64,000 nt of DNA from contig JAUWQY010000001.1 of NCBI GenBank assembly GCA_030610855.1, positions 1,628 through 65,627 of the forward strand, given 5' to 3'. This document shows positions 1-64,000 of the stretch, piece after piece (positions within the stretch are counted from its first letter, which is position 1; the number at the start of each line of letters is the position of its first letter). A program made the position numbers and the translations under genes. The notes under the pieces were generated by a model. It worked only from the letters and a program-made list of their open reading frames with translations, was not told the origin of the DNA and made no database searches. Source of the stretch: Dehalococcoidia bacterium. Lineage in GTDB: Bacteria; Chloroflexota; Dehalococcoidia; GIF9; AB-539-J10.

Positions 1-84
1 ACTGATGGCGTCCACGGCAAGGACTTCGCCGTAGCGCTTGGTAAGCCCAGCTACCTCTATGATCGCCCCGTTAATCGATGACAT
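1..84 (-). CDS. ABC transporter ATP-binding protein, N-terminal fragment (gene continues beyond window start)
   Basis: Reverse-strand ATG at 84..82 gives MSSINGAIIEVAGLTKRYGEVLAVDAIS, the canonical N-terminus of ABC ATPase subunits. It starts 11 nt after the stop of the upstream small ORF. Absent from the ORF track because it is truncated by the window edge. Confidence 0.5.
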   Translation of the reverse strand, partial: MSSINGAIIEVAGLTKRYGEVLAVDAIS

Positions 85-95
85 GTCCGGCACGC

Positions 96-317
96 CTAGC
101 CTTTCTTCTTAAGCTCAGCAATGCGTTCCTCTACTCCCCCCGCCTCTGCGCTGAGCTGTTTCAGGTGCTCTTCAAGTTTTTCAACGATTTCTTCCCTGGT
201 GGGAAATTGCCGCGGTGCATACCCGGAGCCGCAACAGCAACCCCGCTGGTGATGCGTGCCATGCTGTGGTGTCTGGCGAGAATGTTGCTCGCAGCCACAT
301 TCAGAGTCATGATACAT
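96..317 (-). CDS. small His/Cys-rich protein with DUF5320-like C-terminal coiled coil (putative metal-binding partner of the ArsR regulator)
   Basis: 73-aa ORF with a strong RBS (AAAGGAGG 6 nt upstream of the ATG). Its start overlaps the ArsR stop by 11 nt. The N-terminus has 6 His and 6 Cys in 32 residues (ECGCEQH...HGTHHQRGCCCG). The C-terminus (EEIVEKLEEHLKQLSAEAGGVEERIAELKK) matches the R(I/L)xEL coiled-coil ending of the DUF5320 proteins at 52-53 kb. Confidence 0.6.
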   Translation of the reverse strand: MYHDSECGCEQHSRQTPQHGTHHQRGCCCGSGYAPRQFPTREEIVEKLEEHLKQLSAEAGGVEERIAELKKKG

Positions 318-681
318 CTTGTTTCCTCCTTTCCGGACAGTATTCTTTGCACAGTTGCTCCTCGTCCGACTCCTGCATACTCAGAGCCGTTGAGGCAAGC
401 TTCCGAGACCTCTCCAGGGCATCCTGGTCGATGAAGTAGTGTATGTGGTAGCCCCGCCGCTCTCCCTTTACCAGTCCGATGCTTTTCAGCACCCGCAGGT
501 GCTGCGATACCGCCGACTGGGACACTCCCAGAAGGTCGGCCAGAGCATTGACGCAGAGGGCATCTTGGGCGCGTTGGCGCCGGAGGAGCTTCACCAGCCT
601 GAGACGGGTCGGGGCAGCCAGCGCACTGAAAAGCGCTGTCTGCTCGTCCGTTTTCTCCTGCAATTGTTCTCGACCCTCCAT
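307..681 (-). CDS. ArsR/SmtB-family metalloregulator (winged HTH)
   Basis: HTH segment ALADLLGVSQSAVSQHLRVLKSIGLV typical of ArsR. I chose the ATG at 681 (MEGREQ...) as start, giving a family-typical 124 aa. The track's longer start at 738 is a TTG that sits inside a TTGACA -35 box. Confidence 0.85.
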   Translation of the reverse strand: MEGREQLQEKTDEQTALFSALAAPTRLRLVKLLRRQRAQDALCVNALADLLGVSQSAVSQHLRVLKSIGLVKGERRGYHIHYFIDQDALERSRKLASTALSMQESDEEQLCKEYCPERRKQDVS

Positions 682-708
682 GACAGTATAAGTATTCACT
701 AATATCCT

Positions 709-738
709 AATATTATCACCAGGGAATACACCTGTCAA
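709..738 (-). promoter_or_regulatory. sigma70-like promoter for the ArsR operon (TTGACA-17 nt-TAATAT)
   Basis: The minus strand reads cTTGACAggtgtattccctggtgaTAATATtagg. This is a perfect -35 with a 17-nt spacer and a -10 lying about 28 nt upstream of the ATG at 681. Confidence 0.45.
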
Positions 739-1009
739 GACCGAATTGGCTCCTTGCCAGATCCTGTGTGAACGGCTCCGATCTCTGCTCCAGGGTCACT
801 GGCATCGCAGGTTTTCTGAAATCCTGCAGAGCCGGGCACAGGTAGTTAGCAGACCATGACGGCGGCATCTCCTCCCTGGAACAAGCAGTTACTGCCAATT
901 CCGCAACCGTTACAGTGCACTAGCGAGGAGACACTATTACGCTACGTATCAGACTAACACATCGTGAATCAATCTCGAGTGTCCGAGGATGATTTTCGTT
1001 AGCAAGCAG

Positions 1010-1018
1010 TGCTATAAT
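1010..1018 (+). promoter_or_regulatory. extended -10 promoter element TGCTATAAT upstream of def
   Basis: TGnTATAAT match 39 nt upstream of the def ATG. A GAGGAAG RBS lies at 1043-1049. The same 9-mer recurs at gatC and gyrB. Confidence 0.45.
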
Positions 1019-1056
1019 CAACGCGGCATAGGAACAGGGATATTCTACGAGGAAGT

Positions 1057-1539
1057 ATGGCAGTTTTGCAGATACGCGCCTTGCCCGACCCTGCGTTGCG
1101 GCAAAGGGCGAAGAGAGTGAACACAATCGACGTCTCCATCCAAAAGTTAATCGATGACATGATCGATACGCTGCGGGCGGGCTCGGGTGTGGGCCTCGCT
1201 GCGCCGCAAATAGGAGTACCCCTGCGCATAGCAGTCATTGAGATGCCGGGCGAGGAAGTCATCACCTTGATCAACCCTGTTGTAATGAAGAGAAAAGGCG
1301 AGCGTGTCCTGACAGAGGGTTGCCTATCTGTGCCCGGCTATCAGGGGGAGATCAAGAGGTCGCTCACGGTTAAGGTCAGGGCGCAGGACCGCCATGGTAA
1401 GGAAATCCGCCTCAAAGGCGAAGGCCTCTTCGCACAAGTCCTCGAACACGAGACTGACCACCTCAATGGCACCTTATATGTTGACCATCTGGAAGACCCA
1501 GCAGAGCTCTGTAGGATTGAGGATGCTCAGGAAATGTAG
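1057..1539 (+). CDS. def: peptide deformylase
   Basis: All three PDF motifs are present: GVGLAAPQIG, EGCLSVPG and HETDHL. Confidence 0.95.
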   Translation: MAVLQIRALPDPALRQRAKRVNTIDVSIQKLIDDMIDTLRAGSGVGLAAPQIGVPLRIAVIEMPGEEVITLINPVVMKRKGERVLTEGCLSVPGYQGEIKRSLTVKVRAQDRHGKEIRLKGEGLFAQVLEHETDHLNGTLYVDHLEDPAELCRIEDAQEM

Positions 1540-1702
1540 TTGCCCGATTAACTGGGCCATTGTGCTTGATTAACCAGATAGCCAGAGCATCATGGAAATG
1601 AAACGCTCCAAGAATCCCCAAATCTGAACTGCAGAGCAAGATTGAACAGCCTGGGATTATGAAGGTGGGGAAGAGATAGACCGGCAATGACCTGGTGCGG
1701 CT

Positions 1703-2011
1703 TTAGACCCAGGACCAAATAGCCAGACCATTCCAGGCGCAAACAAGGAGCATCGCCAGGCTCAAGGGCTTCAATAATCCGCCTCGCTTAAACACTACGA
1801 GGATCAAGACAATTGCAGAGGAAATCAGCCACTTGAATAGCGTGTTACTACCCAATGTCGGGCCAAGCAAAGGGTTAAGCTCATAACTCCCCAGTCCGAG
1901 AGCAGCCCCCGTCAAGCAGCCATCCAGAATATTCAGCCCGATGAAAGCCACGCAGAACAGGACACCTGTGCCTGAATCTGTATCGGCAAGTAGCACCCGA
2001 AGAGTCCTCAT
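1703..2011 (-). CDS. small integral membrane protein, 3 predicted TM helices (DUF5658-like by recollection)
   Basis: Hydrophobic 100-aa ORF with GTG/ATG starts at 2014/2011. There is no competing ORF. Confidence 0.55.
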   Translation of the reverse strand: MRTLRVLLADTDSGTGVLFCVAFIGLNILDGCLTGAALGLGSYELNPLLGPTLGSNTLFKWLISSAIVLILVVFKRGGLLKPLSLAMLLVCAWNGLAIWSWV

Positions 2012-2031
2012 CACTTAAGCACCGGGACTCA

Positions 2032-2057
2032 AGTACCAGTACCTAAGTACCAGTACC
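2032..2057 (-). promoter_or_regulatory. tandem hexamer repeat (GGTACT)x2-TA-(GGTACT)x2 on the coding-sense strand, 18 nt upstream of the membrane-protein start
   Basis: The plus strand reads agtaccagtacc-ta-agtaccagtacc. The same 12-mer recurs inverted at 29557-29568. Confidence 0.5.
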
Positions 2058-2309
2058 CCGCGCCAGTCTAGCGGAGAATGCCAAGGAAGTCAGTAACCAG
2101 GCGGTTACTGAGCGTTTCTTTTCGGTTACAAAGGGTTTCGTTCCGGTTTCATAGAATGGGGTCAACTCCAATTCTCTCTGCGCTCCGGTGCTGCGAGATT
2201 AAGGAAGTCGGCCGAAGCAATCCCGTGGAGAGGCAGATCACTGCCGCACGCTCCTCAGTTGACCGCAATGGCATCCGAGGCTCTGGCCTCGTGCGACAAT
2301 GATTGGCGG

Positions 2310-2894
2310 TCATCCGGATTTGGTTTTGCGCCTCAAGTAATAATAGGCACCATAGCCAAGGAATACAGCAGCCGCGGCAATTCCGACGACCAATCCTGGA
2401 TTGGGCTTAGCTTCGGCCGCGGCCCTTGTCGATACCAGCAGGCGAACATAGAACTTCACGACCAGCATCTCGCTGGATTCAGCAGCGACTCCCAGCCATA
2501 TCTCCCAGTCCTTGCCCGCCCATTCTTGCCCTGGCGGTATGGCTACCGTTACGTTCATGCTGGCCTCAGACTTAGCGGCCAATGGGATTTCTTGGGAGGA
2601 AAAGCTTACCCAGCTATCGTCGGGGAATTCAGCCCTCCCTTCCCTTCTGTCCTCTTCCGGAGGTTGAAAGATAGTGAGGACAAAGACGCGAGCCGTCTCC
2701 TCTTGATTGCGAATCGTCAATTGAAATTCCGCTGCCTCTCCCGGGGGCAGGTTATCTATGCTTACCTCGGTGGGGACAACGCCAAAGGACTGAGCGGGAG
2801 TATCAGCCAAGGTAACGGAAGGCAAGAGGATGATTAGCAGAGTTACGAAGATCAGAGCCAGTTTCATCCCCGCGGTCTCGTAGCGAGAGAGCAT
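2310..2894 (-). CDS. secreted/cell-surface hypothetical protein (N-terminal signal peptide, C-terminal TM anchor)
   Basis: MKLALIFVTLLIILLPSVTLA signal peptide (likely true start near 2867). C-terminal hydrophobic segment plus RRKTK stop-transfer. The opposite-strand ORF 2259..2837 looks non-coding. Confidence 0.6.
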   Translation of the reverse strand: MLSRYETAGMKLALIFVTLLIILLPSVTLADTPAQSFGVVPTEVSIDNLPPGEAAEFQLTIRNQEETARVFVLTIFQPPEEDRREGRAEFPDDSWVSFSSQEIPLAAKSEASMNVTVAIPPGQEWAGKDWEIWLGVAAESSEMLVVKFYVRLLVSTRAAAEAKPNPGLVVGIAAAAVFLGYGAYYYLRRKTKSG

Positions 2895-2987
2895 CCTGCC
2901 GGGTATTCGTACACCTCCAGAAGCCGGTGATCATATTGACAGAGCCGGGCGGAAAGATCGCCACAGACCTGAGATCTCCGGGTTAAC

Positions 2988-3338
2988 CTAGCTTCCACTC
3001 TGAGGCTCATCTCCCGGAACAGCCTCCTTCAGTCCTCTACCCTCGAATTCAGATTCTCTTGCTACCAGGAATATGGTGGCCAGCAGTCCAGGTAGGAACG
3101 GGATTGCAGTAGCGGAACAGAGAGCACCGGCTAGAGCTAGTCTAAACCGCCTCCTCCTGAATGTGAAGAAGGCTCCTACGAATGACATAATCATGAGAAC
3201 CAACGCCAGCACACTCAGTAATCCGATGAGAGCGATTGAGAGACCCCCGAAGACAAACATGACCGCAACTGCCAGGCTTGCGCCGATCATGGCTCCCAAT
3301 CCGCCAATTATCATGAGGATACCTGCTGCTGTTCTCAT
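2988..3338 (-). CDS. hypothetical membrane protein
   Basis: 116-aa ORF with three long hydrophobic helices. The overlapping plus-strand ORF is low-complexity. Confidence 0.4.
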   Translation of the reverse strand: MRTAAGILMIIGGLGAMIGASLAVAVMFVFGGLSIALIGLLSVLALVLMIMSFVGAFFTFRRRRFRLALAGALCSATAIPFLPGLLATIFLVARESEFEGRGLKEAVPGDEPQSGS

Positions 3339-3585
3339 TCAAGACCCCTGCCACAATAAGGCTTGTCAGTCCGGTCTGCTGCCCCTTTTCCGCCTTCTCC
3401 CATTCAGACATATCATATAGAGCGCAACGGGACCCGTCAACGCTCCGTCGGTTGCCGTGCGTCAGCATATACTAATGATAGCCGGTAGCTTCAGGCCACA
3501 ACTTGAAACTTGGCGTTACTTCGGCGTTACTTTGTTGGGGATGCCTTTTCACCGGATGGCGTTTTGCGGGCAGATTGCCCTGCCG

Positions 3586-4143
3586 TCAGGGAGCCACTGC
3601 GATTATGGTGACCGGAGTCTGCATCTCCCTGCCACCAATGAAGTAGCTCGGCGTGAGCAGTCTCAGACCGAATTGCTTGCTGGCGCCGGGAGCCAGGCTT
3701 GAGCCGGTGCCATAGGGCCAAAACTCGCTCTGCGTCTTGGTGATGGGAACATAACCATCGCCGTAGGGGCCTCGTGTAGGGTCGCCAGATATGCGGAACC
3801 ATAACCCGTACACGTGTTCCCCATTATGCCCGTCATCGCTCAACGTCCACGTGTACGCCCCGGGATTGTCCACCCATTTCGCGTCCTCCCCCACAATAAA
3901 GGTATTCACAGCGGAATTGCCGGTTATGGTCAGAGTGCACCACTCTATCTGCGGGTTGGTCATATACTCCGTGTCTGGGGCCACCTGTCCTAGTGGCCAT
4001 TGCGTTATATCCAGACTTATGGAAATCTCATAGGCCCCAGTCATGGTGATGGTTACGGCTTCGCCCCCCTGAGCGTCAGCCGGCAAAGAGGAGACCAGAC
4101 CCAGTACAATGGCTGCCAGGATAACCGCAGTTACTGCCTTCAT
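3586..4143 (-). CDS. secreted hypothetical protein
   Basis: Internal start MKAVTAVILAAIVLGLVSSLPADA is a signal peptide with an AxA cleavage site. I recognise no conserved domain. Confidence 0.6.
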   Translation of the reverse strand: MKAVTAVILAAIVLGLVSSLPADAQGGEAVTITMTGAYEISISLDITQWPLGQVAPDTEYMTNPQIEWCTLTITGNSAVNTFIVGEDAKWVDNPGAYTWTLSDDGHNGEHVYGLWFRISGDPTRGPYGDGYVPITKTQSEFWPYGTGSSLAPGASKQFGLRLLTPSYFIGGREMQTPVTIIAVAP

Positions 4144-4440
4144 CTGCTTCTCCCAACTCAATGACACTCTGCCCACACCGTGATGCCTCGCAGATATCCT
4201 GTGGGGCTTCTTATCAGCGAACACGGCAAGCACTGGCCTCTCCCGAACCCCAGCAGCCATACTACATTACCCCCTCCCCACTGTCAAGCGGCTTGCACTG
4301 GACCGTAGATTATGTGCAGAAAACCTCAAGAAGGCACGGTGACAGAACCCGGAAGGGAGTCCTGAATGGTACGATAGATGACAGACGGCAGGTTAGCTCG
4401 GATTTGCGGACGGCAGCGCCATGTACCTTCTATTGGTGAG

Positions 4441-4578
4441 CTATCGGCAGGTTCGGGCCAGGCCAACTGCCACAACCACCACGGCGATAATGACGATGGT
4501 CCAGATCGTTATCGGAGTACGTCTGCCGGCCTTGGCAAGCCTGCGTTCAGCTTGTCTTCTTCTCCGCCTGCTACCCAT
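4441..4578 (-). CDS. possible 45-aa single-TM mini-protein (not in ORF track)
   Basis: ATG...TAG ORF 41 nt downstream of gatA on the same strand. It encodes MGSRRRRRQAERRLAKAGRRTPITIWTIVIIAVVVVAVGLARTCR: basic N-terminus followed by a TM helix. No clear SD. Confidence 0.3.
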   Translation of the reverse strand: MGSRRRRRQAERRLAKAGRRTPITIWTIVIIAVVVVAVGLARTCR

Positions 4579-4619
4579 ATCGCGCCCAAATCTGATTGTA
4601 GCATGGCATTCGCCTTACC

Positions 4620-6110
4620 CTATTCACGTGACAGCCGAGGCCTTCTCTTATGCCAATCGGTTGCCTGTTCGTAGGCGAAGGCGATGCGCAGCAGTGTTTC
4701 CTCGCTGAAGGGCTTACCTATGATCTGCATGCCTACGGGCAAATCGCCGGCAAAACCGCCAGGTATGGAGATAGCCGGTATTCCCGCTATGCTTACTGGC
4801 AGAGTGCATGCATCGCTCAGGTACATCTGCACCGGGTCTTCCAGCCTCTCACCGAGCCTGAAGGGCACCGTCGGTGAGGTAGGAGTGATAAGAGCATCGT
4901 ATCTCTCAAAAGCCCGGTCGAATTCCTGTTTTATCAGGGTGCGCACCTTCTGCGCTTTGAGATAGTACGCGTCATAATAACCGGCGGATAAAGCGTAAGT
5001 ACCCAGCATTATGCGCCTCTTGACTTCAGGCCCGAAACCGAATTGCCGCGTCCTCTCCGTTGTCTCGATTACATTGCTAGCACTTGGCTCGGAAAAGCCG
5101 TATTTCACTCCGTCGTAGCGAGCCAGATTCGCCGAGGCTTCGGATGGAGCAAGTATGTAGTAAGCAGCCAGGGCGTATTTGGTATGCGGCAGAGAGGCTC
5201 CCCAATCTATTTCTGCACCGAGTTCACGCAGCTTAGCGACAGCTGCCTCCAAAACCGTTCTTACCCCGTCCTCCATGCCCTCGACAAGATACTCCCTGGG
5301 GATGCCCATCTTCAGTCCTTTGATGCCGGCAATCAGCTGCCGGGTGTAATCCGGCACCGGACGAGGTACTGAGGTTGAGTCTCTGGGATCATACCCAGCC
5401 ATGGCATTCATCACTAAGGCACAGTCGGTGACATCCCTGGTCACCGGCCCGATCTGGTCGAGCGAGCTGGCAAAAGCGACCAATCCGAAGCGGCTGACAA
5501 GACCATAGGTCGGTTTGAGTCCCACCACATTACAGAATCCCGCCGGCTGACGGTTGCTGCCTCCAGTGTCAGAACCCAGAGCATAGATGGCCTCACCTGC
5601 AGACACGGCAACTGCTGAGCCGCCGCTGCTGCCCCCAGGAACGCGACTCAAGTCCCAGGGATTGCAGGTGGGGAAAAAGGCGGAGTGCTCTGTGGAAGAG
5701 CCCATCGCGAACTCATCCATATTCGTCTTCCCTACTATTATCGCCTTCTGTGCCTTCAGTTTCTCAATCACTGTAGCATCGTAAGGAGGGACGAAGTTCT
5801 CCAGCATCCTTGAGCTACAGGTAGTTCTTATCCCCTTGGTGCATATGGCATCCTTGATTAAGGCAGGGATGCCGGTCAAAGGGGCAACCTCGCGGGCAGT
5901 TTTGATGTGGTTATCGACCTTCTCTGCATCCTCCAGAGCGATGTCTTCAACAACAGTGACACAGGCATGAACCTTGCTTTCCACCTCGGCGATACGCTTC
6001 AGTACAGACTTCGTCAGTTCCACTGAGGAAATCTGCCTTCGTTTAAGAAGCTCGTGCGCCTCATGGATGGTTAGCTCGTATAGTTCTTTCGCCCGCATAC
6101 TACCTGGCAC
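4620..6110 (-). CDS. gatA: Glu-tRNA(Gln)/Asp-tRNA(Asn) amidotransferase subunit A
   Basis: Amidase signature [14 protein letters not shown]. Full-length GatA-like sequence. Confidence 0.95.
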
Positions 6111-6284
6111 CTGCCCCTGATGCTACGATGCTCGATAATCCTGCGCCGGTCGGCGCCGGTTTTCCTGTACATCTCTTCCAGTTAGGATATGTTGTGTGAC
6201 GGTACGCAACCCCGGGCCCAAGGACAACAATACCAAGGGCTCGCCGCGGTGACCGTAACTATGTTAGTCATCCGCCAGAGGGTC

Positions 6285-6578
6285 TCACTCCAGTATTGCC
6301 TGAACCTTAAAGCACTTCTCTGCTTGCCTGGGTGCGTTTGCCAGAATGTCAGCCTGTGAATACGGCTCAGTTACATCGTCTTTCCTGAGGACGTTTTGCA
6401 GCTGGATCGTATGCGTTGCCGGCGGCACGTCGGTTGTGTCTAGTTCCTTGAGTATCTCGAAATTCTCCAGCATATTGGACATCTGGAGACTGAGTCTCCC
6501 GACCTCTTCTTCGCTCAGGCCCAGGCGGGCGAGTCGAGCGATATGCCGCACCAGTTCGTGACTCAGTTTCATCTTCAC
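6285..6578 (-). CDS. gatC: Glu-tRNA(Gln)/Asp-tRNA(Asn) amidotransferase subunit C
   Basis: 97 aa. LSEEEV...L...LENF..L.ELDT..V pattern typical of GatC. Sits upstream of gatA on the same strand. Confidence 0.9.
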   Translation of the reverse strand: MKMKLSHELVRHIARLARLGLSEEEVGRLSLQMSNMLENFEILKELDTTDVPPATHTIQLQNVLRKDDVTEPYSQADILANAPRQAEKCFKVQAILE

Positions 6579-6589
6579 CGGACCCTATG

Positions 6590-6598
6590 ATTATAGCA
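6590..6598 (-). promoter_or_regulatory. extended -10 TGCTATAAT on the minus strand, 12 nt upstream of the gatC start codon (very short leader)
   Basis: The plus strand reads attatagca at 6590-6598, i.e. TGCTATAAT reading leftward. It ends 11 nt before the gatC ATG. Confidence 0.4.
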
Positions 6599-6910
6599 CC
6601 TAAGTTCCAGCATAACTATCCGAAACCGGGCGATTGTCGTTGGCAACTCCTCTCTGCCTGTCATCCCGAGACCAGCCTCTCTCTATATTCACCCACTGTG
6701 CCCGAGATTGCTGCCCCCGGACAAGCCGGGGCTTGCGACGACAGAAGGAACTAGCCCATCACACAAAAGAAGCGCATGCTATTGCCATCGCCGGGGCGGT
6801 GTATTATGATGTCTGGAAGCGAATTGTGATGGAAGAGGTTCGTGGCCAGGCTACCCGCCATGACCGGCAACCAGTGTCCACAGTTGATTTCCTGAAAGCG
6901 AGTTACTGAT

Positions 6911-7852
6911 ATGGGGATGGCCGGTTCTCGAAGCCAATTGAAGAGCGGATTTCTGGCAGGGATCAAGCGGGGCTGGCGCACCTTCGTCTGGATATGTAAG
7001 ATCATTGTCCCCGTTTCACTGCTGACAACTCTCCTGCAGTGGACGACTTGGCTTGACCGGCTCAGCTTCTTGTTCAATCCTTTGATGAGCCTGATCAATC
7101 TGCCTCCCCAGGCAGCGCTGCCCATCATCAGCGGAATGCTAACCAATATTTACGTCGCTATCGCTGCCATGACCACCATACCCTTCACCATCGAGCAAAT
7201 GACCCTGATCGCCGTGTTCCTTCTGATCTGCCATAACCTCATCGCGGAGGGAATCATCCAGCACAAATCCGGCATCAATGTCATCAAGACCACTCTGATT
7301 CGTGTTACGGCAGCCATCCTCACGGTGCTCATCGTTTCCCAGTTTCTCGGTGATACCGGCCAGAGCATTACGGTGCCCACCCCACCGTCCGCTGCCAGTC
7401 CGCTGCTTACGGTAGTAAAGGACTGGGCACTAAACCTGATAGCCCTGGCATTGAGGATCCTCGGGATACTCATGGCTGTCATGATTATGCTGGAGCTATC
7501 GGAATCCCTGGGGTGGACGGAACGCTCCGTCAGATTCTTTCGACCTTTGATGAGAGTTCTCGGACTCTCCGAGCAGACTACGACCCTATGGGTCACCAGT
7601 GCCGTATTCGGGCTGATGTACGGCGGAGCCATCACCATTGACAAAGCTAGAAAGAGGGCCCTCAGTAAGGAGGAACTGGAGCGTCTTCATATCTCTATCG
7701 GCATCAACCACAGTATGGTGGAAGACTCGTCATTATTCCTGGCGCTGGCACTCAACCCTTTCTGGTTGTGGGTACCAAAGCTGGTCACGGCAATAGTAGC
7801 GGTGCAGATTTATCGAGCCATACGTTACCTTAAGAGCAAGCTGCTGCACTGA
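6911..7852 (+). CDS. nucleoside-recognition (Gate) domain membrane protein, SpmA/SpmB/YjiH-like
   Basis: 313 aa with multiple TM helices. Resembles nucleoside transporter/FeoB gate-domain proteins; assignment from memory only. Confidence 0.55.
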   Translation: MGMAGSRSQLKSGFLAGIKRGWRTFVWICKIIVPVSLLTTLLQWTTWLDRLSFLFNPLMSLINLPPQAALPIISGMLTNIYVAIAAMTTIPFTIEQMTLIAVFLLICHNLIAEGIIQHKSGINVIKTTLIRVTAAILTVLIVSQFLGDTGQSITVPTPPSAASPLLTVVKDWALNLIALALRILGILMAVMIMLELSESLGWTERSVRFFRPLMRVLGLSEQTTTLWVTSAVFGLMYGGAITIDKARKRALSKEELERLHISIGINHSMVEDSSLFLALALNPFWLWVPKLVTAIVAVQIYRAIRYLKSKLLH

Positions 7853-8088
7853 TATGCCAACCCTTGGATATTGCCCGTGAGGTTCTGGCCCCGGCCGACA
7901 AAACACGAATCAACTGCCAGGAGCCGGAGTGCTGTCCCGTCATCTGGCGCTTTTCCCTGGAGGCAGACCTCCGTCCCTTCAGGCTAAGCGAGTGCCCTCT
8001 GAAAACCCGCGCCTTTCAGGGACTCCAGCTTTATCCACGGTATTCGGGGGCCCTATGAGAAGGAGCGAATCAGCTTTCTCATACGGCG

Positions 8089-8250
8089 CTAACCGACAAC
8101 AAAATGCTGATAGAGCACTATCGCTCCTATCACAATAAGCCAGATGCCCACCAGATAATTGAGGATTTTCGGGAAGATCAGCACCACGATACCGAAGATA
8201 AGGCTGATTATTCCCCCGATCAGGCCCAGATTATCTACTACGGTTTCCAT
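8089..8250 (-). CDS. DUF3096-like two-TM mini-protein, 53 aa (below ORF-track cutoff)
   Basis: Minus-strand ATG at 8250 preceded by GGAGGTGA. Encodes METVVDNLGLIGGIISLIFGIVVLIFPKILNYLVGIWLIVIGAIVLYQHFVVG and ends TAG at 8089-8091. Pattern matches DUF3096 small membrane proteins. Confidence 0.5.
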   Translation of the reverse strand: METVVDNLGLIGGIISLIFGIVVLIFPKILNYLVGIWLIVIGAIVLYQHFVVG

Positions 8251-8424
8251 GAATTATCACCTCCTGTCGCTGAGTTACTTCAGTATGCCATGCAGACAAG
8301 CGTTTCTGCAATAGTTATGGTCTCCCCCGCTATCAGGGCGGTTTTTCCAGATTCTATCGGGAAAAACTTGAACATGGCTGTGCCTCCGGGTAAAATAGCA
8401 GGTACCATGATTGGCTTGGAGCAC

Positions 8425-9612
8425 ATGAAGAGAATATCCCGCACGTCCCCGTCCAAAATAGTGTTTCTGGTCATGGATGGGGTGGGCGGCCTGCCTCATC
8501 CTACAACCGGCAAGACAGAACTGGAGTCAGCCAGGAAGCCCAACCTGGATCACATAGCCAGGGACTCCCTTTGCGGGCTCATTGACCCGGTTGGCCCGGG
8601 AATCACGCCGGGGAGTACGCCGGGACACCTGGCGCTTTTCGGCTATGACCCTGTCAAATATGATGTCGGGCGGGGAATCGTGGAAGCCCTGGGAATAGAC
8701 CTGCAATTAAGACCAGACGATATCGCGGCCAGAGGTAATTTCTGCACCGTTGATGACAGGGGAATCATTGCCGACAGGCGAGCAGGGCGGATTTCTACAG
8801 CAAGAAATGCCGAGTTATGCCGCTTATTGAACGATATAGCCATAAACGGAGCTGACATTTCCGTGATCCCTGTGAAAGAACACAGATTTGTTCTCATCCT
8901 CCGAGGCGAAGCTCTATCTCCTGAGCTGGCCGATTCTGACCCCCAGCAAGCAGGGCTCGCCCCCAAGAAGATAGAGGCGTTGTCGCCAGGGGCAGAGAGA
9001 ACAGCGGAAATTGCCAACCAATTCGTGTCTCAAGCAGGCAGCCGATTGAAGAACGAAGCGTCTGCCAATATGGTGCTTCTGCGTGGCTTCTCGCGTCGCC
9101 CTGACATTCTCTCAATACCCGAGATTTACAAGCTAAAGCCGGCAGCCATCGCCGCATATCCTATGTATCGAGGCCTGGCCAGGCTTGTGGGAATGGAGGT
9201 GTTGCCCACTGGAGAAAGCATAGAAGGCCAGATGGAGAGCTTGTGTCAGCATTATGGCGACTACGATTTCTTCTTCATCCATTTTAAGAGCACCGACTCC
9301 AGAGGGGAGGACGGTAACTTCGAGGCCAAAGTGCAGGCCATCGAGGAACTCGACAGTGCGCTCGCCAGCCTGCTCAGGTTGGACCCGGAGGTCCTGATTG
9401 TGACCGGAGACCACTCTACTCCAGCAACCTTAGCTATGCATAGCTGGCACCCGGTCCCCTTCATGCTGAAGTCCAGATGGTGTCGCCCGGATAATGTCGT
9501 TGAGTTCTCAGAACGAGCCTGTCTTGCTGGAGGCATGGGACGTTTCGCGGCTACCGAAATCATGCCTTTGGCTATGGCCAATGCCCTGAAACTGGATAAG
9601 TTTGGTGCCTAG
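8425..9612 (+). CDS. apgM: 2,3-bisphosphoglycerate-independent phosphoglycerate mutase, archaeal type
   Basis: KIVFLVMDGVGGLPHP...CGLIDPVGPGITPGSTPGHLALFGYDP matches ApgM N-termini. I chose the internal ATG at 8425 (MKRISRTSPSKIVFLV) as start. The track's 8104 start adds 107 non-homologous residues. Confidence 0.9.
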   Translation: MKRISRTSPSKIVFLVMDGVGGLPHPTTGKTELESARKPNLDHIARDSLCGLIDPVGPGITPGSTPGHLALFGYDPVKYDVGRGIVEALGIDLQLRPDDIAARGNFCTVDDRGIIADRRAGRISTARNAELCRLLNDIAINGADISVIPVKEHRFVLILRGEALSPELADSDPQQAGLAPKKIEALSPGAERTAEIANQFVSQAGSRLKNEASANMVLLRGFSRRPDILSIPEIYKLKPAAIAAYPMYRGLARLVGMEVLPTGESIEGQMESLCQHYGDYDFFFIHFKSTDSRGEDGNFEAKVQAIEELDSALASLLRLDPEVLIVTGDHSTPATLAMHSWHPVPFMLKSRWCRPDNVVEFSERACLAGGMGRFAATEIMPLAMANALKLDKFGA

Positions 9613-9660
9613 GGACAAGAAATACCGAGCACCAAATACGAGATGTTCGACAATATCAAA

Positions 9661-9688
9661 GTCCCGATGAATCTCGATGCATCGGGAC
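9661..9688. terminator. hairpin between convergent apgM and ftsK (9-bp stem GTCCCGATG/CATCGGGAC)
   Basis: Perfect inverted repeat, but no T-tract on either strand. Confidence 0.35.
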
Positions 9689-9788
9689 AAAGCAATCTCG
9701 AGAGTCAGGAATTCAGAGCATTGGACTGCTGCGCTTGCCCAGGATTCAGGATTCTGTAAGGCATTGTTCAGGAATTCGCGAGCCCGGT

Positions 9789-11987
9789 TTAGCTTTCGTG
9801 CTTTGGCTGAGCGGTTTCGGCAAGGCCGGCTTGCTCTAACGCTTCCATAAGGCGGGCAGCTCTGGGATAACCGATACGAAGACGGCGCTGCAGAAAAGAA
9901 GCAGAGATATGTTTATGTTCTTGCGCCAGGCGCATCGCCTCTTCCATAAGAGGGTCGGGGGCCGGAGTTATCCGTCCGCCAACCGGGCGCCCACCCACCT
10001 CGTCAAAATCGACGGAACTCACTTCAATCTGCCTCTGGTTACCCCAGAAATACACCAGTCTCTCGATTTCAGCATCGGAGACAAGATTGCCTTGGAGGCG
10101 TTTGGGCTTACCTGTCTCAGTAGGCATGTAGAGCATGTCTCCTCTACCTAGCAGTTTCTCGGCACCCACCAGGTCCAGGATAGTTCTCGAATCTACCTGA
10201 GAGGTAACGGCGAAGCTAATACGGGTAGGAAAGTTGGCTTTGATAAGCCCTGTAACCACATCCACTGAAGGTCGTTGTGTAGCTACAACCAGATGAATGC
10301 CCGTAGCCCGAGCCAATTGAGCCAATCTACAAAGCGTATGCTCAACTTCATCGAGGGCTGTCATCATCAGATCAGCCAACTCATCAATGATGAGGACCAG
10401 ATATGGCATCTGTTCGCCAGGCGAGCGGTCCTTGTTGTAGCCTTCGATATTGCGCACTCCCACCTGAGCAAACTGGCGATAGCGGCCGTCCATTTCATGG
10501 TTAAGCCATCGCAGAGCTTTTACCGCCTTGTCGGCATCGACGACCACAGGGGCAAGGAGATGAGGCATTCCGTTGAAAGTCACTAACTCCACCCTCTTGG
10601 GGTCGATCATGATGAACTTGACATCATCGGGACTGTTATGGAGAAGCAAGCAGCAAACAATAGAATTCAGACAAACAGTCTTGCCACTGCCGGTAGCTCC
10701 AGCGATAAGCAAGTGCGGCATCCTGGTCAGGTCTCCTGCCATCGCCTCACCACCAGCACCTTTCCCCAGGGCGATCGCCAGCTTCGAACGGGCTTGAATC
10801 TTCTGAAAGGCAGCGGTCTCTATCACACTGCGCAGAGCAACTGAGCCAAACACGGTGTTAGGAACCTCGATGCCCACCACCGGCTTTCCGGGCACAGGGG
10901 CTTCGATCCTGATGCTGGGGGCAGCCAGAGCCAAAGCTAAATCGCTGGCCAAAGACGTAATACGCTCTACCCTGACCCTGGTTCTCGATACTTCCTCCGT
11001 CCTCGTTTCATAGCTGCCGTCCCTCCCTCTCTCTCTTATCCCCTTGTATTTCTTGTCCCATCCGGGCTCAACACCAAACTGGGTCACAGCAGGGCCTATG
11101 TTTACCTGTACGACCCTGGCTTCTACACCATAGCTGGCCAGAGCTTCCTCTATCAATCGGGCTCGCTGGTCAATGTCCTCTTTGTCCAGTTTCACCTCCA
11201 CCGGTCTATCCAGAATGTCGATCGGTGGAAGCTGCCACCCCCCGGGGGTGAGAATTGGTTCGTATTGAGACCGCCAGGCGGGAGGAGTAGTCATCGGAGC
11301 AGGCTTTGCCTCGGCCTCACTGGTTGCCTCTGCCTCAGGGGAGACAACTCCCGGAGGGGCCGTATCAAAATGGGTGGGCTGAGAAGCAATAGTCCTAGGA
11401 CGAGGGCGAGCAACTCCGGCCAGGACACGCCAGCTCTTCTTGACGGCACCCCAAGACTGCCCGGGAATGACAAGCGCAATGCCTAGCAAAACCAGTCCGG
11501 CTACCCGAAGCCCTCCCACAGCACCAGGAGCGCCTATTATGCCTTGCCCGATTCTGCCTCCCAATGCGAAGAAAGCAAGGATTCCCCACACCGCCAACGC
11601 CAGGCTAATGCCCGCGAGAATCCAGTTCCACCAGACCTTGACAACGGAAGGCTGTCCGCGTCGTATCGTCCAGATGAGCAAGCCCAAGGCGATGGCTACT
11701 ATTATCAACCCCCAGCCAAATAGCGTGAACACCCGTTCCCATAACACGCACAGCAAGACCACCATCACGGCAACTAAGATGAGCCTTCGAACCGCCGGTG
11801 ACGCGATGGCGCTGGAGAATCGCTTCGATTTCGATGCTGGCCGGCGTTCCTTAGCTTTCCGCCTCGGCTTGGACCTGCTTCTTGCTTTCGACACGGAGTT
11901 ATGCCTCCTGCCTGGTTGGCTTCCGCTGGGCTTTCCCAACCTCCACAACAACAGGAATGATGACCGGACGGCGATGAATTCGTTCAT
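9789..11987 (-). CDS. ftsK: DNA translocase FtsK/SpoIIIE
   Basis: N-terminal TM region. Walker A GATGSGKTVCLN. C-terminal gamma domain (FLQRRLRIGYPRAARLMEALE). The exact start is uncertain because it overlaps the rnj 3' end. Confidence 0.9.
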   Translation of the reverse strand: MNEFIAVRSSFLLLWRLGKPSGSQPGRRHNSVSKARSRSKPRRKAKERRPASKSKRFSSAIASPAVRRLILVAVMVVLLCVLWERVFTLFGWGLIIVAIALGLLIWTIRRGQPSVVKVWWNWILAGISLALAVWGILAFFALGGRIGQGIIGAPGAVGGLRVAGLVLLGIALVIPGQSWGAVKKSWRVLAGVARPRPRTIASQPTHFDTAPPGVVSPEAEATSEAEAKPAPMTTPPAWRSQYEPILTPGGWQLPPIDILDRPVEVKLDKEDIDQRARLIEEALASYGVEARVVQVNIGPAVTQFGVEPGWDKKYKGIRERGRDGSYETRTEEVSRTRVRVERITSLASDLALALAAPSIRIEAPVPGKPVVGIEVPNTVFGSVALRSVIETAAFQKIQARSKLAIALGKGAGGEAMAGDLTRMPHLLIAGATGSGKTVCLNSIVCCLLLHNSPDDVKFIMIDPKRVELVTFNGMPHLLAPVVVDADKAVKALRWLNHEMDGRYRQFAQVGVRNIEGYNKDRSPGEQMPYLVLIIDELADLMMTALDEVEHTLCRLAQLARATGIHLVVATQRPSVDVVTGLIKANFPTRISFAVTSQVDSRTILDLVGAEKLLGRGDMLYMPTETGKPKRLQGNLVSDAEIERLVYFWGNQRQIEVSSVDFDEVGGRPVGGRITPAPDPLMEEAMRLAQEHKHISASFLQRRLRIGYPRAARLMEALEQAGLAETAQPKHES

Positions 11988-13596
11988 GGAAGAATCTGCC
12001 CAGGGAGTCCTTCACTACGGTATCAACGAAACCCGGTTCACTGAGGCGTCTTCTATCATGATCCAAAGCAGCTAACAGCACATCCTGGCTTTTCTCAAGC
12101 AATCTCTGTTCTTCCCCGGCATCAACAAAGCCCAGTGTTATGATGCGCGGCCTTCCGGCTAACTTGCCGTTCTCAGCATCAATAGCAATGGTCACCACGG
12201 CGAGGCCGTCCCGCGCAAGCAGTTTGCGGTCCCGAAGCACGACGTCATCCAGTGTGCCCGTCGTCAGACCGTCTAGATAGATAACGCCGGCATGGGTCCT
12301 GGCAACTACCTTGCCTGAATCCCGCCCCAGCTCAAGCACATCACCGTTCTCAAGGACAAAGATGTTATCCCTGGGTATGCCCATGCTTTGAGCCAGATCC
12401 GCGTGCAAGCTCAAGTGGCGATACTCGCCGTGAACAGGAACAAAGAATTTAGGCTTGACCAAGCTGAGCAAGAGCTTCAGCTCCTCCCGACTGCCATGCC
12501 CGTGAACATGAACCTGGGCTAGCTTGTCATAAATCACCCTGGCCCCTTGACGGAATAGGCTGTCCGTGGTCTTGCTGACCAAAGCTTCATTACCAGGAAT
12601 GGGAGTTGCTGAAATCACCACGGTATCGCCAGGGATTATCTGAACCTGGCTGCGAGGGTCCCGATTAGCCATACGCACCAGGGCGGAGGTGGGCTCACCC
12701 TGACTTCCCGTGCTCAATACTATGACTCGGTGGTGAGGCAGGTCTCTAAGCTCGTCCAGACGACATAGAACACCGGCAGGGGCCGCAAGATAGCCCGTTT
12801 TCAACGCCATGTTCACTATCTCCTTCATGCTCCGACCAGTGATGAATACACGGCGATCGCGTTTGACAGCAACGTCAAGCACTTGCTGAATGCGAGATAC
12901 AAGAGAGGCAAAGGTAGTTACGATCACCCTCCCCTTTGCCTCGCTGATAATCCGATCCAGAGTATCCCTGACCACGCTCTCAGAGGGAGTATATCCATCG
13001 AGCTCAACATAGGTGGAGTCGGAAAGGAGAAGTAAGACATCTCTTCCTCCCAGCGCCGCTAATTGGCTGAAGTTAGTAGGTTCGCCAACCACCGGCGTAT
13101 AATCGATTTTGAAGTCGCCGCTGTGCACTACAATGCCCTGAGGAGTATGAATTATCAGCCCTACCGAGTCAGGAATACTATGACAAACAGAGAACATCTC
13201 TATGGTGAAACTGCCTAGTGCGACCTTGCTCCCCGGGGTGACCACATTCAGCCTTGCGCTAGCTTTCACCCCCCGCTGCTTGAGGTCCACGGCAATTAGC
13301 TCTCGAGTGAACCTGGTACTATAGACGGGCAGCGTAAGACGAGATAACATGTAAGACAGCGCTCCAATGTGGTCTTCGTGTCCATGGGTAATCACTACCC
13401 CCCGCAGATTCTGCTGTCTCTCCAGAAGATAGCTGATATCTGGAAAAAGTAAGTCAACCCCCGGCATCTCCTCGCCGGGGAACATAAGCCCGGCGTCAAT
13501 GACAATGATGTCATTGCCATATTCCAATACCATCATGTTCTTACCGATTTCACCCAATCCACCCAGAGGGATGACTCTCAATTTATGTTTCGGCAT
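11899..13596 (-). CDS. rnj: ribonuclease J (metallo-beta-lactamase/beta-CASP)
   Basis: HGHEDHIG motif. Full-length 565-aa RNase J architecture. Confidence 0.9.
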   Translation of the reverse strand: MPKHKLRVIPLGGLGEIGKNMMVLEYGNDIIVIDAGLMFPGEEMPGVDLLFPDISYLLERQQNLRGVVITHGHEDHIGALSYMLSRLTLPVYSTRFTRELIAVDLKQRGVKASARLNVVTPGSKVALGSFTIEMFSVCHSIPDSVGLIIHTPQGIVVHSGDFKIDYTPVVGEPTNFSQLAALGGRDVLLLLSDSTYVELDGYTPSESVVRDTLDRIISEAKGRVIVTTFASLVSRIQQVLDVAVKRDRRVFITGRSMKEIVNMALKTGYLAAPAGVLCRLDELRDLPHHRVIVLSTGSQGEPTSALVRMANRDPRSQVQIIPGDTVVISATPIPGNEALVSKTTDSLFRQGARVIYDKLAQVHVHGHGSREELKLLLSLVKPKFFVPVHGEYRHLSLHADLAQSMGIPRDNIFVLENGDVLELGRDSGKVVARTHAGVIYLDGLTTGTLDDVVLRDRKLLARDGLAVVTIAIDAENGKLAGRPRIITLGFVDAGEEQRLLEKSQDVLLAALDHDRRRLSEPGFVDTVVKDSLGRFFHERIHRRPVIIPVVVEVGKAQRKPTRQEA

Positions 13597-13631
13597 GGTC
13601 TTCTTCCCTTCATGTCATTCGAGGCATGATT

Positions 13632-14228
13632 CTAGAACAAGCTTAATTGGCGATCGTCAGATACATTTCGAGGCAGTTCTTTACACTGAGCCAGTATCTG
13701 CGGAATCCTCAGCATATCCATTTCAATGGTCCGGCGCAGAGAGCCTTGATGAAGCGCTGCCGCAGGATGATACATTGGGTAGTATATGACACCGTCCACC
13801 TGTCGGGGCTTGCCGTGAATCTTACCTATGCTTTCAGCGGGGAAATACCGGGAGAGAGAGTGGCGCCCCAAAGTGACAATCATGCCGGGCTGAATGAGAT
13901 CTATCTGACGATCGAGCCATTTACGACACGCCTGTATCTCCGCCGGTAGTGGTTCACGATTCTGAGGAGGACGGCACTTAATCACGTTAGCAATGTAAAC
14001 TTCCTCCCGCCGTAAGCCAACTGAAGCTAGCAACTGGTCCAAAAACTGCCCGGCCGGTCCGACAAAAGGACGTCCCTGCTGGTCTTCGTGCCACCCCGGC
14101 GCCTCACCAATAAAAAACAAGTCCGCGTCTTCAGCCCCCTCACCGGGCACCGCCTTGGTGCGACCCCTAGCTAGATCACAATCCCGGCAAGCTACAATCC
14201 CCTCATAAAGCTGGGCCAGAGCTGACAT
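13632..14228 (-). CDS. uracil-DNA glycosylase, family 4 (4Fe-4S)
   Basis: CRDC...FIGEAPGWHEDQQGRPFVGPAG motif characteristic of family-4 UDG. Confidence 0.85.
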   Translation of the reverse strand: MSALAQLYEGIVACRDCDLARGRTKAVPGEGAEDADLFFIGEAPGWHEDQQGRPFVGPAGQFLDQLLASVGLRREEVYIANVIKCRPPQNREPLPAEIQACRKWLDRQIDLIQPGMIVTLGRHSLSRYFPAESIGKIHGKPRQVDGVIYYPMYHPAAALHQGSLRRTIEMDMLRIPQILAQCKELPRNVSDDRQLSLF

Positions 14229-14298
14229 CTAATCCGATGGTAGCATATCTACCTACGTTGGTCAATTTGGACTGATACGAAAGCGGAGGCTGCCCCAC

Positions 14299-15096
14299 TC
14301 ACTCATCCTCATCCTCGTCCTCATCCTGTTCCCAAATAGGCTCCGTAAACTGGTCGATGAATTCAGCCGTAACCCTCTTCGCTATCCTGTCCATTTCCTC
14401 GTCCACCTGCTCTGCCAGACCGCCAAGCTCAGACAAGTCAAGCGCAATTCCTAGCATTTTGGTCAGGATGCCAAGCACGGCCAGGGAGGCCTTGGGGTTT
14501 GCAATCTGCGTGGCATATGCTGGCACTTCACCCAGCAGGCAAATGCCCTGCATTCCCCTCTCTTTAGCCATTCCCAATATCAGCCCATTCAACCCGGCGA
14601 TGCGAAGGTCGCCTCTGAGAATCACATTGTATTTGCTTAGTTCATCAATCAGGTCAGGATCTGTAGCCACCCCCCAAACCTTCATTTCTTCACTATGGTG
14701 GACGCGCGTCACCGCAGCAGCGCAGCTGTATATTCTCTCCACTTTGAGCTTTTGCGCTACGTCCAGGACGCAGTTGACCAGTTCATATCCTTTGAAAACA
14801 GGCTGCTCCTCACCAATGAAGACCACCAAGCCCCTGCCCGCTCTTTTGGGCCGCCAATAATAGAACTTGCTCTCAGGAAAACGAGGGCTTTCAACCACAT
14901 TGTCCTTCACTGTCACACCCACCGGTTCAAAGAAACTGACGGGATCAATCTCGCCTATTTCTACGGCATTTAGCTTCTCAACAAGATACTTCGCTGCTGT
15001 CAGAGAAACATCGCCAATGCCAGGCCAGGAGGCAAGCATGAAGCAACTCTTAGGACTTGGCCGTTTGTAGAGCGTCACTGCGTCTTTCATATACAT
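14299..15096 (-). CDS. PAC2-family (proteasome-assembly-chaperone-like) protein with poly-acidic C-terminus
   Basis: About 265 aa. LASWPGIGDV...LVVFIGEEQP pattern reminiscent of the PAC2 family. Ends DEDEDEDE. Start set at MYMKD (15096); the track's start at 15165 would overlap pmbA by 67 nt. Confidence 0.6.
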   Translation of the reverse strand: MYMKDAVTLYKRPSPKSCFMLASWPGIGDVSLTAAKYLVEKLNAVEIGEIDPVSFFEPVGVTVKDNVVESPRFPESKFYYWRPKRAGRGLVVFIGEEQPVFKGYELVNCVLDVAQKLKVERIYSCAAAVTRVHHSEEMKVWGVATDPDLIDELSKYNVILRGDLRIAGLNGLILGMAKERGMQGICLLGEVPAYATQIANPKASLAVLGILTKMLGIALDLSELGGLAEQVDEEMDRIAKRVTAEFIDQFTEPIWEQDEDEDEDE

Positions 15097-15097
15097 C

Positions 15098-16426
15098 CTA
15101 GCTTCCCTTTGTCGACACTGATACACGAGGGCAACATAAGTGAGGAGTCTGCAGATTCCCGTCAACCCATCTTGCTTTCTGCCCTATGCCAAGAAGCTCT
15201 TCTAATACTCGATATACGTTGCCAGCAATCATAGTGTCCTTAACCCTCCCTACTATCTCCCCATTCTCTACCTTGTATCCCAGCACAACGTTGCCGCCGA
15301 AATCACCGCCCAGAAGATTACCCTGCTCAGCACCGATAACGTACTCCACAATCAACCCTTCTTTCATATCCTCCACCATGGACTCGAAAGAGACGTCCCC
15401 TTCGCTTAAGATGAGAGAGCTTACGCCCGGTACGGGAATACTGCCGCTCGCTCGCCTGCCACTGCCCGTGCTCCGAGTGCCCGCCAAAGCTGCTGTCTGC
15501 AAATCATAGAAGAAATCTGTCACGACTCCGTTTGTGACAAGCGGCAGACGTTGACCCGGCACCCCCTCATCATCAAAAGGACAACTCCGCACTCCGTATT
15601 CTACGGTAGCATCATCCCATAGGCTCAGCCCTTTGTCAAAAACCTGCTGCCCCAGTTTGCCCATCAACGGAGAAGCTCCTTCAAAGACTGTTTTGCCATT
15701 AAGGGCCAGCACTATGGGCGATAACAGGACGCTGGCCACTCCAAGAGGGGTGAAGATCACGGGCAGCACCCCGGCGGACAGGGCAGCCCCCCCTTTAGCC
15801 ATCTCCAGTTGCCCTATCACCCTGTCAGCCAGGCCATCAACGCTGCCAAGCGGACGACAGGAGCTTTCGCTGTCACCCACAAACAGCATATCTGTGTCCT
15901 CAACAAGTATGCCTTCCAGGCTAAGGCTGAAGAAGCTCTTGTCATACGTTCCTTCACCGCCCTGGGAGTTCATTATGGAGACGGAGGTTGTCCCCTTGGT
16001 CACTTCAACATCGCAGAGGATAGCGGCAGTATGGCCTGTAATCTTAGCTATAAGCTCCTTGCCGGCCTCAACCATGATCTCCATGGCGATCTCCGGTACT
16101 CTGGAATCGAAGACACGCACTCCCGGGTAGTCCTGGTAAGACGGGAATTGAAAATCAGCCGGACCGCCAAAGCGAGACGTCTCCACAGCCATGTCAACCA
16201 GAGCTTCCAATCCACCCCCGCCACTAGCTGTAGCAAAGCCAATTCTGCCTGCCCGGAAAATCCGCAGGGCGATACTGCTGCGCTCCTTGGTCTGGACTTG
16301 TTTTAGTTCATTGGCTTCAAACTGTATCTGCGTTGAGCGAGAAGAAAGCAAGAAGACTTCAGCTTGCTCAGCCACCCTCTGGGCGGAGCGAAGAACCTGC
16401 AGCATGTGCTCCTTCTCAAATCCCAT
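15098..16426 (-). CDS. pmbA: TldD/PmbA-family metallopeptidase, PmbA/TldE-type (no HExxxH)
   Basis: 442 aa. Family-typical Gly-rich C-terminal half (GGDFGGNVVLGYKVENGEIVG). Confidence 0.85.
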   Translation of the reverse strand: MGFEKEHMLQVLRSAQRVAEQAEVFLLSSRSTQIQFEANELKQVQTKERSSIALRIFRAGRIGFATASGGGGLEALVDMAVETSRFGGPADFQFPSYQDYPGVRVFDSRVPEIAMEIMVEAGKELIAKITGHTAAILCDVEVTKGTTSVSIMNSQGGEGTYDKSFFSLSLEGILVEDTDMLFVGDSESSCRPLGSVDGLADRVIGQLEMAKGGAALSAGVLPVIFTPLGVASVLLSPIVLALNGKTVFEGASPLMGKLGQQVFDKGLSLWDDATVEYGVRSCPFDDEGVPGQRLPLVTNGVVTDFFYDLQTAALAGTRSTGSGRRASGSIPVPGVSSLILSEGDVSFESMVEDMKEGLIVEYVIGAEQGNLLGGDFGGNVVLGYKVENGEIVGRVKDTMIAGNVYRVLEELLGIGQKARWVDGNLQTPHLCCPRVSVSTKGS

Positions 16427-16889
16427 GTTCCACTACCTGAACAACATCAAAACTCAAAGATGAGGAAGCAAGATCACTGCTTCAAGTGCAGAACCACTTC
16501 ATTCTCTTCTCTTCAGAGACAGCCCGTTCGTGCATCTTCAGGTCCTGCCCTGCAGCTTTGTCTCCAATACCGACTGAGTCCCCGTCTCGGCTGTTGCCAT
16601 AACGACCTCTCTGAGACAGACCATTTTAGACTGTCGATAGCCGCTTTTCAAGTTATCGCCCTCGTTCAGTACCTTGGCGACACCTCTCTAGTGTCATCGC
16701 GAGGAAGCCCGATGAATCGGGGAGATGAAGAGATTTCGAAGCGAGGTTTCTCATTCCAACTATGGCAGGCTCCGGCTTCGTGATGGGATTGCCACGCCCC
16801 CACGCGTCGGGCCTCGCAATGACGGGCAAGGTTATGTCAGGCTCCATGTAGCTGACTCTGATTTGCGTTGCTACTGCTATTTCAGTATT

Positions 16890-19037
16890 ATGAATTCGAT
16901 GGAAGTCAGTGCGCTCATAGAACAGGTCAGCACTTACCTGCCTGATGACGAAGTAGCTGTCATCAAGGCAGCTTATGAATTCGCTTCTCGGGCTCACGAA
17001 GGACAGGTGCGCAAGACAGGGGAGCCGTATTTAGAACATCCCTTGAATACCGCCATGTCGTTGGTTGACTTTCACCTTGATGCTGACACCATAGCTGCTG
17101 CCTTACTGCATGATGTTCCCGAGGATTGTGGCGTGCCGTTGGAAGAAATCGAAGCCAGGTTTGGCTCACAAGTAGCAAAACTGGTAGACGGAGTCACGAA
17201 ACTGAACAAACTCTCACGTCGATCTCGAACGGGAGACACAAAGTCGACAGTCCAGGCCGAAAGCTTACGCAAAATGCTCCTGGCTACCGCTGAAGACCTG
17301 CGAGTGGTTATTATCAAACTGTCAGACAGGTTGCATAACATGCGCACGCTGGGGGCTTTACCCCCGGACAAACGGCGTGCCATTGCCCAAGAGACCCTGG
17401 AGATATATGCTCCGCTAGCGCACCGTTTAGGTGTGGCACAGGTCAAATGGCAATTAGAGGATCTAGCCTTTCGCTACCTGGAGCCGCGCTCATACCATCG
17501 AATTGCCCGCTTAGTAGCAGGGAAGAGAGCCGAGAGGGAAGCCTTCGTAGCCGAGGTCAGTCAGAAACTGTGCCAGGAATTGGATAAAGCAGGCATCAAG
17601 GCTAAGGTTTCCGGCCGGCCGAAACATATTTACAGCATATATAGAAAGATGGGCAAGTATGATGCGCAGGGCAAGGAATTCAGTGATATCCATGACCTTT
17701 CCGCGTTGCGTGTGTTAGTAGACTCAGTTTCAGATTGTTACAAGGCACTGGGGGCAGTCCACAATTGCTGGCGTCCTGTGCCCGAGGAGTTCGACGACTT
17801 CATCGCCAACCCCAAGAGCAATGGCTATCAGGCCTTGCATACTACGGTGATGTGCCAGGGTACGACACCGCTGGAAATACAAATTCGAACCCATGATATG
17901 CATCGCATCAGCGAATATGGCGTGGCTGCTCATTGGCTCTACAAAGAGGGGAAGGCAGGCAAGCATTCTGTAGAGGAGACGGCTTGGCTGAGGCAATTTG
18001 GTGATTGGAGGGAAGAACTTGAAAGCGAGGATTTCCTGGAGTCTATTAAGACCGACGTTCTTGTGGAGCGAGTATTCGTCTATACCCCCAAAGGGGAGAT
18101 AAAAGAGTTGCCCAGAGGTGCCACTCCTCTCGATCTCGCTTTCCGGGTTCATACGGACCTGGGCTACAGATGTATTGGCGCGAAGGTGAACGGAAGGCTT
18201 GAACCACTGAACTATGTTCTTAAGAACGGCGATGTGGTGGAGATTATGGCCAGCAAAGCAGATAGAGGCCCCAGCCTGGACTGGCTTAACCCTGAGGCTG
18301 GCTATGTTAAGACGTCTCATGCGCGAAGCAAGGTGCGTCAATGGTTCAGAAAGCAAGAACGAGGTCAGTGTATTGAAGCCGGCAGGCAGATTTGGGATAA
18401 GGAACTTAAGAAGCTATTCGCCGGTTCGATCAGTATTGAGGAAGTAGCGCATCTACTTGACTATGTCGACGCAGATGACCTTCTTGCTGCGCTGGGCAGC
18501 GGTAGCGTCAGTGTTTCTCAGATAGCCCTCAAACTTAGTGGAGACCTGGAGCCAGTGGGAGAGGGGGTTACAGTTCTGCCTCCGCGGAAGGTTCGCCCAG
18601 TGAGTATCAACGTATTGGGTGTCGGTGACTTGCTTACTCGTTTAGCTGATTGCTGTCATCCTCTGCCTGGGGATAAGATTATTGGCTACATTACTCACGG
18701 CCGGGGCATTACCGTACACCGCAGAGATTGCCTCAATATTATCAACGAAGACGACAAGGAAAGATTGATCAAGGTGGAATGGGGTGAAGTGGCACAGGTT
18801 TATCCTGTGATGATTCAGGTTGATGCCTGGGACAGAGTTGGTCTTGTCAGGGATATTAGTGCTATCATAGCGGAGGAAAGGGTGAACCTGACCGAGTTAA
18901 GCTCCGTGAGTCACCTCGATGATAGCGTCTCATTGCATGTTACGTTGGAGGTGAAAAACGGCGTCCAGTTGAGTAAAATAATATCCAGGATCTATACCAT
19001 CTGGAACGTAGTAAGCGTGATGAGAAAGGGGGCATAA
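16890..19037 (+). CDS. relA: bifunctional (p)ppGpp synthetase/hydrolase RelA/SpoT
   Basis: HD domain (LLHDVPED), synthetase domain, TGS and C-terminal ACT. I chose the ATG at 16890 (MNSMEVSALIEQ) as start. Confidence 0.9.
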   Translation: MNSMEVSALIEQVSTYLPDDEVAVIKAAYEFASRAHEGQVRKTGEPYLEHPLNTAMSLVDFHLDADTIAAALLHDVPEDCGVPLEEIEARFGSQVAKLVDGVTKLNKLSRRSRTGDTKSTVQAESLRKMLLATAEDLRVVIIKLSDRLHNMRTLGALPPDKRRAIAQETLEIYAPLAHRLGVAQVKWQLEDLAFRYLEPRSYHRIARLVAGKRAEREAFVAEVSQKLCQELDKAGIKAKVSGRPKHIYSIYRKMGKYDAQGKEFSDIHDLSALRVLVDSVSDCYKALGAVHNCWRPVPEEFDDFIANPKSNGYQALHTTVMCQGTTPLEIQIRTHDMHRISEYGVAAHWLYKEGKAGKHSVEETAWLRQFGDWREELESEDFLESIKTDVLVERVFVYTPKGEIKELPRGATPLDLAFRVHTDLGYRCIGAKVNGRLEPLNYVLKNGDVVEIMASKADRGPSLDWLNPEAGYVKTSHARSKVRQWFRKQERGQCIEAGRQIWDKELKKLFAGSISIEEVAHLLDYVDADDLLAALGSGSVSVSQIALKLSGDLEPVGEGVTVLPPRKVRPVSINVLGVGDLLTRLADCCHPLPGDKIIGYITHGRGITVHRRDCLNIINEDDKERLIKVEWGEVAQVYPVMIQVDAWDRVGLVRDISAIIAEERVNLTELSSVSHLDDSVSLHVTLEVKNGVQLSKIISRIYTIWNVVSVMRKGA

Positions 19038-19310
19038 GTGTCAAATATCAAGTCGGGTAACAAGGCAGCCAGGACGGCAGAGAGAAAGCGGCTTCGGAAC
19101 CGCTTAGTGCGCCGTAGTCTTAAGACCTACCTGACTAAGGCGAAAGTCGCAGCTGATGCCGGGGAAGAATCGGCACATCAGAAGACGATGACGGCCATAA
19201 GCAGTGTAGATAAGGCGGTGAGCAAAGGAATCATTCACAGGAACAAAGGCGCCAGGATTAAGTCCTTCTTGATGAGCATGTTAGGTAAGGAACACGGAGC
19301 GACTAACTGA
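19038..19310 (+). CDS. rpsT: 30S ribosomal protein S20
   Basis: MSNIKSGNKAARTAERKRLRN...KGIIHRNKGAR is S20-like. GTG start directly after the relA stop, with GGGGG 6 nt upstream. Confidence 0.8.
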   Translation: MSNIKSGNKAARTAERKRLRNRLVRRSLKTYLTKAKVAADAGEESAHQKTMTAISSVDKAVSKGIIHRNKGARIKSFLMSMLGKEHGATN

Positions 19311-19317
19311 TACAGAG

Positions 19318-19599
19318 ATGGCTATTAAGCCGCTTTCAACAGAGCAGGAACGAATTATCAACTTCGTCACCGGCTTTCTGCATGGCAGAGGCTATCCGTC
19401 TACGATTAGGGACATTGCGGCTGGATGCGGAATAAGCTCTACCTCAGTGGTGGCTTACAATCTGAAGAAACTGGAACAAGCGGGATACATCCGCCGCCAC
19501 AGCGATATATCTCGAGGAATCAAGTTCCTGACCCCGAGGCAAGAAGGAGGCAACGTTGTTAGTATTCCCGATGAAACCCATTTATGCCACTCCGGATAA
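19318..19599 (+). CDS. LexA N-terminal DNA-binding-domain-only protein (no S24 peptidase domain)
   Basis: 93 aa. STEQERIINFV...GYPSTIRDIAAGCGISSTSVVAYNLKKLEQAGYIRR matches the LexA winged-helix domain. The ORF stops before any peptidase region. Confidence 0.6.
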   Translation: MAIKPLSTEQERIINFVTGFLHGRGYPSTIRDIAAGCGISSTSVVAYNLKKLEQAGYIRRHSDISRGIKFLTPRQEGGNVVSIPDETHLCHSG

Positions 19600-19722
19600 C
19601 GTCGAGATTCAGGGGCGGGTGGTGGCTGTGATTCGACGTGTCCCATAGCTTGGGAAATGCAGCACCACAAAGGGAATTGTTTGAGAACGGTCCGGTTCCT
19701 TACTTCTGATTTGTAGTTTAGT

Positions 19723-20286
19723 GTGATGTTATCCCAATTCCAAGCGGTAGGGCAGGCTCTCTTTACTCAAGGGCTGGTCTTCTCCCAGGGAGGTAACCTT
19801 AGCATCAAGCTTGGGGAGCATCTAGTTATTACCCATCGAGGCAGCACCTTGGGCTTCATTCAGGAAGGGGACTTGGTGGAGACGGGGATAAGCAAGAACA
19901 ATCGGGCTACGCCCCTGGCTTCGAAGGAGTTGGAAATTCATCGCTGTATCTACAAGAACACTCCAGCATTGGCAGTGGTCCATGCACATCCTCCTTATGC
20001 CGTTGCCTTGTCATTCACGGAAGAAGAGATCGTGCCCTGCGATTTGGAGGGGCAGGTCTTGTTGTCCAGGGTACCTGTCTTAAGCACGGATGCGATGGCA
20101 AAGCTCGAAGACCTTGCGGGGGAGATAGCCAGGCTACTGAACGAGTACAGGGTCGTTCTGGTGCGGGGTCACGGGAGCTTTGCAGTCAGTCAGTTATTGG
20201 AGGAGGCCTATTACTACACATCTGCCCTGGAACAGAGCTGCCGCCTCCTTTACCTGCTGAAGACTCTGAGGGTAGTCCCGGGGTGA
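19723..20286 (+). CDS. class II aldolase/adducin-family protein
   Basis: GNLS and HAHP motifs. About 185 aa. Confidence 0.8.
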   Translation: MMLSQFQAVGQALFTQGLVFSQGGNLSIKLGEHLVITHRGSTLGFIQEGDLVETGISKNNRATPLASKELEIHRCIYKNTPALAVVHAHPPYAVALSFTEEEIVPCDLEGQVLLSRVPVLSTDAMAKLEDLAGEIARLLNEYRVVLVRGHGSFAVSQLLEEAYYYTSALEQSCRLLYLLKTLRVVPG

Positions 20287-20305
20287 CCGTCGCTTAAGGA
20301 TTCGC

Positions 20306-21238
20306 CTATAACCCTGCTGATTCAGGCGAATACAGGTAATACCAATCAGAGTACTCGGGGGTTTTCCCCAGCATCACCTGGGCGAAGAGCTTCTGTAGTG
20401 CGGCGGTTACCTCGCCAATCTTGCCCGTGCCCACCGGGCGACGATCGATTTCCAATATAGGGGCTACGTCGGATGCTGTCCCGGTGAAGAAGCACTCTTC
20501 AGCCACATAGAGTTCGCTTCTGTCAACCGGCCTTTCAATCGTATCTATGCCTAACTCGTTCTTAGCCAGCTTCATGACCGTGTCCCTGGTAATGCCCATA
20601 AGGATGTTGTCGTATGAGGGAGGAGTTATCAGTCTCCCCCCCAGAACAAGGAAGATATTCTGGCCGCTGCCTTCGGAGACATGCCCGCCCTGGGTCAGCA
20701 GTATTGCTTCGTCAAAGCCGTTCTCAAGGGCCTCGGTCTTAGCCAGGGCGCTGTTTACATAAAGGCCACAGATCTTGCCCCGAGGCGGAATCATGTTGTC
20801 ATCCACGCGATGCCACGATGAGACGCAGCAGCGAACACCCTTCTCTGTATCAAGGTAAGTAGGAAATGTTGCCACGACAATGAAGAAGTCGTCGTCCAGA
20901 TTGTGGAGACGGATGGCCAGGTTCTCGGAGCTCTTGTAGGCTAGAGGGCGGATATACACGTCTTCCCGGTAGCCGCTTCTTGCCAGAAGCTCCGATGTCA
21001 ACTGGCAAAGCTCATCAACTGAGTAGGGAAGATTCATCTTCAGGATGCGACAGGACTCAAGCATGCGTTTATAGTGGTCCCGGACTCTAAAAAGGCAGAA
21101 CTGTCCCCGATCGCTATCCCAATTGCCGCGAATCCCCTCGAAGCAAGCGGTGCCGTAGTGGAGAGCTTGCGTCAGGATGCCGATCTTCGCCTCGGATAAC
21201 GGCATGAACTGCTTATGGAAAAAGGCATAAGGCGGCAT
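20306..21238 (-). CDS. ilvE: branched-chain amino acid aminotransferase
   Basis: Full-length class-IV aminotransferase-like sequence of typical 310-aa size. Confidence 0.85.
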   Translation of the reverse strand: MPPYAFFHKQFMPLSEAKIGILTQALHYGTACFEGIRGNWDSDRGQFCLFRVRDHYKRMLESCRILKMNLPYSVDELCQLTSELLARSGYREDVYIRPLAYKSSENLAIRLHNLDDDFFIVVATFPTYLDTEKGVRCCVSSWHRVDDNMIPPRGKICGLYVNSALAKTEALENGFDEAILLTQGGHVSEGSGQNIFLVLGGRLITPPSYDNILMGITRDTVMKLAKNELGIDTIERPVDRSELYVAEECFFTGTASDVAPILEIDRRPVGTGKIGEVTAALQKLFAQVMLGKTPEYSDWYYLYSPESAGL

Positions 21239-21565
21239 CTTGCTTCCCTCTCTACTTGCTCCAAACGAATCTGATCACAATTATACTGTAGCCTTAACCT
21301 CAAAACAAGGTTCTGCCTTTGGGCCTCTCATCGAGAGTAGACCAACGGACGTGAACACATAATGCCGGAACGCCAGCTGACCCGAGTGCAAAGGGATAGC
21401 CGCTGGTTTTTCTGCCACCGTGTACAGTAGCTGTGCCAGGCAACGTTGCCAGATTTGCTCTCTGCTGTTCCTCTCGCCCGACGTCCAGGGAGTGTACCAT
21501 GAGATGGTCGACTTCATCGTCAGCCAACTGGTTTTCACAGGTTTGCTCAGAACAACCTGCCCGGT

Positions 21566-22336
21566 TCAGATTGCCTTTACCCATTCAACCGCGTTTACGA
21601 AGATCTGCAGGCCGTCCCCACAATTCCGCGGGGTCTCTCTGCCCCACCTTGGGTGCTGTGTCCAGCGGACAAAACGCTCAGGATGCGGCATCAGTCCGAA
21701 GATACGTCCGGAGGCATCACATATGCCAGCTATGTTGCCGAGTGAACCGTTCGGGTTATGAGGATACCCGGCCGAAATCCCTCCTTTTTCATCAGCGTAG
21801 TACAGAACTGCATTCAAGCTCTCCGGTACACCGGTTGCAGCAAACACCTTACCCTCTCCGTGGGCAACGGGAAGATACATATTGCCTATGCCCCTGGTGA
21901 AAACACAAGGAGTTGTTTCGTTAATGCGCAGATGAACCCAACGGCATTCGAACCTTCCCGAATCGTTGGCGGCAAGCGTCAACGACTGGGGATTTGCGTC
22001 CCCGCATCCCGGCAGGATGCCGGCCTTCAACAGCACCTGGAAACCGTTGCAGATCCCCAGGATGAGCTTTCCATCATCGACAAACCTGCGAATGTCCTCG
22101 TCGAGCTTCAGCCTCAGTTCATTGGCCAATATCTTCCCGGCTGAAATATCATCGCCATAGGTGAAGCCCCCGGGTATCACCATTATCTGGAAAGAGGAAA
22201 GCAGCTTCTCCTCGCGCACGAGTTCACTAATCTGCGCGGATTCCACTACTGAGCCAGCCAGTTCAAAGGCAAACGCCGTCTCCGCGTCACAGTTGGTGCC
22301 GGCGGCGTGCAGTATTAGCGTCCTTACTTTAGCCAT
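21566..22336 (-). CDS. purQ: phosphoribosylformylglycinamidine synthase I (glutaminase subunit)
   Basis: GATase motif GICNGFQ. Histidine near the C-terminus. Adjacent to purL. Confidence 0.9.
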   Translation of the reverse strand: MAKVRTLILHAAGTNCDAETAFAFELAGSVVESAQISELVREEKLLSSFQIMVIPGGFTYGDDISAGKILANELRLKLDEDIRRFVDDGKLILGICNGFQVLLKAGILPGCGDANPQSLTLAANDSGRFECRWVHLRINETTPCVFTRGIGNMYLPVAHGEGKVFAATGVPESLNAVLYYADEKGGISAGYPHNPNGSLGNIAGICDASGRIFGLMPHPERFVRWTQHPRWGRETPRNCGDGLQIFVNAVEWVKAI

Positions 22337-22348
22337 TAACTCAATATC

Positions 22349-25213
22349 CTACCAGCGGAGCGGTTTCTGCCACGCTTCCTTCAGTTCGGCAAGCGACGCC
22401 AGAAGAACCCTATTGCCTGAAATGCCATACACATCCAACCCTTGTTTGTTTGTCACCCGCCCGATGGCGGCGAAATCGACTCCGGTCATCATATTCTCAA
22501 ACTCAGTCTTGTGTTCCGGAGCCACCTCTACTAAAAAGCGCGTGTTAGATTCAGAGAAAAGAACGAAATCGTCTCGACTTATCGGTTCACCCAGCGGGAC
22601 CTCCCTTAGACAGATTTCCATTCCGAGCCCTCCGGCAAATGCCATCTCAGCAGCGGCCACCGCAATGCCACCCTCGCTGCAATCATGACAGGCCTTGACC
22701 AGGCCGTCCTCCACGGCTGTGCTAAGGGCATTCATAAGCTGCTTCCCTCTCCTGGGATTCACCTTGGGTACATTGTTTCCTATGTAGCCATGAATGCTGT
22801 AGTAGTGCGAACCACCTAGCTCATTCCAGGTGGCGCCAACGATGTAGATGAGATCGCCCTCTTGCTTGCAGTCCATTGAAATCGCCCTGTTCACGTTTGA
22901 TATCACTGACACCGCAGATATCAGAAGTGTAGGCGGAATACAAATGCTATCGTTTTCAGTCTCATATTCGTTGTAAAGGCTATCCTTACCCGAGATAAAC
23001 GGAGTCTCGTATGTAACTGCCATATCGTAGCACGCCTGCGCTGCTCTCACCAGGCCGCCCAGTCTGTCCGGCTTTTCTGGGTTGCCCCAACAGAAATTAT
23101 CGAGCAGTGCTACTCTTCGAAGATTGCCGCCGACGGCAATAATCTGCCTCAATGATTCATCTATGGCAGAAGCGGCCATCCAGTAGGGGTCGATATCCCC
23201 ATATTTGGGATTGATGCCGTTAGATACAATGATACCCATGTCGGAATCGAGCACAGGCCTGATAATGGCAGCGTCGCCGGGACCATCATTGCCTGTTCCT
23301 ACGAGAGGTTTGAGGACACTGCCGCCCTGTACCTCGTGATCATATTGGCGTATCACCCATTCCTTGGAGCAGACATTCCACGAGCCCAGAATCTGCAGTA
23401 AATCCTCCCGCAGGTCAGAGGGTTGAGAAAAGTCTGGCTCCGAGAAACGCGGCGCGTCCCAAACTGCTTCGCGCTCAATCTGCGGCAGACCACCATGCAG
23501 GAATTCCATATCAAGGTCGCCAACGGAATTTCCGTCATAGAAGAGCTGGAGACGTCGGTTTTCAGTGAACTCACCAATGACCGTAGCTTCCACATCTCGG
23601 CTCCGGAAAAGGGCAGTTAGCTGCTCAATGCTGCTTTGCGGAACGGCGAGCACCATTCGCTCTTGGGATTCGGACAACCATATCTCCCTGTACGACAGCC
23701 CCAGATACTTCAAAGGGACTCGTTCCAAATGGATGCGTGCCCCTGTTTCTGCCGCCATTTCTCCTACTGCTGATGAAAGGCCTCCCCCACCACAATCAGT
23801 GATCCGCCGATACAGTCCTAAGTCTCGCGCCTTAATCAGAACATCAATCAGCTTCTTCTCCATGATGGGATTCCCTATTTGAACTGAGCTGGCAGAAACA
23901 CTCTCAGATTCTCTGGTAAGGTCAGCGGAAGCAAAGGTGACGCCATGAATTCCGTCACGCCCGGTTCTACCGCCCACGACCACGACCAAATCCCCCGGTT
24001 CCTGCTGGCGTATCTGACTCATGCCTGTCGGTATCAGTCCCACTGTTCCGCAGAAGACCAGCGGGTTTCCTATATATCGTTCATCAAAGAGTACGGTTCC
24101 GTTAAGCGTCGGAATGCCGAGGCGGTTTGCATAGTCGGCCACTCCGGCACGAACGCCTCTGAAAACGCGTCGAGGGTGCAGAACACCCTTAGGCAGCCTC
24201 TCATAAGGAAAGTCGGGTGGTCCGAAACAGAACACGTCAGTGTTCATGATAGGCTTGGCCCCCAGGCCTGTGCCCAGTACATCGCGGATAACCCCGCCTA
24301 TTCCTGTTGCCGCTCCTCCGTAGGGCTCCAATGCCGATGGATGATTATGTGTTTCCACCTTGAAGCAGATTGCATAACGACCATCGAAATCTATGACACC
24401 GGAATTGTCCTTGAAGACCGAGAGACACCAGGGTTTCTTCAATTCGTCGGTGGCCTTCATGATAGTGCTTCTGAGTAGATTGTCGATAGTAAGTTGACCA
24501 AGCTTGATTCTACTACTGAAGGTCTTATGCACACAGTGTTCAGACCATGTCTGAGCCAGAGTCTCAAGCTCGACATCGGTTGGATTGCGGCCTAGTTTGG
24601 AGAAGTGATCCTGAATCTGCTTCATCTCGCTTAAACTCAGCCAGAGCCCATCTTTACTCACCTCCATTAGCTGGCTATCATCGGCGCTCAGCAACTCGAC
24701 TCTGTTCAGGGTGAACTCATATTCTGCGGATGGCGCAGAGACCGCCTCATACTCGGTGACGATATGCTGGACAACGCTGTTAACCAGCAACTTGTCGCAG
24801 GTAGATTGAAACGCTTCGTCGGAGAGTGTTCCCCACAGCAAATACCTCTTTGTGGTTCTTACTGACTCAACGGTGGTGATGCCGAGATCACGAATTCCCT
24901 TCCTGATGCTCTCCTCCACAGGATCTATTACACCGGGATTGTAGGCAACCTCAACAGCACGAACACCGTGGTATGAGAGCCTTGCATTGGCTTCATAATA
25001 GGAATACTCTTCGACTACAGGATCAACCAGGAGTTCTTCGCAGATTCTTCTTACCTCGTTTTCGCCTAAGTCTCCCTCAATAAGGTATATGTCACTCACT
25101 CGCGCCTGCTTTACACTTGCGATGCCGAGGTCGAGTATATCCTTTCGCAGAGCTTCTCCTTTCGGGTCGGGGAAACCGTCCTTTATAGAGACTTCAACTC
25201 GATACAAAAGCAC
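22349..25213 (-). CDS. purL: phosphoribosylformylglycinamidine synthase II with N-terminal PurS-like domain(s) fused (PurS-PurL)
   Basis: 954 aa. The first ~80 aa (MLLYRVEVSIKDGFPDPKGEAL...) resemble PurS and a second weaker PurS-like repeat follows, then the PurL AIRS domains. GTG start at 25213 with GAAAGGAG RBS. Confidence 0.9.
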   Translation of the reverse strand: MLLYRVEVSIKDGFPDPKGEALRKDILDLGIASVKQARVSDIYLIEGDLGENEVRRICEELLVDPVVEEYSYYEANARLSYHGVRAVEVAYNPGVIDPVEESIRKGIRDLGITTVESVRTTKRYLLWGTLSDEAFQSTCDKLLVNSVVQHIVTEYEAVSAPSAEYEFTLNRVELLSADDSQLMEVSKDGLWLSLSEMKQIQDHFSKLGRNPTDVELETLAQTWSEHCVHKTFSSRIKLGQLTIDNLLRSTIMKATDELKKPWCLSVFKDNSGVIDFDGRYAICFKVETHNHPSALEPYGGAATGIGGVIRDVLGTGLGAKPIMNTDVFCFGPPDFPYERLPKGVLHPRRVFRGVRAGVADYANRLGIPTLNGTVLFDERYIGNPLVFCGTVGLIPTGMSQIRQQEPGDLVVVVGGRTGRDGIHGVTFASADLTRESESVSASSVQIGNPIMEKKLIDVLIKARDLGLYRRITDCGGGGLSSAVGEMAAETGARIHLERVPLKYLGLSYREIWLSESQERMVLAVPQSSIEQLTALFRSRDVEATVIGEFTENRRLQLFYDGNSVGDLDMEFLHGGLPQIEREAVWDAPRFSEPDFSQPSDLREDLLQILGSWNVCSKEWVIRQYDHEVQGGSVLKPLVGTGNDGPGDAAIIRPVLDSDMGIIVSNGINPKYGDIDPYWMAASAIDESLRQIIAVGGNLRRVALLDNFCWGNPEKPDRLGGLVRAAQACYDMAVTYETPFISGKDSLYNEYETENDSICIPPTLLISAVSVISNVNRAISMDCKQEGDLIYIVGATWNELGGSHYYSIHGYIGNNVPKVNPRRGKQLMNALSTAVEDGLVKACHDCSEGGIAVAAAEMAFAGGLGMEICLREVPLGEPISRDDFVLFSESNTRFLVEVAPEHKTEFENMMTGVDFAAIGRVTNKQGLDVYGISGNRVLLASLAELKEAWQKPLRW

Positions 25214-25541
25214 TCCTTTCTGTCTCTACCGTCTCAGCAGCATCAAATGTATTCCTACACATTCACATCGGCTGTTCTGCGGTGATCAGAAGACAGACGC
25301 ATGCCAAATGGGTCACACACTTCGGACAAACGATCATTAGTCATGAGGGCCAGGGCATATCCTCCTGAAGATGCTGCACCACATATCTTATCTTATCGAC
25401 CCGGCCTTTCTCAAGAGAAAGGATCGCCTGATCGGGTATGACGTCGGCATCCGTGGAACTGCAGAATGTATGGCCCTGGCGAGAAAGCTCTTCATATAGG
25501 AGCTCAGCGTTAACAATATCCCCACTGTATACTAATGCCAG

Positions 25542-26891
25542 CTATAATATCGGCAAGTATTTCTTAAGCTCATAGTCTGTCACCTGAGTTCGATAGTTAT
25601 CCCACTCAATTCTCTTGTTCTTGATGAAAGCCTCAAAAAGATGGCTGCCGAGTGCCTCGCGCACCACCTTGCTCTTCTCTGCCAGCATTATAGCCTCCAA
25701 GAGGCTAGCCGGTAGTGTTCCTATCCCTCGTTTGCGTCTTTCCTCGTCAGTCATGTCATATACGTTTTCCTCCACAGGGTCAGGAACTTCGTACGCCCTC
25801 TCGATTCCTTCTAATCCGGCCGCCAGGATTACGCTGAAGGCTAGATATGGATTGCATGCCGGGTCAGGCGACCTCAACTCAATCCTGGTTGATTTCTCTC
25901 TGCCGCGGCGATACTCCGGGACCCGGATGAGGTCGGAACGATTCTGCCTCGCCCAGGAGACATATACCGGCGCTTCGTAGCCTGAAACAAGTCTCTTATA
26001 GGAGTTAACCCATTGATTGGTAACCGCGGTGATTTCGGGAGCATGTTTGAGAAGTCCGGCTATGAAGCACTTAGCCGTCCTGGACAGGCAGTATGCATCA
26101 TCTTTGTCAAAGAAGGCGTTCCTATCACCGTTGAACAGCGACTGGTGGACATGCATGCCACATCCGTTCATGCCAAAGATGGGTTTGGGCATGAAAGTGG
26201 CGTAGACTCCGTGCTGTAGCGCGACTTGCTTCACCACCAGACGGTAAGTCATCACGTTGTCCGCCATAGTCAAAGCGTCGGTGTATCTCATGTCTATCTC
26301 GTGTTGGCTGGCCGCGCCTTCATGGTGGGAGTATTCAACGGCGATACCCATCTCCCCCAGGGCAAGAACTGTTTCTCGCCTTAGATCAGTGGCGCCATCC
26401 ATAGAGGTCATGTCGAAGTAGCCTCCTTCGTCCAAACCTTGTGTTCCCTTCGAATCCTGAAAGTAGAAGTACTCCAACTCAGGACCAACGTTGAAGGTAT
26501 ATCCCATGTCGGCCGCCCGCTTCAGATTTCTTCTCAGCACATATCTGGGGTCTCCCTCAAAATGCCCGCCGCGAGGTTTATGTATGTCACAGAACATCCT
26601 GGCTACAGCATTGTGATCTGTCGGTTGCCAAGGTAGTAACTGCCACGTGTCAGGGTCAGGCATCGCCACCATATCGCTCTCATCGATTCGGGCAAAGCCC
26701 TGAATAGAGGAACCATCAAATCCCATTCCTTGCTCCATGGCACCTTCCAGTTCCTCCACCGTAATGGCGAAGTTCTTCAGAATACCCAGGATGTCGGTGA
26801 ACCATAGCCTGATGAACTTAACGTTGTGTTCCTTGGCCATCCTCAGGACACAATCGGTGCCTTCTTCTCTACTTCTCTTATCCATTATCAC
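25542..26891 (-). CDS. glnA: glutamine synthetase type I
   Basis: NVKFIRLWFTDILG N-terminus and full GS catalytic domain. Confidence 0.9.
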   Translation of the reverse strand: MIMDKRSREEGTDCVLRMAKEHNVKFIRLWFTDILGILKNFAITVEELEGAMEQGMGFDGSSIQGFARIDESDMVAMPDPDTWQLLPWQPTDHNAVARMFCDIHKPRGGHFEGDPRYVLRRNLKRAADMGYTFNVGPELEYFYFQDSKGTQGLDEGGYFDMTSMDGATDLRRETVLALGEMGIAVEYSHHEGAASQHEIDMRYTDALTMADNVMTYRLVVKQVALQHGVYATFMPKPIFGMNGCGMHVHQSLFNGDRNAFFDKDDAYCLSRTAKCFIAGLLKHAPEITAVTNQWVNSYKRLVSGYEAPVYVSWARQNRSDLIRVPEYRRGREKSTRIELRSPDPACNPYLAFSVILAAGLEGIERAYEVPDPVEENVYDMTDEERRKRGIGTLPASLLEAIMLAEKSKVVREALGSHLFEAFIKNKRIEWDNYRTQVTDYELKKYLPIL

Positions 26892-27336
26892 CTCTTATAT
26901 GTGTTTGGCATTGGTTCAGAATGTACTTGCACGGCGCCTCAATGAAACATCGCCTCCCTTCCGTGGTCACTATTGTAGCACTTAAGACCATCCAGCGGCA
27001 TCAGATAGTTGAAAACTCTATGCGATTTTCCTGCATCCTGTACCCGCTCCCACTGCAACACGTCACCTCTCACCCCGACAACCCGGTGCCCGGATTGCAG
27101 ATCCCGAAGTCGCTCCACTCCGAATCCCAGACGAGACGCCATAATCCCCGATGTAGCGGCGAGAGCCTTCGACGCACAATCATAGATGAGGCGCTCTTGG
27201 GTGCTCGGGCGTCTTCTCCGCAGGATCGTAGTACTAATTCACTAGGCCAAACAGGACTAACGGGTGATTCCCCTCAATCTGGCTGACTGCTATCTTAAAG
27301 ATACTGCGACTGCATGATGCAACGGAGAGAGACGAT

Positions 27337-27933
27337 ATGAAAACAGTTGCTTCCACCTCCAGTAGTTATGAAACGAGGCTGGTGGCGAAGCTCCGCACGG
27401 ACGACAGCACAGCTATAGAGGAGTTCTATAACGTCTATAGGAGAAGACTCCACTATCTGGTACTGGAGCATGTGGACCGAGACCAGGGCTTAGCTGAGGA
27501 TCTGGTTCAGGAAGTGTTCTTTGCTGCCCTCGGTTCGCTGGACAGGTTCCGTGGTGACAGCCAGCTTTATACCTGGCTGCGCAGTATCGCATTTCACAAG
27601 ATAAACGACTATTACCGCCGCCAGGCGCGGGAGCCTAAGCCCGAGGAATCAACTCCCGAGATTCATGCCCTAAAGCTAGAGCAAGCCACCGGCGATGAAC
27701 AGGCGGCCCATAGTGCTATGGAATCAGAAGAGACTCGCCTCGAAGTTCGCCATGCCCTGGTGGACTTGCCTCGGGATTACCAGGACGTGCTGGTACTGAA
27801 GTACCTTGAAGAGATGCCGGTGATAGAGATAGGTCAGGTTATGGGCCGTTCGCCAAAATCGGTTGAGGGATTGCTCGCCCGAGCCCGGAAAGCGTTGCGT
27901 ACCAGTCTGGCCGCAAGCAACCATGCAACCTGA
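27337..27933 (+). CDS. ECF-subfamily RNA polymerase sigma factor
   Basis: Region 2 (DLVQEVFFAAL...) and region 4 (YQDVLVLKYLEEMPVIEIGQVMGRSPKSVEGLLARARKAL). No recognisable anti-sigma follows. Confidence 0.85.
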   Translation: MKTVASTSSSYETRLVAKLRTDDSTAIEEFYNVYRRRLHYLVLEHVDRDQGLAEDLVQEVFFAALGSLDRFRGDSQLYTWLRSIAFHKINDYYRRQAREPKPEESTPEIHALKLEQATGDEQAAHSAMESEETRLEVRHALVDLPRDYQDVLVLKYLEEMPVIEIGQVMGRSPKSVEGLLARARKALRTSLAASNHAT

Positions 27934-28184
27934 TTGTGGTCTCACACACAATCAGCCAGCGCAGTTCTCCCTTCAGATTACATAGTCTCCTGTCTTTCGT
28001 TGCGATGTTTCTTCCCCTGCCACTGCGAGCGCTTCCTCCGCGACTGGCAAGACCAACCGTCCAGTCTCGTCTCACATCAACGGGAGAAGGTGACAAGGTC
28101 CACTAAGAGGATGACTGGTCGCCTCCCAATCGGCGGGAGCTCCCAAGGGGCTCCCGCTTCGACGGGAGGAGGTAGGTGAAAAGA

Positions 28185-29210
28185 TCAGGGCAAAGATGAT
28201 GATACCGTTGCCGTTACCGCCTGGAAAGCATTGACCAGCCCCTCGCCCACACCATCTCCCATGATAGGAGTGCAACTACTCTCAATGGCCCAGCGCACCT
28301 CGTCATTGGCCATGCCGTTACCGCTGCTATCCTCAGCGACACTGAAGATCAGCGCAGCCACGCCTGAGACATGAGCCGCGGCTGTCGAGGTGCCGGTCCT
28401 ATAGCCATACTGATTCTGGGGCAACTCAGAGTAGATGTTAAACCCGGGACCTGCTACATCCACCCAATAACCATGGCTCGATAACAGAGCTAAGGAATCG
28501 CTCTTGTTGGTACCGGCTACGGCGAGGCAATTGGAGTAATAGGCCGGGTAGGAAGGCTCCGACCCGCCTCTATTGCCCGCCGCCGCTACGATTATTGCTC
28601 CCTGGCTCCAGGCATAGTTTATCGCTTCTTCCAGCTCCGGCGATGCTTTCATGGCTAGGCTTATGTTGATAACTCTCGCCCCGTGGTCCACCGCCCAGAC
28701 GATGCCCCTGGCTACCACCGCTGCCTCGCTCCTCCCCCTATCATCAGCCACCTTCACATTCATCAACCGGCATTCGGGAGCGATGGCGGCGATCGTGCCC
28801 GCTATGTGGGTCCCGTGCCCGTAAACGTCATCGCTCGTTGGGCTATCGGTGAAATTGACCTCGGACACCACTCTATCAGCCAGATCCTGGTTGTCTTTGC
28901 TAATGCCCGTATCCAGCACAGCCACAACAACCGACTGGTCTCCCCTGGTCACCTGCCAGGCCCGGGGTGCCTCAACTCTGCTCACCCCCCACCTCTCAGC
29001 CAGACAACAATCGTCTGGAGAATAGGTCGTCTGCAGAGCAGCACCATCGTCGGGGGCATCCTTATCATGGACACGCTCCGCATCATAGACTGGCAAGATA
29101 CTATGGGCGGATACGTCTCCTCTGGCAGGTAGCACGCCGTGTGCTGACGCAGCAATGAGTATCAGTGCGACCAGCATTAAAGCTATGGCTAAATGTCTTG
29201 GCTTCCTCAA
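28185..29210 (-). CDS. secreted subtilisin-like serine protease (peptidase S8)
   Basis: Signal peptide. Catalytic triad motifs VAVLDTG, HGTHIAG and GTSTAAAHVSG. Confidence 0.85.
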   Translation of the reverse strand: MRKPRHLAIALMLVALILIAASAHGVLPARGDVSAHSILPVYDAERVHDKDAPDDGAALQTTYSPDDCCLAERWGVSRVEAPRAWQVTRGDQSVVVAVLDTGISKDNQDLADRVVSEVNFTDSPTSDDVYGHGTHIAGTIAAIAPECRLMNVKVADDRGRSEAAVVARGIVWAVDHGARVINISLAMKASPELEEAINYAWSQGAIIVAAAGNRGGSEPSYPAYYSNCLAVAGTNKSDSLALLSSHGYWVDVAGPGFNIYSELPQNQYGYRTGTSTAAAHVSGVAALIFSVAEDSSGNGMANDEVRWAIESSCTPIMGDGVGEGLVNAFQAVTATVSSSLP

Positions 29211-29462
29211 TATCCATTATATATAGCAGCCGTCCAATCCAATGAGAATCACCCATGGGTACCGTTTCGGTCACATTCTTTCTAGTATTTAGTAATGTGC
29301 TCTTTTACCCAGGACTTGTTGACCAGGGACGTTTGTAACCCTGTGCATGATCGTGCACAATGCCCGCCATTCAAGGGAGAGTCCCTTCCCAATGTAGAGC
29401 CCATAAGGGGCTACCCTGCAGGAGGTTCGGGCCACCTGGAACATAAAGTGCCTTCCCTCAGG

Positions 29463-29496
29463 GTAGTGCCCCACTTCGATTGAATCGGGGCACTAC
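29463..29496. other. strong hairpin (10-bp stem GTAGTGCCCC/GGGGCACTAC, 14-nt loop) in the divergent intergenic region
   Basis: Perfect inverted repeat. Function unknown. Confidence 0.3.
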
Positions 29497-29556
29497 AGAA
29501 CTGCCTCTTCCTCTCGATTGCTGAAGACTGATAACTGCGTGCTTCACTCGGGATTT

Positions 29557-29582
29557 GGTACTGGTACTTTCTAACCAGTACT
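29557..29582 (+). promoter_or_regulatory. GGTACTGGTACT repeat plus inverted CCAGTACT immediately upstream of a -35 box
   Basis: Same 12-mer as at 2032-2057, in the sense orientation relative to the downstream surface-protein gene. It sits at about -40 to -65 of the promoter below, an activator-site position. Confidence 0.45.
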
Positions 29583-29584
29583 AT

Positions 29585-29613
29585 TTGACAGACCACAAGT
29601 GCTCTGCTAACAT
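29585..29613 (+). promoter_or_regulatory. sigma70-like promoter TTGACA-17 nt-TAACAT driving the surface-protein gene
   Basis: Perfect -35, 17-nt spacer and a 4/6 -10. The implied leader to the 29825 ATG is about 200 nt. Confidence 0.4.
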
Positions 29614-29824
29614 CAGATAGAGTATTCGAGCTTTAAGAGGAGGCAGGGCAAGGTAAGTAGATTCCCTGTTGCTAGCGGTACCTACTACTCTGTTGGCGAA
29701 TCCGCGAAAATCCCCCAAAAGTACTGGAAGAGGCGAGGGATTTCCCCTTTTTTAGCGACTACATATATGACGAAGGTAATATGGCAAAGGTAATGGCTAA
29801 TTAGTCCTAGCCAGGAGGAGAAAT

Positions 29825-32272
29825 ATGAAAAAGAGGATATTTTCTGTAATAAGCGTGGTCATGCTGATTGTCATGACCTTGCCAGCCACCAGCCCCCCAC
29901 CGGTGGTGGCACAGCCAAGTGGGTGGCCGACTATATGGACAGGGCTAGCCTCGGATGATAATGAGCACTGCGAGACGTTCCGCAACGTGGCGGATATGGA
30001 TGGCGATGGCTATGCGCTCTACTACGATGTGGATTCTCAGTATATATACCTGCGCATGGAGACTGTCACTGCACCGGGCTGGCCCTCTACAGGGTCGCAA
30101 GGCGCAGCTCGCTACAAGTGGTGGTTCAGTACCGCGGGGGCGGCTGCCTACGTCAGCGGGACCAGCGTGTACAATGCGGAATTTCTGCTGATACTGGAGG
30201 ACAGGACGGATACAAGCAACGTTGACGGCAGCAGGGATCAACTGGGCGAACTGACCCTCATGGACGACCTGGCAAATATCGGATTTGCAAAACGATGGAA
30301 TAAGGGGGACTCTGGGGCTTACCTCACCGGTACTCCTGACAACGGCGGTTCAAGTTCCCTTTGGAAGAGAGCAGTCGGAAATGGAACGGCTGGGACTGGA
30401 GGACCTCAGGGCGTGATGGGCGCGGATATCGGCTACCGAATTGACAACGGCTTCGTGGACATGTACGTAAGCCGGGCCGCGCTGGGAAACGCGTCCTCGT
30501 TATGCCTCATCTGGGCAACCGATAACCAGAACCCCAATCTGGACCAGGCTCCCAACTGCGACCGCCCAACGGGAGCAAATTGCATCATGCTGGGGGAGGA
30601 CTTCGGCGACGCACCTGCTCCCTACCCCACGCTGATGGCGAATGACGGAGCCCGCCATGCTGTGGGCGACATCTATCTCGGTGCCACTATTGACGCGGAA
30701 TTGGATGGCCAACCAAATTCAACTGCCACGGGCGACGACAACAGTGATCTCGATGATGAGGACGGCGTTGTTTTCACGACGGCATTGGTAAAGAGCCAAT
30801 CGGCCGACGTGACCGTGACTGCGTCGGATGCCGGGTATCTGGATGCCTGGGTGGACTTTAACGACGATGGCGACTGGGCAGATGGTGATGAGCAAATCTT
30901 CGCCGGCCGATCACTCAGTGCGGGAGCCAATTATCTGAACTTCTCAGTGCCTGTGTCGGCAACACAGACCGACCAGGCATTTGCTCGCTTTCGCTTCAGC
31001 AGCGCTGGTGGCTTGTCTTACGATGGGCCTGCTGCTGATGGTGAGGTAGAGGACTACCAGGTGGCAGTTGAGGATCGCCTTATCCTCACCATCACCGCGG
31101 ACAGCGACAGCAAGGTCTACGACGGGACACCCCTGACCAACAGTGGCTACAGCATAACAGCTGGAGCACTGGCAGCAGGCCACTCCCTTGACTCGGTGGT
31201 CGTTACCGGCTCCCAGACAGATGTCGGGAGCAGTGACAATGTGCCGAGCGATGCCGTGATCATGGACAACGGCACCAACGTGACAGCCAAACATGACATC
31301 ACCTACGTTAACGGCACGCTGACAGTCACCCGTAGGCCGCCCCCACCCCCTCGTGGCGGCGGTGGTGGTTGCCCTGTTGGATGTGCCAGATACTTCACGG
31401 TGGACTGGGACGAGAAGATCACCCGTACCTGCCTGCCCGACAATGACCGGCTGGCAGAAGACATGCTCTGTCCTGACCCCGATGGCAAACACAACCTGTT
31501 CCTGGAGCAGGGGACTCTCGCACCTGAAGTCGATGGAGAGCGGCATTACCTGATAATAATCAGAGAGCTTGAAGAAGAAGACACGCCTCCTGTTCCAGAC
31601 AATACTATGGCAGTTGCGGCCTTCAACATAACTCCTGCGGGCGCTGTCTTCGAAGAGGAGATCATCCTGACACTGGGCATCGATCTACTGCCCGACGATG
31701 CCGTGGATGCAGACATATTCTATTACGATGAAGCTCATGGAGTCTGGGTACCGCTGGACGGTGACCCAGTCGATCCAAACGGTGTGGCAGAACTGAGCCT
31801 CTCTGCAGGCGTAAACCACTTCACCGTGTTTGCCGTACTGGTCGACCTCGCTCCGCCGGCTCCTCCCGCCAGTTTTGTGGCCAGTGACTTGAGCATTGAG
31901 CTCAGCGTGGAAAAGATATGGAGCGCTATCACTTTCGTGACCAAGACAGGAGAGAACGTTACCATTACCGCTAAGGTAGAAAACGACGGTGGGCAGGCAG
32001 GCACCTACACTGTTGAGCTCAAGATAAATGGAGAGATAGTGGATAGCGAGACGGTGACACTGGACGCGGGACAAAGCCAGTATGTGAGTTTTGACCGGTC
32101 CGACATGGGTTACGGGCAGTATGAGGTAGAGGTCGCCGGATTGAGCGATACGTTCACAACCTTCCGAACCATCACCTGGTGGCTTATCATCATCCTAATA
32201 GCCGCGATTGGCCTCATTACCTGGGGAGCGGTGTGGGCTAGAAGAAGGCGCAGAGCAAGACAACAGGCATGA
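29825..32272 (+). CDS. large cell-surface protein: signal peptide, GEVED domain, MBG-like domain, Pro/Gly linker, CARDB domain, C-terminal TM anchor
   Basis: Signal peptide MKKRIFSVISVVMLIVMTLPA. DFGDAPAPYPT...ARH...DGQPNSTATGDDNSDLDDEDGV...ADGEVEDYQVAV is GEVED-domain-like. KVYDGTPL...ITYVNGTLTVT is MBG-like. GENVTITAKVENDGGQAGTYTVELKINGEIV is CARDB-like. Terminal hydrophobic helix plus RRRRRAR. Confidence 0.85.
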   Translation: MKKRIFSVISVVMLIVMTLPATSPPPVVAQPSGWPTIWTGLASDDNEHCETFRNVADMDGDGYALYYDVDSQYIYLRMETVTAPGWPSTGSQGAARYKWWFSTAGAAAYVSGTSVYNAEFLLILEDRTDTSNVDGSRDQLGELTLMDDLANIGFAKRWNKGDSGAYLTGTPDNGGSSSLWKRAVGNGTAGTGGPQGVMGADIGYRIDNGFVDMYVSRAALGNASSLCLIWATDNQNPNLDQAPNCDRPTGANCIMLGEDFGDAPAPYPTLMANDGARHAVGDIYLGATIDAELDGQPNSTATGDDNSDLDDEDGVVFTTALVKSQSADVTVTASDAGYLDAWVDFNDDGDWADGDEQIFAGRSLSAGANYLNFSVPVSATQTDQAFARFRFSSAGGLSYDGPAADGEVEDYQVAVEDRLILTITADSDSKVYDGTPLTNSGYSITAGALAAGHSLDSVVVTGSQTDVGSSDNVPSDAVIMDNGTNVTAKHDITYVNGTLTVTRRPPPPPRGGGGGCPVGCARYFTVDWDEKITRTCLPDNDRLAEDMLCPDPDGKHNLFLEQGTLAPEVDGERHYLIIIRELEEEDTPPVPDNTMAVAAFNITPAGAVFEEEIILTLGIDLLPDDAVDADIFYYDEAHGVWVPLDGDPVDPNGVAELSLSAGVNHFTVFAVLVDLAPPAPPASFVASDLSIELSVEKIWSAITFVTKTGENVTITAKVENDGGQAGTYTVELKINGEIVDSETVTLDAGQSQYVSFDRSDMGYGQYEVEVAGLSDTFTTFRTITWWLIIILIAAIGLITWGAVWARRRRRARQQA

Positions 32273-32281
32273 ACGATACAA

Positions 32282-32312
32282 GGGGATAACGTAGCCCGGG
32301 GCTACGTTATCC
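32282..32312 (+). terminator. 13-bp-stem hairpin 10 nt after the surface-protein stop codon
   Basis: GGGATAACGTAGC-ccggg-GCTACGTTATCCC, followed by a C-rich rather than T-rich tract. Confidence 0.45.
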
Positions 32313-32334
32313 CTGTCCCCCCCAATCTGCAAAT

Positions 32335-32498
32335 CCTGTAGTGCGATCTCTTAACGTCGTGGGCCCTCCTGCACGAGGCTAAGGCCTGGCACAACGTTTT
32401 TGTCCCGGCCACTTCTGCGGTGCGACTAAGATCGTGCCGCACCCCGATTTCTGTAGTGCGACCCTTCAGGGTCGTGCATTATCGCGCGAGGCTAAAGC
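32335..32498. repeat. two to three copies of a ~50-nt imperfect direct repeat (CTGTAGTGCGA-N9-GTCGTG-N10-CGAGGCTAARGCC)
   Basis: Copies at 32335-32385 and 32450-32498, with a partial copy at 32414-32442. A 17-bp palindrome GTCCCGATAATCGGGAC follows at 32559-32575. Confidence 0.4.
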
Positions 32499-32672
32499 CA
32501 CCGGTGTCATTGCGAGGGCGTAGCCCGCGGCAATCCCTGCCCCTCCCTGAGATTGCTTCGTCCCGATAATCGGGACTCGCAACAAAAAGGAAACAGCCTC
32601 GCAGCAAGGCAGCGAAGGGCGCTCGCAGCGATATTTCGACATTGTGGCTTGTTCGATATAGAATACCGCTGT

Positions 32673-33611
32673 ATGAGCACGAAGACGCGGCCAAAGCTGA
32701 AGACAGTCTACTGGGGCCTCCTTCTTTTTGCCGTCGCTCACTTGCTCGTCTTTCTTGTTGTCACCCGCGTAGATCCATTCCTGGACGAAAAGGACATACA
32801 TGTGCCGATTCAGCCGTCCGAGCCCATATCATGGTGGCCCGGGGAAGTGACACTCCCCAGCGGAGAGGTCATCGAGGTACCGGCCCATTCAGCGGTAGGG
32901 CCGATCTTGATCTATGTTCTTGCGGCGGCGGCCGCGCTGGGGGTCACACTCTCCTTGATTCCGCTGGCGGCTCTGAAGGTTTTCCTCAGACTGCTGTTTG
33001 CCCTTCTGTTTAGTTGGGGGGCATTCATCGGAACTGTCTTCTACTTGCCCCTTCCTTTGGCTGTCGCCGTCGCCGTCGCGCTTGGAACACTCTGGTTCGT
33101 GATACCCCTCGTCTGGTTACATAACCTGGTGTTGATCTTGGCTGTCAGTAGCCTGGGGGCGGTTTTCGGCCGCTTCATTACCCCGTGGACTGCTATGGCC
33201 ATCATTCTGGCACTCGCCGTCTATGACCTCCTGGCAGTCCGTTTCAAATTCATGCTCTGGATGGCAGACAGGCTATCGCAGATAAATGCCCTGCCGGCAC
33301 TGATCATCCCCAGGAACTATGCTGACTGGAACTTGAACTTGAAAGGCCGCGAAGAGAAGGTGATTCAGGCAAACCCGTCCCAGAGGGAGTACTCCATACT
33401 GGGCGGTGGTGATATCGCCTTCCCTTGTCTGCTTACGGCCTCCGTCTGTTTTGCCCGGGGGCTGGCTCCGGGGGCTATCATCGCGGTACTCGGCGCACTG
33501 GGACTGGTCACTGTCTATGTGATTCAAGCGAAATTCTTGAAGGGGAAGCCAATGGCGGCTCTGCCCCCTATCGCTGCCTTCACATTGGTTGGATTATTGA
33601 TTATCTCGTGA
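32673..33611 (+). CDS. presenilin/SPP-like GxGD intramembrane aspartyl protease homologue
   Basis: Polytopic membrane protein. Motifs YD (LAVYDLLAV), GxGD (LGGGDIAF) and a P-x-AL-like segment (PMAALPP) occur in presenilin order and spacing. Start chosen at ATG 32673. Confidence 0.55.
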   Translation: MSTKTRPKLKTVYWGLLLFAVAHLLVFLVVTRVDPFLDEKDIHVPIQPSEPISWWPGEVTLPSGEVIEVPAHSAVGPILIYVLAAAAALGVTLSLIPLAALKVFLRLLFALLFSWGAFIGTVFYLPLPLAVAVAVALGTLWFVIPLVWLHNLVLILAVSSLGAVFGRFITPWTAMAIILALAVYDLLAVRFKFMLWMADRLSQINALPALIIPRNYADWNLNLKGREEKVIQANPSQREYSILGGGDIAFPCLLTASVCFARGLAPGAIIAVLGALGLVTVYVIQAKFLKGKPMAALPPIAAFTLVGLLIIS

Positions 33612-33795
33612 CCTGCCCCCAAAATGCTCCGGTTATTGGTATCCTGGGCTGTGATATTGTTCGGGGTTTGGAAATCAGGATTCAGGATTTCCCCTTCAGG
33701 GATTGGCATCTAACCTGAGGGTTGTTTCATCGCCCTTCCGCAGGGTCAGGACGGGCCTGGCAATGACATGAGAAAACGACGGCAAAGGAACGTCC

Positions 33796-34605
33796 TCATT
33801 TCTGCTCTGGATGGGAAGCCAGATGCGAGTTTATCTGCCTGCGTATTCGGTCAGCCACAGTCCTGGCCACCCGGGCGAAATCCTTTCCTCTTGAGGCATA
33901 AAGAATCTGTCTCGAAACATTGAAAATGGCCCTTTCTCCCCGGGCATCCACTCCGTAGCTGACTGCTGAAGCCAGGTCTCCTCCCTGGGCGCCAACGCCC
34001 GGGATGAGCAGGCACATTTCAGGGCAGATTGAGCGGACCCTCTTCAATTCTTCAGGACAGGTAGCCCCGACGACCAGGCCGATGTTGTCATGGATATTCC
34101 ATTCTCTGGCTTTGTGAGCCACAGTTTCGTACAGCGGCAGGCCATTTGTATGGAGGTCCTGAAAATCCACGGCGCCCCGGTTTGACGTTCGGCACAGGAT
34201 GAATACGCCCTTATCCTGGTAGCTGACAAAAGGCTCTATGGAATCATAGCCGAGGTAAGGACTGACGGTGGCGGCATCGAAGCCAAAAACCGAGAAGAGA
34301 GCCCTGGCGTACGCCTTTGCCGTATTTCCTATATCGCCGCGCTTGGCATCGGCGATTACAGGTACGTCGCCCGGTATATGTTTTATTGTCTCTTCCAGGA
34401 TGGCAAGCCCTGCGCTGCCCAGGGCTTCGTAGAAAGCTAGATTGGGCTTGTAGGCGCAGGCCAGATCGCTGGTAGCCTCAATAATGGCTCTGTTAAACTG
34501 CACGACGTCCACCCCGGGCATAAGCTCCGGGTCGGGGTCGAGTCCGATGCAAAGCAGGCTTCTATTCTTTCGGCTCATATTCAGCAACTTATCGATGAAT
34601 TTCAT
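33796..34605 (-). CDS. pyrF: orotidine 5'-phosphate decarboxylase, type 2
   Basis: IADAKRGDIGNT motif. About 270-aa type-2 ODCase. Confidence 0.9.
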   Translation of the reverse strand: MKFIDKLLNMSRKNRSLLCIGLDPDPELMPGVDVVQFNRAIIEATSDLACAYKPNLAFYEALGSAGLAILEETIKHIPGDVPVIADAKRGDIGNTAKAYARALFSVFGFDAATVSPYLGYDSIEPFVSYQDKGVFILCRTSNRGAVDFQDLHTNGLPLYETVAHKAREWNIHDNIGLVVGATCPEELKRVRSICPEMCLLIPGVGAQGGDLASAVSYGVDARGERAIFNVSRQILYASRGKDFARVARTVADRIRRQINSHLASHPEQK

Positions 34606-34800
34606 TGCCGTAACCCAGATAATATCAGGAGATGGGAATAAATCAAAGCTCGGTCAAGGCTCCCCTGCCTTGGCAGTGCAGTGCCAATTGCTATCGAAAG
34701 CCTTCCGCCCTATCGCTTACAGACATTGCCTCATCCTGCCCCCCTTTTGCCTCTGGGTGCGTCAAGGGTTACAATACAAGGAGCAGGAAGGAGATGAAAC

Positions 34801-36159
34801 GTGCGCGATCAACTCGTTGATGCCTTGAAAGGCCATGATGCTGACTATGTCGAAATCCGCTTTGAGGAGAGCCACAATACTAACATCGTCTACAAAGGTA
34901 AGAGCCTGGAGGAGATAAGCAGGGCTCGCAGTTCTGGCGGCAGCATTCGTGCTCTGGTTCAGGGCAGTTGGGGATTTGTCAGCTTCGACCGACTCGACAA
35001 TCTGGCCGACAAGGTGGTTCTGGCGGTAGAGGAGGCAAGGCTAGCCGGCAGAGAACCCTTTGACCTCTTCCCCACAGAGCCTGTCGTCGATATCGTAACT
35101 CCGCAGTTGAAGCAAGATGCAGCGGCAATACCCCTGGGGGTGAAGAAGCAACTTCTCGATGAGTATAACGATATCATATTAAGCAGTCCGAAGATTCAAA
35201 GCTCAAGGATCATATACCGCGATGCCAGGCGCAGGGTCATCTTCGCCAATTCCGAGGGCAGCTACATAGAGCAAGATAGACCTGACCTGTCATTACGATT
35301 GACAGCCATAGCTCGACAGGATGGTGAGGTACAGCAAGCGGGAATCAGTCTGGGAAGCAATTGTGAGTTCTCCGCTGTAGAGGGACTACATGAGCAAGCC
35401 AGGGAGATAGCTAAGCGTGCCGCAGCCCTGCTTGTTGCCCCCCAGGCGACAGGCCGGGAGTACACCGTGATCCTGGACCCCATTCTGGCCGGGCTCTTCG
35501 CTCACGAGGCCTTCGGGCATCTGTCGGAGGCGGATTTCGTATATCAGAACCAAAACCTGCGGCAAATCATGGTCCTGGGGAAGAGGTTCGGCGGCAAGCA
35601 TCTCAATATCGTTGATGATGCTACGATCCCTGACTTGCGGGGAAGCTACAAATACGATGATGAAGGTACGCCGACAAGGAAAACCTGTCTTATTCGAGAG
35701 GGAATTCTGGAAGGAAGGCTCCATTCGAGGGAAACCGCGGCCAGGATGGGAGAGAGACCCAAAGGGAATGCTCGAGCCGTTAACTACCGCTTTCCCCCCA
35801 TAGTGCGAATGACCAATACCTTCATTGAGCCTGGAGACGCGTCGCTCGAGGAAATGCTCGGTGACATAGAAGAAGGCGTCTATGCCAGGGACTGGTATGG
35901 CGGCACGACCAACCTGGAGATGTTCACCTTCTCGGCCGGCGAGGCCTACATGATTCGCCAGGGGAGATTGGCAGAGTTGCTGCGCCCCGTGGTACTAACC
36001 GGCAATGTTTTTGCTACCCTGAAGAACATAGATGCGATAGGCAACGACCTGGAGATGAACCAGGGCGGTGGCTGTGGCAAGGGAGGGCAATATCCATTGC
36101 CCGTTTCTAACGGCAGCCCGCATATCAGGATTCGGCATTGTGTGGTAGGAGGAAGATAG
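34801..36159 (+). CDS. tldD: TldD-type metallopeptidase (HExxxH present)
   Basis: HEAFGH zinc motif and the TldD/PmbA fold. GTG start with GGAAGGAG RBS. Separated by 18 kb from pmbA. Confidence 0.85.
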   Translation: MRDQLVDALKGHDADYVEIRFEESHNTNIVYKGKSLEEISRARSSGGSIRALVQGSWGFVSFDRLDNLADKVVLAVEEARLAGREPFDLFPTEPVVDIVTPQLKQDAAAIPLGVKKQLLDEYNDIILSSPKIQSSRIIYRDARRRVIFANSEGSYIEQDRPDLSLRLTAIARQDGEVQQAGISLGSNCEFSAVEGLHEQAREIAKRAAALLVAPQATGREYTVILDPILAGLFAHEAFGHLSEADFVYQNQNLRQIMVLGKRFGGKHLNIVDDATIPDLRGSYKYDDEGTPTRKTCLIREGILEGRLHSRETAARMGERPKGNARAVNYRFPPIVRMTNTFIEPGDASLEEMLGDIEEGVYARDWYGGTTNLEMFTFSAGEAYMIRQGRLAELLRPVVLTGNVFATLKNIDAIGNDLEMNQGGGCGKGGQYPLPVSNGSPHIRIRHCVVGGR

Positions 36160-36441
36160 AAATCAGCACTCTAGTCCTGCGCACAATTCCGTAAGAAATC
36201 CCTCCCCTTCGTTCCCTTCCGGTTCCGGCCTTGTCCCTCCAGTAGGCCCCATTGCCGGCATTGCTCGCCAACCGCGGCAACCCCATGCCCCTACACGACA
36301 TCGCTTTGCGGGATTCTTCGCTCCGCTCAGAATGACAGGAAGCCAGCGGCTCAGTTGACAGGTGGCGAAGGACTTTGAATGACACGGGCAGTCTGAATAG
36401 CTGCAATATGGTAAACTAACCGGTAAACAAGGGGGAGTTCT

Positions 36442-37701
36442 TTGCACAAAGCGCCTCGGGGAACATTCGACATCCTGCCTCAAGAGCACGCCTACTGGAA
36501 ATACGCAGAGGAAAAGGCTGTTTCCTTGTGTCTGCTCTATGGTTACCAGCCGTTGAGCACGCCGATATTCGAAGATGCCCAGCTTTTCACCAGAACTGTC
36601 GGCGGGGGCACAGATATCGTCGACAAGGAGATGTATGTTTTCCAGGACAAAGGCGGGCAAGAACTGGCCTTGAGGGCAGAAGGAACCGCGCCGGTGTGCC
36701 GGGCTTACCTGGAGCATGGATTATTCAACCTGGCTCAACCCGTCAAGCTCTATTATATCGGGCCGGCCTTCCGCTATGAGCGCCCCCAGGCCGGGAGATA
36801 CCGCCAGCACCACCAGTTTGGCTTTGAGGCTCTGGGCGAGGCCGATCCCGTTCTGGATGCCGAGGTAATAGAAATGGCCTGGCGATTGTTCATCTCCCTG
36901 GGGTTATCCGGGGTTTCCATTCAGCTCAACAGCATTGGCTGTAAGCTCTGCCGACCCGGGTACCTGGAAGTGCTGAGGCAGCATTATTCTGGTTATGCAG
37001 AGCGCCTTTGCTCTGATTGTAAGGCCAGGCTGACCAGAAAGCCGCTACGTCTGCTTGATTGCAAGCAAGCCGTTTGCCAGGAGATAGCAGGAACGGCGCC
37101 GAAGACCACGGATCATCTGTGCCATGAATGCCGACTGCACTTCGAAACCGTTCACGGATATTTAGGGACGTTGGGCATCCCCTTTTATCTGAATCATAGA
37201 TTGGTCCGAGGCCTGGATTACTACACCAGGACGGTATTCGAAGTGGAACCCCAAGAGAAAGGGGGACAGAGTTCGCTTGGGGGAGGGGGGCGCTATGATG
37301 ACCTCATCGAGACATTAGGCGGAAACCCCACTCCAGGAGTTGGCTTTGCAGCCGGACTGGAAAGAATAGTATTGAATCTGAAAAGAGAGAGTCCGGATAT
37401 CCCGCCGTTGCCCAGGCCTGTTGCTTTTGTCGCCTACCTGGGGCCGGAAGCCAAGATCGAAGCGCTGAAGATCGCCTCGGAGCTGCGGAAGGCTGAGCTT
37501 GCCATTATCATGGCTACAGGTGACAAGAGCCTGAAGGGGCAGATGAGACAAGCTAACTCTTTGGGCAGTACCTACGCCGTCATCCTCGGCAAGGAAGAGC
37601 TCAGCAACCGGAACGCAATATTGCGAGATATGGGGAGCGGAGACCAGCAAACGGTTCCTTTGACCGAGTTAACCAGAGTGCTCAAGCAGGGTCAGAAGTA
37701 G
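36442..37701 (+). CDS. hisS: histidine--tRNA ligase
   Basis: APRGTFDILP N-terminus and class-II aaRS motifs with an anticodon-binding domain. Likely TTG start with GGGGGAG RBS. Confidence 0.9.
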   Translation: MHKAPRGTFDILPQEHAYWKYAEEKAVSLCLLYGYQPLSTPIFEDAQLFTRTVGGGTDIVDKEMYVFQDKGGQELALRAEGTAPVCRAYLEHGLFNLAQPVKLYYIGPAFRYERPQAGRYRQHHQFGFEALGEADPVLDAEVIEMAWRLFISLGLSGVSIQLNSIGCKLCRPGYLEVLRQHYSGYAERLCSDCKARLTRKPLRLLDCKQAVCQEIAGTAPKTTDHLCHECRLHFETVHGYLGTLGIPFYLNHRLVRGLDYYTRTVFEVEPQEKGGQSSLGGGGRYDDLIETLGGNPTPGVGFAAGLERIVLNLKRESPDIPPLPRPVAFVAYLGPEAKIEALKIASELRKAELAIIMATGDKSLKGQMRQANSLGSTYAVILGKEELSNRNAILRDMGSGDQQTVPLTELTRVLKQGQK

Positions 37702-37719
37702 CACCGCCAATGTCAGATA

Positions 37720-37728
37720 TGCTATAAT
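37720..37728 (+). promoter_or_regulatory. extended -10 TGCTATAAT upstream of gyrB
   Basis: Exact TGnTATAAT match 89 nt upstream of the gyrB ATG. Confidence 0.4.
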
Positions 37729-37817
37729 AGGCGCAGTGCCATTACCATCAACGACAAGTAGGGATGTGCATTGCTTCCTACCATCAGCCGCCATTTCGTC
37801 TTACGCCATAGAATGAC

Positions 37818-39725
37818 ATGAACAACCACGCAGCGCACGAATATACTGCCAAAGATATCCAGATCTTGGATGAGATCAAGGCCGTACGCTTACGACCGGG
37901 CATGTACATTGGAGGCACCGATCGGTACGGATTGCACCAATGCCTCTACGAGATAGTATATAACAGCATCGACGAAGCCATGGCCGGCTGCTGTGACCGA
38001 ATTGACATAACAATCCATGAGGATAATAGCGTCACTGTGACTGATAATGGCCGAGGTATCCCTACAGAAACTATCCCGGGAGAAAGCATCACAGCTCTGC
38101 AAGCAGTGATGACTCGCTTGCATGCCGGAGCTAAGTTCAGCGAGCATGTCTACGGCGTATCCAGCGGCCTGCACGGCGTTGGCGCCTCGGTAGTAAATGC
38201 CCTGTCCTCCTGGCTTAATGTTGAGATTAAGCGCCAGGGGAAAATTCACCGCCAGGAATACGAGCGGGGCATTCCCAAAGGCGACGTAGAAATCACCGGG
38301 GATTCCCAGGATACAGGCACCTCCATTACATTCCTTGCCGATGAGAAAATCTTCGAGGACATTGAATATGATTCCGACATGGCCTGTCAGCGATTAAGGG
38401 AACTGGCTTACCTCAACAAAGGGGTGGGAATAGCTCTCAAGGACGAGAGAAACAATCAGGAGAGAACGTTCTACTTCGATGGGGGCATAGCCAGTTTCGT
38501 CCGCCGCCTGAATAGAAACAGAGGCGTTGTTCACCCCTATCCTATTTATGTCTCCGCTATGATAAATAGCACGATAATCGAAGCAGCTATGCAGTATAAC
38601 GATAGCTTCACAGAATCCACTATCTCCTTTGCCAACTGCGTGAATACGAGAGACGGCGGTAGCCACCTTACCGGCTTCCGCTCAGCATTGACTCGAGTTT
38701 TCAACGATTATGCCCGGAACGCTAAACTCCTAAAGGATACTGATCCCAACCTAACCGGGGAGGATGTGCGCGAAGGGGCAGTTGCCATCATCAGCGTGAA
38801 GCTGCCCCAGCCCCAGTTTGAGGGGCAAACTAAGGCAAGATTGGGGAATCCCGAGGTAAAGAGTCAGGTCGAGTCGGCGGTGGCAAACAGCTTGGCCCTC
38901 TACCTTGAGCAGCACCCGAGCGAGGCCAGGGCAATCATAGAGAAGTGCCTCACCGCCGCCAAAGCCAGAGAGGCGGCACGCAAGGCTCGCGATCTCGTCT
39001 TGAAGAGAAACAGCTTCGAAGCATCAACTCTGCCAGGAAAGCTGGCTGATTGTTCCGAGAAAGAGCCGGCACAATGCGAACTTTACCTTGTCGAAGGCCC
39101 CTCAGCCGGCGGCTCAGCTAAGCAAGGGCGAGACCGCGCATTTCAAGCTATTCTCCCCCTGAGAGGCAAGATACTTAATGTGGAGAAGGCTGCCAAAGAA
39201 AAGATCATAGCGCATGAAGAACTGAGAGCCATTGTCACAGCACTGAAAGCAAGTACCGACGACCAGTTCGATAGCTCCAAACTTCGTTACCATAAGGTAA
39301 TCATCATGACCGATGCCGATGTGGACGGCTCGCACATCCGTACTTTGCTCCTTACCTTCTTTTTCCGCCATATGATGGAGTTAATCAACCAGGGCTATCT
39401 CTACATTGCTCAACCACCCCTCTATCGCATCAAGTCGGGTAAACAGGAATTCTGGCTTTACTCTGACCGGGAAAAGGAGCAAAAACTCAGATCACTCAAG
39501 TCAGACAAAGTGGACATCCAGAGATACAAAGGACTGGGCGAAATGAGTCCGGAACAACTATGGGCGACAACTATGAACCCCGCTAACAGAACCTTGCTCC
39601 AAGTACAGGTAGAGGATGCTATAGCCGCCGACCAGACCTTTCGTATGCTGATGGGCGATGAAGTTCTGCCGCGCAAGAGATTCATCCAGGCCCATGCTCA
39701 AAGTGTGAGAAACCTCGATATCTAG
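37818..39725 (+). CDS. gyrB: DNA gyrase subunit B
   Basis: GHKL ATPase N-terminus, TOPRIM (LYLVEGPSAGGSAKQGRDR) and a gyrB-specific C-terminus. 635 aa. Confidence 0.9.
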   Translation: MNNHAAHEYTAKDIQILDEIKAVRLRPGMYIGGTDRYGLHQCLYEIVYNSIDEAMAGCCDRIDITIHEDNSVTVTDNGRGIPTETIPGESITALQAVMTRLHAGAKFSEHVYGVSSGLHGVGASVVNALSSWLNVEIKRQGKIHRQEYERGIPKGDVEITGDSQDTGTSITFLADEKIFEDIEYDSDMACQRLRELAYLNKGVGIALKDERNNQERTFYFDGGIASFVRRLNRNRGVVHPYPIYVSAMINSTIIEAAMQYNDSFTESTISFANCVNTRDGGSHLTGFRSALTRVFNDYARNAKLLKDTDPNLTGEDVREGAVAIISVKLPQPQFEGQTKARLGNPEVKSQVESAVANSLALYLEQHPSEARAIIEKCLTAAKAREAARKARDLVLKRNSFEASTLPGKLADCSEKEPAQCELYLVEGPSAGGSAKQGRDRAFQAILPLRGKILNVEKAAKEKIIAHEELRAIVTALKASTDDQFDSSKLRYHKVIIMTDADVDGSHIRTLLLTFFFRHMMELINQGYLYIAQPPLYRIKSGKQEFWLYSDREKEQKLRSLKSDKVDIQRYKGLGEMSPEQLWATTMNPANRTLLQVQVEDAIAADQTFRMLMGDEVLPRKRFIQAHAQSVRNLDI

Positions 39726-39861
39726 CCACCCGGCTTCTCGGTCCGGGTCTGCGTGACATCATGGCAACCCGCCGCCAACGACCTCGTTTTCATCTACCAT
39801 CGTACTGTTCCGGAAGCTAGTACTTGAAGCAGGTAATCGCGCAGCTGAGTTTAGGCCTCAG

Positions 39862-40467
39862 CTATCTCGAAGATGGCAGGTAGATCTTCTGTTCTGTTAT
39901 GTATTCTTCTACTTCCGCGGGCACGAGATAACGAATGGACAACCCCTGGCCTACGCGGTGACGGATTCCCGAAGAGCTAATCTCGATTACAGGCATATCC
40001 AGCTTAACGACTCTGTCCGGTAGCTCAGGAATTGACGTTTCTAAGTGCTTCAGATCCTTTGTGCCTAATCTAGGGGCAACGACGAACCTGCATATTTGAA
40101 CTAATCTCCTGGGTTCCTTCCACAAAGGTAGCTCGGCCAGGGTATCGCGCCCGACGATGAAGAAAAGGCTTGCTTCGCTGCCTAGCTGCTCTCTCAGTAT
40201 CATCATGGTATCCACGGTGTAAGAGGGACCGGACCGCTCCACCTCGAGAGTACAGAGCTTGAAATGAGGATTGTTCCCTATGGCACGCCGCACCATCTCC
40301 ACTCTGTGCATTGCAGGGGAGATATGTCTGTCTAGCTTGAGCCAGGGCTGCCCGGCAGGCACGAAAAGAACCTCGTGCAATCCTAGCCTTATTCGTGCTT
40401 CCTCAGCGACAATGAGATGCCCTATGTGTATAGGATCAAATGTGCCGCCAAGGACGCCAATATTCAC
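39862..40467 (-). CDS. nadD: nicotinate-nucleotide adenylyltransferase
   Basis: GGTFDPIHIGH motif. Confidence 0.9.
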   Translation of the reverse strand: MNIGVLGGTFDPIHIGHLIVAEEARIRLGLHEVLFVPAGQPWLKLDRHISPAMHRVEMVRRAIGNNPHFKLCTLEVERSGPSYTVDTMMILREQLGSEASLFFIVGRDTLAELPLWKEPRRLVQICRFVVAPRLGTKDLKHLETSIPELPDRVVKLDMPVIEISSSGIRHRVGQGLSIRYLVPAEVEEYITEQKIYLPSSR

Positions 40468-40471
40468 TGCT

Positions 40472-41545
40472 CTATCTTCTCGGCTTGGGGCGGAATACTG
40501 CTATTTGAGGATCGGAGGTTGTTTCCTCAGCCTGCCTTCCCTGCTCCACCGTCTCCATCGCTCTTCTCACCAATTCTAACACAGCTTGGCCGCTAACGGC
40601 AGAGATGTAGAAGACAGGCACCTCAAGTTCATCGAGCTTTTGCCTGACCTCAGACACACCAGCCTGCGCCTGGGGCAAATCCACCTTGTTTACGGCCACG
40701 ATTCTTGGCTTCCGCGTCAAGTCCGGTTTGTATAGGGCTATCTCTCGATCCAGTTGACTCAGGTCCTCCATCACCATCGGCGAACTGCCATCGAGCAAGA
40801 GAATCAGTAGCTTAGTTCTCTCAGCATGGCGCAGAAAGCCGTTTCCCAATCCTTTACCAAGATGGGCACCTGCAACAAGGCCAGGGATTTCAGCAACAAC
40901 AAAATCCCTCCTGTCGCCTGGCATGACTCCCAAAACCGGCTCGCGCGTAGTAAAGGGGTAATCCGCAATCTCCGGTTTGGCTTTCGATATGCTGGATAGC
41001 AAAGTCGATTTCCCCGAGTTGGGATGGCCGACGATACATATATCGGTAACGGGCTTGAGCTCCAGGACAATACATCGCTCTTCTCCTGCTTTACCCTGGG
41101 TAGCTACCTCAGGAGCCTGGTTCACAGCGGTGGCAAAACGAACGTTGCCCAGTCCTCCCCGCCCCCCCCTGGCCACCACGATCTCTTGCCCTGGAGTGCT
41201 CAAATCAGAGAGCAGTGTCTCCATCCCGGAGTCACCGTCTGCGAACACCATCGTGCCCACCGGCATGGGAATAGTTAGATCCTCCCCTTTCTTACCCCGC
41301 TTCCGCCATCCGCTTCCGTGGTCACCATTACCAGCGCGAAATTCCTGCCGCTGCCTCATCAAGCTTAGATCATCTATATCAGGACTGGCAACGATGGTCA
41401 CACTACCACCATCTCCCCCGTCTCCCCCATCGGGACCGCCGAAAGGAACGTATTTCTCCCTCCGAAAGCTAACACAGCCATATCCACCATATCCACCCCT
41501 CACTATGATCTCTCTTCTGTATAGCATAACTAAATAGCCTAACAT
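40472..41545 (-). CDS. obg: GTPase Obg
   Basis: Gly-rich Obg fold (GGDGGDGG) and G-domain (GHPNSGKSTLL). Confidence 0.9.
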   Translation of the reverse strand: MLGYLVMLYRREIIVRGGYGGYGCVSFRREKYVPFGGPDGGDGGDGGSVTIVASPDIDDLSLMRQRQEFRAGNGDHGSGWRKRGKKGEDLTIPMPVGTMVFADGDSGMETLLSDLSTPGQEIVVARGGRGGLGNVRFATAVNQAPEVATQGKAGEERCIVLELKPVTDICIVGHPNSGKSTLLSSISKAKPEIADYPFTTREPVLGVMPGDRRDFVVAEIPGLVAGAHLGKGLGNGFLRHAERTKLLILLLDGSSPMVMEDLSQLDREIALYKPDLTRKPRIVAVNKVDLPQAQAGVSEVRQKLDELEVPVFYISAVSGQAVLELVRRAMETVEQGRQAEETTSDPQIAVFRPKPRR

Positions 41546-41673
41546 AAACTTAAGTATATTAATAAGTTAATACTACTAATCATAAGCAATATTATGGTGA
41601 TGGCAGTATATAGTGAGAAGGGTCAGGGTCTGGAAGCGAACTTCGCCCGGAAAAGCAACAGCTTATTCACAAA
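41546..41673. other. AT-rich (~70% AT) segment with a TTATTCACA DnaA-box adjacent to the dnaA 3' end: candidate oriC/DUE element
   Basis: The 95-nt stretch 41546-41640 is far more AT-rich than the rest of the window. TTATNCACA match at 41664-41672. Only one box found. Confidence 0.3.
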
Positions 41674-43032
41674 TCAGTATCGGTTCTGCACAGGTTGTTG
41701 CTTGTTTCTATGGGTCTTCCCGGCATTGATCTTCTCTTTCATTTCGGCGATTTGATTAGAGAGAGTAGGGTTAACATTCAATTCGCCAGCTATCTTCTCG
41801 TAGCCATGAAGGATCGTGGCGTGGTTTCTGCCGCCCAATTGTCTGCCGATTTCGCTTAGAGAGCAGTCGCGCTCCTCGCGTATGAGATAGATGGCTACGT
41901 GTCGTGCCAGGGTAGTCTTCCTATCCCTTTTCTTGCCAATCAGGTCTTCCGTCGACAGATCGAAATGGTCCGCTACTACTTGCAGGAGCATCTTCATGTC
42001 TTGCTTACGGATCGGGCCTGTCAATAACTTGTTGATTGTCTGTGGAGTGAGCTTAGCACCGGTCAGTTTGGCCTGGGCAGTCAGGTAAACCAGGGCACCT
42101 TCAAGCTGGCGGACGTTCCCGCATACCTTCTGCGCTACAACGTGCAGCACTCCTTCGAGTTGATGGCTCATCGCCTTTTCTGTCTTGGCCCGCAGAATAT
42201 CGATGCGGGTTTCAAGATCCGGCGGTTGTATGTCAACAACAAGACCTCCTTCGAGGCGTGATTTAAGCTTGCTACTAAGTGGCTGCATATCTCCAGGAGC
42301 GCAATCAGCAGTGATGACGATTTGACGGTTATTGCTGTATAGCTCGTTGAAGGTATGGAAGAAGCATTGCAGGGTTTGTTTCTTGTCGATCAAGAAGTGA
42401 ACGTCGTCAAACAGCAGGACATGGATACTTCTGAATTTGCTGCGGAACTTGTCAACTTGGTTATCTCTCACAGCTGCAACAAATTCGTTGGCGAATTGCT
42501 CCGCAGTAGTGTAGGCTGCCCGCAGTCCATTGTTTATGGTTAGATGCCCGATGGCGTGGAGTAGATGGGTCTTACCTTGTCCTGTGCTGCTGTGAATGAA
42601 AAGAGGGTTATAACTGGCTCCTGGGTTCTCAGCTACTTCTACAGCGGCAGCATAAGCCAGACGATTGAAATCGCTGACAACAAGGTTATCGAACGTGTAC
42701 TTTGGGTTGAATCTGTACTGCGCAGCTTTGGTGCTTGTCCCGCCGTCGGTCTGATGGGCCAGGGGGCTTGCTGATGGCTGTTCGTGATTGTGAACCTGGA
42801 ACTGCACATCGACATCCTTGCCCATAATGGCAATCAAAGTCTTCCTCACCAGGGGATAAAGGCGCCTGGACAGCCATTCAGCGACAAAAACGTTGGAGAC
42901 ACTGACGACGAAGATACTGTTGTCGTAGCTTAGACCCTGGCTATCACTGAGCCAGGTTGCATAATTCGCCTTGCTGACCTGTATTTGAAGGTCCCCTAGA
43001 ACTCTCTTCCAAATCTCTTTCGCTGACTGCAA
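41674..43032 (-). CDS. dnaA: chromosomal replication initiator protein DnaA
   Basis: AAA+ Walker A GQGKTHLLHAIG and C-terminal DnaA-box-binding domain. TTG start. Confidence 0.9.
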   Translation of the reverse strand: MQSAKEIWKRVLGDLQIQVSKANYATWLSDSQGLSYDNSIFVVSVSNVFVAEWLSRRLYPLVRKTLIAIMGKDVDVQFQVHNHEQPSASPLAHQTDGGTSTKAAQYRFNPKYTFDNLVVSDFNRLAYAAAVEVAENPGASYNPLFIHSSTGQGKTHLLHAIGHLTINNGLRAAYTTAEQFANEFVAAVRDNQVDKFRSKFRSIHVLLFDDVHFLIDKKQTLQCFFHTFNELYSNNRQIVITADCAPGDMQPLSSKLKSRLEGGLVVDIQPPDLETRIDILRAKTEKAMSHQLEGVLHVVAQKVCGNVRQLEGALVYLTAQAKLTGAKLTPQTINKLLTGPIRKQDMKMLLQVVADHFDLSTEDLIGKKRDRKTTLARHVAIYLIREERDCSLSEIGRQLGGRNHATILHGYEKIAGELNVNPTLSNQIAEMKEKINAGKTHRNKQQPVQNRY

Positions 43033-43199
43033 TTTGTCCCCACTTCCGAAACCACTCAGCTACAAAGATAGCTGAAAGGAGTACTAAGGCGAGGGTAAGA
43101 CCTCTGGTGCTGCCTGTTCAGAGAATACCAAGTCTTGCCAAGCTTCCTCTAGGCAATCTTTGACATAATGAAAGAAATTATTGAAAATAGTCCTTTCAC

Positions 43200-44144
43200 A
43201 TGAAAGCGCGCACCCTTTTCATGGGCACTCCGCAATTCGCTGTGACAATACTGGAGTCTTTGCTTCGGAGTCGCTGCCAGGTGCTTGCTGTGTACACTCA
43301 GCCCGACAAGCCAGCTGGGAGGGGGCACCGGGTTGCCTTTTCTCCCGTCAAGAGGCTGGCGTTTGCGCGGCAAATACCGGTTATTCAGCCGGAGACCCTC
43401 AAATCTGTCGAGGCGGTGGAGGAGATGGTGAGCTTCCAGCCCGAGCTAATAATTGTGGCGGCCTTTGCCTTTATTCTCCCCGCCGAAGTGCTTGCGATGC
43501 CCAGATTCGGTTGTCTGAACATTCATCCTTCGTTGTTGCCGCGGCATCGAGGTGCGTCTCCAGTTGCCAATGCCATTCTTTGCGGAGATGGAAGTACCGG
43601 CGTTACCGTAATGCTGATGGACAGCGGCATGGATACCGGGCCGATTCTATGCCAGGAAGAAGCGAGGATTTCCGTTATGGACACCACAGGCTCGCTTAGC
43701 CCCAGACTGGCTGATGTGGGTGCCGGTCTTCTGCTGAGAACTTTGCCCGAGTGGCTTGGGGGCGAGCTCAAACCACGAGTTCAGGATGAGTCCCGGGCCA
43801 CTTATAGTAAGGTAATAGCCGGGGAAGATGCCGAGATTGATTGGCAACTCTCCGCACTCGAGCTCTGGCGGGGAGTAAGGGCGTACAATCCCTGGCCGGG
43901 CTGCTACACCTGGTGGCGAACGAAACGGCTCAAAATCCATGAGGCTATGCCTCTTGACTGTGCTGCGAGAGGAGAACCGGGGGAAGTAATAGCCCTGGCA
44001 GAGCCGCCTGGAGTCGGGGTGATAACCGGTCACGGTGTTTTGAGGCTTGGGCAGGTCCAACTGGAGGGAAAACACAAAATGCCGGTCGATAACTTCGTCC
44101 TTGGGAAAAGAGACTTCATCGGTTCCGTCCTGGGACGAATGTAG
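43200..44144 (+). CDS. fmt: methionyl-tRNA formyltransferase
   Basis: HPSLLPRHRGASP motif. About 314 aa with a C-terminal domain. Confidence 0.9.
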   Translation: MKARTLFMGTPQFAVTILESLLRSRCQVLAVYTQPDKPAGRGHRVAFSPVKRLAFARQIPVIQPETLKSVEAVEEMVSFQPELIIVAAFAFILPAEVLAMPRFGCLNIHPSLLPRHRGASPVANAILCGDGSTGVTVMLMDSGMDTGPILCQEEARISVMDTTGSLSPRLADVGAGLLLRTLPEWLGGELKPRVQDESRATYSKVIAGEDAEIDWQLSALELWRGVRAYNPWPGCYTWWRTKRLKIHEAMPLDCAARGEPGEVIALAEPPGVGVITGHGVLRLGQVQLEGKHKMPVDNFVLGKRDFIGSVLGRM

Positions 44145-44158
44145 TTCCTCCTGTTCTC

Positions 44159-44776
44159 CTACGCCCGCTTTCGACGCCGCTGTCCTTTCCTCAACAATGA
44201 GTAAATTCCCTCTACTTGCCGTCTTGTCTCGTCCAGCGAACCATCATTATCAATGACGAAGTCGGCCGACCTGGTTTTTTCCTCAAGAGGAAGCTGGGAT
44301 CTCATCCTGTTCCGGGCATCGTCCCGGCTTAGTCCTTTTTCCTCTAATCGTCTTAACTGGGTCTGTTCACTGGCAGAAACAACGATCGTCTTATCCACAG
44401 ATATAGGGAGAGCGGCTTCATGCAGTAACGGAATGTCCTTGACAATAAGAGCATCGGGATCAAGGCTGTTGATCTCCTCTGTAATCCTCTCGTCCTCCTT
44501 AACCACCTCCGGATGAACAATCTGATTTAGCCTGGCCACCTTTTCCTTGTTGGAGAATACTATATCGGCCAGCTTTTGGCGATTGAGGGCCAGGTCTTCG
44601 TTTAGGAAATCGTTTCCGAAACACTCTACTATTTCTTTCCAGGCCTTTGAGTGAGGACGGACCACCTGCCGGGCCAACTCATCCCAATCAATTATGTAAG
44701 CCCCCAGTTGTTTGAAAAGACCGGCTACCGTGCTTTTGCCAGTGCCTATACTTCCTGTAAGACCGACAATAATCAT
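44159..44776 (-). CDS. coaE: dephospho-CoA kinase
   Basis: GLTGSIGTGKST P-loop. Confidence 0.9.
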   Translation of the reverse strand: MIIVGLTGSIGTGKSTVAGLFKQLGAYIIDWDELARQVVRPHSKAWKEIVECFGNDFLNEDLALNRQKLADIVFSNKEKVARLNQIVHPEVVKEDERITEEINSLDPDALIVKDIPLLHEAALPISVDKTIVVSASEQTQLRRLEEKGLSRDDARNRMRSQLPLEEKTRSADFVIDNDGSLDETRRQVEGIYSLLRKGQRRRKRA

Positions 44777-45495
44777 CAGTTCGCCCCTTGTGCGTCACCT
44801 CTCTTAGCTAACAACCTTCCATAGTAAGGAGATTTCGACAAATACAGGGCGGCCAAAGGATTGTGCCCTGTAACTCTGTCTTTTACCGCCAGCACTGTCA
44901 TGGGGACGCGACAGTATTTGATAAACAAGGTGTCGTGTCCGATGCAGAGTCCCAACATTATAGCCAGATCAACTTGCTCACTGTTGAGGACCTCTGCCTG
45001 AACGATGGGATTGCACAGGGATTCCCAGGTTTCAGGCCCCACAATATGCTGCTCAGGCTTGATGCCGACTCTCTGCTTAGGCGTAGCACCCGATTTGCAG
45101 CAAACAGAGACAACTTCAAATCCCTTGCTTTCCAGAACATCAGTGAGCATCTGAGCTTCTTTTCTCAGACCGAGGCAGAAAGCCATGCCCAATCTCTTGT
45201 AGCCACACTTAGAGGCAAACTGAGTTAGCTCTTCGATACGGGGGATCTTGGTTCTCATCCCCTCCTCCGTCCGTTCATAGCATTCAAACTCCTGTATCGA
45301 GGCCAGGCGCGCGAATTCCTTGACTGCCGGCTTGTCATATTCAGAGACAGCTCTATCGACAAGCTCGGGGAACAATCTCATGGGGCAGAAGGAAGGCGCT
45401 TCATCCAAGGTAGGTGCCTCATCAATCCCTATAGCAGGGCTACACACCACCTTGGCACATTTGGCACACATGGGATGTAGTGCGTCAGTCATCAT
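44776..45495 (-). CDS. Cys-rich hypothetical protein (possibly DUF1847-type metal-binding)
   Basis: 239-aa ORF with MCAKCAK N-terminus and several Cys pairs. Family assignment is from memory only. Confidence 0.6.
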   Translation of the reverse strand: MMTDALHPMCAKCAKVVCSPAIGIDEAPTLDEAPSFCPMRLFPELVDRAVSEYDKPAVKEFARLASIQEFECYERTEEGMRTKIPRIEELTQFASKCGYKRLGMAFCLGLRKEAQMLTDVLESKGFEVVSVCCKSGATPKQRVGIKPEQHIVGPETWESLCNPIVQAEVLNSEQVDLAIMLGLCIGHDTLFIKYCRVPMTVLAVKDRVTGHNPLAALYLSKSPYYGRLLAKRGDAQGAN

Positions 45496-45582
45496 TCAAA
45501 CCTCCTTGAGGCCTAATGGCCGCATACGTTGTCGCCTGTTGCCTGCTTACCTCTTACATAACCCAGAAGGACCTTCTCGGGG

Positions 45583-45852
45583 TTATCGCCGAGCGCGCCA
45601 ACAACCATTTGGGTGGCCGCCTTTTGCGAGAAGGGTTCGGGCGCGCGAGCCCATGCCGCTAGCTATGACAACGCAAGCGCCTTGTTCAGTCAACCAGGCG
45701 GGAAGAAACCCGGGTCGATGTCCTGGCGACGGCATGACCTCCTTCCTCACGATCGCGGTAGTAACCTCATCAACGTCAGACAGGGAGAAATAGCTGTGAT
45801 GGCCACAGTCGGCAGCCATCTTCTGTTCTGCTATAGGCGCCGCCAATCTCAT
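45583..45852 (-). CDS. NifX/NifB-like (dinitrogenase FeMo-cofactor-binding fold) small protein
   Basis: MRLAAPIAE...GHHSYFSL.DVDE...VIASGMGSRARTLL matches the Nitro_FeMo-Co domain pattern. AGGAGGG RBS. Confidence 0.65.
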   Translation of the reverse strand: MRLAAPIAEQKMAADCGHHSYFSLSDVDEVTTAIVRKEVMPSPGHRPGFLPAWLTEQGACVVIASGMGSRARTLLAKGGHPNGCWRARR

Positions 45853-46093
45853 TTCCTATCCCTCCTGCAAGTGTCTTCTGAGGAGCAAGGAGGCATCTCA
45901 CAGCGTTCCGTCTTGCCACAACAGGTCGTGCCTGGTACAGAGCACTGGTCTTTAAGGCATGGGTAGCTGAGAGCAGCCTCTCTAGCTTGTCACTGCCACA
46001 CACCGGACATTGTACACCCTGGCTGTTAAGGGTGCGGAGAAACATCTCCGGAAGGCTCCCGCATTCCAAGCATTTGTACTCATAAATTGGCAT
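45776..46093 (-). CDS. FmdB-family zinc-ribbon protein
   Basis: MPIYEYKCLECGSLPE...CPVCGSDKLERLLSA is a CxxC...CxxC zinc ribbon. AGGAGGT RBS. Internal start at 46093 chosen. Its 3' end overlaps the next gene. Confidence 0.6.
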   Translation of the reverse strand: MPIYEYKCLECGSLPEMFLRTLNSQGVQCPVCGSDKLERLLSATHALKTSALYQARPVVARRNAVRCLLAPQKTLAGGIGNEIGGAYSRTEDGCRLWPSQLFLPV

Positions 46094-46205
46094 CTCTACC
46101 TCCTGGGTTTCTGGTTTTGCTGAAATGACCAGCCATAGCTGTTCTGTACATGAAATGCCTGGCTTTCCCATATTGCCAGGCAAGGTTCCTCCATCGCTTG
46201 CAGTA

Positions 46206-46985
46206 TCAAACAAGATAGCCTTTAGGACCAGGACGGCGACGCAATGTCTCCACAAGATCAAGCGGCCTGACTTCACGTCTTGGCGCTTCATATACAGTAA
46301 CTACATTCCGAAGATTGCTGAACTTGGCTCGAATGCTAGCTACATTTTCGGGCGGCAGTGGTTTCACCTTCGATGGGCGCAGGGGTGTGTTTATCTGCAC
46401 CTCGTCGGGCGAAATGCTACGGGCAAGCTCCGCTACCTTTTCGGCATAACCCTCATTAGTCTGCATAAACATTACCTGAAGGGCCAGTTTGCCCTGGTAT
46501 GCGCCCCTGAATCGCCTCATGCCATCCAATATGAGGTCAAAACGCAAGCCCGAGGCCGGCCTGTTGACTAAGGAAAAGAGCTCGTCGTTTGGTACATCCA
46601 GCTTGGCCACTACCACGTCAGCCCGGGCGAGGCGCTCCCTTACATCTTCGCGGAACATGAGAGAACCATTCGTGAGCACTGCTGTCGGCAAATCCAAAAT
46701 CGACCTTGCAAGCTCAATCGCCTCACCCAGGTTACTGGCCAGGGAGGGCTCACCCATGCCAGAGAAAGTGGCGTAGTCAGCATCTATCGGCCTAAGGGAC
46801 TCGATTTCACTGGTCAGTTGGTCCAAGCTGATGAATTCCTCTGGCTCGACGACAAAACGGGTGGTCTCACCTAACTGGCAATAGACGCAGTTGAAGGTAC
46901 AGATTTTCCTCTTGGCATTGAGAAGGTCTATACCCAGTGATCTGCCCAACCTCCATGAAGCAACAGGCCCGTAAACAAGTGCCAT
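46206..46985 (-). CDS. radical SAM domain protein
   Basis: CTFNCVYCQ CxxxCxxC motif and GMGEP motif. 259 aa. Subfamily not assignable by eye. Confidence 0.8.
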   Translation of the reverse strand: MALVYGPVASWRLGRSLGIDLLNAKRKICTFNCVYCQLGETTRFVVEPEEFISLDQLTSEIESLRPIDADYATFSGMGEPSLASNLGEAIELARSILDLPTAVLTNGSLMFREDVRERLARADVVVAKLDVPNDELFSLVNRPASGLRFDLILDGMRRFRGAYQGKLALQVMFMQTNEGYAEKVAELARSISPDEVQINTPLRPSKVKPLPPENVASIRAKFSNLRNVVTVYEAPRREVRPLDLVETLRRRPGPKGYLV

Positions 46986-47223
46986 TTCAGTATTTAACCT
47001 TCATACTTGATTTAACGTCCGTCAATGTGCCCCGGAATCCAGTGCCACCGTTGATGCCGGCCATCCTTGCCCGGTTCATCAAGGCCGGCATCTCGGGGAG
47101 CATGCTTGATATGGGCCAAACCATAACCTCTCGATCTGCAATTCGCCGACGAGCCTTTCAGTAGTCTTACGTCAACGCGATGTGCCGCCTATAGAAACAA
47201 CGGGAGGCATTTTCCCGTCCTCC

Positions 47224-47673
47224 TTAGTGCTTACGGTATGCTCTCTTCCAGGGCTCTCGTTTCGTTGCGATGTAGTCTCTTATGGCTGCTTGGAGCGTAT
47301 TCGCCGCCAGCAGAGCGCAATGCTCACTTTCGTCAGGCAGTCCGCCCAGGGCGTCCAGCACATCACGCTGCGTCATTTTCTGAGCTTCGCTGATGCTCTT
47401 GCCCTTGGCTATCTCTGTGACCATGCTGCCAGAGGCAATGCTGCTACCGCAGCCATCGGTCATAAAGGTGGCATCGACAATGGCATCATTGTTGACCTTG
47501 AGCCATATTTCCATTGTGTCACCGCAGGGGCCTGTCACTCTTGCGAATGCGCCGGCGTTCTGCATAACACCCACGTTCCTCGGGGCCATGGCATGGTCGA
47601 TTACTGCTTCAGAGTAGATCCTGCGGGCATCCGCCAAAATCAACTCCTGGAGTTCCTGAGAGTCAGCAGACAT
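47224..47673 (-). CDS. iscU: Fe-S cluster assembly scaffold, NifU/IscU N-terminal-domain type
   Basis: Three conserved Cys motifs: GPCGD, DGCGSSIASGS and EHCALLAA. Confidence 0.85.
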   Translation of the reverse strand: MSADSQELQELILADARRIYSEAVIDHAMAPRNVGVMQNAGAFARVTGPCGDTMEIWLKVNNDAIVDATFMTDGCGSSIASGSMVTEIAKGKSISEAQKMTQRDVLDALGGLPDESEHCALLAANTLQAAIRDYIATKREPWKRAYRKH

Positions 47674-47688
47674 TCTTTTGCCTCCTGT

Positions 47689-48693
47689 TCATCTGCCACC
47701 AGCCGACACCACCTGGACCAGAGCTTCGCCCAGCCTGGTCACGATTTCATCGTCATAGCGTTCGATTTTACCCTCATCACAGAGTTTGGCTAGCTTGGGG
47801 TCTATGGGTAGCTGACCCAAGAACGGGGCATTGACGGCACGGGCTGTCTCTTCTCCCCGGCTCCGGCCAAAGACCTCAATCCTCTTATCTATCTCGGGTA
47901 CATACAGGTAACTCATATTCTCGACCACACCCAGAACGCGCTTCTCCATTTTCCGGACCATGTTCACCGCCTTGCGCACAATCATCTGAACCAGGTCCTG
48001 AGGGGTGAAAACGACGATTACCCCCGAAATCGGAAAGGACTGCATTAGTGTGAGCGGTGCGTCGGCAGTTCCCGGCGGCAGGTCAACAATTAGATAATCA
48101 AGCTTGCCCCAGAGCACGTCTTCACCAAACTGCTTGATGGTATTCCCAATTAGAGGGCCGCGCCAGATAATGGCATCATCCTCACTGGGTAGGAGAAGAT
48201 TGATAGACATGACTTCAATCCCTGACCCCGATAGTACCGGCAGAATTCCACCTTCGTTGCCACTGGGCCGAGCGCTGAGTCCGAACATCCTAGGTATGCT
48301 CGGGCCGGTAATATCAGCATCCAAAATGCCTACCTCATAGCCCTTACGCTTCAGGGCGATGGCGAGCAGACCTGATACCAGGGATTTGCCTACGCCTCCT
48401 TTACCGCTCATCACGGCAACAATGTGATCTATTTCGTTAAGGTCCTTTGCCTTGGCATCAGTATATTCAACATTCGCATCATTGACATCGGGCAGCTTCT
48501 CAATGACTTCCTTCGCCTTGGTCTTGATCCAGTCCTGTGCGTCTGGAATCAACCCCGTTGATGCCAGGGTGACGTTTACTTTCTCACCGGAAGCGGTGAC
48601 CTCACGCACCAGGTTCATCGCGACGATGCTGCGGTTGATACTAGGCACCAGTACTGCTTCCAGGCTCTCCCTTACTTGTTCTTCACTCGCCAC
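47689..48693 (-). CDS. apbC: Mrp/NBP35/ApbC-family Fe-S cluster carrier ATPase with N-terminal DUF59/MIP18 domain
   Basis: GKGGVGKS Walker A and CxxC. N-terminal MIP18-like segment. Confidence 0.9.
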   Translation of the reverse strand: MASEEQVRESLEAVLVPSINRSIVAMNLVREVTASGEKVNVTLASTGLIPDAQDWIKTKAKEVIEKLPDVNDANVEYTDAKAKDLNEIDHIVAVMSGKGGVGKSLVSGLLAIALKRKGYEVGILDADITGPSIPRMFGLSARPSGNEGGILPVLSGSGIEVMSINLLLPSEDDAIIWRGPLIGNTIKQFGEDVLWGKLDYLIVDLPPGTADAPLTLMQSFPISGVIVVFTPQDLVQMIVRKAVNMVRKMEKRVLGVVENMSYLYVPEIDKRIEVFGRSRGEETARAVNAPFLGQLPIDPKLAKLCDEGKIERYDDEIVTRLGEALVQVVSAGGR

Positions 48694-48716
48694 AAGTTTC
48701 CCTCCATTTCCATCTA

Positions 48717-49055
48717 TCAGTGGTCACAGATGTTACCCTCTGTAGCTAGTTGGCCGTTGAGATAACTCAGAACCGCCTTCTCTGGGTCACTTTCCACAGT
48801 GCCGACAACGACCCCGATGCAGTGCTGCTGGAAAAGGCTCTGCGCCCGGGATCCCATGCCACCGGCAATCACAAAGGCAACGCCTTGTTCTGCCAGCCAC
48901 TCCGGAAGAAGCCCCGGCTGGTGGCCCGGCGACGGTATAAGCTCTTTCCTGATTATTTCCCTCTTATTTTCATCAACATCGATCAGTGCGAAATATTCAC
49001 AATGACCAAAGTGCGGCGATACTATCCCGCCGTTTACCGGTATCGCATACCTCAT
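48717..49055 (-). CDS. NifX/NifB-like protein
   Basis: MRYAIPVNGGIVSPHFGHCEYFALIDVD...VIAGGMGSRAQ matches the family pattern. GGAGG RBS 5 nt before the ATG at 49055. Confidence 0.8.
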   Translation of the reverse strand: MRYAIPVNGGIVSPHFGHCEYFALIDVDENKREIIRKELIPSPGHQPGLLPEWLAEQGVAFVIAGGMGSRAQSLFQQHCIGVVVGTVESDPEKAVLSYLNGQLATEGNICDH

Positions 49056-49091
49056 AGTAACCTCCATCTATTGTTTTTTATTTTTGGTCCC

Positions 49092-49328
49092 TTAGTGCCG
49101 CCGGCAGGTGTCCCCGGTAGAGCAGGGCGGTGCGTTACAACGCTCGGTCTGGCCACAGCAGGTAGTGCCAGGAGCCTGACTACTCGTTCTGATTACATAG
49201 GATGAGGAAATGAGTCTCTCCAACTTTGCACTGCCACAATCAGGGCAGCGCGGGGCCTGCTCAGTACCTCGGACGAACACCTCTGATACCTTGCCGCATT
49301 CGAGACATCTGAAGTCGTGAATTGGCAT
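49092..49328 (-). CDS. FmdB-family zinc-ribbon protein with extra C-terminal Cys cluster
   Basis: MPIHDFRCLECG...CPDCGS, then a CCGQTERCNAPPCSTGDTC tail. Confidence 0.7.
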   Translation of the reverse strand: MPIHDFRCLECGKVSEVFVRGTEQAPRCPDCGSAKLERLISSSYVIRTSSQAPGTTCCGQTERCNAPPCSTGDTCRRH

Positions 49329-49377
49329 CTTTTGTACTAACTCCCTTCCAAACTCGTTTTACGTGAGATAGCCTGCC

Positions 49378-49572
49378 TCATAAACCGACGCTTCGGGTCG
49401 GACTGCTCAGCATACAAGAGCTGCCGGAAGTGGCAACGAAGGCTGAGAAAACACGGCGAGAGCTCTCTGTCCCGCACCTGGGATATTCTACTTCCCCGTC
49501 GCTATTGCTCATACTCCGTCGCAGGTCAAAACGTTCACCACATTTAAGACACTCGTATTCATAGATTGCCAC
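49378..49572 (-). CDS. FmdB-family zinc-ribbon protein
   Basis: MAIYEYECLKCGERFD...YPRCG. Confidence 0.65.
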   Translation of the reverse strand: MAIYEYECLKCGERFDLRRSMSNSDGEVEYPRCGTESSRRVFSAFVATSGSSCMLSSPTRSVGL

Positions 49573-49578
49573 GGTGTG

Positions 49579-50454
49579 TCACCCCTTGCTACCGTTCGTT
49601 AACCTTATCGAGAGTGTATGCCACATTCTTTGTATCTCCCGAGTGACGTTACCATTAGTGTATTCCACTACTGGCACTCCTTGAACAATTGACTCAGTAA
49701 CAACATTATCAAAAGGAATCCTCCCTGCTATCTCAACTCCCTGGCTAAGGCATTGGCTCTCAATTTGCCGTGTGTTCTCCTCGTTCAAGTCATGCTTGTT
49801 GATGCAGACCATGGCAGGAACCCCGAAGTGGCGGCAGAGGCCAAGCACTCTCTCCAAATCGTGCATCCCAGAAAGGGTCGGCTCGGTAACCAGAAGGGCT
49901 AACGCTGCCCCAGAGAGAGATGAAATGACGGGGCAGCCGATGCCGGGCGGGCCATCACTAATAATATAATCGAAACCCTGCTCTTCAGCAATCTGTTTAG
50001 CCTGCTGCCTGACTACTGCCACCAGTTTCCCTGAGTTCTCTTGAGCTATTCCCAGTCGGGCATGAACAAGAGGGCCATACTTGGTATCGGAAATGAACCA
50101 GTATCCGGCCATATTGTCCCTCATTGTTATAGCTTCAGTTGGGCACACATGTGAACAGAAGCCGCAGCCTTCACAGGATACTGCGTCAACCCGGAAATCC
50201 TTGATAGCGTTGAAGCGGCACAGCTCCTGGCACAGGCCACACTCATTGCACCCGCTTTCATCTATGTGAGCTACCTGCCCACTCCAGAACTCGTTTCTTG
50301 CCTTCTCCGAAGGGCTGAGTAGCAAATGAAGGTCTGCCGCGTCAACATCACAGTCGGCAAGCACCTTTCTTTCCGCCAGAGCCGCCAGCGAGCCGACGAT
50401 GATGGTCTTCCCGGTGCCCCCTTTACCGCTTAGTACTACGACTTCTTTCATCAA
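49579..50454 (-). CDS. MinD/ParA-superfamily P-loop ATPase with inserted 2x[4Fe-4S] ferredoxin domain
   Basis: GKGGTGKT deviant Walker A. CNECGLCQELC and CEGCGFCSHVCP ferredoxin motifs inserted mid-protein. Confidence 0.85.
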   Translation of the reverse strand: MMKEVVVLSGKGGTGKTIIVGSLAALAERKVLADCDVDAADLHLLLSPSEKARNEFWSGQVAHIDESGCNECGLCQELCRFNAIKDFRVDAVSCEGCGFCSHVCPTEAITMRDNMAGYWFISDTKYGPLVHARLGIAQENSGKLVAVVRQQAKQIAEEQGFDYIISDGPPGIGCPVISSLSGAALALLVTEPTLSGMHDLERVLGLCRHFGVPAMVCINKHDLNEENTRQIESQCLSQGVEIAGRIPFDNVVTESIVQGVPVVEYTNGNVTREIQRMWHTLSIRLTNGSKG

Positions 50455-51289
50455 CTATCTCCGCGACCTTATCAAAGAGCTGAAGGAAGATGCTCTTCCA
50501 CTGCGGCATGCCATCGACCAAAGTTATACCACGTGAGTAGAGGCGGGCGATCTCCATATCCAAAGGAATGGTAAGCAGGATAGGTATGTTCTCTTTCTCA
50601 CAGTACTCTTCCACTTTGCTATCACCTACACCGGCACGGTTGAGCACAACGCCGCATGGGACGCCGAGTTCTCTCACCGTTTCGACGGCAAGGGCCAGGT
50701 CATTCAGCCCAAATGGAGTTGGCTCAGTTACCAGAATACAGAAATCGCTCCCCTTGATTGCCTCTACTACCGGACAGGATGTGCCCGGCGGAACATCTAT
50801 GATGACTGTATCATCGTTATTGGCATACTCCTTCACTTTTCTGATAATCGGTGGCGCCATTGCCTCACCCACCGTGAGTTTGCCATGGACAAAGCCCACA
50901 GCATCCGCGTGTCCCCACTCAACAACTCCTGTCTCGCGGCTCTCCTCAGTGATAACCTTCTCTGGGCAGAGGTAACAGCAGGCACCGCACCCGTGACAGA
51001 GCTGAGGGAAGGTCAGCACGTGCTTGCCCAGTACGGCAATGGCATGATAGGCACACACCTCAGCACACTTGCCACAGTAGGTGCACTTCTCTTCGTCTAC
51101 GTTGGGAACCGAAATTGATACGGCTTTGCTACCGGTGATTTCGGGTTTCAGAAACACGTGGTCGTTTGGCTCCTCCACATCACAGTCGAGCAGTTTAACC
51201 TTATAGTCACCGCTCAGCGAAAGAGCCAGGCTAGTAGCGACCAGCGTCTTTCCTGTGCCACCCTTCCCACTGGCAACAGATATTATCAT
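50423..51289 (-). CDS. MinD/ParA-superfamily P-loop ATPase with inserted ferredoxin domain (paralog)
   Basis: GKGGTGKT. CTYCGKCAEVC and CHGCGACCYLCP. Overlaps the downstream paralog by 32 nt. Confidence 0.85.
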   Translation of the reverse strand: MIISVASGKGGTGKTLVATSLALSLSGDYKVKLLDCDVEEPNDHVFLKPEITGSKAVSISVPNVDEEKCTYCGKCAEVCAYHAIAVLGKHVLTFPQLCHGCGACCYLCPEKVITEESRETGVVEWGHADAVGFVHGKLTVGEAMAPPIIRKVKEYANNDDTVIIDVPPGTSCPVVEAIKGSDFCILVTEPTPFGLNDLALAVETVRELGVPCGVVLNRAGVGDSKVEEYCEKENIPILLTIPLDMEIARLYSRGITLVDGMPQWKSIFLQLFDKVAEIVDERSRSTKR

Positions 51290-51290
51290 T

Positions 51291-51509
51291 CTATTCCCGA
51301 ATCATCTTGGCACCACACTTGGGGCACGTTAAATCGTAGCAGGGAATACCTACCTCGTGAGGGATATTTGCACCACAACTCGGGCAAACACAGCTGCCAC
51401 TAGGGCCTGCCCCAGGTCGGTTTCCACCCATCCTTCCCATACCCCGGCCACGTCCTGATCCTCTTCCCGGCCCCTGCCCATAAGGTCCCGTGCCATCTCC
51501 TCTAGGCAT
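51291..51509 (-). CDS. DUF5320-type Gly-rich N-terminus fused to a CxxC...CxxC zinc ribbon
   Basis: MPRGDGTGPYGQGPGRGSGRGRGMGRMG then CVCPSCG...CPKCGAKM. Confidence 0.65.
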   Translation of the reverse strand: MPRGDGTGPYGQGPGRGSGRGRGMGRMGGNRPGAGPSGSCVCPSCGANIPHEVGIPCYDLTCPKCGAKMIRE

Positions 51510-51512
51510 AAA

Positions 51513-51710
51513 TCACCTCGCTGTTTTTCTCTTCCCTTCTAGTGATGTATCCGACTCTGCGCTCAACTCAGTAATGAAGTAGGGATAGTCATCAGTGCGG
51601 TTCTCCTTTCCACACTGAAAGCAAGTTTGTATTATCTTCTTAACTTCCTCCTCTGTTACTTCCTTGCCCCCGTATTCCAGGTAACCATAACTCCTCCCTT
51701 CCGAATTCAA
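51513..51710 (-). CDS. questionable small ORF (TTG start, single CxxC)
   Basis: Fills an otherwise empty 200-nt slot in a tightly packed operon, but lacks an ATG or SD. Contains CFQCG. Confidence 0.25.
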   Translation of the reverse strand: MNSEGRSYGYLEYGGKEVTEEEVKKIIQTCFQCGKENRTDDYPYFITELSAESDTSLEGKRKTAR

Positions 51711-51717
51711 GCTTTGC

Positions 51718-51942
51718 TTACTCTATACCTGGCAACCCGCAGACTCCAGAGCTGCAAGTGGGGCAACTCATATCTGCATCTTCGGTTCCACTTGAGCTAT
51801 GGCTAAAAAATGAGGAAATGAGCCTCCTCGGATTTGGAGCGTTACATTCAGGGCAGTTTATACCAGAAATACCTTCGCCAACGCTTTGGCGAACCTCGAA
51901 TCTCTGCCCACATTGGTTACATTGATACTCATAAATAGGCAT
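51718..51942 (-). CDS. FmdB-family zinc-ribbon protein with C-terminal Cys-rich tail
   Basis: MPIYEYQCNQCGQRFE...CPECNA, then a CPTCSSGVCG tail. Confidence 0.7.
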   Translation of the reverse strand: MPIYEYQCNQCGQRFEVRQSVGEGISGINCPECNAPNPRRLISSFFSHSSSGTEDADMSCPTCSSGVCGLPGIE

Positions 51943-51945
51943 GTT

Positions 51946-52503
51946 TTAGCTCTCCTTCCCCAACTCTGCGATGCGACGTTGAATCTCACTTAGCTGCTGC
52001 GCCATCATCTGAGTCTGAGATTTGAGCGCCTCTATCTCTTCCTCGGGGCTCATTGCTTGGGGCGCTGCCTGAGGTATTATTCCTGGCCCCATGCCTCTGC
52101 CCATTCCCATTCCTCGACCCATACCCATACCCATGCCGCGACCCATGCCAGAATGAGAGCCTACGTTTGGTTGGGTGCTTGGTTGTAGCCTACCTGTATT
52201 ATAGGCTTCAACAGCATCCTTTATCCTGCCTGAAACACCGGTGATTACTTGGATCCCCGCTGCCGAAAGGGTCTGGTAAGCGTTGGGCCCACAATTACCC
52301 GTGAGCACGAACTCCACGCCTTTGCCGGCAATCATCTGGGCAGTGCTGATGCCTGCCCCACCGGCAGCCATGGCGCTCGAATTCTCCAAAGTCTCAAACT
52401 CCATGCTCTGGGGGTCAACGATGATGAAGTATTGACACCTTCCAAAACGAGGATCTACGTCAGCATCCAAACCAGGAGCTGTTGCCGATACCGCAATTCT
52501 CAT
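51946..52503 (-). CDS. NifX/NifB-like domain fused to a DUF5320-type Gly/Met/Arg repeat and coiled coil
   Basis: N-terminus MRIAVSATAPGLDADVDPRFGRCQYFIIVD...VLTGNCG is NifX-like. Then (GMGR)n repeats and a SPEEEIEALKSQTQMMAQQLSEIQRRIAELGK coiled coil. Confidence 0.8.
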   Translation of the reverse strand: MRIAVSATAPGLDADVDPRFGRCQYFIIVDPQSMEFETLENSSAMAAGGAGISTAQMIAGKGVEFVLTGNCGPNAYQTLSAAGIQVITGVSGRIKDAVEAYNTGRLQPSTQPNVGSHSGMGRGMGMGMGRGMGMGRGMGPGIIPQAAPQAMSPEEEIEALKSQTQMMAQQLSEIQRRIAELGKES

Positions 52504-52521
52504 GATGCACCTCTTTCTAGT

Positions 52522-52839
52522 TTACTCCGTCTCCAGTTCTTTTATTCTAGCATCTATTTGCTCCAACTGTCCCTTTACTGCTTCTGCCTGGTCCCTCAGG
52601 AAATCCAGCTCCTGCTCCCGAGTCATCTGAGGAGCGTAGGGGTAGGCTCCTGGCGCTGCTCCCATAGGTGCCCCCGCATAACTATATGGCGCAGGACCTG
52701 CATAAGGCATGCCCCTTCCAAACCCATATCCCCTGCCGAAACCATACCTGCGCCCTGTACCCCAAGGGCTGCAAAAACCTCTCCCTCCTCCCGTCATTGG
52801 TCCCATTCCCCGTGGTCCCGTTCCATCAAACCCTGGCAT
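52522..52839 (-). CDS. DUF5320-family protein (Gly-rich N-terminus, coiled-coil C-terminus)
   Basis: MPGFDGTGPRGMGPMTGGGRGFC...REQELDFLRDQAEAVKGQLEQIDARIKELE. Confidence 0.75.
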   Translation of the reverse strand: MPGFDGTGPRGMGPMTGGGRGFCSPWGTGRRYGFGRGYGFGRGMPYAGPAPYSYAGAPMGAAPGAYPYAPQMTREQELDFLRDQAEAVKGQLEQIDARIKELETE

Positions 52840-52900
52840 AATTCACCTCCTTGTCAATTTGAGTATTGTGTACGCAAATCTCATTTCTTTACTAAATTCT

Positions 52901-53104
52901 CTACTTACGAAGCTCCTCCAGCCTCTTCTTCACTTCGTCTAGCTCGCTCTCGAGCAATCTCTCCTCGTCTTCAAGCATGGCAACTCTTCCTCTCTGGACA
53001 TAGCTCCCCAGGGGGTAACCATATCCATATCCTCCATAGGGATACCTGTAGGGGATTCTATACTGCCAACCCCAAGGGTGCCGAGATCCGAACCAACGCC
53101 ACAT
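52901..53104 (-). CDS. DUF5320 C-terminal coiled-coil fragment (second half of a split or frameshifted gene)
   Basis: Tyr/Gly-rich WQYRIPYRYPYGGYGYGYP followed by EDEERLLESELDEVKKRLEELRK. Frame is -1 relative to the N-terminal fragment. Confidence 0.4.
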   Translation of the reverse strand: MWRWFGSRHPWGWQYRIPYRYPYGGYGYGYPLGSYVQRGRVAMLEDEERLLESELDEVKKRLEELRK

Positions 53105-53133
53105 TTTCTCATCTGCTCGAGAAATCCTAATAC

Positions 53134-53412
53134 TTACCACCAAGGGTATCCATAAGGTCCCCGTCTTCGCAAGCCACGACCCAAGCCACGACCCAAGCCA
53201 CGACCGAAGCCGCGACCGAAGCCACGGCCAAAGCCATAGCCCCACCTGGGCCGTACCGGTGCCGGGTAACCGTAACCATAAGCGTACGGATCACCAGGCA
53301 TTGGGTTGGCAAAGCCCGGCCTACCAAAGCCAGCGCAGAAACCAGCCGCCCTACCGGTCATCGGACCTGAGCCCATCGGTCCTGTTCTATCTCCAAATGG
53401 CATCTTTATCAC
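53134..53412 (-). CDS. DUF5320 N-terminal Gly/Arg-rich fragment (first half of a split or frameshifted gene)
   Basis: MPFGDRTGPMGSGPMTGRAAGFCAGFGRPG...(GFGRGLGR)n. Stops at TAA 53134-53136 without a coiled coil. Confidence 0.6.
   Translation of the reverse strand: MIKMPFGDRTGPMGSGPMTGRAAGFCAGFGRPGFANPMPGDPYAYGYGYPAPVRPRWGYGFGRGFGRGFGRGLGRGLGRGLRRRGPYGYPWW
53171..53242 (-). repeat. six tandem 12-nt coding repeats (AAGCCACGACCC variants) encoding (GRGF/GRGL)n
   Basis: Direct tandem units are visible in the sequence. A similar CCCATNCC(G)CGA periodicity at about 52101-52150 encodes (GMGR)n. Confidence 0.6.
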
Positions 53413-53435
53413 CTCCTTTCTCTATTCATTGTTCA

Positions 53436-53906
53436 TCACGATCTGCCGCCGCGAAATCTCCTGCCACATCGTCGGCCCAAACCAAACGGGGGTAGAGGCG
53501 TGGGCTGTATATCCCCACTGAAGCATACGGGGCAGGACAAAGGCAGTCTCTGTGCCCTGGCCTCAAAAGACACATTCCACTCATGCCCGTCATTGCCGCA
53601 TCTAAAACGGCGCTGGGCAAGCTCGAAATTGCCTCCTTCGATTTGAATTGCCTTGCCATTGATCAGAGCGTCGGCCAGCTTTTGCCGGGCCGATTCCAAT
53701 ATACGATGAAAGGTCGGCCTGGAAATCCACATTCGCTGGGCACACGCTTCCTGTTCCAGTCCCTCCAAATCCTTGAGACGGATAGACTCAAGTTCCTCAA
53801 GCGAAAGACGAACACCCTGTAAAGCACTTACGGGAATACCCACCGGTCTGAAGGAGTCTATGCTCGGCAGCTGGGCAACGCATCGCAACTTCGTTGGCCT
53901 GGCCAT
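53436..53906 (-). CDS. DUF134-family predicted DNA-binding protein with C-terminal Cys/His zinc-ribbon-like extension
   Basis: MARPTKLRCV...RLSLEELESIRLKDLEGLEQEACAQRMWISRPTFHRIL is DUF134 (sigma region-4-like HTH). AAAGGAGG RBS. First gene of the co-directional array. Confidence 0.8.
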   Translation of the reverse strand: MARPTKLRCVAQLPSIDSFRPVGIPVSALQGVRLSLEELESIRLKDLEGLEQEACAQRMWISRPTFHRILESARQKLADALINGKAIQIEGGNFELAQRRFRCGNDGHEWNVSFEARAQRLPLSCPVCFSGDIQPTPLPPFGLGRRCGRRFRGGRS

Positions 53907-54025
53907 CAGAAATCAACCTCCTTTTCGCTACGAATTATGAACATATGTCAATAATAATGATAATGGATCCTGTCGAAGTTGTCAAGTTTTGACCATAGCC
54001 ATGGCGTGGTGATACAAATGGAGAT

Positions 54026-54307
54026 ATGAATTGTGTTGAGCTTTTCCCCAGTCTCGACCACTGTATCGAGAGTACGGCCAGGGAGGAATTCTGGAACTCA
54101 GTGAACGGATATTCGGAAGGCGGGCGTGAGGACAAGGAATTGGAGGAGAGGATTGAACTCCTCAAGGCTTTCCTGGAATCGGCGGACTTTGGAAAGCTCC
54201 GCAGCCAAAGCGAGAAGCACTTGATAGAAGGCAAGAAGATCAAGTTTGTGATTTGCCAGCAAGAGGGCGGGCTGGATTATCGGATGATGGTAATCGAGGG
54301 CGTTTAG
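54026..54307 (+). CDS. hypothetical 93-aa protein
   Basis: ATG with GGAG 5 nt upstream, in an otherwise empty 500-nt gap. No recognised domain. Confidence 0.3.
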   Translation: MNCVELFPSLDHCIESTAREEFWNSVNGYSEGGREDKELEERIELLKAFLESADFGKLRSQSEKHLIEGKKIKFVICQQEGGLDYRMMVIEGV

Positions 54308-54408
54308 CAATTCGAATTGCGATTACTGTGGCCGGTTTCCTGGTTTGTGCTTGCGATGCCTGGCGATGACGCGTGGTAGTGAGTAAGCAGCCTTCGCGAT
54401 TCAGCTTC

Positions 54409-54891
54409 CTACCTTTGGACCAAAGCCACGGCCTGGGCAGCTATTCCCTCTTCCCTGCCGATGAAGCCCAAACCGTTAGCGGTGGTGGCTTTAACTGTTA
54501 CCTGCGCTATCTCCACGTGTAAAGCCTGAGCTATGCACCTCCTCATTTCATGGATGAAAGGGGAGAGCTTCGGGCTCTCAGCTACGATGGCAACATCAAT
54601 GTTAGCCACAGCGAATCCCTTGGCTTTAACGAGGTCTGCGGTCTTGCTCAGTAGAATCAAGCTTGAGATATCCTTGTATTGCGCTTCCTGGGAGGGGAAC
54701 AAGGTGCCGACGTCGCCCAGATCAGCAGCGCCGCATAAGGCATCTATTATGGCGTGAGTTGCCACGTCGGCATCGCTCCAACCTGACAGCCCTTTGTCGT
54801 AAGGGATATCAACCCCTCCCAGGACCAGCCTGCGTCCCGAAACCAGGGGATGGCTATCATAGCCAATGCCAACTCTCAATTCCTCCTGCAT
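54409..54891 (-). CDS. ispF: 2-C-methyl-D-erythritol 2,4-cyclodiphosphate synthase
   Basis: GIGYDSHPL...GWSDADVATHAI motifs. Confidence 0.9.
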   Translation of the reverse strand: MQEELRVGIGYDSHPLVSGRRLVLGGVDIPYDKGLSGWSDADVATHAIIDALCGAADLGDVGTLFPSQEAQYKDISSLILLSKTADLVKAKGFAVANIDVAIVAESPKLSPFIHEMRRCIAQALHVEIAQVTVKATTANGLGFIGREEGIAAQAVALVQR

Positions 54892-55101
54892 CTGATCCCC
54901 TTCGAGATAGGTTTCGCACGATGTCTTACTCGCCTACCCTGAGAAATCCTCCTTCATCTTCGACGCTGCAGGTGACCTACGGTCGTTGATTATAATGCCC
55001 TTCTCACTTAGAGATTTCTCTTTCTGCCCGCAAGGCGTACTCGCGGAAAATCAGCTTCAGCCCAAACATGGCTCCGTCCTATAATATAGCACGGGCAAGG
55101 G

Positions 55102-55797
55102 TCAGATACTTCTTCTGGCGATGATTCTTGCCAGTGATAGGTCTTCAGGCGTGGTCACCTTTATATTGTTGTAATCGCCCATATAGAGGCGTACCTCATA
55201 TCCCAGACGCTCGACAGCAGCTCCATCATCGGTAATCTCCACCGGGAGGTTCTCATAAGCCCTGGTTATGACATCAAAGCTGAATATCTGAGGGGTTTGC
55301 GCTGCCCATAGTTTGTCGCGCTGAAGCGTTTCCCTGATCAATCTGTCGTCGGCAACAAGCTTGATTGTATCTTTAACTGGCACTGCTGCTACAGCGGCCC
55401 CGGTTTCTCTGGCCACCTGAAGGCCGTTCTCAATCAAATCTAGAGTCAAGAAGGGCCGAGCTCCATCGTGAATCATGACCAGGCCGCAGTTTGTTATCCG
55501 CTTCAGCCCTTCCTTCACCGAATCCTGCCGCCGCGCTCCCCCACGACATATGGTAACCTTGGACCAGTGCCTCTCCTCTTTCAATTTCCTCCCCCGGATC
55601 AAGTCCCTATCGCTCAATACCAGGACTATCTGCGTGATGAAGCTGCACCCGTGACAGGTGTCCACAGACCAGGCCAGCAGAGGCCTATTTCCCAGAGGAA
55701 CAAAGAGCTTGTTTATGCCCGCCATCCGTTCGCCGGTCCCGGCAGCAACCACAACCGCGCCCATTTTGATGACTTTGTTCATCACATTCCTTCTCAA
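55102..55797 (-). CDS. ispD: 2-C-methyl-D-erythritol 4-phosphate cytidylyltransferase
   Basis: VVAAGTGERM glycine-rich loop. About 230 aa. Confidence 0.9.
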   Translation of the reverse strand: MRRNVMNKVIKMGAVVVAAGTGERMAGINKLFVPLGNRPLLAWSVDTCHGCSFITQIVLVLSDRDLIRGRKLKEERHWSKVTICRGGARRQDSVKEGLKRITNCGLVMIHDGARPFLTLDLIENGLQVARETGAAVAAVPVKDTIKLVADDRLIRETLQRDKLWAAQTPQIFSFDVITRAYENLPVEITDDGAAVERLGYEVRLYMGDYNNIKVTTPEDLSLARIIARRSI

Positions 55798-55884
55798 AAG
55801 GCGAAGAATCCAAATCTGACTGGGGATCGCGTATCAAGGACGGAAAACCAACAATGACAAATCAAGGGGCAGGAACCTTCTTCT

Positions 55885-57330
55885 TCATCTTCGCTCTGCA
55901 TTCCTTCCTTTCGCATCCTGTATCTTGTTTTCTCTTGTGAGCCCTAGCTTCAGAGCCTCAGCTACGGAGCTAGCCTCGATTAAGTTGATGTCTGCAGCGC
56001 GGAAGGATTGTCTGATTTCGCTCGCAATGACAGAGGGAAGTTCAGGCATAAGGCAGGACTTGAAGCCTAGTCTGACAGCTTCGGCGATTCTTCTCTCTAC
56101 CTGGGATACCCCTCTAAGCTCTCCATTCAAACCTACTTCTCCCAATGCAACCAGGCCTGAAATGGGCTTAGCATCGTGGAAACTGGAGGCAATGGCTGAG
56201 GCCATCCCCAGGTCAACAGCCGGTTCGTTCACTCTCAAGCCACCAGTAACGTTGACTATGATGTCCTGGTTGAATAGCTTCAGCCCGGCACGCTTAGTGA
56301 GCACAGCGATCATCAGCAGCAGCCGGCTAAAATCAACGCCGTTAGCGATACGCCTGGGTGGAGTGAAGCTATTAGGGGTAGTCAGAGCCTGAATCTCGAC
56401 CAGCAGGGGCCGACTTCCCTCGAGAGTGGGCACCACTACGGAACCAACAGTTCCCTCCCTGTATGCGCTTAGGAAAACCTGAGAGGGATTAGCTACTTCA
56501 ACCAATCCGCTATCGCCCATCTCAAACATCCCTACCTCGTTAGTGGAGCCGAAGCGATTCTTTGCGCTGCGTAGCATTCGGTAACTGCTAAATGGTTCAC
56601 CTTCGAAGTAAAGCACGACATCAACGATGTGTTCTAGCGTTCCCGGACCTGCGATGGCCCCTTCTTTGGTCACATGCCCTGTGATCAAGAGGGGCACGCT
56701 ATTCTGTTTCGCCCACCTCTGTAATCTCCAGGTGCACTCGCGCACCTGCGAGATACTGCCGGGCGTCCCCGCCACATCCTCCAGATACATAGCCTGAATT
56801 GAATCGATGACCGCTAATCCAGGAGAAAGTCCTTCCAGGCATTCTACTACTGTCCCCAGATCGGGCTCAGAAAGGAAGTAGATCCCTTTGCCACCTATGC
56901 CCAGGCGCTCGCTTCTAAGCTTAATCTGGTTAACGGATTCTTCGCCCGAGATGTAAGCGACAACCGTGTTGTTTTCAGCCAGCATCGCTGAAACCTGAAG
57001 TAGAAGCGTGGACTTGCCTATTCCTGGCTCGCCGCCGACAAGCACTAGGGAACCCGGAACTAGACCACCTCCCAGAACTCGATTCAATTCAGCGAAGCCG
57101 AGGTGAAAGCGGGCGAAGTCACCGCTCTCCACTTGGGAAAGCTCTTGGAGGCTATTGCCTGTGGAGTGAGGCCTCTTGGTGATGCGGGATGACGCCACCC
57201 TGGTTTCTACGAAGCTGTTCCATGCCTGACAATCAGGACAGCGCCCTAACCATTTGGGGATTTCCTTCCCGCATTGCTGACAGACGAAAATACTTCGGGT
57301 TTTGGATTTGCCCTGATTGTTGGATTTCAA
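55885..57330 (-). CDS. radA: DNA repair protein RadA/Sms
   Basis: N-terminal zinc finger CQQCG...CPDC, RecA-like Walker A GEPGIGKST and a Lon-like C-terminus. Confidence 0.9.
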   Translation of the reverse strand: MKSNNQGKSKTRSIFVCQQCGKEIPKWLGRCPDCQAWNSFVETRVASSRITKRPHSTGNSLQELSQVESGDFARFHLGFAELNRVLGGGLVPGSLVLVGGEPGIGKSTLLLQVSAMLAENNTVVAYISGEESVNQIKLRSERLGIGGKGIYFLSEPDLGTVVECLEGLSPGLAVIDSIQAMYLEDVAGTPGSISQVRECTWRLQRWAKQNSVPLLITGHVTKEGAIAGPGTLEHIVDVVLYFEGEPFSSYRMLRSAKNRFGSTNEVGMFEMGDSGLVEVANPSQVFLSAYREGTVGSVVVPTLEGSRPLLVEIQALTTPNSFTPPRRIANGVDFSRLLLMIAVLTKRAGLKLFNQDIIVNVTGGLRVNEPAVDLGMASAIASSFHDAKPISGLVALGEVGLNGELRGVSQVERRIAEAVRLGFKSCLMPELPSVIASEIRQSFRAADINLIEASSVAEALKLGLTRENKIQDAKGRNAERR

Positions 57331-57348
57331 GTCTGCTGGCCGGACCGC

Positions 57349-57570
57349 CTAATACTCGATAACTGCTAGCTTTTCTCCAGTCCTAACGGCGTGCCCCGGC
57401 GAAACTGCCACCTCTACAACTGAACCTTTCAGGGGAGAAAATATGGGATTTTCCATTTTCATGGCTTCTATGACGCAAATCACGCCGCCTTCTTCAACGG
57501 CATTACCCACCTTCACCTCGACGTGTATTACTCGCCCCGGTAGCGGCGCCGTGATTACTTCCTGAGCCAT
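57349..57570 (-). CDS. stand-alone biotin/lipoyl attachment domain protein
   Basis: EAMKM biotinylation motif. About 74 aa from MAQEVITAPLPG. No carboxylase partner in the window. Confidence 0.7.
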   Translation of the reverse strand: MAQEVITAPLPGRVIHVEVKVGNAVEEGGVICVIEAMKMENPIFSPLKGSVVEVAVSPGHAVRTGEKLAVIEY

Positions 57571-57572
57571 GC

Positions 57573-60038
57573 TTACGCGGCCTCGGTGACCAGGGGTTTT
57601 ATTACAATGCCCTCCTCGGTGCAATCCACCACCACCTTGTCTCCAGGCCGGAATTCGCCGCGAAGCAAAGCCTCGGAGAGCCGGTCCTCAACCAGAGTTT
57701 GGATGGCACGGCGCAAGGGGCGGGCTCCAAAAACAGGGTCATACCCCTTGTTGCCTATAAAATCCTTGGCTTCGGCAGTGATTTCCAAAGTAATATTCTT
57801 CTCCTTAAGCGAAGCAACAACCTGGTCGAGCATCAGGTCAACAATCTGGCGGATATGCTCTTTGCTTAAAGCGTGAAACACAACCGTGGCATCGAGACGG
57901 TTAAGGAACTCGGGTCGGAATCTTCGCTCGTTCTTCATCTTCTCGAGCACTTTCTCCTTCATTTTCTCGTACTCCACGTGCTGTTTTCCCTCGCCATCAA
58001 TGTGGGCAGCAAAACCGAGGGTCATATCACGCTTGATGAGCTCGGCACCGACATTGCTGGTCATGACTATGATGGTATTACGAAAATCAACTCTTCGCCC
58101 CTTGGCATCGGTCAAATGGCCATCATCGAAAATCTGGAGCAGGATATTGAATACATTTTCATGAGCCTTTTCAATTTCATCGAGGAGAATAGCACAATAG
58201 GACTTCCGTCTCACTGCCTCGGTCAGTTGCCCGCCTTCCTCATAACCGATATAACCCGGCGGTGCTCCCACCAAGCGAGCTACATTGTGAGGCTCCATAA
58301 ACTCCGACATGTCGAGTCTGACTAAGGCATCTTCACTACCAAACATGAACTCGGCCAGAGCCCTTACCAGTTCAGTTTTGCCCACACCGGTAGGGCCCAG
58401 AAAGATGAAGGCACCAATGGGCCGTCTCGGGTCCTTCAACCCGGCGCGAGCCCTTCTTACCGCCTTAGCCACAGTATCTATGGCCTCATCCTGGCCGATG
58501 ATGCGGCGATGCAAAGCCTCCTCCATGTGCAGAAGCCGACTGGTTTCATCGGTCGTCAGCGTCACCACAGGTATGCCCGTCCACATACTGACTACCTCGG
58601 CAATATCCTCTGATGTAACCACGGGTCGGCCTTGTTTCTGCCTGACCTGCCATCCCTTGTCCATGGTCTCGATCTTCTCCAGTAGTTGAAGCTCACGGTC
58701 ACGGAGCTCGCTTGAGTGCTCATACTGCTGAGCCGCTATAGCCGCCTCCTTTTCCTTCCGTACACTCTCCAAATCCCGTCTTGCCTCAGCCAAGCCAATA
58801 GGTGGACTGCCCCGCTTGATGCGCACTCGAGAGCTGGCTTCGTCCACTAGATCGATAGCCTTATCAGGCAGAAAGCGGTCGGCAATATATCTGGTGGCCA
58901 GTGGGGCAGCTGCCTCCAGGGCTTCGTCGCTTATGTCCAGTTGATGGAATTCCTCATATCTATGTTTGATGCCGCGCAGTATGGCCAGAGTCTCTTCCGT
59001 AGTAGGTTCAGCGACCAAGACAGGCTGAAACCGCCGCTCCAAAGCCGGGTCTTTCTCTACGTATTTGCGGTAGTCATCCAGAGTAGTGGCACCAATACAT
59101 TGTATCTCGCCCCGCGACAACGAAGGCTTCAGTATATTGGCGGCGTCAACCGCGCCCTCAGCTGCTCCGGCACCGACGATAGTCTGCATTTCGTCTATAA
59201 ACAGGATGCAATTACCGGCAGCCTTCTCTTCATCAATAACCCTCTTTAGCCTTTCCTCAAATTCACCACGATACTTCGTTCCCGCCACTAGGGCACCTAT
59301 GTCTAATGCCACAATCCTCTTGCCCTGCAGCACCTCGGGCACTTCTCCGGCTATTATGCGCTGGGCCAACCCTTCAATAATAGCTGTTTTGCCTACACCT
59401 GGTTCGCCGATAAGGGCAGGGTTGTTCTTAGTGCGACGACTTAGTATCTGGATAACTCGTTCAATCTCCTTGTGACGCCCAACAACAGGGTCAAGTTTAT
59501 CCGCCCGGGCCAGAGCAGTCAGATCGGTGCCAAGTTGATCCAGTGTTGGCGTGCGGCTGGCGACGCGACCTGCGGTTCGCGTTCGCATGGACTCCTGCCT
59601 GACAACTCGGCTGACCTCCTCACGTGTTCGTTCAAGGGTAATACTCAAACTCTCCAATACACTGAAAGCCACGCCTTCGCTTTCACGCAGCAACCCGAGC
59701 AGAAGGTGCTCAACACCTATATAGTTGGAATTGAGACGGCGTGCTTCATCAACAGCAAACTCGATCGTTCTCTTCGCTCGACGAGCAAGGTCAACGTCTC
59801 CGCTGGTAGCGCGACGCTCTCCCTTTCCAATCAGAAATTCCACAGCCGCCTGTATCTTGCTCATCGAAACACCCAGATTACTCAGCACTCTGGCTGCAAC
59901 CCCTGACTCCTCCCCCGCTATCCCCAGTAGTATATGTTCGGTATCGATGTAGCTGTGACCCAGGCGCTGCGCCTCTCCTTGAGCTCGAGTCAAAACCCTG
60001 CGAGCCCCTTCGGAAAACCTCTCAAATCCCGTGCTCAT
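57573..60038 (-). CDS. clpC: ATP-dependent Clp protease ATP-binding subunit ClpC
   Basis: Double Clp-N repeats, two AAA+ modules ([16 protein letters not shown]) and a UVR-like linker. Confidence 0.9.
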
Positions 60039-60168
60039 TTCAGCTTTCGCTCCACTTCACGCTAGAGTATAGAGCATACCGCTCTTCTAGTCAACAATCT
60101 TAGCTTACTTGAAGTAAGCCGCAGAGTAGTAATATAATACCACGTAATCGTCCTGAAAGGCTAGTGAA

Positions 60169-60723
60169 ATGTGGGTTACCGGTGGTACAGCAAAGGGAAC
60201 GCGGCTAAAAACCTTGGCCGGGCGCTCCATCAGACCTACTACCAGCGTGGTGAGGCACGCCATATTCTCTCTCTTGGAGAACAGAGCTACTGATTGGCGG
60301 CGGGTTTTGGACCTGTATGCTGGCAGCGGTGCTCTGGGCATCGAAGCTCTAAGCCGTCGGGCAGAATGGGTCGATTTCGTTGACCACAGGAAGAGCTGCT
60401 GTGACATTATCAGGACCAACCTGGCAAAGATAGGGGAGCTACACCGGGCCCACGTTTATTGCTGCAGTGTGAGCAGAGCAATCGCCTTCCTCAGCAATCA
60501 TTATGACGTTGTATTCCTGGATCCGCCTTACTCCGATTCGTCGGCAGGCAATTCACTAATGAGCCTGGCCGAGTCGGACCTGCTGGGGGAAAATGCTACA
60601 ATCGTGCTTTGTCACGCAAACCGGTTTCCCCTGGAGGCTAACTATGATGGACTCCATCTGGTTAGGCAACGCCGCTATGGTGATACTTTCATCTTCATAT
60701 ACCACAAGGAGGTTCAGCTATGA
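60169..60723 (+). CDS. rsmD: 16S rRNA (guanine966-N2)-methyltransferase
   Basis: VLDLYAGSGALGIEALSR SAM motif and DPPY motif. TATAAT hexamer at 60135-60140 upstream. Confidence 0.85.
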   Translation: MWVTGGTAKGTRLKTLAGRSIRPTTSVVRHAIFSLLENRATDWRRVLDLYAGSGALGIEALSRRAEWVDFVDHRKSCCDIIRTNLAKIGELHRAHVYCCSVSRAIAFLSNHYDVVFLDPPYSDSSAGNSLMSLAESDLLGENATIVLCHANRFPLEANYDGLHLVRQRRYGDTFIFIYHKEVQL

Positions 60724-61232
60724 CCGTAGCAGTCTATCCTGGCACCTTTGATCCTCTTACGTGTGGGCACGTGGACATTATCGAGCGAACGGCAGCCCTC
60801 ATCGACAAGCTGATCATCGGTATCTACGAGAATCCTGGTAAGAAGCCGCTTTTCTCACTGGAGCAAAGGGTAAGGTTAGTAGAAGAGGCGGTAAGTGGCC
60901 TGTCTAACGTCCAGGTCAGGCCTTTCAAGGGACTGACCGTGGATTTCATACACCAGACAGGAGGAAGGATTATGATTCGTGGTTTAAGGGCAAACTCTGA
61001 TTTCGAACGGGAATTCGAGATGGCGTTGATGAACAGAAAGCTCGCGCCTGACATCGAGCTGCTCTGCTTGATGACCAGTTCTCAATATCAGTTTCTTAGC
61101 TCATCCCTGATTAAGGAGGTAGCTAAGTTAGGAGGTTGTCTTGAAGGGATGGTTCCCGACCACGTGGCTGTAGCTCTGAAGGAGAAGGTTTCCCTGCCTA
61201 TTGAGCTCGCCCCTGGTAAAGACGAGGCGTAA
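60720..61232 (+). CDS. coaD: phosphopantetheine adenylyltransferase
   Basis: YPGTFDPLTCGH motif. ATGA overlap with rsmD. Confidence 0.9.
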   Translation: MTVAVYPGTFDPLTCGHVDIIERTAALIDKLIIGIYENPGKKPLFSLEQRVRLVEEAVSGLSNVQVRPFKGLTVDFIHQTGGRIMIRGLRANSDFEREFEMALMNRKLAPDIELLCLMTSSQYQFLSSSLIKEVAKLGGCLEGMVPDHVAVALKEKVSLPIELAPGKDEA

Positions 61233-61267
61233 AATCAAGAGCTAAATATAAAGGAGGCAATAGAAGG

Positions 61268-61534
61268 ATGGCATATAAAATCACAGACGAGTGCATCAGC
61301 TGTGGCGCCTGCGAACCGGAGTGTAAGAATGAGGCTATAAGTGAGGGAGAAGAACTCTGTGTTATCGACGCTGACAGATGTACTGAATGTGTCGGCTGGT
61401 TTGATACACAGAAGTGCGCAGAGGTTTGCCCTGTGGATGCTTGCATTACTGACCCTGGTCATAAGGAAACACGGGACCAGTTGCTGGCGAAATGGCACAA
61501 GCTATATCCTGGCCAGACTCCGGCTGCCACTTGA
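61268..61534 (+). CDS. 2x[4Fe-4S] ferredoxin
   Basis: CISCGACEPEC and CTECVGWFDTQKCAEVCP. Confidence 0.85.
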   Translation: MAYKITDECISCGACEPECKNEAISEGEELCVIDADRCTECVGWFDTQKCAEVCPVDACITDPGHKETRDQLLAKWHKLYPGQTPAAT

Positions 61535-61699
61535 GATAGGGTGTTTCAAACACGTGAGGAAGAGGACTTCGCTTGGCGACCCTTGCACCGTGAGCCGATG
61601 GGAAGGGGTGGGCTAAACTGCTATTGAGCACCGCTTTTCTGCAACAAGCTTCGGCCTGACCTGCCGAGAAGCTAATCACAAATAGCTGACAATCATCTC

Positions 61700-62695
61700 T
61701 CAGCGAGACGCTGTCTGGCTTATGTACAGGGGACCACTTTTCAGGTGATTCAGAAGTGAGAGCTCGCTGTAGGATCGTATGGCGACATAACAACCACCGC
61801 AGCGATTAGTTCGCGAGAAATCCCTCATCATCTCTTTTCGGCTGGAGTACTCGCTGCGGTGCAGTGAACACGGGACCAACCTTCCATTAGGCATGATGAT
61901 AAGAAATCTTGTACCTGCTTTGCAATTCGGCATGTATCCTCGTTCAAAGAATTTTGCGGTGTTTCTGAGCACGACAGCCGAGTTAACTATGCTGGCGCCC
62001 TGCTTTTTCATTGCTATGAGTTCGCTAATGGCTTGCCGCAGGATTTCCAGATCCTCTCCATCATTTATGCAGTAGCCTGTTTCGTTTGTGCGCAGCGCGG
62101 TGTATGCGCTATACGATATGGATACATTCCACTCGGCAGCCTTCCTTACCAGAGGTAGCATATCCCTCAGGTTGGCTCGGGTTATAGCCGTGTTGAGGAC
62201 AATATCCCGGAAACCAAGATTCGCCAGCCGGGGAAGGGTCTGCTCCAAACGCTTGTATAGACCTGGCCGTCGCCGAAACTCATCATGCCGCTCATCAGGG
62301 AAGTCAAGTGACACGGAGAATTGATTCACCCCTGCTTCACGCAGTTGCAGGTAGTTGCTCTCGTTCAACAACACTCCATTCGTAACGAGTATCACGTGCG
62401 GTACCCCGGCGGATTGCTTGATAGCCTTGACTATGGCTGCTATATCCTTGCGTAGAAGTGGCTCACCGCCGGAAATCTGCGCTACAAGCGGCTTGAGGCT
62501 CCGAGTCAAGTCTGCATACTCCTCCGGTCCAATCTGCGTTTCATCCTCTATGAACCCCCCAAGGTCACAATGACGGCAATTGCAGTTGCAGGAAAGCGTT
62601 ACCTCGTAAGAGACGACCATGGTGCGATTAGTTACATAGGTATCGACACCCTTCTTAATAAGCTTGACCGTGTCATGCAGAGAACGACTTGCCAT
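61700..62695 (-). CDS. radical SAM protein with C-terminal SPASM/twitch-like Cys cluster
   Basis: CNCNCRHC CxxxCxxC and GGEPLL motifs. C-terminal cysteines (CKAG...PCSLH...CGGCYVA). Confidence 0.8.
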   Translation of the reverse strand: MASRSLHDTVKLIKKGVDTYVTNRTMVVSYEVTLSCNCNCRHCDLGGFIEDETQIGPEEYADLTRSLKPLVAQISGGEPLLRKDIAAIVKAIKQSAGVPHVILVTNGVLLNESNYLQLREAGVNQFSVSLDFPDERHDEFRRRPGLYKRLEQTLPRLANLGFRDIVLNTAITRANLRDMLPLVRKAAEWNVSISYSAYTALRTNETGYCINDGEDLEILRQAISELIAMKKQGASIVNSAVVLRNTAKFFERGYMPNCKAGTRFLIIMPNGRLVPCSLHRSEYSSRKEMMRDFSRTNRCGGCYVAIRSYSELSLLNHLKSGPLYISQTASR

Positions 62696-62706
62696 TTGTT
62701 ATCCCC

Positions 62707-63663
62707 CTATTTGAAACCGACCATTGTGCAATTGTCCAGTCTTGAGGAGTATGCCAGCATCATCCTGTTCATACCTCTACCCAGAATAGAGCCAGGGCCG
62801 AATAAACCCCTTAAAGGCTCATACAGCCTGAGATATTTCAGTATCGGAATAAACAGCATCAACAAGCTTATGGATTCCTTATAGGATACAGGAGATATGT
62901 CCCTGAATCCAGTCTTCTGCAGAACGGTAGTGAGAGTTCTCGTAGTAAACTGGTTGAGATGTAACATCCTTATGTTCCACCATCTTCTTCCCAAGATTCT
63001 CGCCGGCACCCCCTTGATATCCGGGGTCGACAGTGCCAGCAACCCCCCTGGCTTCAGTATTCTGTGAACCTCTCCCAGCATTATTAGAGGGTATGGCACA
63101 TGCTCCAGAACTTGCCACAGAGTAACTACATCAAAACAGTTCTCGGGAAACCGTAGTTCCTCAAAGGGCCTTGCTTCCACATCGAGGCCGAATTCCCTTC
63201 TCGCATATTCCACCGCATCCTGTGATAATTCGACGCCTTTGGTAGCATAACCGGCTCTCGAGGCGTTGAAGAGAAAGAAGCCCTCACCACAGCCTATATC
63301 CAGCAGATACGCTCCACTCTTATGCTGCTCAATCAACCTCACCTGTGCTTGGGAAGCGGTCAAGCGAATTCCCCGGATAATGGAGGCATCGACGCTCTTT
63401 CTCTGAGAGTACGCTTTATTGATTTCGCCTGCCTTCTCTATAGGATTGACGTATATCAGTTGACAATTCCGACATCTGACATGCCTTCCCCACTTCCTCC
63501 CAGGGATCATATATACGGTCTCCACCACTTCTCCGAAATCTCCGGCCTTCATATTAGACTCAAAGAGCACTTCATAATCGTTCTGCCCGCAGCAGGGGCA
63601 GTTGCGGTACTCAAAAAGCGAATCCATCTCTATCCAGCTCTCAGAGGCGTTGAGCTTTTGCAT
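62707..63663 (-). CDS. class I SAM-dependent methyltransferase with N-terminal Cys4 zinc ribbon
   Basis: LLDIGCGEGFF motif I. CPCCG...CRNC upstream of the methyltransferase fold. Confidence 0.8.
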   Translation of the reverse strand: MQKLNASESWIEMDSLFEYRNCPCCGQNDYEVLFESNMKAGDFGEVVETVYMIPGRKWGRHVRCRNCQLIYVNPIEKAGEINKAYSQRKSVDASIIRGIRLTASQAQVRLIEQHKSGAYLLDIGCGEGFFLFNASRAGYATKGVELSQDAVEYARREFGLDVEARPFEELRFPENCFDVVTLWQVLEHVPYPLIMLGEVHRILKPGGLLALSTPDIKGVPARILGRRWWNIRMLHLNQFTTRTLTTVLQKTGFRDISPVSYKESISLLMLFIPILKYLRLYEPLRGLFGPGSILGRGMNRMMLAYSSRLDNCTMVGFK

Positions 63664-64000
63664 GAGCGGCAGCCACGGCCTCGAGAAGATGATAACGAAA
63701 TGCCCCCTTCTCTAACTGAAGAAGAGCTTCGGTAGTTGTTCCTCCTGGCGAAGTAACCATGTTCTTCAGTTCGGCGGGATGCTTCCCCATCGTCTCAACA
63801 GCACAGGCAGAGCCGATCACAGTTTGTAACACCACTTCCTGAGCTATAGACCGGGGCAAGCCGATGTGCACACCAGCATCGATGAATGCCTCGATAAAGA
63901 GAAAGACATAAGCTGCACCACTGCCGCCTAATGCAGTGACCATATCCAGATATTTCTCGTCAGCAACATAAATCTCTTTGCCCAAAGCACCCAGTACAGT
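63641..64000 (-). CDS. proC: pyrroline-5-carboxylate reductase, C-terminal part (gene continues past window end)
   Basis: SPGGTTTEALLQLE dimerisation-domain motif. Confidence 0.7.
   Translation of the reverse strand, partial: TVLGALGKEIYVADEKYLDMVTALGGSGAAYVFLFIEAFIDAGVHIGLPRSIAQEVVLQTVIGSACAVETMGKHPAELKNMVTSPGGTTTEALLQLEKGAFRYHLLEAVAAAHAKAQRL

Follow-up and report, generated by a model that had tools for sequence, protein, structure and literature searches.

The stretch of DNA considered here (the window, 64 kb from a Dehalococcoidia bacterium) carries a widespread Dehalococcoidia cell-envelope module beside an unrelated core gene, which encodes a presenilin homologue. The parts of the module are at least one gene for an anchored surface protein, a divergent gene for a subtilase of family S8, a convergent gene for an ECF sigma factor and, usually, A224 and C194. 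The open reading frames of the initial annotation are found where it placed them and the flanking genes are glnA and pyrF, as it stated. The contrast in composition that it described exists but is small (GC 0.55–0.58 in the block, 0.51–0.55 in the flanks and 0.53 in the window). The features, with the basis on which each was assigned, are as follows.

1703..4260, minus strand: detached module genes (A224/C194 homologues lie upstream of sigma elsewhere), namely A224 (3586-4260), B116 (2988-3338), C194 (2310-2894) and D103/DUF5658 (1703-2014), all on the minus strand
27229..27304, plus strand: sigma promoter module of GTAC boxes, GGGTGATTCC, N15 and CTGCTAT (a TGnTAT-type −10); conserved block in about 32 loci
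27337..27933, plus strand: ECF-type sigma-70 factor, 198 aa; Sigma70_r2, r4_2 and TIGR02937 matches
28133..28157, no strand: 11-bp inverted repeat in the sigma–S8 gap; repeat search, 91% complementary
28185..29210, minus strand: secreted thermitase-like subtilase (S8), 341 aa; Peptidase_S8, 145 bits
29222..29270, minus strand: S8 promoter module, with the architecture of the sigma promoter; sigma-upstream profile, E 2e-7
29463..29496, no strand: 10-bp-stem hairpin in the central intergenic region; lineage-specific
29557..29613, plus strand: GTAC boxes (GGTACTGGTACTTTCTAACCAGTACT) and a housekeeping-type promoter, TTGACA-17-TAACAT with TG; 23 aligned leaders
29620..29824, plus strand: 5' leader of the surface gene, about 205 nt; nhmmer matches in more than 25 loci
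29825..32272, plus strand: surface protein, 815 aa; domain matches, alignment and AF2 model
29889..31083, plus strand: exchangeable head cassette (N-domain and GEVED); DNA comparison of the window with L002
31337..32272, plus strand: conserved C-terminal module, about 310 aa; alignment of 7 complete proteins
32283..32313, no strand: perfect 15-bp palindrome just past the surface-gene stop codon; repeat search, 100% complementary
32391..32594, no strand: REP-like palindromic insertion; gap in the window–L002 alignment
32673..33611, plus strand: presenilin/SPP-family intramembrane aspartyl protease, 312 aa; PF06550, 39.5 bits

The sigma factor scores 49 bits against Sigma70_r2, 48 bits against r4_2 and 102 bits against TIGR02937, and its gene is convergent to that of S8. 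It had been described as having no recognisable anti-sigma partner, and this is upheld: the two ORFs in the sigma–S8 gap have no match in Pfam, and no anti-sigma gene adjoins the sigma gene in any relative examined. In relatives the length of this gap ranges between about 50 and about 620 nt, so it contains no conserved ORF; the inverted repeat within it is probably a bidirectional terminator. The best solved relative of the S8 protease is thermitase (1THM, E 6e-55, alignment from residue 63). Its triad (D100/H132/S275) is intact. The enzyme is ‘divergent’, as the initial annotation had it, in orientation only. Its pro-region is short (about 37 aa), and the gene has a TTG start and no Shine–Dalgarno sequence.

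The surface protein is laid out as a signal peptide, an unassigned N-domain, GEVED, an MBG-like region, a stalk of two beta-sandwich domains including CARDB, a TM helix and an RRRRR tail. Nearly all the sequence features first ascribed to the block are present, and a GEVED-MBG-CARDB protein is correct as to GEVED (47 bits) and CARDB (30 bits), both over cut-off, while MBG is a sub-threshold match only: MBG_2 is covered over the full profile, at 17.8 bits against a cut-off of 25. There is a signal-like segment at the N-terminus and one hydrophobic helix at the C-terminus (777-806), followed by RRRRR, with a cytoplasmic tail of about 10 residues; known C-terminal sorting-signal models do not match the protein, in agreement with the proposal of a TM anchor without a sortase or PEP-CTERM signal. 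The signal peptide and the C-terminus are conserved among the surface proteins. The C-terminal module comprises a Pro/Gly linker, a beta-sandwich domain, CARDB, an SRTITWW motif, the TM helix and an Arg cluster, and its AF2 model (mean pLDDT 64) has structure matches to generic Ig-like domains and to CARDB. The terminal arrangement of SRTITWW motif, hydrophobic helix and Arg cluster, which is found on many secreted proteins of one lineage, resembles the tripartite sorting signals (LPXTG/sortase, PEP-CTERM/exosortase and PGF-CTERM/archaeosortase); it differs from them in that no model matches it and no sortase-like membrane enzyme is linked to it, the linked enzyme being a soluble subtilase. 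The head, on the other hand, is swapped as a cassette between close relatives. It is the only coding stretch without DNA similarity to the close relative L002, which has a PKD head at this position between flanks that are 88–95% identical, with sharp breakpoints; the same head as in the window is found in the distant loci L001, L008 and L013 (74–79% identical).

About 30 species-level genomes of Dehalococcoidia have the ECF sigma, the thermitase-like S8 and the divergent surface gene together, in varied genomic contexts, so that the envelope block first proposed is real for these three genes, as a recurrent module that moves between contexts. The order sigma(+)–S8(−)–surface(+) is retained in L001 and L008, where the flanks differ. 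Among 31 species-level loci (one set of genomes with S8 at least 59% identical, drawn from MAG loci that include some bins with doubtful taxonomic labels), the convergent sigma gene is present in 28, the leader of the surface gene in about 21 and A224–C194 in 22. At more distant loci, S8 adjoins a protein with the C-terminal module in about 17 of 25, there without a sigma gene; conversely, L027, L028 and L030 have no adjacent surface gene, yet retain S8. In about 24 loci, homologues of A224 and C194, which are secreted or anchored proteins, immediately precede the sigma gene on the same strand. In the window (2310-4260) they are 23 kb from the sigma–S8–surface genes, and they are detached from the rest of the module in the window's lineage; D103 is located after the surface gene in L008 and L029. 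The module thus reaches beyond the coordinates first given for the block, to 1703-4260. Literature searches found no account of the sigma–S8–surface module.

The sigma and S8 genes have one promoter architecture. It consists of one to five 11-bp boxes (AAAACRGTACC) in 11-bp phasing, GGGTGATTC 3 nt after them, N15 and TGnTAT; coupled expression of the two genes is therefore predicted. A profile of the conserved block upstream of sigma scores 62 bits at its site in the window, and, made from sigma-upstream DNA only, it matches the DNA upstream of S8, in the S8 orientation, in at least 30 loci (E 1e-12 to 1e-3); across the 64-kb window it finds nothing beyond the sigma and S8 sites. These two promoters have only one good box each. 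In 1.59 Mb of loci, 18 of the 20 tandem box arrays have GGGTGATTC 3 nt downstream. The full element, in 120 metagenome stretches with the core pattern, lies upstream of sigma (36), S8 (about 30) and other secreted-protein genes (about 12). A TATATAAT box only 5 nt before the TTG start suggests that the S8 mRNA is probably leaderless. The phased boxes would be recognised by a DNA-binding activator, the likeliest candidate being an OmpR/PhoB-type response regulator, and we infer that such a regulator probably co-induces the sigma factor and the protease. In some genomes a regulator gene of this type is inside the locus: in L011, L016 and L026 the surface gene is separated from S8 by inserted genes for an OmpR-type regulator (79 bits to Trans_reg_C) and a single receiver domain, and OmpR-type response-regulator genes are near S8 in L033 and L052. 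Only 5 of about 60 loci have a regulator within or beside them, and neither a response-regulator gene nor a histidine kinase was found within the window.

Alternatively, the promoter could be ECF-dependent and autoregulated, with GGGTGATTC as its −35. The ECF sigma would then read the shared promoter itself and directly drive S8 and other secreted-protein genes, with GCTGnTAT as the −10 and the phased boxes as an added activator or UP-like input. ECF sigma factors usually activate their own genes together with a target gene nearby, a pattern that the arrangement fits; the element is upstream of sigma and S8 in nearly all loci, and its −35 region is unlike those of the surface gene and A224, which have TTGACA promoters. 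However, the −10 is TGnTATAAT-like, that is, a housekeeping extended −10 without the common ECF AAC/CGT signatures, direct repeats of 11 bp in varying number are characteristic of winged-helix activators, and S8 has the full element with no sigma gene nearby in L017, L033 and L037. We take the possibility seriously but consider it rather unlikely.

An ECF sigma that is controlled without an anti-sigma is already known from Streptomyces coelicolor, in which an OmpR-type response regulator sets the level of SigE (with CseA/CseB/CseC; ECF group 39) through transcription of the SigE gene. That circuit responds to cell-envelope stress; it differs from the present module, which mostly has no kinase or regulator beside the sigma gene, has a subtilase as the partner and has different promoter boxes. 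The PorY-PorX-SigP cascade of Porphyromonas gingivalis, as outlined in PMC4800418, regulates type IX secretion genes and is similar in leading from a two-component system via an ECF sigma to genes for secreted and surface proteins (PMC4800418). It differs from the window, where an activator is suggested only by the phased boxes upstream of sigma and the module has no linked genes for a secretion system.

The surface gene has a different kind of upstream region. The GGTACT repeats noticed there are genuine: the window has 3 copies of GGTACTGGTAC, where 0.45 would be expected, and 0 of 100 shuffles had at least 3. Repeats of GGTACTGGTAC are present at 2030-2057, just upstream of D103. The hairpin was likewise located, and the segment around it (about 29352-29540) is not conserved in L001 and L008. 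The promoter at 29585-29613, which a related GTAC box abuts, is of a near-consensus housekeeping type that is also found at the unrelated A224 operon; the ECF sigma, whose action on it the initial annotation had proposed to test, is therefore unlikely to be needed. The leader contains an SD-like GGAGG near its 5' end, two small hairpins, tandem GGTAAT motifs and a strong AGGAGGA ribosome-binding site. It might act as a riboswitch or attenuator, or encode a small RNA that stops at the U-run about 75 nt ahead of the start codon; control of the surface gene would then rest with the leader and not with the promoters. In 23 sequences it is conserved about as strongly as coding DNA, and in all 23 a T-run comes after a hairpin of 7 bp (AAATCCC/GGGATTT). 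Nevertheless, an Rfam search gave no match even at E = 1, and neither alignment-based nor single-sequence folding found a stable fold: the RNAalifold consensus structure is almost nil (−2.4 kcal/mol), folds of single sequences do not surpass those of shuffled ones (z +0.5 to +1.4), and the hairpin has no compensatory change and one pair broken in 7 sequences. Such a role for the leader is improbable.

Beyond the surface gene, the 15-bp palindrome, which is conserved in L002, is probably a terminator. The 400-nt spacer does contain direct and inverted repeats, but they are not ‘unusual’, being REP-like and common in Dehalococcoidia intergenic DNA. The REP-like insertion is absent from L002, and REP-like sub-elements are found in intergenic gaps of L009, L011, L012, L014, L021, L024, L038 and others. 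The gene that follows was correctly recognised as encoding a GxGD intramembrane protease, and its YD, GGGD and ALPP motifs align to PSH (PDB 4HYG). The likeness extends over the catalytic core, with YD, GxGD and (A/G)LPP kept; the differences are that the window protein scores only 31 bits with PSH and, with the archaeal equivalog model (cut-off 125), 44.5 bits, and that it is bacterial and unlinked to the module. Orthologues favour the ATG at 32673 over a start at 32553, and the best 120 of 978 homologues are about 80% identical, those with named sources coming from Dehalococcoidia. The presenilin homologue is a housekeeping (core) gene, a neighbour of the module and not a member of it. It adjoins the block in one lineage only (the window, L002, L027 and L028) and is kept in L027 and L028, where the surface gene is absent; in three more distant contigs (L070-L072), orthologues of about 80% identity are found among aromatic-biosynthesis, tRNA-synthetase and trigger-factor genes. 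The neighbourhood therefore gives no backing for a ‘protease pair’, and sigma, S8, surface protein and presenilin are not one unit. The initial annotation grouped them in one block whose protease pair could process the surface protein or an unseen anti-sigma; spelled out, S8 and the presenilin would cleave either substrate sequentially (site-1, site-2) and so release or activate sigma. Presenilins cleave type-I membrane proteins after ectodomain shedding; the surface protein has type-I topology, in the window and L002 it lies between the two proteases, and neither enzyme has lost its catalytic motifs. Against this, in addition to the distribution of the presenilin gene, no locus has an anti-sigma candidate and the cytoplasmic tail of the surface protein is too short to hold a sigma factor, so that we regard the scheme as very unlikely.

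That the genes have no functional link at all, their proximity reflecting inherited synteny or the passive movement of a sigma–S8 cassette bounded by inverted repeats, is the least credible reading: the purL to gyrB neighbourhood is indeed collinear with L002, and, as the two genes converge, the upstream elements that they share are inverted repeats on either side of the pair, but the internal order is kept while the flanks differ, the element, unlike terminal repeats, is made of spaced motifs of which the last, a −10 box, is correctly placed relative to the start codons, single genes from other families have the element ahead of them as well, and no transposase gene is beside the module among annotated loci.

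The overall explanation that we favour, with a probability of about 0.6 on comparative sequence evidence, is an envelope module in which an activator induces the sigma factor and the protease, and the protease acts on surface proteins with swappable heads. An envelope signal would cause the activator to turn on sigma, protease and some other secreted proteins jointly; sigma would be controlled via its own synthesis, not by an anti-sigma, and would spread the response to further targets. The S8 protease would then probably mature or shed the anchored surface proteins, which are presumably abundant, or trim them. In E. coli (sigmaE-DegP) and Bacillus subtilis (CssRS-HtrA), a stress regulator induces an extracytoplasmic serine protease for secreted or envelope proteins; here the protease is a thermitase-like S8, not HtrA, and is tied genetically to one family of anchored surface proteins. 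A surface-protein gene with a secreted-protease gene nearby is also found in Clostridioides difficile, where the surface-layer precursor SlpA is cleaved by the dedicated protease Cwp84. In contrast to the module, that protease is of the cysteine type and SlpA is attached to the wall via CWB2 domains, whereas the surface protein considered here has a C-terminal TM helix as its anchor and its cleavage is putative. Finally, heads may be exchanged by recombination between the conserved 5' end (leader and signal peptide) and the conserved 3' stalk, which would diversify the exposed surface.

All four open reading frames of the block that runs from the ECF sigma gene to a presenilin homologue in this uncultured Dehalococcoidia were found where the initial annotation had placed them, and the observation behind it is confirmed; its interpretation is partly right. 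Three of the genes form a module of which no description was found in literature searches; its components come from known families, and it is akin to envelope-stress and surface-layer maturation circuits already known. A sigma factor without an anti-sigma and a subtilase here lie beside a variable, anchored surface protein, and co-regulation of the sigma factor and the subtilase is predicted from the sequence. The genes of the block are:

27337-27933, plus strand: ECF sigma factor
28185-29210, minus strand: S8 subtilase
29825-32272, plus strand: surface protein, transcribed divergently from the S8 gene
32673-33611, plus strand: presenilin homologue

The 198-aa protein is an ECF (group IV) sigma factor of the sigma-70 type, with regions 2 and 4 only (Sigma70_r2, 49 bits; r4_2, 48 bits; TIGR02937, 102 bits, cut-off 43); none of the subfamily or equivalog models reaches its cut-off with this protein. 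A leader of ~45 nt, containing the ribosome-binding site GAGG, precedes its coding sequence, and the upstream neighbour of the gene is either glnA or C194, a gene for a protein with a signal peptide and a C-terminal transmembrane helix. The anti-sigma partner is absent, as had been claimed: the gap between the sigma and S8 genes (50-620 nt) is not conserved, and its open reading frames have neither a Pfam match nor conservation, which excludes an anti-sigma encoded there. C194 is likewise excluded in this role by its signal peptide and its cytoplasmic part of only ~8 residues. The likeness to ECF39 (SigE/CseBC-like) is functional only, OmpR-type regulators lying in or beside only 5 of the ~60 loci compared here.

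The 341-aa protein on the minus strand is a subtilase of MEROPS S8A (PF00082, 145 bits against a cut-off of 21.8), with a complete set of catalytic residues (D100, H132 and S275, plus the oxyanion N213). Thermitase is the nearest solved relative (E 6e-55) and, since the alignment begins at residue 63, the signal peptide and a pro-region of only ~37 aa remain before it. The sole hydrophobic segment is N-terminal (residues 3-31), and there is no C-terminal transmembrane anchor. A mycosin can be excluded, the best NCBIfam match (TIGR03921) reaching 174 bits against a cut-off of 279; no type VII secretion genes were found among the annotated and mapped neighbours.

An S8-protein scan of species-representative genomes gave 61 loci, mapped by tblastn, phmmer and profile searches. 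That of a close relative, L002, is collinear with the window from purL to gyrB. In two more distant loci, L001 and L008, the sigma gene (plus), the S8 gene (minus) and a large GEVED/PKD surface gene (plus) keep their internal order between entirely different flanks, and the presenilin gene is absent. The sigma gene is convergent to the S8 gene in 28 of the 31 loci in which S8 is at least 59% identical, the exceptions being L017, L033 and L037; in L017 the sigma gene is cleanly missing between S8 and C194 (7995-10345) and the S8 promoter element kept, as if by natural deletion from the module. At greater distance (S8 47-62% identical), ~17 of 25 loci lack the sigma gene, and S8 there still adjoins a protein that carries the C-terminal module (~300 aa) of the surface protein. 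Because these loci keep S8 together with that module, the deepest conserved link is that between the protease and the anchored surface-protein family. The S8 protease would act on the anchored proteins.

Four envelope genes lie 23 kb from the sigma gene:

3586-4260, minus strand: A224, secreted, without a Pfam domain
within the cluster 1703-4260, minus strand: B116, small multi-pass membrane protein
2310-2894, minus strand: C194, signal peptide, Ig-like domain and C-terminal transmembrane helix
1703-2014, minus strand: D103 (DUF5658), with a homologue behind the surface gene in L008 and L029

In ~24 loci the sigma gene is immediately preceded, on its own strand, by homologues of A224 and C194, and these two genes belong to the module; in the lineage of the window (with L002, L027 and L028) their position is now taken by glnA-purL. 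The A224 family comprises at least 584 proteins annotated as hypothetical, with no Pfam domain, and the predicted structure of A224 has a mean pLDDT of only 37. The proposal that the block is a unit was partly right: sigma, S8 and surface genes are a recurrent envelope module, which also includes genes 23 kb away and from which the presenilin homologue falls out.

The presenilin homologue is a GxGD intramembrane protease, as annotated, of the presenilin/SPP family (A22): PF06550 gives 39.5 bits (cut-off 23.9), and its motifs VYD (183-185), GGGD (244-247) and ALPP (296-299) all align to those of PSH 4HYG, the archaeal PSH equivalog model not being reached at its cut-off. Its gene starts at the ATG at 32673. 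The best 120 of 978 homologues are at least 79% identical, and their sources already name them presenilin-family proteases. The gene adjoins the module only in the lineage of the window (in L027 and L028 it lies directly beside S8, with no surface gene between), and on the three contigs examined from more distant relatives (L070-L072) it is placed among chorismate-pathway, tRNA-synthetase, trigger-factor and ClpP genes. This single-lineage adjacency, with housekeeping neighbours on those contigs, marks it as a core gene; the suggested protease pair finds no support in the neighbourhoods, and a presenilin as module partner is a tempting over-interpretation that is corrected here. A putative promoter, TCGACA-17-TAGAAT (within 32636-32675), ends 8 nt before the ATG; the presenilin and S8 genes both lack a Shine-Dalgarno sequence and look leaderless.

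The evidence for co-regulation comes from the upstream DNA. The 614-nt divergent region between the S8 and surface genes is conserved at both ends and variable in between, and its S8-proximal end shares one promoter architecture with the DNA upstream of the sigma gene. A profile made solely from sigma-upstream DNA picks out the site upstream of S8, correctly oriented, in at least 30 loci (E 1e-12 to 1e-3), and has no further match within the 64-kb window. The joint consensus consists of GTAC-containing boxes, (A/G)ATGGGTGATTC, N15 and GCTGnTAT. Upstream of S8 the box TATATAAT stands 4-6 nt from the start codon with no Shine-Dalgarno sequence, so the mRNA is probably leaderless; in the window this end reads:

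29208-29235: promoter end of the S8 gene, where TATATAAT stops 5 nt short of the TTG at 29210

Metagenome contigs scanned with the pattern AAACRGKACNNNNRGGTGATTC hold the full element upstream of sigma genes 36 times, of S8 genes ~30 times, and of ~12 genes for other large secreted proteins. In their boxes AAAACRGTACC is repeated in tandem 2-5 times, at a period of exactly 11 bp, and GGGTGATTC comes 3 nt after 18 of 20 tandem arrays (1.59 Mb). The other secreted proteins behind this promoter (in L080, L094, L099, L103, L113, L118, L119, L123, L141, L166 and L192) are 486-746 aa long where complete, two that run off the contig exceeding 826 aa. Their signal peptide resembles that of S8, most of their N-domains begin VTETAFGTDTTDHYVNMPATV, and InlB-B-like repeats and a CFIATAAYG C-terminus are present where the full sequence could be read. 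In L079 (10980-11700) and L152, a sigma-type promoter precedes an open reading frame of 204-207 aa that fuses a remnant of the first ~30 codons of the sigma gene to a lipoprotein-like sequence. The latter occurs as a gene of its own in L020 (1000-1624; ~164 aa, MKRALVLVILVSLVAL..GC), behind a partial copy of the leader of the surface gene.

The main rival to activation from the boxes is that the ECF sigma itself reads the shared promoter, GGGTGATTC being its -35. Phased direct repeats at a weak -35, combined with a TGnTAT extended -10, are typical of activation by winged-helix response regulators of the PhoB/OmpR family. In L011, L016 and L026 an OmpR-type regulator (2085-2786 in L016) and a lone receiver domain occupy the interval from S8 to the surface gene, each insert preceded by a copy of the promoter and leader of the surface gene, and OmpR-type response-regulator genes occur near S8 in L033 and L052 also. 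The mechanism favoured here is a putative co-induction of the sigma and S8 genes by an activator.

It had been asked whether the ECF sigma drives a promoter at 29585-29613, ahead of the surface gene. That promoter is unlikely to require the ECF sigma: the sequence there is TTGACA-17-TAACAT with a TG, a type that the A224 operon has in common, and the consensus over 23 leaders is likewise of the TTGAC type (TTGAC-17/18-TAGCAT). Directly against the -35 lies a GTAC box at 29570-29582, AACCAGTACTA, which resembles AAACAGTACCA. The GGTACT repeats exceed chance (3 matches in the window, 0.45 expected), and the hairpin with a 10-bp stem is present at 29463-29496. An extra, lineage-specific GGTACTGGTAC copy in the window recurs upstream of D103: directly before its start codon, at 2030-2057, AGTACCAGTACCTAAGTACCAGTACC amounts to GGTACTGGTACTT twice (minus strand), with a 13-mer identical to that at 29557-29569, and related GTAC boxes precede the D103 homologue of L029.

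In degree of conservation the 205-nt leader of the surface gene comes close to coding DNA (74% mean column identity). No stable RNA fold was found in it (RNAalifold -2.4 kcal/mol; single-sequence z +0.5 to +1.4), a bulged hairpin shows some AU-to-GC changes and a terminator-like hairpin is without compensation; no Rfam family matches the leader at the gathering score or at E = 1, and a tRNA scan found none. A riboswitch or attenuator was rejected on the missing consensus fold, the positive z-scores and the unconvincing pair counts, and a leader-encoded small peptide on the loss of the ATG of the tandem ATGACAAAGGTAAT motif in several sequences. Near the 5' end of the leader is an SD-like GGAGG, and a strong ribosome-binding site, AGGAGGA, is also present. 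By analogy with S-layer genes and the cryIIIA stabiliser, these features may be read as marks of a highly expressed, stabilised mRNA. The consensus promoter, long leader, strong ribosome-binding site and Ig-like stalk domains are no more than indirect hints that the surface protein might form an S-layer.

The 815-aa surface protein has an N-terminal signal segment and had been described as a GEVED-MBG-CARDB protein. GEVED (PF20009, 47 bits, cut-off 24.4; residues 338-413, with GEVEDY at 406) and CARDB (PF07705, 29.7 bits against 22.7; the predicted model matches the CARDB structure 3IDU) are above their cut-offs; MBG is a sub-threshold match to a full profile (MBG_2, 17.8 bits against 25, positions 1-72 of 72 aligned), and PF18676 is present in homologues of this segment (P0029, P0040, P0097). 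Pfam at relaxed thresholds gave no match for the N-domain, the stalk domain or A224. The C-terminal anchor is as annotated, one helix followed by RRRRR, and no NCBIfam model of the known C-terminal sorting signals (LPXTG, PEP-CTERM, PGF-CTERM and others) was matched at E values up to 0.1.

The proteins behind the leader range from 583 to 1937 aa and have in common the signal peptide MKRxIxSLxxVVMLV and the C-terminal module, which consists of a Pro/Gly linker, a beta-sandwich, CARDB, SRTITWW, the transmembrane helix and RRRRR; its model (mean pLDDT 64) shows two beta-sandwiches and a helix, the fold matching generic Ig-like and CARDB structures. Window and L002 are 88-95% identical in DNA throughout, except at 32391-32594 and at 29889-31083, where the N-domain/GEVED head of the window is replaced by a PKD head in L002. 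The head of the window is 74-79% identical to those of the more distant L001, L008 and L013. Replacement in a close relative, with similar heads at a distance, indicates that heads move as cassettes between conserved 5' and 3' parts.

The 400-nt spacer after the surface gene contains the repeats ascribed to it. It opens with a perfect 15-bp palindrome, common to L002 and probably a terminator, followed by ~200 nt of REP-like palindromes that are absent from L002 (window insertion 32391-32594); their sub-elements are also present between genes at many further Dehalococcoidia loci, often between convergent S8 and sigma genes. The contrast in composition with the flanks is small, GC differing by only 0.02-0.05, too weak to serve as a signal of horizontal transfer. 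The glnA protein (25542-26891) is ~80% identical to its L002 copy, with neighbouring genes at 90-95%, and glnA may have a separate history. Elsewhere in the window, a 12-nt tandem repeat, CAAGCCACGACC, occurs in 5-6 copies at 53170-53241, where the minus strand would encode a GRGL/GRGF repeat. Minus-strand segments of 36-61 nt are repeated up to 4 times in 6 kb (45964-46095, 49202-49330, 49537-49572, 51810-51942); on inspection by eye they resemble 5' ends of small paralogous genes whose products would start MPIYEYKC, of the zinc-ribbon type.

The sigma factor is one more case of an ECF factor probably controlled via its own synthesis and not by an anti-sigma, and the phased AAAACRGTACC boxes followed by GGGTGATTC are a DNA code that can be searched in any MAG for regulon prediction. 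There is a slim chance that the C-terminal module is a new Dehalococcoidia system of anchoring and release, with S8 as its dedicated sheddase or maturase and the universally conserved presenilin homologue clearing type-I stubs; if true, bacteria would have their own version of ectodomain shedding with subsequent cleavage of the gamma-secretase type, in combination with exchange of head cassettes. Head exchange between close relatives bears on phage and predator pressure and on the reading of strain variation in metagenomes. Dehalococcoidia abound in sediments and aquifers; most are uncultured, and little is understood of their cell envelope. The surface protein described here is a specific candidate for the chief variable protein of their surface, with a dedicated protease.

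Follow-up and report, generated by a model that had tools for sequence, protein, structure and literature searches.

Comparable systems described before are the "orange protein" (ORP) complex purified from Desulfovibrio, which comprises Orp3/Orp4, the orange protein and MrpORP, and the archaeal iron-sulfur storage protein IssA. Formation of the ORP complex and the passing of Fe-S clusters from MrpORP to Orp3/Orp4 (PMC6345978), as well as the storage of iron and sulfur as thioferrate by IssA (PMC5524996), have been reported for homologues of the proteins discussed here. As isolated, the orange protein binds a Mo-Cu-S cluster and not Fe-S. In Palaeococcus grown on S0, SipA/IssA, an adjacent NifX-like gene, Mrp and two adjacent genes for 'CobQ with iron-sulfur cluster binding domain' are among the most induced genes (PMC6981617); judging from their annotation, the latter would encode MinD-ferredoxin proteins. 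In Archaeoglobus, AF2378-AF2380 (NifX, AF2379 and a CbiA-type protein) are co-expressed (PMC3949148).

The 64-kb stretch of Dehalococcoidia bacterium DNA that we analysed (the window) holds a genuine, densely packed, operon-like array whose core of two MinD-ferredoxin ATPases, NifX-like proteins and an Mrp ATPase resembles the ORP complex. We consider it, with a probability of roughly 0.5, to be a Dehalococcoidia variant of the ORP gene cluster of anaerobes to which an IssA-like module has been added. The features are, in the direction of transcription (bit scores are Pfam unless another model is named):

54026-54307, plus strand: AF_2379-family small protein, 93 aa, a conserved neighbour divergent from DUF134
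53957-53985, minus: sigma-70-type promoter, TTGACA-17 nt-TATCAT
53934-53955, no strand: 22-bp palindrome, candidate operator (consensus ATTATGGACATATGTCCATAAT; window copy with 2 mismatches)
53436-53906, minus: DUF134/UPF0251 helix-turn-helix protein, 156 aa, DUF134 85.1 bits
53134-53403, minus: DUF5320A, 89 aa, DUF5320 48.8 bits, profile positions 1-55
52901-53104, minus: DUF5320B, 67 aa, DUF5320 24.7 bits, profile positions 38-99
52522-52839, minus: DUF5320C, full-length family member, 105 aa, DUF5320 80.1 bits, profile positions 1-99
51946-52503, minus: NifX-like protein with GMGRG repeat and DUF5320 C-terminal helix, 185 aa, orange-protein/MTH1175/IssA subtype
51718-51942, minus: FmdB zinc ribbon 1, 74 aa, extra C-terminal cysteines, Zn_ribbon_8 60.8 bits, TIGR02605 64.5 bits
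51513-51710, minus: 65-aa ORF with TTG start, doubtful gene
51291-51509, minus: 72-aa protein, DUF5320 N-terminal GRG motif plus CxxC..CxxC zinc ribbon (weak zinc-ribbon matches in the window copy)
50423-51289, minus: MinD-like ATPase with inserted 2x[4Fe-4S] ferredoxin domain, 288 aa, Orp3/Orp4 type; ParA, CbiA and Fer4
49579-50451, minus: second MinD-ferredoxin ATPase, 290 aa, 29% identical to the first
49378-49572, minus: FmdB zinc ribbon 2, 64 aa, Zn_ribbon_8 46.6 bits
49092-49328, minus: FmdB zinc ribbon 3, 78 aa, Zn_ribbon_8 50.8 bits
48717-49055, minus: NifX-like protein, MrpORP 'Di-Nase' subtype, 112 aa
47689-48693, minus: Mrp/NBP35-family ATPase with N-terminal FeS_assembly_P domain, 334 aa, ParA/NUBPL 297.8 bits
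47224-47673, minus: IscU/NifU_N-type scaffold, 149 aa, NifU_N 121.8 bits
47199-47219, minus: terminator-like hairpin 3' of IscU, found by scan
46206-46985, minus: radical SAM enzyme of an unnamed family, 259 aa, Radical_SAM 52.7 bits
45849-46093, minus: FmdB zinc ribbon 4 with Cys-rich tail, frameshifted (81 aa when intact)
45513-45852, minus: third NifX-like gene, frameshifted (112 aa when intact, with diverged motifs)
44776-45495, minus: DUF1847 protein with 12 cysteines, 239 aa, DUF1847 181 bits

All family calls of the sequence-only reading are backed by profile HMMs (Pfam, NCBIfam): three NifX-like paralogs (Nitro_FeMo-Co 86.1, 76.2 and 32.4 bits), CbiA/ParA plus Fer4 in both MinD-ferredoxin ATPases, four FmdB ribbons (43.9-60.8 bits, TIGR02605 agreeing) and three of four DUF5320 matches (48.8, 80.1 and 44.8 bits), the fourth lying just below the 27-bit cut-off. 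A single co-directional array was also borne out, with a strong promoter ahead of it and AAGGAGG, the proposed strong Shine-Dalgarno sequence, before the DUF134 start. The proposed gaps of 0-50 nt do not hold throughout: IscU and the radical SAM gene are 238 nt apart, and the latter and the next FmdB gene 112 nt. Given the hairpin after IscU, the array may comprise two transcription units; the folding of the 238-nt spacer is unremarkable (z = -0.08). Other parts of that reading have to be given up. The cluster is not confined to 45583-53906 but extends beyond both ends, to the AF_2379-family gene upstream and, on the same strand downstream, to DUF1847 followed by CoaE, whose start overlaps DUF1847 by 1 nt. 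It is not an island of foreign DNA, since its GC content matches that of the flanks and the genes around it, close to dnaA and gyrB, have housekeeping functions. The statement that these families have no assigned function overlooked that the purified Desulfovibrio complex consists of the MinD-ferredoxin pair, the orange protein (NifX-like) and Mrp-NifX, and that IssA is itself NifX-like and bears a Gly/Arg tail; the cluster is thus less novel than had been assumed.

The neighbourhood recurs well beyond this genome. In a survey of 80 species-level genomes that cover many anaerobic phyla, centred on the MinD-ferredoxin ATPases, the tandem ATPase pair was present in 73 species, and same-strand companions were NifX-like proteins (73 of 80), DUF5320 (50), Mrp (41), FmdB (36), IscU (32), the same radical SAM family (18) and DUF134 (17). 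These companions are concentrated within 5 kb of the ATPase pair as compared with 5-10 kb away (NifX 166 vs 4, DUF5320 94 vs 0, IscU 36 vs 0, Mrp 41 vs 2). In a six-frame reading of the window no more than four ORFs carry at least two GxGRG motifs and all four lie inside the cluster, which, together with the recurrence of the neighbourhood in 80 species, excludes chance. Judged from the sequences, gene fusions tie the parts together: NifX with DUF5320 (21 of 80 loci), Mrp with NifX (8 loci), the MinD-ferredoxin tandem (fused two-copy proteins of ~600 aa were the top matches in a representative search) and NifX with GRG and zinc ribbon, as in L036, where the ribbon of the 72-aa protein is joined to a NifX-GRG protein.

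Both CxxCxxCxxxC motifs of the MinD-ferredoxin ATPases, with their eight ferredoxin cysteines, and the Walker A motif are invariant among 33 homologues, and C172 in switch II is nearly so. The second ATPase is the probable heterodimer partner of the first, as far as sequence can tell. The AF2 model of the first (pLDDT 96.3) has archaeal MinD, ATPase-type HypB, ApbC and Cfd1 as its nearest solved folds, so that the modelled fold groups with metallochaperones as well as with MinD. The published hypothesis for ORP complexes is that they act in cell division.

The two intact NifX-like proteins belong to different subtypes, which occur together in 50 of 73 NifX-bearing loci. In the PDB, the fusion at 51946-52503 (Nitro_FeMo-Co 86.1 bits, DUF5320 44.8 bits) matches 2WFB best (D. 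gigas orange protein, E 1.2e-21), with 1RDU and 1EO1 (MTH1175) next; it is ~31% identical to orthologues of IssA (E 1e-20 to 1e-22) as against 29% to its own paralogue. The Di-Nase-type protein (Nitro_FeMo-Co 76.2 bits; top PDB matches TM1290 and PH0822) carries the HFGHCE and C-terminal CDH motifs described in PMC6345978. Over these 73 loci, GRG tails are found 30 times on the ORP/IssA subtype as against 2 on the other.

A Gly/Arg/aromatic make-up is common to the DUF5320 proteins, the tail of the NifX fusion and the thioferrate-binding tail of IssA. DUF5320A, whose start codon and Shine-Dalgarno sequence were checked, runs from MPxGDxTGP..GPMTGR..C through GFGRG/GLGRG repeats to a YPWW end; with pI 11.3, 28% Gly, 14% Arg, 18% aromatic residues, 5 GxGRG motifs and 1 Cys, this separate polypeptide resembles in composition the IssA tails recovered from Thermococcales orthologues (pI 10.2-11.5, Gly 20-27%, Arg 10-12%, aromatic 19-22%, 5-7 GxGRG, 1 Cys), down to the terminal WW. 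The IssA loci also encode a GRG-tailed DUF134 protein and, besides IssA, another NifX that carries a GMGRG tail. However, even with the cut-off relaxed to E = 1 the IssA tails gave no match to the DUF5320 profile; the likeness is compositional and could be convergent. By operational criteria for IssA (pI 9, 20% Gly in the last 40 residues) and IssX (pI 8, 10% Gly), the NifX fusion is neither, having pI 5.2 and 2% Gly in its last 40 residues. DUF5320B consists of an aromatic-rich segment and the family's C-terminal amphipathic helix, and its L009 orthologue scores 30 bits and has a strong Shine-Dalgarno sequence. That DUF5320A and B are one split gene was rejected: relatives that are 76-80% identical (L007, L009) keep these stop and start codons, which makes them two genuine genes.

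The Mrp protein lacks the CXXC motif. The MrpORP model NF041136 is split over the two adjoining genes, Mrp covering positions 1-245 (314 bits; ApbC 209 bits; both below the cut-offs) and the Di-Nase-type NifX 264-365 (118.7 bits). The Mrp contains one cysteine in all, and YVPEIDK replaces CPxCG in 13 of 13 Dehalococcoidia-type cluster-linked sequences including that of the window, whereas outside this type the motif is kept in 30 of 31 sequences, L074 having a single Cys there. Calling it an Mrp/ApbC carrier was accordingly too generous, as this motif binds the bridging cluster, and the sole proven MrpORP transfer step cannot operate identically here. IscU retains its three cysteines, Asp and His (NifU_clost 133.6 bits, below cut-off). 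The radical SAM enzyme has weak NCBIfam matches (W-cofactor maturase, MoaA) and no PDB sequence match; its N-terminal signature recurs in other phyla, there with an extra C-terminal winged helix. Mrp, IscU, radical SAM and DUF1847 vary from cluster to cluster and do not belong to a fixed core, since they are missing from the NifX-CoaE stretch in L007 and located past CoaE in L009. DUF1847 is an occasional member (4 of 80 loci, never more than 5 kb from the ATPase pair).

Metallocluster or Fe-S trafficking outside nitrogen fixation, as first suggested, fits the evidence, though the role itself is inferred. The likeliest role, to which we give about an even chance, is to store, mobilise and deliver iron-sulfur or other metal-sulfide species. 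We propose that this would proceed as follows, every step being extrapolated to this organism. The orange-protein/IssA-type NifX would keep non-covalently bound metal-sulfide species, and the cationic DUF5320 polypeptides would neutralise and wrap the anionic material like an IssA tail, some of them acting in trans as separate proteins recruited through the shared C-terminal helix. The two MinD-like ATPases would form an ATP-dependent heterodimer whose 2x[4Fe-4S] inserts give the low-potential electrons that loading or reductive release requires. The fragments would then pass to the Cys-rich FmdB ribbons, to the Di-Nase-type NifX with the CXXC-less Mrp, and to IscU, which would build or deliver clusters, with the linked radical SAM enzyme as client or modifier. 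Several observations go against storage and delivery, namely the Mo-Cu-S nature of the published orange protein ligand, the cell-division hypothesis for ORP, the NifX fusion lying outside the operational IssA and IssX definitions, the missing match of IssA tails to the DUF5320 profile, the loss of CXXC from Mrp, and the absence or displacement of Mrp, IscU and radical SAM in close relatives. Nor was a cysteine desulfurase or iron transporter found among the scanned window ORFs.

The promoter is the best match in a 13-kb scan (11 of 12 positions), and both its hexamers are kept upstream of DUF134 in L007, L009, L020, L021, L012, L019 and L022. Immediately past the -10 hexamer lies the palindrome, which occurs once in the window (0 expected from 100 shuffles) and precedes DUF134 in seven further Dehalococcoidia lineages, perfectly so in L019. 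It also stands ahead of cluster genes in L088, a genome from Clostridia (two sites), and in L039, one from Desulfobacterales. The DUF134 protein (weak sigma-70 region 4 match in Pfam; NF003257 64 bits, below cut-off) is a candidate autoregulator of the cluster, which may shut down its own promoter through this palindrome. Its C-terminus combines a Cys/His zinc-ribbon-like module (FRC..HEW..CPxC) with a cationic Gly/Arg tail (GLGRRCGRRFRGGRS), both kept in the alignment, and might sense the same ligand; regulators of other such clusters have similar tails. AF2 models the helix-turn-helix (residues 36-83) with moderate confidence and leaves the tail disordered. For the divergent AF_2379 neighbour, PF27306 is recorded in the counterparts of L001, L002, L007, L009 and L010; our own HMM places the family in 6 of 80 loci when the cluster strand alone is counted, and over both strands it gives 8 matches up to 5 kb from the ATPase pair and 0 farther.

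Among the small genes, FmdB ribbon 3 has a Cys-rich tail (TTCCGxTERCxxPPCSxxxTCRR) kept in L001 and L009, and orthologues of the 72-aa protein in L007 and L009 match DUF5320 profile positions 1-39 (28.6 and 26 bits). The 65-aa ORF is doubtful because it has no Pfam or NCBIfam match and is absent from L007 and L009; it occurs only in near-identical contigs, no gene is called there in L001-L006, and it is possibly mere spacer. The FmdB and NifX genes at the end of the array are both frameshifted in the window. Compared with six contigs of 99.3-99.5% identity (L001-L006), FmdB ribbon 4 has a 1-nt deletion near 45942 that none of them shares, and the third NifX gene a 1-nt insertion near 45616 common to L002 and L004. 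Both genes are intact in L001, L003, L005 and L006, while L004 has the NifX insertion with an intact ribbon 4 and L002 has it with another 1-nt indel in ribbon 4. The intact third NifX has lost the HFGHC and CDH motifs, and ribbon 4 is 72% identical to the lone FmdB of L009.

The minus-strand array running from 53906 to 45513 is, with a probability that we put at about nine in ten, an ORP-type gene cluster. The orange protein (ORP) complex of Desulfovibrio vulgaris comprises two MinD-like proteins, Orp3 and Orp4, with two [4Fe-4S] ferredoxin motifs each; Orp8, a NifX-like 'orange protein' that binds a Mo-Cu-S cluster, [S2MoS2CuS2MoS2]; Orp9, or MrpORP, in which an Mrp P-loop protein is fused to a NifX-like 'Di-Nase' domain; and a small Cys-rich [2Fe-2S] protein (PMC6345978, PMC8359166, PMC3897727, PMC4672049). 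The orp genes are described as anaerobe-specific and a role in cell division has been proposed for the complex (PMC6345978, PMC8359166, PMC3897727, PMC4672049). In D. vulgaris Hildenborough, where Orp5 also belongs to the set, they form two divergent, sigma-54-driven operons with the enhancer-binding protein OrpR and IHF. Transfer of Fe-S clusters from MrpORP to both Orp3 and Orp4 was reported in vitro (PMC6345978). The co-directional genes of the window, assigned to families by profile HMMs, are listed below.

Genes of the array, 53906 to 45513, in gene order
from 53906, minus strand: DUF134 gene
then, minus strand: three DUF5320 genes, among them DUF5320A (53134-53403) and DUF5320B (52901-53104)
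51946-52503, minus strand: NifX-like domain fused to a DUF5320 tail (the fused NifX protein)
then, minus strand: FmdB zinc ribbon
then, minus strand: 65-aa ORF, doubtful
51291-51509, minus strand: 72-aa protein, DUF5320 N-terminal motif joined to a zinc ribbon
50423-51289, minus strand: MinD-like ATPase with inserted 2x[4Fe-4S] ferredoxin domain (MinD-Fd1)
49579-50451, minus strand: second ATPase of the same architecture (MinD-Fd2)
then, minus strand: FmdB zinc ribbon
49092-49328, minus strand: FmdB zinc ribbon (FmdB3)
48717-49055, minus strand: second NifX-like gene, Di-Nase type
47689-48693, minus strand: Mrp-family ATPase
then, minus strand: IscU-type scaffold
46987-47124, minus strand: 45-aa ORF between IscU and radical SAM, predicted as a gene in related contigs, no family match, of uncertain reality
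46206-46985, minus strand: radical SAM protein
45849-46093, minus strand: fourth FmdB ribbon (FmdB4)
45513-45852, minus strand: third NifX-like gene (NifX3)

Profile HMMs backed each of the family calls made by the sequence-only reading. The DUF134 protein scores 85.1 bits with PF02001 (gathering score 27), and the IscU protein, which has the three ligand cysteines, the Asp and the His (motifs CGD, GCGS and HC), scores 121.8 bits with PF01592 (cut-off 22) while staying below the cut-offs of the NCBIfam equivalog models (133.6 vs 187.9). The FmdB ribbons reach 60.8, 46.6, 50.8 and 43.9 bits with PF09723 (cut-off 34.4), with TIGR02605 giving 64.5 and 50.1 bits (31.3). Three proteins pass PF17253, the DUF5320 family (48.8, 80.1 and 44.8 bits; gathering score 27), DUF5320B lies just under it at 24.7, and the 72-aa ribbon protein is matched through its orthologues only. 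The same reading had given the gaps as 0-50 nt. Most lie between -32 and 61 nt, but two are larger: the spacer 3' of IscU, with a terminator-like hairpin, measures 238 nt, and that 3' of the radical SAM gene 112 nt. The array runs unbroken into DUF1847 and then CoaE, and a divergent AF_2379-family gene faces it at the upstream side. A structured RNA or riboswitch was rejected: against Rfam the window gives no match at or above a gathering score, and the spacer between IscU and radical SAM is no more stably folded than its shuffled versions. A single frameshifted, or programmed-frameshift, DUF5320 gene at 52901-53412 was also ruled out in favour of two genes, because the stop of the N-terminal ORF is conserved in two relatives of 76-80% identity (L007 and L009) and the C-terminal ORF has its own ATG: DUF5320A ends after ...YGYPWW, and DUF5320B is preceded in L009 by a strong Shine-Dalgarno sequence.

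Several features of the ORP complex recur in the window: a pair of MinD-like ATPase paralogues that carry two [4Fe-4S] ferredoxin motifs apiece; a NifX-like protein of the orange-protein type; a P-loop protein of the Mrp kind alongside a Di-Nase/NifX domain; operon-encoded small proteins rich in Cys; and the restriction to anaerobes. Both ATPases match CbiA/ParA and Fer4, with the Walker A and both CxxCxxCxxxC motifs invariant, and their adjacent genes overlap. The best PDB match of residues 2-113 of the fused NifX protein is the D. gigas orange protein (2WFB, 'ORP'; E 1.2e-21), and the NifX gene just upstream of Mrp carries HFGHCE and CDH, the motifs reported for the Di-Nase domain. The window also departs from the complex. 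The NCBIfam MrpORP model NF041136, whose cut-off of 450 is set for one protein, is covered in two pieces, Mrp over 1-245 (314 bits) and the upstream NifX over 264-365 (118.7 bits); the two halves are separate genes in reverse order, without the CXXC. The orange-protein homologue bears a DUF5320 tail, and several free DUF5320 proteins, FmdB ribbons, IscU, a radical SAM protein and DUF1847 are added. Where Desulfovibrio has two divergent sigma-54 operons, the window has a single array read in one direction, headed by a DUF134 gene behind a sigma-70-type promoter, and no AAA+ enhancer-binding protein is encoded in or beside the cluster. The cluster is a variant of the known ORP-type system, not a new kind of system. 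Literature searched by family name (DUF5320, DUF134, COG1149/1342/1433) describes this neighbourhood in the ORP papers and those on IssA, the thioferrate store of Pyrococcus furiosus, and nowhere else.

The Mrp protein (PF10609, 297.8 bits) resembles the Mrp/NBP35/ApbC carriers in its deviant Walker A (GKGGVGKS), its N-terminal FeS_assembly_P (DUF59-type) domain and its strong ParA/NUBPL match. It differs from them at the CXXC that is the ligand of their bridging [4Fe-4S] cluster: where other phyla have VENMSGxxCPxCG the window protein has VENMSYLYVPEIDKRIEVFG. A YVPEIDK-type sequence replaces CPxCG in all 13 Dehalococcoidia-type cluster-linked Mrp sequences, window included, whereas 30 of 31 other cluster-linked sequences keep CPxCG; copies without CXXC occur in the window (47689-48693) and in the homologous loci L009, L011-L015, L018, L021, L022, L062 and L077. 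With this replacement, and with one Cys in total, the canonical bridging-cluster site is missing from the window protein, which may not itself be a carrier but may work with the adjacent NifX protein in a nucleotide-dependent way. The radical SAM proteins of the cluster share the signature YGPVPSRRLGRSLGIDL..C..C.YCQLGRTT. In other phyla they carry a C-terminal ArsR-like winged helix (loci L024, L026, L038, L040, L060, L070, L079 and L090), and in Dehalococcoidia, including the window (46206-46985), they do not.

The AF2 model of MinD-Fd1 (pLDDT 96.3) has archaeal MinD, ATPase-type HypB, ApbC and Cfd1 as its nearest solved folds, and the combination of ATPase and ferredoxin was found in no solved structure. 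A near-invariant Cys lies seven residues past the Walker B Asp (DxPPGxSCP), C172 in 50423-51289 and in a GCPV equivalent in 49579-50451. We take its position to resemble that of Cys132, the switch-II cluster ligand of the nitrogenase Fe protein, and C172 could form a metal or cluster site at a dimer interface. A similar logic, a dimeric SIMIBI-class ATPase with Fe-S centres plus small NifX-fold carriers of non-covalently bound metal-sulfide clusters, is shared with NifH/NifEN/NifX-NafY, CooC and ATPase-type HypB, and the fold neighbours of the ATPase include HypB-type and Cfd1/ApbC chaperones, with the nitrogenase Fe protein further off. The Fe-S centres of the window ATPases, however, sit in the inserted ferredoxin domain and not at the dimer interface. 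The sequence-only reading had seen no nitrogenase here, and nifHDK, nifEN and nifB are indeed absent from the scanned window ORFs and the annotated related contigs. The nitrogenase assembly line is, as we read the comparison, an analogy and not a membership.

The cluster is real and conserved. Neighbourhood comparison across anaerobes, which had been proposed as a check, found the core kept in many phyla with a steep fall-off past 5 kb. One genome per GTDB species was scanned with an alignment of diverse ATPase homologues, 80 loci were retained, and their six-frame ORFs were searched with HMMs built from the window proteins, family matches at 5-10 kb from the ATPase pair serving as internal control for those within 5 kb. 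The loci come from Dehalococcoidia, Desulfobacterales, Syntrophobacterales, Omnitrophota, Planctomycetes, WOR-3, Ignavibacteria, Clostridia, Bathyarchaeia, Methanocellaceae, Methanothrix, Altiarchaeota and others.

Families near the ATPase gene in 80 species (species counted on the same strand; matches within 5 kb vs at 5-10 kb)
Second full-length ATPase: 73/80 species
NifX-like (mean 2.1 copies): 73/80 species; 166 vs 4
DUF5320: 50/80 species; 94 vs 0
Mrp (8 fused to NifX): 41/80 species; 41 vs 2
FmdB: 36/80 species; 44 vs 3
IscU: 32/80 species; 36 vs 0
Radical SAM family of the cluster: 18/80 species; 18 vs 2
DUF134: 17/80 species; 19 vs 1
DUF1847: 4/80 species; 4 vs 0

An ORP/IssA-type and a Di-Nase-type NifX occur together in 50 of the 73 loci with NifX genes. 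Tandem ATPase-ATPase proteins of ~600 aa head the search of family representatives, many of which hold two copies; as a Rosetta-stone fusion, this implies that the two MinD-ferredoxin paralogues would act as a heterodimer. A NifX domain is fused to DUF5320 in 21 of the surveyed loci. The tandem ATPases and the NifX-DUF5320 and Mrp-NifX fusions give indirect support to a putative physical complex of the window proteins. A 197-aa ORF of a Clostridia locus (L036) joins a NifX domain, a GRG-rich linker and a CxxC..CxxC ribbon in one polypeptide, which ties the NifX-DUF5320 gene of the window functionally to its 72-aa ribbon protein (51291-51509). Within Dehalococcoidia the block from DUF134 through the NifX gene downstream of the ATPases is constant, and Mrp, IscU, radical SAM and DUF1847 relocate or drop out.

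The second known system to which the cluster may be compared is IssA of P. furiosus (SipA, PF2025), in which a NifX-like domain precedes a cationic tail of 70 residues with much Gly, Arg and aromatics; the protein is a store of iron and sulfide, kept as thioferrate in large particles, and can rebuild the ferredoxin cluster in vitro (PMC5524996). Nine Thermococcales orthologues were recovered from metagenomes with a degenerate pattern taken from the published cloning primer. The window shares with IssA the order of a NifX-like IPR003731 domain and a Gly/Arg-rich tail, the domain of the fused NifX protein being ~31% identical to the orthologues (E 1e-20 to 1e-22). Simple score-based typing places this domain with IssA and ORP and not with the Di-Nase type, and MTH1175 is its third-best PDB match. 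DUF5320A, in turn, resembles the IssA tails in composition.

Composition of the IssA tails and of DUF5320A
pI: 10.2-11.5 in IssA tails, 11.3 in DUF5320A
Gly: 20-27% and 28%
Arg: 10-12% and 14%
Aromatic: 19-22% and 18%
GxGRG motifs: 5-7 and 5
Cys: 1 and 1
C-terminal end: GWW and PWW

A DUF134 gene and a second NifX gene with a GMGRG tail lie near IssA too; the DUF134 product of these loci starts MPxGMGxGWGRGRGRRRK. Across the survey, a NifX protein has an H[FY]GMG..GMGRG tail in 30 of 80 loci, almost always on the ORP/IssA subtype (30 vs 2). SipA/IssA, the NifX-like gene beside it, two neighbouring 'CobQ' genes and Mrp are among the genes most strongly induced in Palaeococcus on S0 (PMC6981617); the 'CobQ' genes presumably are, from their annotation, the ATPase pair. 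The IssA loci also encode FeoB and a membrane protein starting MPRGMGRGYGRGG.

Additional genes of the Thermococcales IssA loci (DUF134, second NifX, membrane protein, FeoB)
locus L094: 5620-6120
locus L095: 755-1138 and 4603-5154
locus L093: 1736-3841 and 6273-6728

The likeness has limits. Even at E = 1 the IssA tails do not match the DUF5320 profile, so that homology at the profile level is lacking; the tails of the window are partly separate polypeptides, and its host is a mesophilic bacterium. To count as IssA under the published criteria, a protein needs a pI of 9 or more, under 5 Cys and 20% Gly or more over its last 40 residues; for IssX the limits are a pI of 8 or more, under 10 Cys and 10% Gly or more. 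The recovered orthologues pass as IssA (pI 9.4-9.9, 1 Cys, 28-30% Gly). The fused NifX protein (51946-52503; 2 Cys, 2% Gly in the last 40 residues) fails both sets, owing to its acidity (pI 5.2) and the amphipathic helix at its C-terminus, and it was rejected as an IssA or IssX.

The best sigma-70-type match in a 13-kb scan, the putative promoter TTGACA-17 nt-TATCAT (11 of 12 positions), stands 50 nt ahead of the DUF134 gene, whose Shine-Dalgarno sequence is AAGGAGG. Directly past the -10 hexamer is a 22-bp palindrome (53934-53955; consensus ATTATGGACATATGTCCATAAT), which occurs once in the window, where none is expected by chance. It is kept upstream of DUF134 in seven other Dehalococcoidia lineages. 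A Clostridia genome has it at two sites (L088, 3256 and 6075), ahead of the first NifX gene and of a DUF5320 gene; a Desulfobacterales genome (L039, at 9579) has it upstream of the first FmdB gene, and another Chloroflexota genome (L017, at 8327) upstream of a 250-aa unknown ORF. By a rough estimate, fewer than one chance hit is expected in the 1.28 Mb searched. The palindrome is a strong candidate for the DUF134 operator. Its distribution indicates that the cluster genes would be under one common regulon, and hints that this regulon may be shared across phyla. The C-terminal end of the window DUF134 is GLGRRCGRRFRGGRS, and DUF134 proteins of other phyla have similar tails; its AF2 model (pLDDT 58.6) is too low in confidence for a fold search.

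The properties proven for homologues are that NifX folds hold non-covalent metal-sulfide species, that IssA tails go with thioferrate and that MrpORP passes clusters to Orp3 and Orp4. Joining these with the anatomy of the window cluster, we infer a mechanism of Fe-S storage, mobilisation and delivery. One may speculate further that DUF5320 proteins are free-standing IssA tails which, with orange-protein-type NifX proteins, build thioferrate-like particles in mesophilic anaerobic bacteria and archaea; that the MinD-ferredoxin heterodimer is an ATP- and electron-driven loader and unloader of this store; and that DUF134 senses the store through its Gly/Arg tail. We regard this extended model as possible at rather long odds. 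If true, it would merge the ORP and IssA literatures into one widespread Fe-S storage and delivery system.

Several other readings have to be weighed against Fe-S handling, the first two below being the main rivals. The published view of ORP is that, in anaerobes, these MinD/ParA-like ATPases fix the place of division or of the chromosome, and that the Fe-S domains only make the system redox-sensitive. Loss of OrpR in D. vulgaris causes morphological defects, MrpORP is polar, and MinD-like C-terminal amphipathic helices were reported for Orp3 and Orp4 (PMC6345978, PMC8359166, PMC4672049); archaeal MinD proteins are the closest solved folds of the window ATPase, and dnaA, gyrB and ftsK lie near the cluster. 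The proximity of dnaA, however, is kept in close relatives only, and the recurrent partners are not MinC/MinE, ParB or FtsZ-related genes but NifX-like proteins, IscU, Mrp, Cys-rich ribbons and radical SAM, while homologues in Thermococcales are induced by sulfur and iron loading. It is these partners and this induction that make us favour Fe-S handling over division, which we consider unlikely. The NifX-like proteins might instead carry thiomolybdate- or thiotungstate-type clusters, or other heterometal sulfides, to serve molybdo- and tungsto-enzymes or to detoxify thiometallates. The orange protein, to which the fused NifX domain is closest in the PDB, does bind [S2MoS2CuS2MoS2], and the authors of an Archaeoglobus study proposed a Mo-cofactor role (PMC3949148). 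The nearest named relatives of the radical SAM protein, a tungsten-cofactor maturase and MoaA, would fit, but they are weak, with scores far under the cut-offs (31.6 vs 380 bits). IscU and Mrp suggest Fe-S, the co-induction in Thermococcales tracks Fe and S and not Mo, and molybdate or tungstate transporters and molybdopterin genes were not seen in the cluster or the loci, where the survey HMMs were aimed at other families. Mo or W handling is to us an improbable reading.

The Gly/Arg-rich proteins could also be RGG-type nucleic-acid binders or condensate scaffolds, with the DUF5320 and DUF134 tails unrelated to metal sulfides. In Methanosarcina mazei, one DUF134 and one DUF5320 protein did emerge when RG motifs were used to look for G-quadruplex binders (PMC7565180), and a cationic tail could simply raise the DNA affinity of a DNA-binding regulator. 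Yet DUF5320 genes occur only beside NifX and MinD-ferredoxin genes (94 within 5 kb, none beyond), their products are fused to NifX domains in 21 loci, and IssA, the sole characterised protein with such a tail, uses it with thioferrate; we hold this reading to be very unlikely. That the array is a chance juxtaposition, or a set of packed housekeeping genes, finds some footing in its second half (Mrp, IscU, radical SAM, DUF1847, CoaE), which varies among close relatives, and in the terminator-like hairpin that divides it. This reading is already contradicted for the core by a neighbourhood kept across phyla with a sharp drop past 5 kb, by several domain fusions, and by the same candidate operator upstream of different cluster genes in other phyla, and we find it barely credible.

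ORP-type clusters span a very broad set of strict anaerobes, represented in this survey by Dehalococcoidia, Desulfobacterales, Planctomycetes, Omnitrophota, Clostridia, Bathyarchaeia and methanogens. Dehalococcoidia rely heavily on Fe-S and corrinoid enzymes, and the cluster may therefore bear on organohalide respiration too. The window gives four handles on ORP function and on how sulfide-dwelling anaerobes build, store and deliver Fe-S: a regulator with its operator, both predicted; an Mrp that naturally lacks CXXC; DUF5320 and GRG tails, which link ORP to IssA by composition and genomic context; and domain fusions that predict binding partners. In Archaeoglobus, ORP-type clusters are highly expressed.

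The named homologues come from Dehalococcoidia or Chloroflexota, the closest species-level genome being an uncultured Dehalococcoidaceae (ATPase 82% identity). GC content is uniform across cluster and flanks, and the flanking genes are housekeeping ones (RadA, IspD, IspF, fmt, DnaA, Obg, GyrB, FtsK, RNase J, RelA/SpoT, PurL, GlnA). A horizontal-transfer island was rejected on these grounds, and by its composition and neighbours the locus is a stable chromosomal one and not an acquired island.

Two genes at the 3' end of the array are broken in the window, FmdB4 by a 1-nt deletion near 45942 that is absent from the related contigs and NifX3 by a 1-nt insertion near 45616. Other metagenomes supply six contigs that match the window at 99.3-99.5% identity, and in 4 of the 6 both genes are intact (81 aa and 112 aa). 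Sequencing error as the cause of both frameshifts was rejected in part: the insertion is common to two independent assemblies (L002 and L004) and is therefore a real polymorphism, and the deletion may be either an error or a mutation. Intact NifX3, in the related contig L001, already lacks the HFGHC and CDH motifs that its paralogue retains; together with the indels, this suggests that the duplicated FmdB-NifX pair may be decaying.

Near ~53193, contig L001 (99.3% identical) differs from the window by an in-frame 12 nt in the number of GRGF repeats of DUF5320A; the tract is variable in length within the population. Elsewhere in the window, an FGAM synthase of 954 aa (22349-25213, minus strand) has PurS-like sequence fused at the PurL N-terminus. 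An 815-aa protein with GEVED and CARDB domains (29825-32272, plus strand), probably secreted or on the surface, coincides with the highest-GC stretch of the window (0.575).

Follow-up and report, generated by a model that had tools for sequence, protein, structure and literature searches.

Gene cluster surrounding the two ORFs

The window, which is the whole stretch of 64,000 nucleotides of Dehalococcoidia DNA that was analysed, contains two short ORFs of composite architecture, 51946..52503 and 51291..51509, located in a series of genes on the minus strand (all coordinates given below refer to this strand). Comparisons were made with the related loci L006–L009 and with loci in Omnitrophota (L001), Zixibacteria (L004), Synergistota of the order Synergistales (L010) and WOR-3 (L011). 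The first gene of the cluster (53436..53906) encodes a putative DNA-binding regulator of the DUF134 type (PF02001, 85.1 bits) with a C-terminal ribbon and a Gly/Arg tail, and this tail is conserved in L006–L008 and in L004. Three genes with parts of DUF5320 follow (53134..53403, 52901..53104 and 52522..52839), and then the fusion gene 51946..52503, an FmdB-family zinc ribbon with a Cys-rich C-terminus (51718..51942; Zn_ribbon_8 60.8 bits, TIGR02605 64.5 bits; conserved in L006–L009) and the 72-aa ORF 51291..51509. Two genes for P-loop ATPases of the MinD/ParA type, both with a 2×[4Fe-4S] ferredoxin insert and both similar to Orp3/Orp4, are found at 50423..51289 (Pfam ParA, CbiA, Fer4) and 49579..50454 (Pfam CbiA, ParA, Fer4). 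Two more FmdB-type ribbon genes at 49378-49572 and 49092-49328 (together 49092..49572) carry the N-terminal motif MPIxEYxCxxCG, present or nearly so. A regex match gives it as MPIHDFRCLECG at 49293-49328, and the translation of 49378-49572 begins with VAIYEYECLKCG; the second of these genes has homologues in L006, L008 and L004. The remaining members are a second NifX-like gene of the Cys/His-rich HFGHCE type (48717..49067, recognised from its translation, with orthologues in L001, L004, L006, L008 and L010), an Mrp/NBP35 ATPase (47689-48693), a NifU/IscU-like gene (47224-47673) and a radical SAM gene (46206-46985). The last three were assigned from the ORF translation together with the Pfam matches of syntenic genes, namely FeS_assembly_P/ParA in L006, NifU_N in L006 and Radical_SAM in L001/L010, respectively. 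One candidate member, orf65 (51513-51710), was left outside the system because it has no Pfam match and no counterpart in the related loci.

This gene content resembles that of the Orange protein (ORP) system. In the published ORP complex, the ATPases Orp3 and Orp4 bear ferredoxin motifs, ORP itself, the NifX-like subunit, is Orp8, and Mrp is Orp9; the 2×[4Fe-4S] ATPases take Fe-S clusters from Mrp in vitro, the MrpORP protein, whose Di-Nase domain has the HFGHCE motif, localises to a cell pole, and the complex has been called "putatively involved in cell division", its role being unsettled (PMC6345978). At the present locus, the nearest solved relative of the NifX domain in the fusion is an ORP (2wfb), and nearby genes encode two MinD-type 2×[4Fe-4S] ATPases, a further NifX-like domain and an ATPase of the Mrp/NBP35 type. 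Both ORFs are thus members of an orp-type cluster, here in an anaerobic bacterium that resembles Dehalococcoidia.

There are also differences from the ORP system. ORP is a single-domain protein whose C-terminus coincides with the point at which the fusion passes into its tail, and it has neither the Gly/Arg tail nor the coiled coil. Mrp and the HFGHCE-type NifX are separate genes at this locus, whereas MrpORP is a fusion. The regulator here is the DUF134 protein in place of OrpR, and no OrpR-type PAS-sigma54 activator was found beside the cluster in the window; the WOR-3 cluster does adjoin a gene for a PAS-sigma54 activator whose domains are arranged as published for OrpR. The description of the ORP complex includes no DUF5320 subunit (PMC6345978). 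A further trait of the ORP system is non-covalent binding of a [S2MoS2CuS2MoS2]3- cluster. Orp5 may be a small protein rich in Cys, possibly of the FmdB kind.

Domain architecture and the shared Gly/Arg tail

The 185-aa product of 51946..52503 is composed, as the original prediction had it, of a NifX-like domain, a (GMGR)n repeat and the coiled-coil part of DUF5320. The NifX-like (Nitro_FeMo-Co) domain, which is of the ORP type, occupies residues 1-112 (52168..52503), the cationic tail with the (GMGR)n repeat and a subsequent Pro/Ala/Gln stretch occupies residues 113-152 (52048..52167), and the amphipathic C-terminal helix occupies residues 153-185 (51949..52047). Both Pfam domains score above their cut-offs: residues 13-102 match Nitro_FeMo-Co (PF02579, IPR003731) with 86.1 bits and E 2e-24 (cut-off 26.3), and residues 104-181 match DUF5320 (PF17253) with 44.8 bits and E 3.1e-11 (cut-off 27). 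The latter match covers only positions 21-99 of the 99-position profile, and the fusion therefore lacks the DUF5320 head. In the AlphaFold2 model, residues 1-110 form a confident NifX fold (pLDDT >85), residues 112-149 are disordered (pLDDT <50) and residues 153-184 form a single helix (pLDDT 81-90), so the flexibility formerly ascribed to the low-complexity segments agrees with predicted disorder.

Among solved structures, the NifX domain of the fusion is best matched by the Orange protein of D. gigas (2wfb, E 1.2e-21, residues 2-113), followed by 1rdu (TM1816) and 1eo1 (MTH1175), with 2yx6 and 1o13 also found; these sequence matches and the AlphaFold2 model both indicate the alpha/beta fold of Nitro_FeMo-Co domains. 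The domain closes with the conserved junction motif P-N-V-G-S-H-S-G-M-G, and unfused NifX orthologues terminate directly past this motif. The repeat GMGRGMGMGMGRGMGMGRGMG is found at residues 119-139 and the DNA behind it, at 52088-52149, is tandemly repeated with periods of 6/12/18/24. The segment 104-152 as a whole contains 29% G, 16% M, 8% R and no acidic residues (D+E 0%), with a pI of 12. A clean heptad pattern of a/d residues (I-L-T-M-L-I-I-L) runs through the helix, and an HMM built on the helix also recognises two neighbours, the stand-alone DUF5320 gene 52522-52839 with E 1.6e-6 and, by a weak match, 52901-53104 with E 0.023.

The 72-aa product of 51291..51509 was expected to join a DUF5320 head to a Cys ribbon with no coiled coil, and this is what we find: residues 1-14 are a head of the DUF5320 type, residues 15-39 are a Gly/Arg tail, and the Cys-rich C-terminal half (40-72) is a ribbon that contains six Cys and a single His. 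Over its first 21 residues, the protein shares 14 identities with the N-terminus of the full DUF5320 gene 52522..52839. The protein itself stays below the PF17253 cut-off (12.8 bits against 27, E 0.28, residues 1-29 on profile positions 1-29), and a precomputed match to PF17253 is present in many of its orthologues. The ribbon follows the pattern CxCPxCG-x4-H-x2-G-x-PC-x4-CPxCG, in which C40, C42, C45, H51, C62 and C65 are invariant and C57 is nearly so, and it is predicted as a small beta ribbon (pLDDT about 80). Foldseek comparison of the model with the PDB returned only generic zinc-ribbon and rubredoxin-like matches (E >= 0.75), for which reason no particular fold family can be named. FmdB proteins are likewise small, have two CxxC knuckles and are encoded in the same cluster, but the 72-aa ribbon does not belong to that family. 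Its match to Zn_ribbon_8 (PF09723) is far below threshold (E 0.26, 11.7 bits, cut-off 34.4) and comparable to the matches of a dozen generic ribbons, TIGR02605 (NCBIfam) does not match it, the N-terminal FmdB signature MPxYEYxCxxCG is absent by motif search, and in BLASTP against the adjoining FmdB gene only the CxxC knuckles align. Its sequence pattern, CxCPxCG…H…C…CPxCG, marks it as a module in its own right.

The three other DUF5320 genes of the cluster differ from one another in their composition. The gene at 52522..52839 (105 aa) is a complete stand-alone DUF5320 protein with head, aromatic Gly/Arg/Pro tail and coiled coil (PF17253 80.1 bits, profile 1-99). The gene at 53134..53403 (89 aa from the ATG at 53403; PF17253 48.8 bits, profile 1-55) has the head and the tail, no coiled coil, and ends in ...GPYGYPWW; its GFGR/GLGR repeat corresponds to 5.6 tandem copies, with a period of 12, in the DNA at 53170-53236. 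The gene at 52901..53104 (67 aa, ATG 53104; PF17253 profile 35-99, 24 bits) consists of an aromatic tail and the coiled coil and has no head. The overlapping frames 53134-53412 and 52901-53245 could suggest a frameshift in a single gene. This was rejected because the stop after GLYGYPW(W) is kept in L006, L007 and L008 and because L006 and L007 keep a separate downstream ORF, 61% identical, which has a start codon of its own and is preceded in L006 by a strong ribosome-binding site. Proteins of 54-70 aa that consist of tail and helix are common in databases.

A cationic Gly/Arg tail of one kind is thus common to five neighbouring genes. The five tails contain 0-1% acidic residues, 8-20% Arg/Lys and 20-44% Gly, with pI between 9.9 and 12. 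Three of them are rich in aromatic residues and Pro (G 20-30%, cationic 9-15%, aromatic 20-32%, Pro 10-14%), while the tails of 51946..52503 and 51291..51509 contain Met and no aromatics. A pairing of Met tails with NifX and of aromatic tails with the head was not supported in the sample, which is biased. The tail occurs at this locus in five settings: with the head only, with the helix only, with head and helix, with NifX and helix, and with head and Cys6-His ribbon. The Pfam model of DUF5320, against which the last 80 residues of the fusion score above the cut-off, treats head, tail and helix as one unit, whereas the locus contains five different combinations, among them the 72-aa protein that has the head only and scores below the cut-off. 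DUF5320 is modular, and the tail, not the head or the helix, is its constant element. Four features of the locus had gone unremarked in the original prediction, namely the tail as the common element, the orp-type cluster, the occurrence of NifX-tail-ribbon fusions in other genomes and the precedent of the cationic tail in IssA.

Fused and separate forms in other genomes

The database search proposed with the original prediction recovered the same fusion architectures. NifX and DUF5320 are fused in the window (Dehalococcoidia), in L006–L008, in the Synergistota locus L010 and in the WOR-3 locus L011. In L001 and L004, ORP-type NifX and stand-alone DUF5320 are separate genes of one cluster, and the NifX orthologues in these two loci are 46-52% identical. 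DUF5320 is found in orp-type clusters of at least five lineages (Dehalococcoidia, Synergistota, WOR-3, Omnitrophota and Zixibacteria). The best 120 matches of a profile of tail and helix carry either PF17253 alone or PF17253 with PF02579, and nothing else, which makes DUF5320 a non-promiscuous module. Since the two are fused in some genomes and separate in others and the module is not promiscuous, the NifX-like domain and DUF5320 are a true Rosetta-stone pair.

The relatives of the fusion (E<1e-30) form 207 clusters at 50% identity. Among the best 150 of the 207 representatives, 46 have NifX, tail and helix, 38 have NifX and tail (some of these may be fragments, or their helices may have been missed by the HMM), 11 have NifX and tail, with or without the helix, followed by 2×[4Fe-4S], and 2 have NifX, tail and ribbon. 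Ribbons of the type found in the 72-aa protein are joined to NifX and tail in P0286, P0368 and P0275. The claim that fusion links DUF5320, NifX-like and FmdB modules to one another thus stands for DUF5320 and NifX, which are fused or separate depending on the phylum, and falls for FmdB: as the 72-aa ribbon is not of the FmdB type, 51291..51509 provides no fusion evidence for FmdB, and the tie of FmdB to DUF5320 and NifX is one of gene neighbourhood only.

These architectures already have Pfam assignments and NCBI names ("DUF5320 family protein") and no experimental study, and the literature contains essentially nothing on DUF5320 beyond passing mentions in two papers. We regard the present results as a lead on function and not as surprising in themselves. 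For the unit of tail and helix, the ORP/IssA-type carrier is the only recurrent fusion partner that was found, in some cases accompanied by ferredoxin domains or by a Cys-rich ribbon, and a family widespread in anaerobic bacteria now has a testable role.

Possible functions of the tailed NifX protein

A NifX-like IPR003731 domain followed by a disordered cationic Gly-rich tail is also the principle of IssA. IssA of P. furiosus (PF2025, Q8TZG9) is an iron-sulfur storage protein that forms bodies of 20-300 nm; its tail (G 21%, cationic 10%, aromatic 20%, Pro 16%, pI 10.7) has been proposed to bind anionic thioferrate, and an uncharacterised "IssX" clade from non-thermophiles has Gly-rich tails of high pI (PMC5524996). 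The three aromatic tails of the neighbouring paralogues match the published composition of the IssA tail almost exactly. The fusion differs from IssA in that its tail has Met in place of Trp, Tyr and Phe, in that it ends in an acidic coiled coil, and in that its NifX domain is nearer to ORP than to MTH1175, the structural model used for IssA. Vaccaro et al. (2017, supplementary figure 7) delimit the IssA clade by the IPR003731 domain, fewer than 5 Cys, pI >=9 and a Gly content of >=20% over the last 40 residues. The fusion has the domain and only 2 Cys, but its overall pI is 5.2, with only the segment 104-152 being basic (pI 12), and Gly makes up 2% of its last 40 residues because the C-terminus is a coiled coil, where an acidic helix takes the place of the tail. 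Four near relatives of its NifX domain (P0349, P0371, P0378 and P0383) pass all of the screened criteria.

These comparisons lead us to propose, tentatively and with somewhat less than an even chance of being right, that the fusion forms oligomers and carries or stores metal-sulfide species of anionic charge, the tail serving for binding and the helix for oligomerisation. The product of 51946..52503 would be the ORP/IssA-type NifX-like carrier of the cluster, a type of domain that can hold anionic inorganic metal-sulfur clusters non-covalently. Appended to it is the disordered, acid-free, Arg-bearing and Gly-rich tail of the form (G-hydrophobic-G-R)n, which could bind, neutralise and wrap the anionic species held or nucleated by NifX, much as proposed for the IssA tail and thioferrate; candidates for these species are Fe-S in the form of chains or clusters and, by analogy with ORP, a Mo/W-Cu-S cluster. 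The four-heptad helix may dimerise or oligomerise the fusion, probably also with the stand-alone DUF5320 paralogues that bear the same helix, and the helices would thereby gather many tails in one larger assembly. The ribbon protein 51291..51509 could provide a Cys/His metal site, and the two MinD-type 2×[4Fe-4S] ATPases, Mrp, NifU and the radical SAM enzyme might load or unload the cluster. The ligand, the oligomerisation and the partnership with the ATPases are the parts of this model that we infer. If it is true, the idea of electrostatic capture of anionic metal-sulfide by a disordered tail extends from hyperthermophilic archaea to mesophilic bacteria, and candidate subunits are added to the poorly understood ORP complex.

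Several observations count against a carrier or store. The fusion lies outside the pI and Gly limits of the IssA clade, and its tail has Met instead of aromatics. In other systems, Gly/Arg tails that contain hydrophobic residues are binders of nucleic acids or promote condensation, and the DNA-binding DUF134 protein bears a similar tail. Even for the ORP complex, the physiological role in cell division is only putative.

It is also conceivable, although we consider it unlikely, that DUF5320 is a partner or cargo adaptor of the two MinD/ParA-type ATPases comparable to ParB, MinE or McdB, whose tail stimulates or tethers the ATPases while the head or NifX sets the cargo, so that a metal-sulfide body or the ORP complex is positioned or partitioned in the cell. 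Known ParA-partner proteins combine a disordered cationic region with a coiled coil. The DUF5320 genes share a cluster with two MinD/ParA-family ATPases in all five sampled phyla, and the ATPases begin with the deviant Walker A motif GKGGTGKT; the polar location of MrpORP, the suggested part of the ORP complex in cell division and the size of the IssA bodies would all be in keeping with positioning. However, the ATPases carry 2×[4Fe-4S] inserts and their ORP counterparts accept Fe-S clusters from Mrp, and maturation therefore fits better than positioning. The absence of DUF5320 from the ORP complex as published also speaks against an adaptor.

Another reading, which seems to us quite unlikely, is that the tails are RGG-like binders of RNA or DNA, or drivers of phase separation, independent of metal-sulfide chemistry. 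The tails have an RGG-like composition (G about 30%, R/K about 10%, acidic about 2%) and are predicted to be disordered, and the similar tail of the DUF134 regulator is kept across phyla. Against this, the unit of tail and helix is joined, in the samples examined, only to a metal-cluster carrier and, on the far side of the helix, to domains of the ferredoxin type; joining of the tail to the Cys-rich ribbon occurs as well, and no fusion to a nucleic-acid-binding domain was found among these samples. All neighbouring genes concern Fe-S or metal handling, and an Rfam scan found no RNA family in the window. RNA binding by the tail, which the original prediction had mentioned alongside metal binding, is possible though unlikely.

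The repeat could instead be a passive spacer between the carrier and the dimerisation helix, its likeness to the tails of the paralogues arising from slippage-prone DNA rich in GGN and ATG. The repeat number does vary freely, with close relatives of 177 to 205 aa, and the underlying DNA is tandemly repeated. Yet the composition is constant across phyla and in five paralogues, with periodic Arg, near absence of acidic residues and a hydrophobic Met or aromatic residue between the glycines. Moreover, 38 of the 150 best representatives (some perhaps fragments or with missed helices) have NifX and tail and no helix, and in such relatives the tail cannot be a linker. We find the spacer explanation very doubtful.

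Returning to the carrier or store, we can speculate further that the tails and coils of DUF5320 together with NifX make up a mesoscale metal-sulfide storage body, a bacterial counterpart of the IssA nanoparticle, which would be a thioferrate-like co-assembly of protein and mineral or a condensate. The MinD/ParA 2×[4Fe-4S] ATPases might build, dissolve or position such a body, with DUF5320 acting as McdB does to McdA, and DUF134 might sense the body via its like tail. This extended scenario is a long shot.

Finally, the notion that the fusions are frameshift or assembly errors in repetitive DNA, raised by junctions that fall within tandem repeats and by the neighbouring DUF5320 gene that appears split over two frames, is effectively refuted: full-length homologues of both ORFs are present in independent assemblies that number in the hundreds and represent several sources and phyla, every indel is in frame, the codon positions behave as in coding sequence, and the seemingly split gene is kept in relatives as two genes with their own stop and start. 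The same fusions are widespread. At least 120 full-length homologues of the 185-aa protein are listed, with 67-91% identity, and all of those listed carry PF17253 and PF02579; the 72-aa protein has 836 homologues. The repeat-length differences among the homologues of the fusion (177 to 205 aa) are all in frame, and in its C-terminal 45 codons there are 15-20 differences at third positions compared to 3-10 at positions 1 and 2.

The NifX–DUF5320 fusion and its distribution

The 185-aa ORF at 51946–52503 (−) matches two Pfam families, Nitro_FeMo-Co over residues 13–102 (86.1 bits) and DUF5320 over residues 104–181 (profile positions 21–99, 44.8 bits), in agreement with the original prediction of a NifX-like domain joined to DUF5320. 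AlphaFold2 predicts the NifX fold confidently for residues 1–110, disorder for residues 112–149 (pLDDT <50) and one long helix at 153–184 (pLDDT 81–90), which contains four regular heptads. The same architecture occurs elsewhere: at least 120 full-length homologues, 67–91% identical, are among the matches listed, all of them with both Pfam domains and drawn from JGI, ENA, NCBI and Logan assemblies. Among 32 aligned homologues, the (GMGR)n region differs in length by whole repeat units only, and the downstream helix is therefore always in frame. Over the last 45 codons, the window and two syntenic loci differ at 15–20 third positions, compared with 3–10 differences at positions 1 and 2. The recurrence in many assemblies, the in-frame repeats and the third-position bias make it extremely improbable that the fusions are frameshift artefacts.

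Dehalococcoidia, Synergistota and WOR-3 have the fused form. One locus from Omnitrophota (L001) and one from Zixibacteria (L004) each encode, within a single cluster, an ORP-type NifX orthologue and a stand-alone DUF5320 as separate genes. The unfused NifX proteins (identity to the fused domain 52% in L001, 46% in L004) end right past the motif P-S-V-x-S-[HK]-F-G-[ML], the conserved junction from which the tail of the fusion starts. The proposed Rosetta-stone link between NifX and DUF5320 is thus confirmed by fusion in three lineages and by separate cluster genes in two others.

An exhaustive HMMER search over 1.84 billion cluster representatives yielded 207 clusters at E<1e-30, and the best 150 of these were scored for architecture with small HMMs and motifs. 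NifX was followed by tail and helix in 46, by the tail in 38, by the helix in 12, by the tail (with or without helix) and a 2×[4Fe-4S] ferredoxin in 11, and by tail and ribbon in 2. The helix is kept in 4 of the 11 counted ferredoxin-bearing fusions, longer proteins in which the NifX carrier is coupled to an electron-transfer module. The representatives P0271, P0274, P0293, P0321, P0339, P0341 and P0350 have the 2×[4Fe-4S] domain after NifX and tail. When a tail-plus-helix profile was compared with 5.8 billion proteins, the best 120 matches contained only PF17253 alone or PF17253 with PF02579, and the module is therefore not promiscuous.

Modular DUF5320 proteins and the 72-aa ribbon

The gene at 53134–53412 encodes a DUF5320 head (N-terminal motif) and tail (cationic Gly/Arg disordered stretch) and stops before any helix (C-terminal coiled coil), and an overlapping ORF in another frame bears the helix. 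A single frameshifted gene at 52901–53412 (−) was rejected, since relatives keep the same stop and a separate downstream gene. The stop after ...GLYGYPW(W) is kept in three related Dehalococcoidia loci, and the small downstream gene (MW.W..HPW.W...PYGYPYGGYGYGYP...helix) in two of the three (L006 and L007), with a perfect ribosome-binding site ahead of the L006 copy. Head-less tail-plus-helix proteins of 54–70 aa are common in databases. The region consists of two conserved genes, and the locus therefore has five paralogous genes for tail proteins, each on the minus strand: head and tail (53134–53403, ending ...YGYPWW), tail and helix (52901–53104), head, tail and helix (52522–52839), NifX, tail and helix (51946–52503), and head, tail and ribbon (51291–51509). 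The tail is their sole constant part.

The last of these, the 72-aa ORF, scores under the DUF5320 threshold in Pfam (12.8 bits), and 14 of its residues 1–21 are identical to the N-terminus of the adjoining complete DUF5320 gene. The MPxxD(G/R)TGP head opens exactly three genes within the 64-kb window. The protein has 836 homologues of 72–76 aa, and its sole ordered part in structure prediction is the ribbon at residues 37–72, with the signature CxCPxCG-x4-H-x2-G-x-PC-x4-CPxCG, whose His and five of six Cys are invariant, the remaining Cys being nearly so. An FmdB identity is ruled out by a Zn_ribbon_8 score of E 0.26 (a dozen generic ribbons score as well), by no NCBIfam match and by absence of the MPxYEYxCxxCG signature. 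Alignment with the neighbouring FmdB is confined to the CxxC knuckles, and Foldseek returned generic zinc-ribbon or rubredoxin-like matches only, none significant. The DUF5320–FmdB link originally read from this ORF is consequently not supported. The second Rosetta link instead joins NifX with the 72-aa-type ribbon, because this is the kind of ribbon fused to NifX and tail in P0286, P0368 and P0275 (HMM, E 8e-20 to 1e-6). P0275 (1516 aa, on a 30-kb JGI metagenome contig), also one of the best 150 representatives, has four to five NifX-like domains and three such ribbons; it also contains acidic linkers and long PTAGM/TTAGMP repeats. Public databases already list both architectures, under the NCBI names 'DUF5320 family protein' and 'NifB/NifX family molybdenum-iron cluster-binding protein', and we found no experimental literature on DUF5320.

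An orp-type gene cluster

All cluster genes lie in one run on the minus strand. In transcription order, they are DUF134 (53436–53906), the three small DUF5320-type genes, the fusion, an FmdB ribbon (51718–51942), a doubtful 65-aa ORF with a TTG start (51513–51710), the 72-aa gene, two MinD/ParA-type ATPases with 2×[4Fe-4S] inserts (50423–51289 and 49579–50454), two more FmdB ribbons, a second NifX-like gene (48717–49067), and the Mrp/NBP35, NifU-like and radical SAM genes. The 65-aa ORF lacks a Pfam match, and tblastn matched it in none of the eleven related loci; it is unlikely to be a real gene, which would leave a spacer of 200 bases between its neighbours. Two more genes, at 44776–45495 (−) and 45776–46093 (−), lie past the radical SAM gene and may extend the cluster; one encodes another FmdB-type ribbon (MPIYEYKCLECG...), the other a Cys-rich protein of 239 aa. 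Rfam detected no RNA families anywhere in the window. gyrB (+) and dnaA (−) lie at 37818–43032, about 9–14 kb from the cluster, and the region may therefore be near the replication origin.

The nearest solved relative of the fused NifX domain is the Orange protein (ORP) of Desulfovibrio gigas (2wfb, E 1.2e-21), with TM1816 and MTH1175 next. The D. vulgaris ORP complex, whose gene set recurs in the window, comprises the ATPases Orp3 and Orp4 with [4Fe-4S] ferredoxin motifs, the small Fe-S protein Orp5, the NifX-like ORP Orp8 and MrpORP (Orp9), which hands Fe-S clusters to Orp3/Orp4 (PMC6345978). The PAS-sigma54 activator adjoining the WOR-3 cluster (L011 9609–11261) shares the published domain layout of OrpR. 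The relationship to ORP, the shared gene set and this OrpR-like neighbour put the fusion in ORP's position within an orp-type cluster. The cluster has one more pair of parts that are fused in some genomes and separate in others: MrpORP is a fusion in Desulfovibrio, and its counterparts here, Mrp/NBP35 and the second NifX-like gene (47689–49067, −), are separate.

The regulators beside the cluster vary by lineage. FUR is directly upstream of the cluster in Omnitrophota (L001 6123–6623) and at a distance of about 5 kb in Synergistales (L010 1821–2345), and Dehalococcoidia and Zixibacteria have the putative regulator DUF134. The putative DUF134 regulator in the window has a C-terminal Cys/His ribbon and then a Gly/Arg tail (PPFGLGRRCGRRFRGGRS), which is kept in Dehalococcoidia relatives and longer in Zixibacteria (L004 5325–5816), so that the regulator, too, bears a tail of this kind.

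Cationic tails and a possible carrier function

The five locus tails are 0–1% acidic, 8–20% Arg/Lys and 20–44% Gly (pI 9.9–12), and medians over 28 fused and 113 stand-alone tails are about 30% Gly, 10% Arg/Lys and 2% acidic. Three aromatic tails of the locus (Gly 20–30%, cationic 9–15%, aromatic 20–32%, Pro 10–14%) are close in composition to the tail of Pyrococcus furiosus IssA (21%, 10%, 20% and 16%, pI 10.7), a NifX-like protein whose cationic C-terminal tail is a proposed binder of anionic thioferrate chains and which is proposed to build 20–300 nm particles (PMC5524996). The acidic helix makes the fusion fail two criteria of the published IssA-clade screen, namely overall pI and the Gly content of the final 40 residues; several close helix-less relatives pass every criterion. 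The likeness is compositional and architectural, not demonstrated homology. The fusion is best read as a tailed carrier of the ORP/IssA type, extended by a coiled coil. New here are the view of DUF5320 as a set of modules, its association with orp-type clusters in no fewer than five bacterial lineages, and the compositional match to the IssA tail.

Our observations are limited to anatomy, conservation and context; we infer both ligand and assembly in our best, though tentative, reading, that NifX–tail–helix proteins are assembling carriers of an anionic metal-sulfide species. ORP binds an anionic Mo-Cu-S cluster non-covalently, and IssA is cited alongside (PMC6345978). The NifX domain would hold or nucleate such a species, and the acid-free Arg-bearing tail could bind and neutralise it in the way suggested for IssA. 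The helix might multiply tails through homo-oligomers or through hetero-oligomers with paralogues that stand alone; an HMM built on the helix of the fusion matches the paralogue at 52522–52839 with E 1.6e-6. The 72-aa protein would contribute a Cys/His metal site, and the ATPases, Mrp, NifU and radical SAM enzyme could load or unload clusters. DUF5320 proteins could also be partners of the MinD/ParA-type ATPases encoded in the same run, which we consider unlikely. The tails might act in RGG-like nucleic-acid binding or condensation, consistent with the similar C-terminal tail of the DUF134 regulator, conserved across phyla; we regard this as improbable. That the tail is a passive linker seems quite improbable.

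Related loci also have another type of head, MP[NK]G[YF]GRG..GFGFRG..PPWPYVG[LM]GRGGLPRC, in gene calls with no family in precomputed Pfam annotation (L006 7627–7982, L008 about 7224–7590, L010 6645–6989), where it is followed by an aromatic tail and then a DUF5320-like helix.
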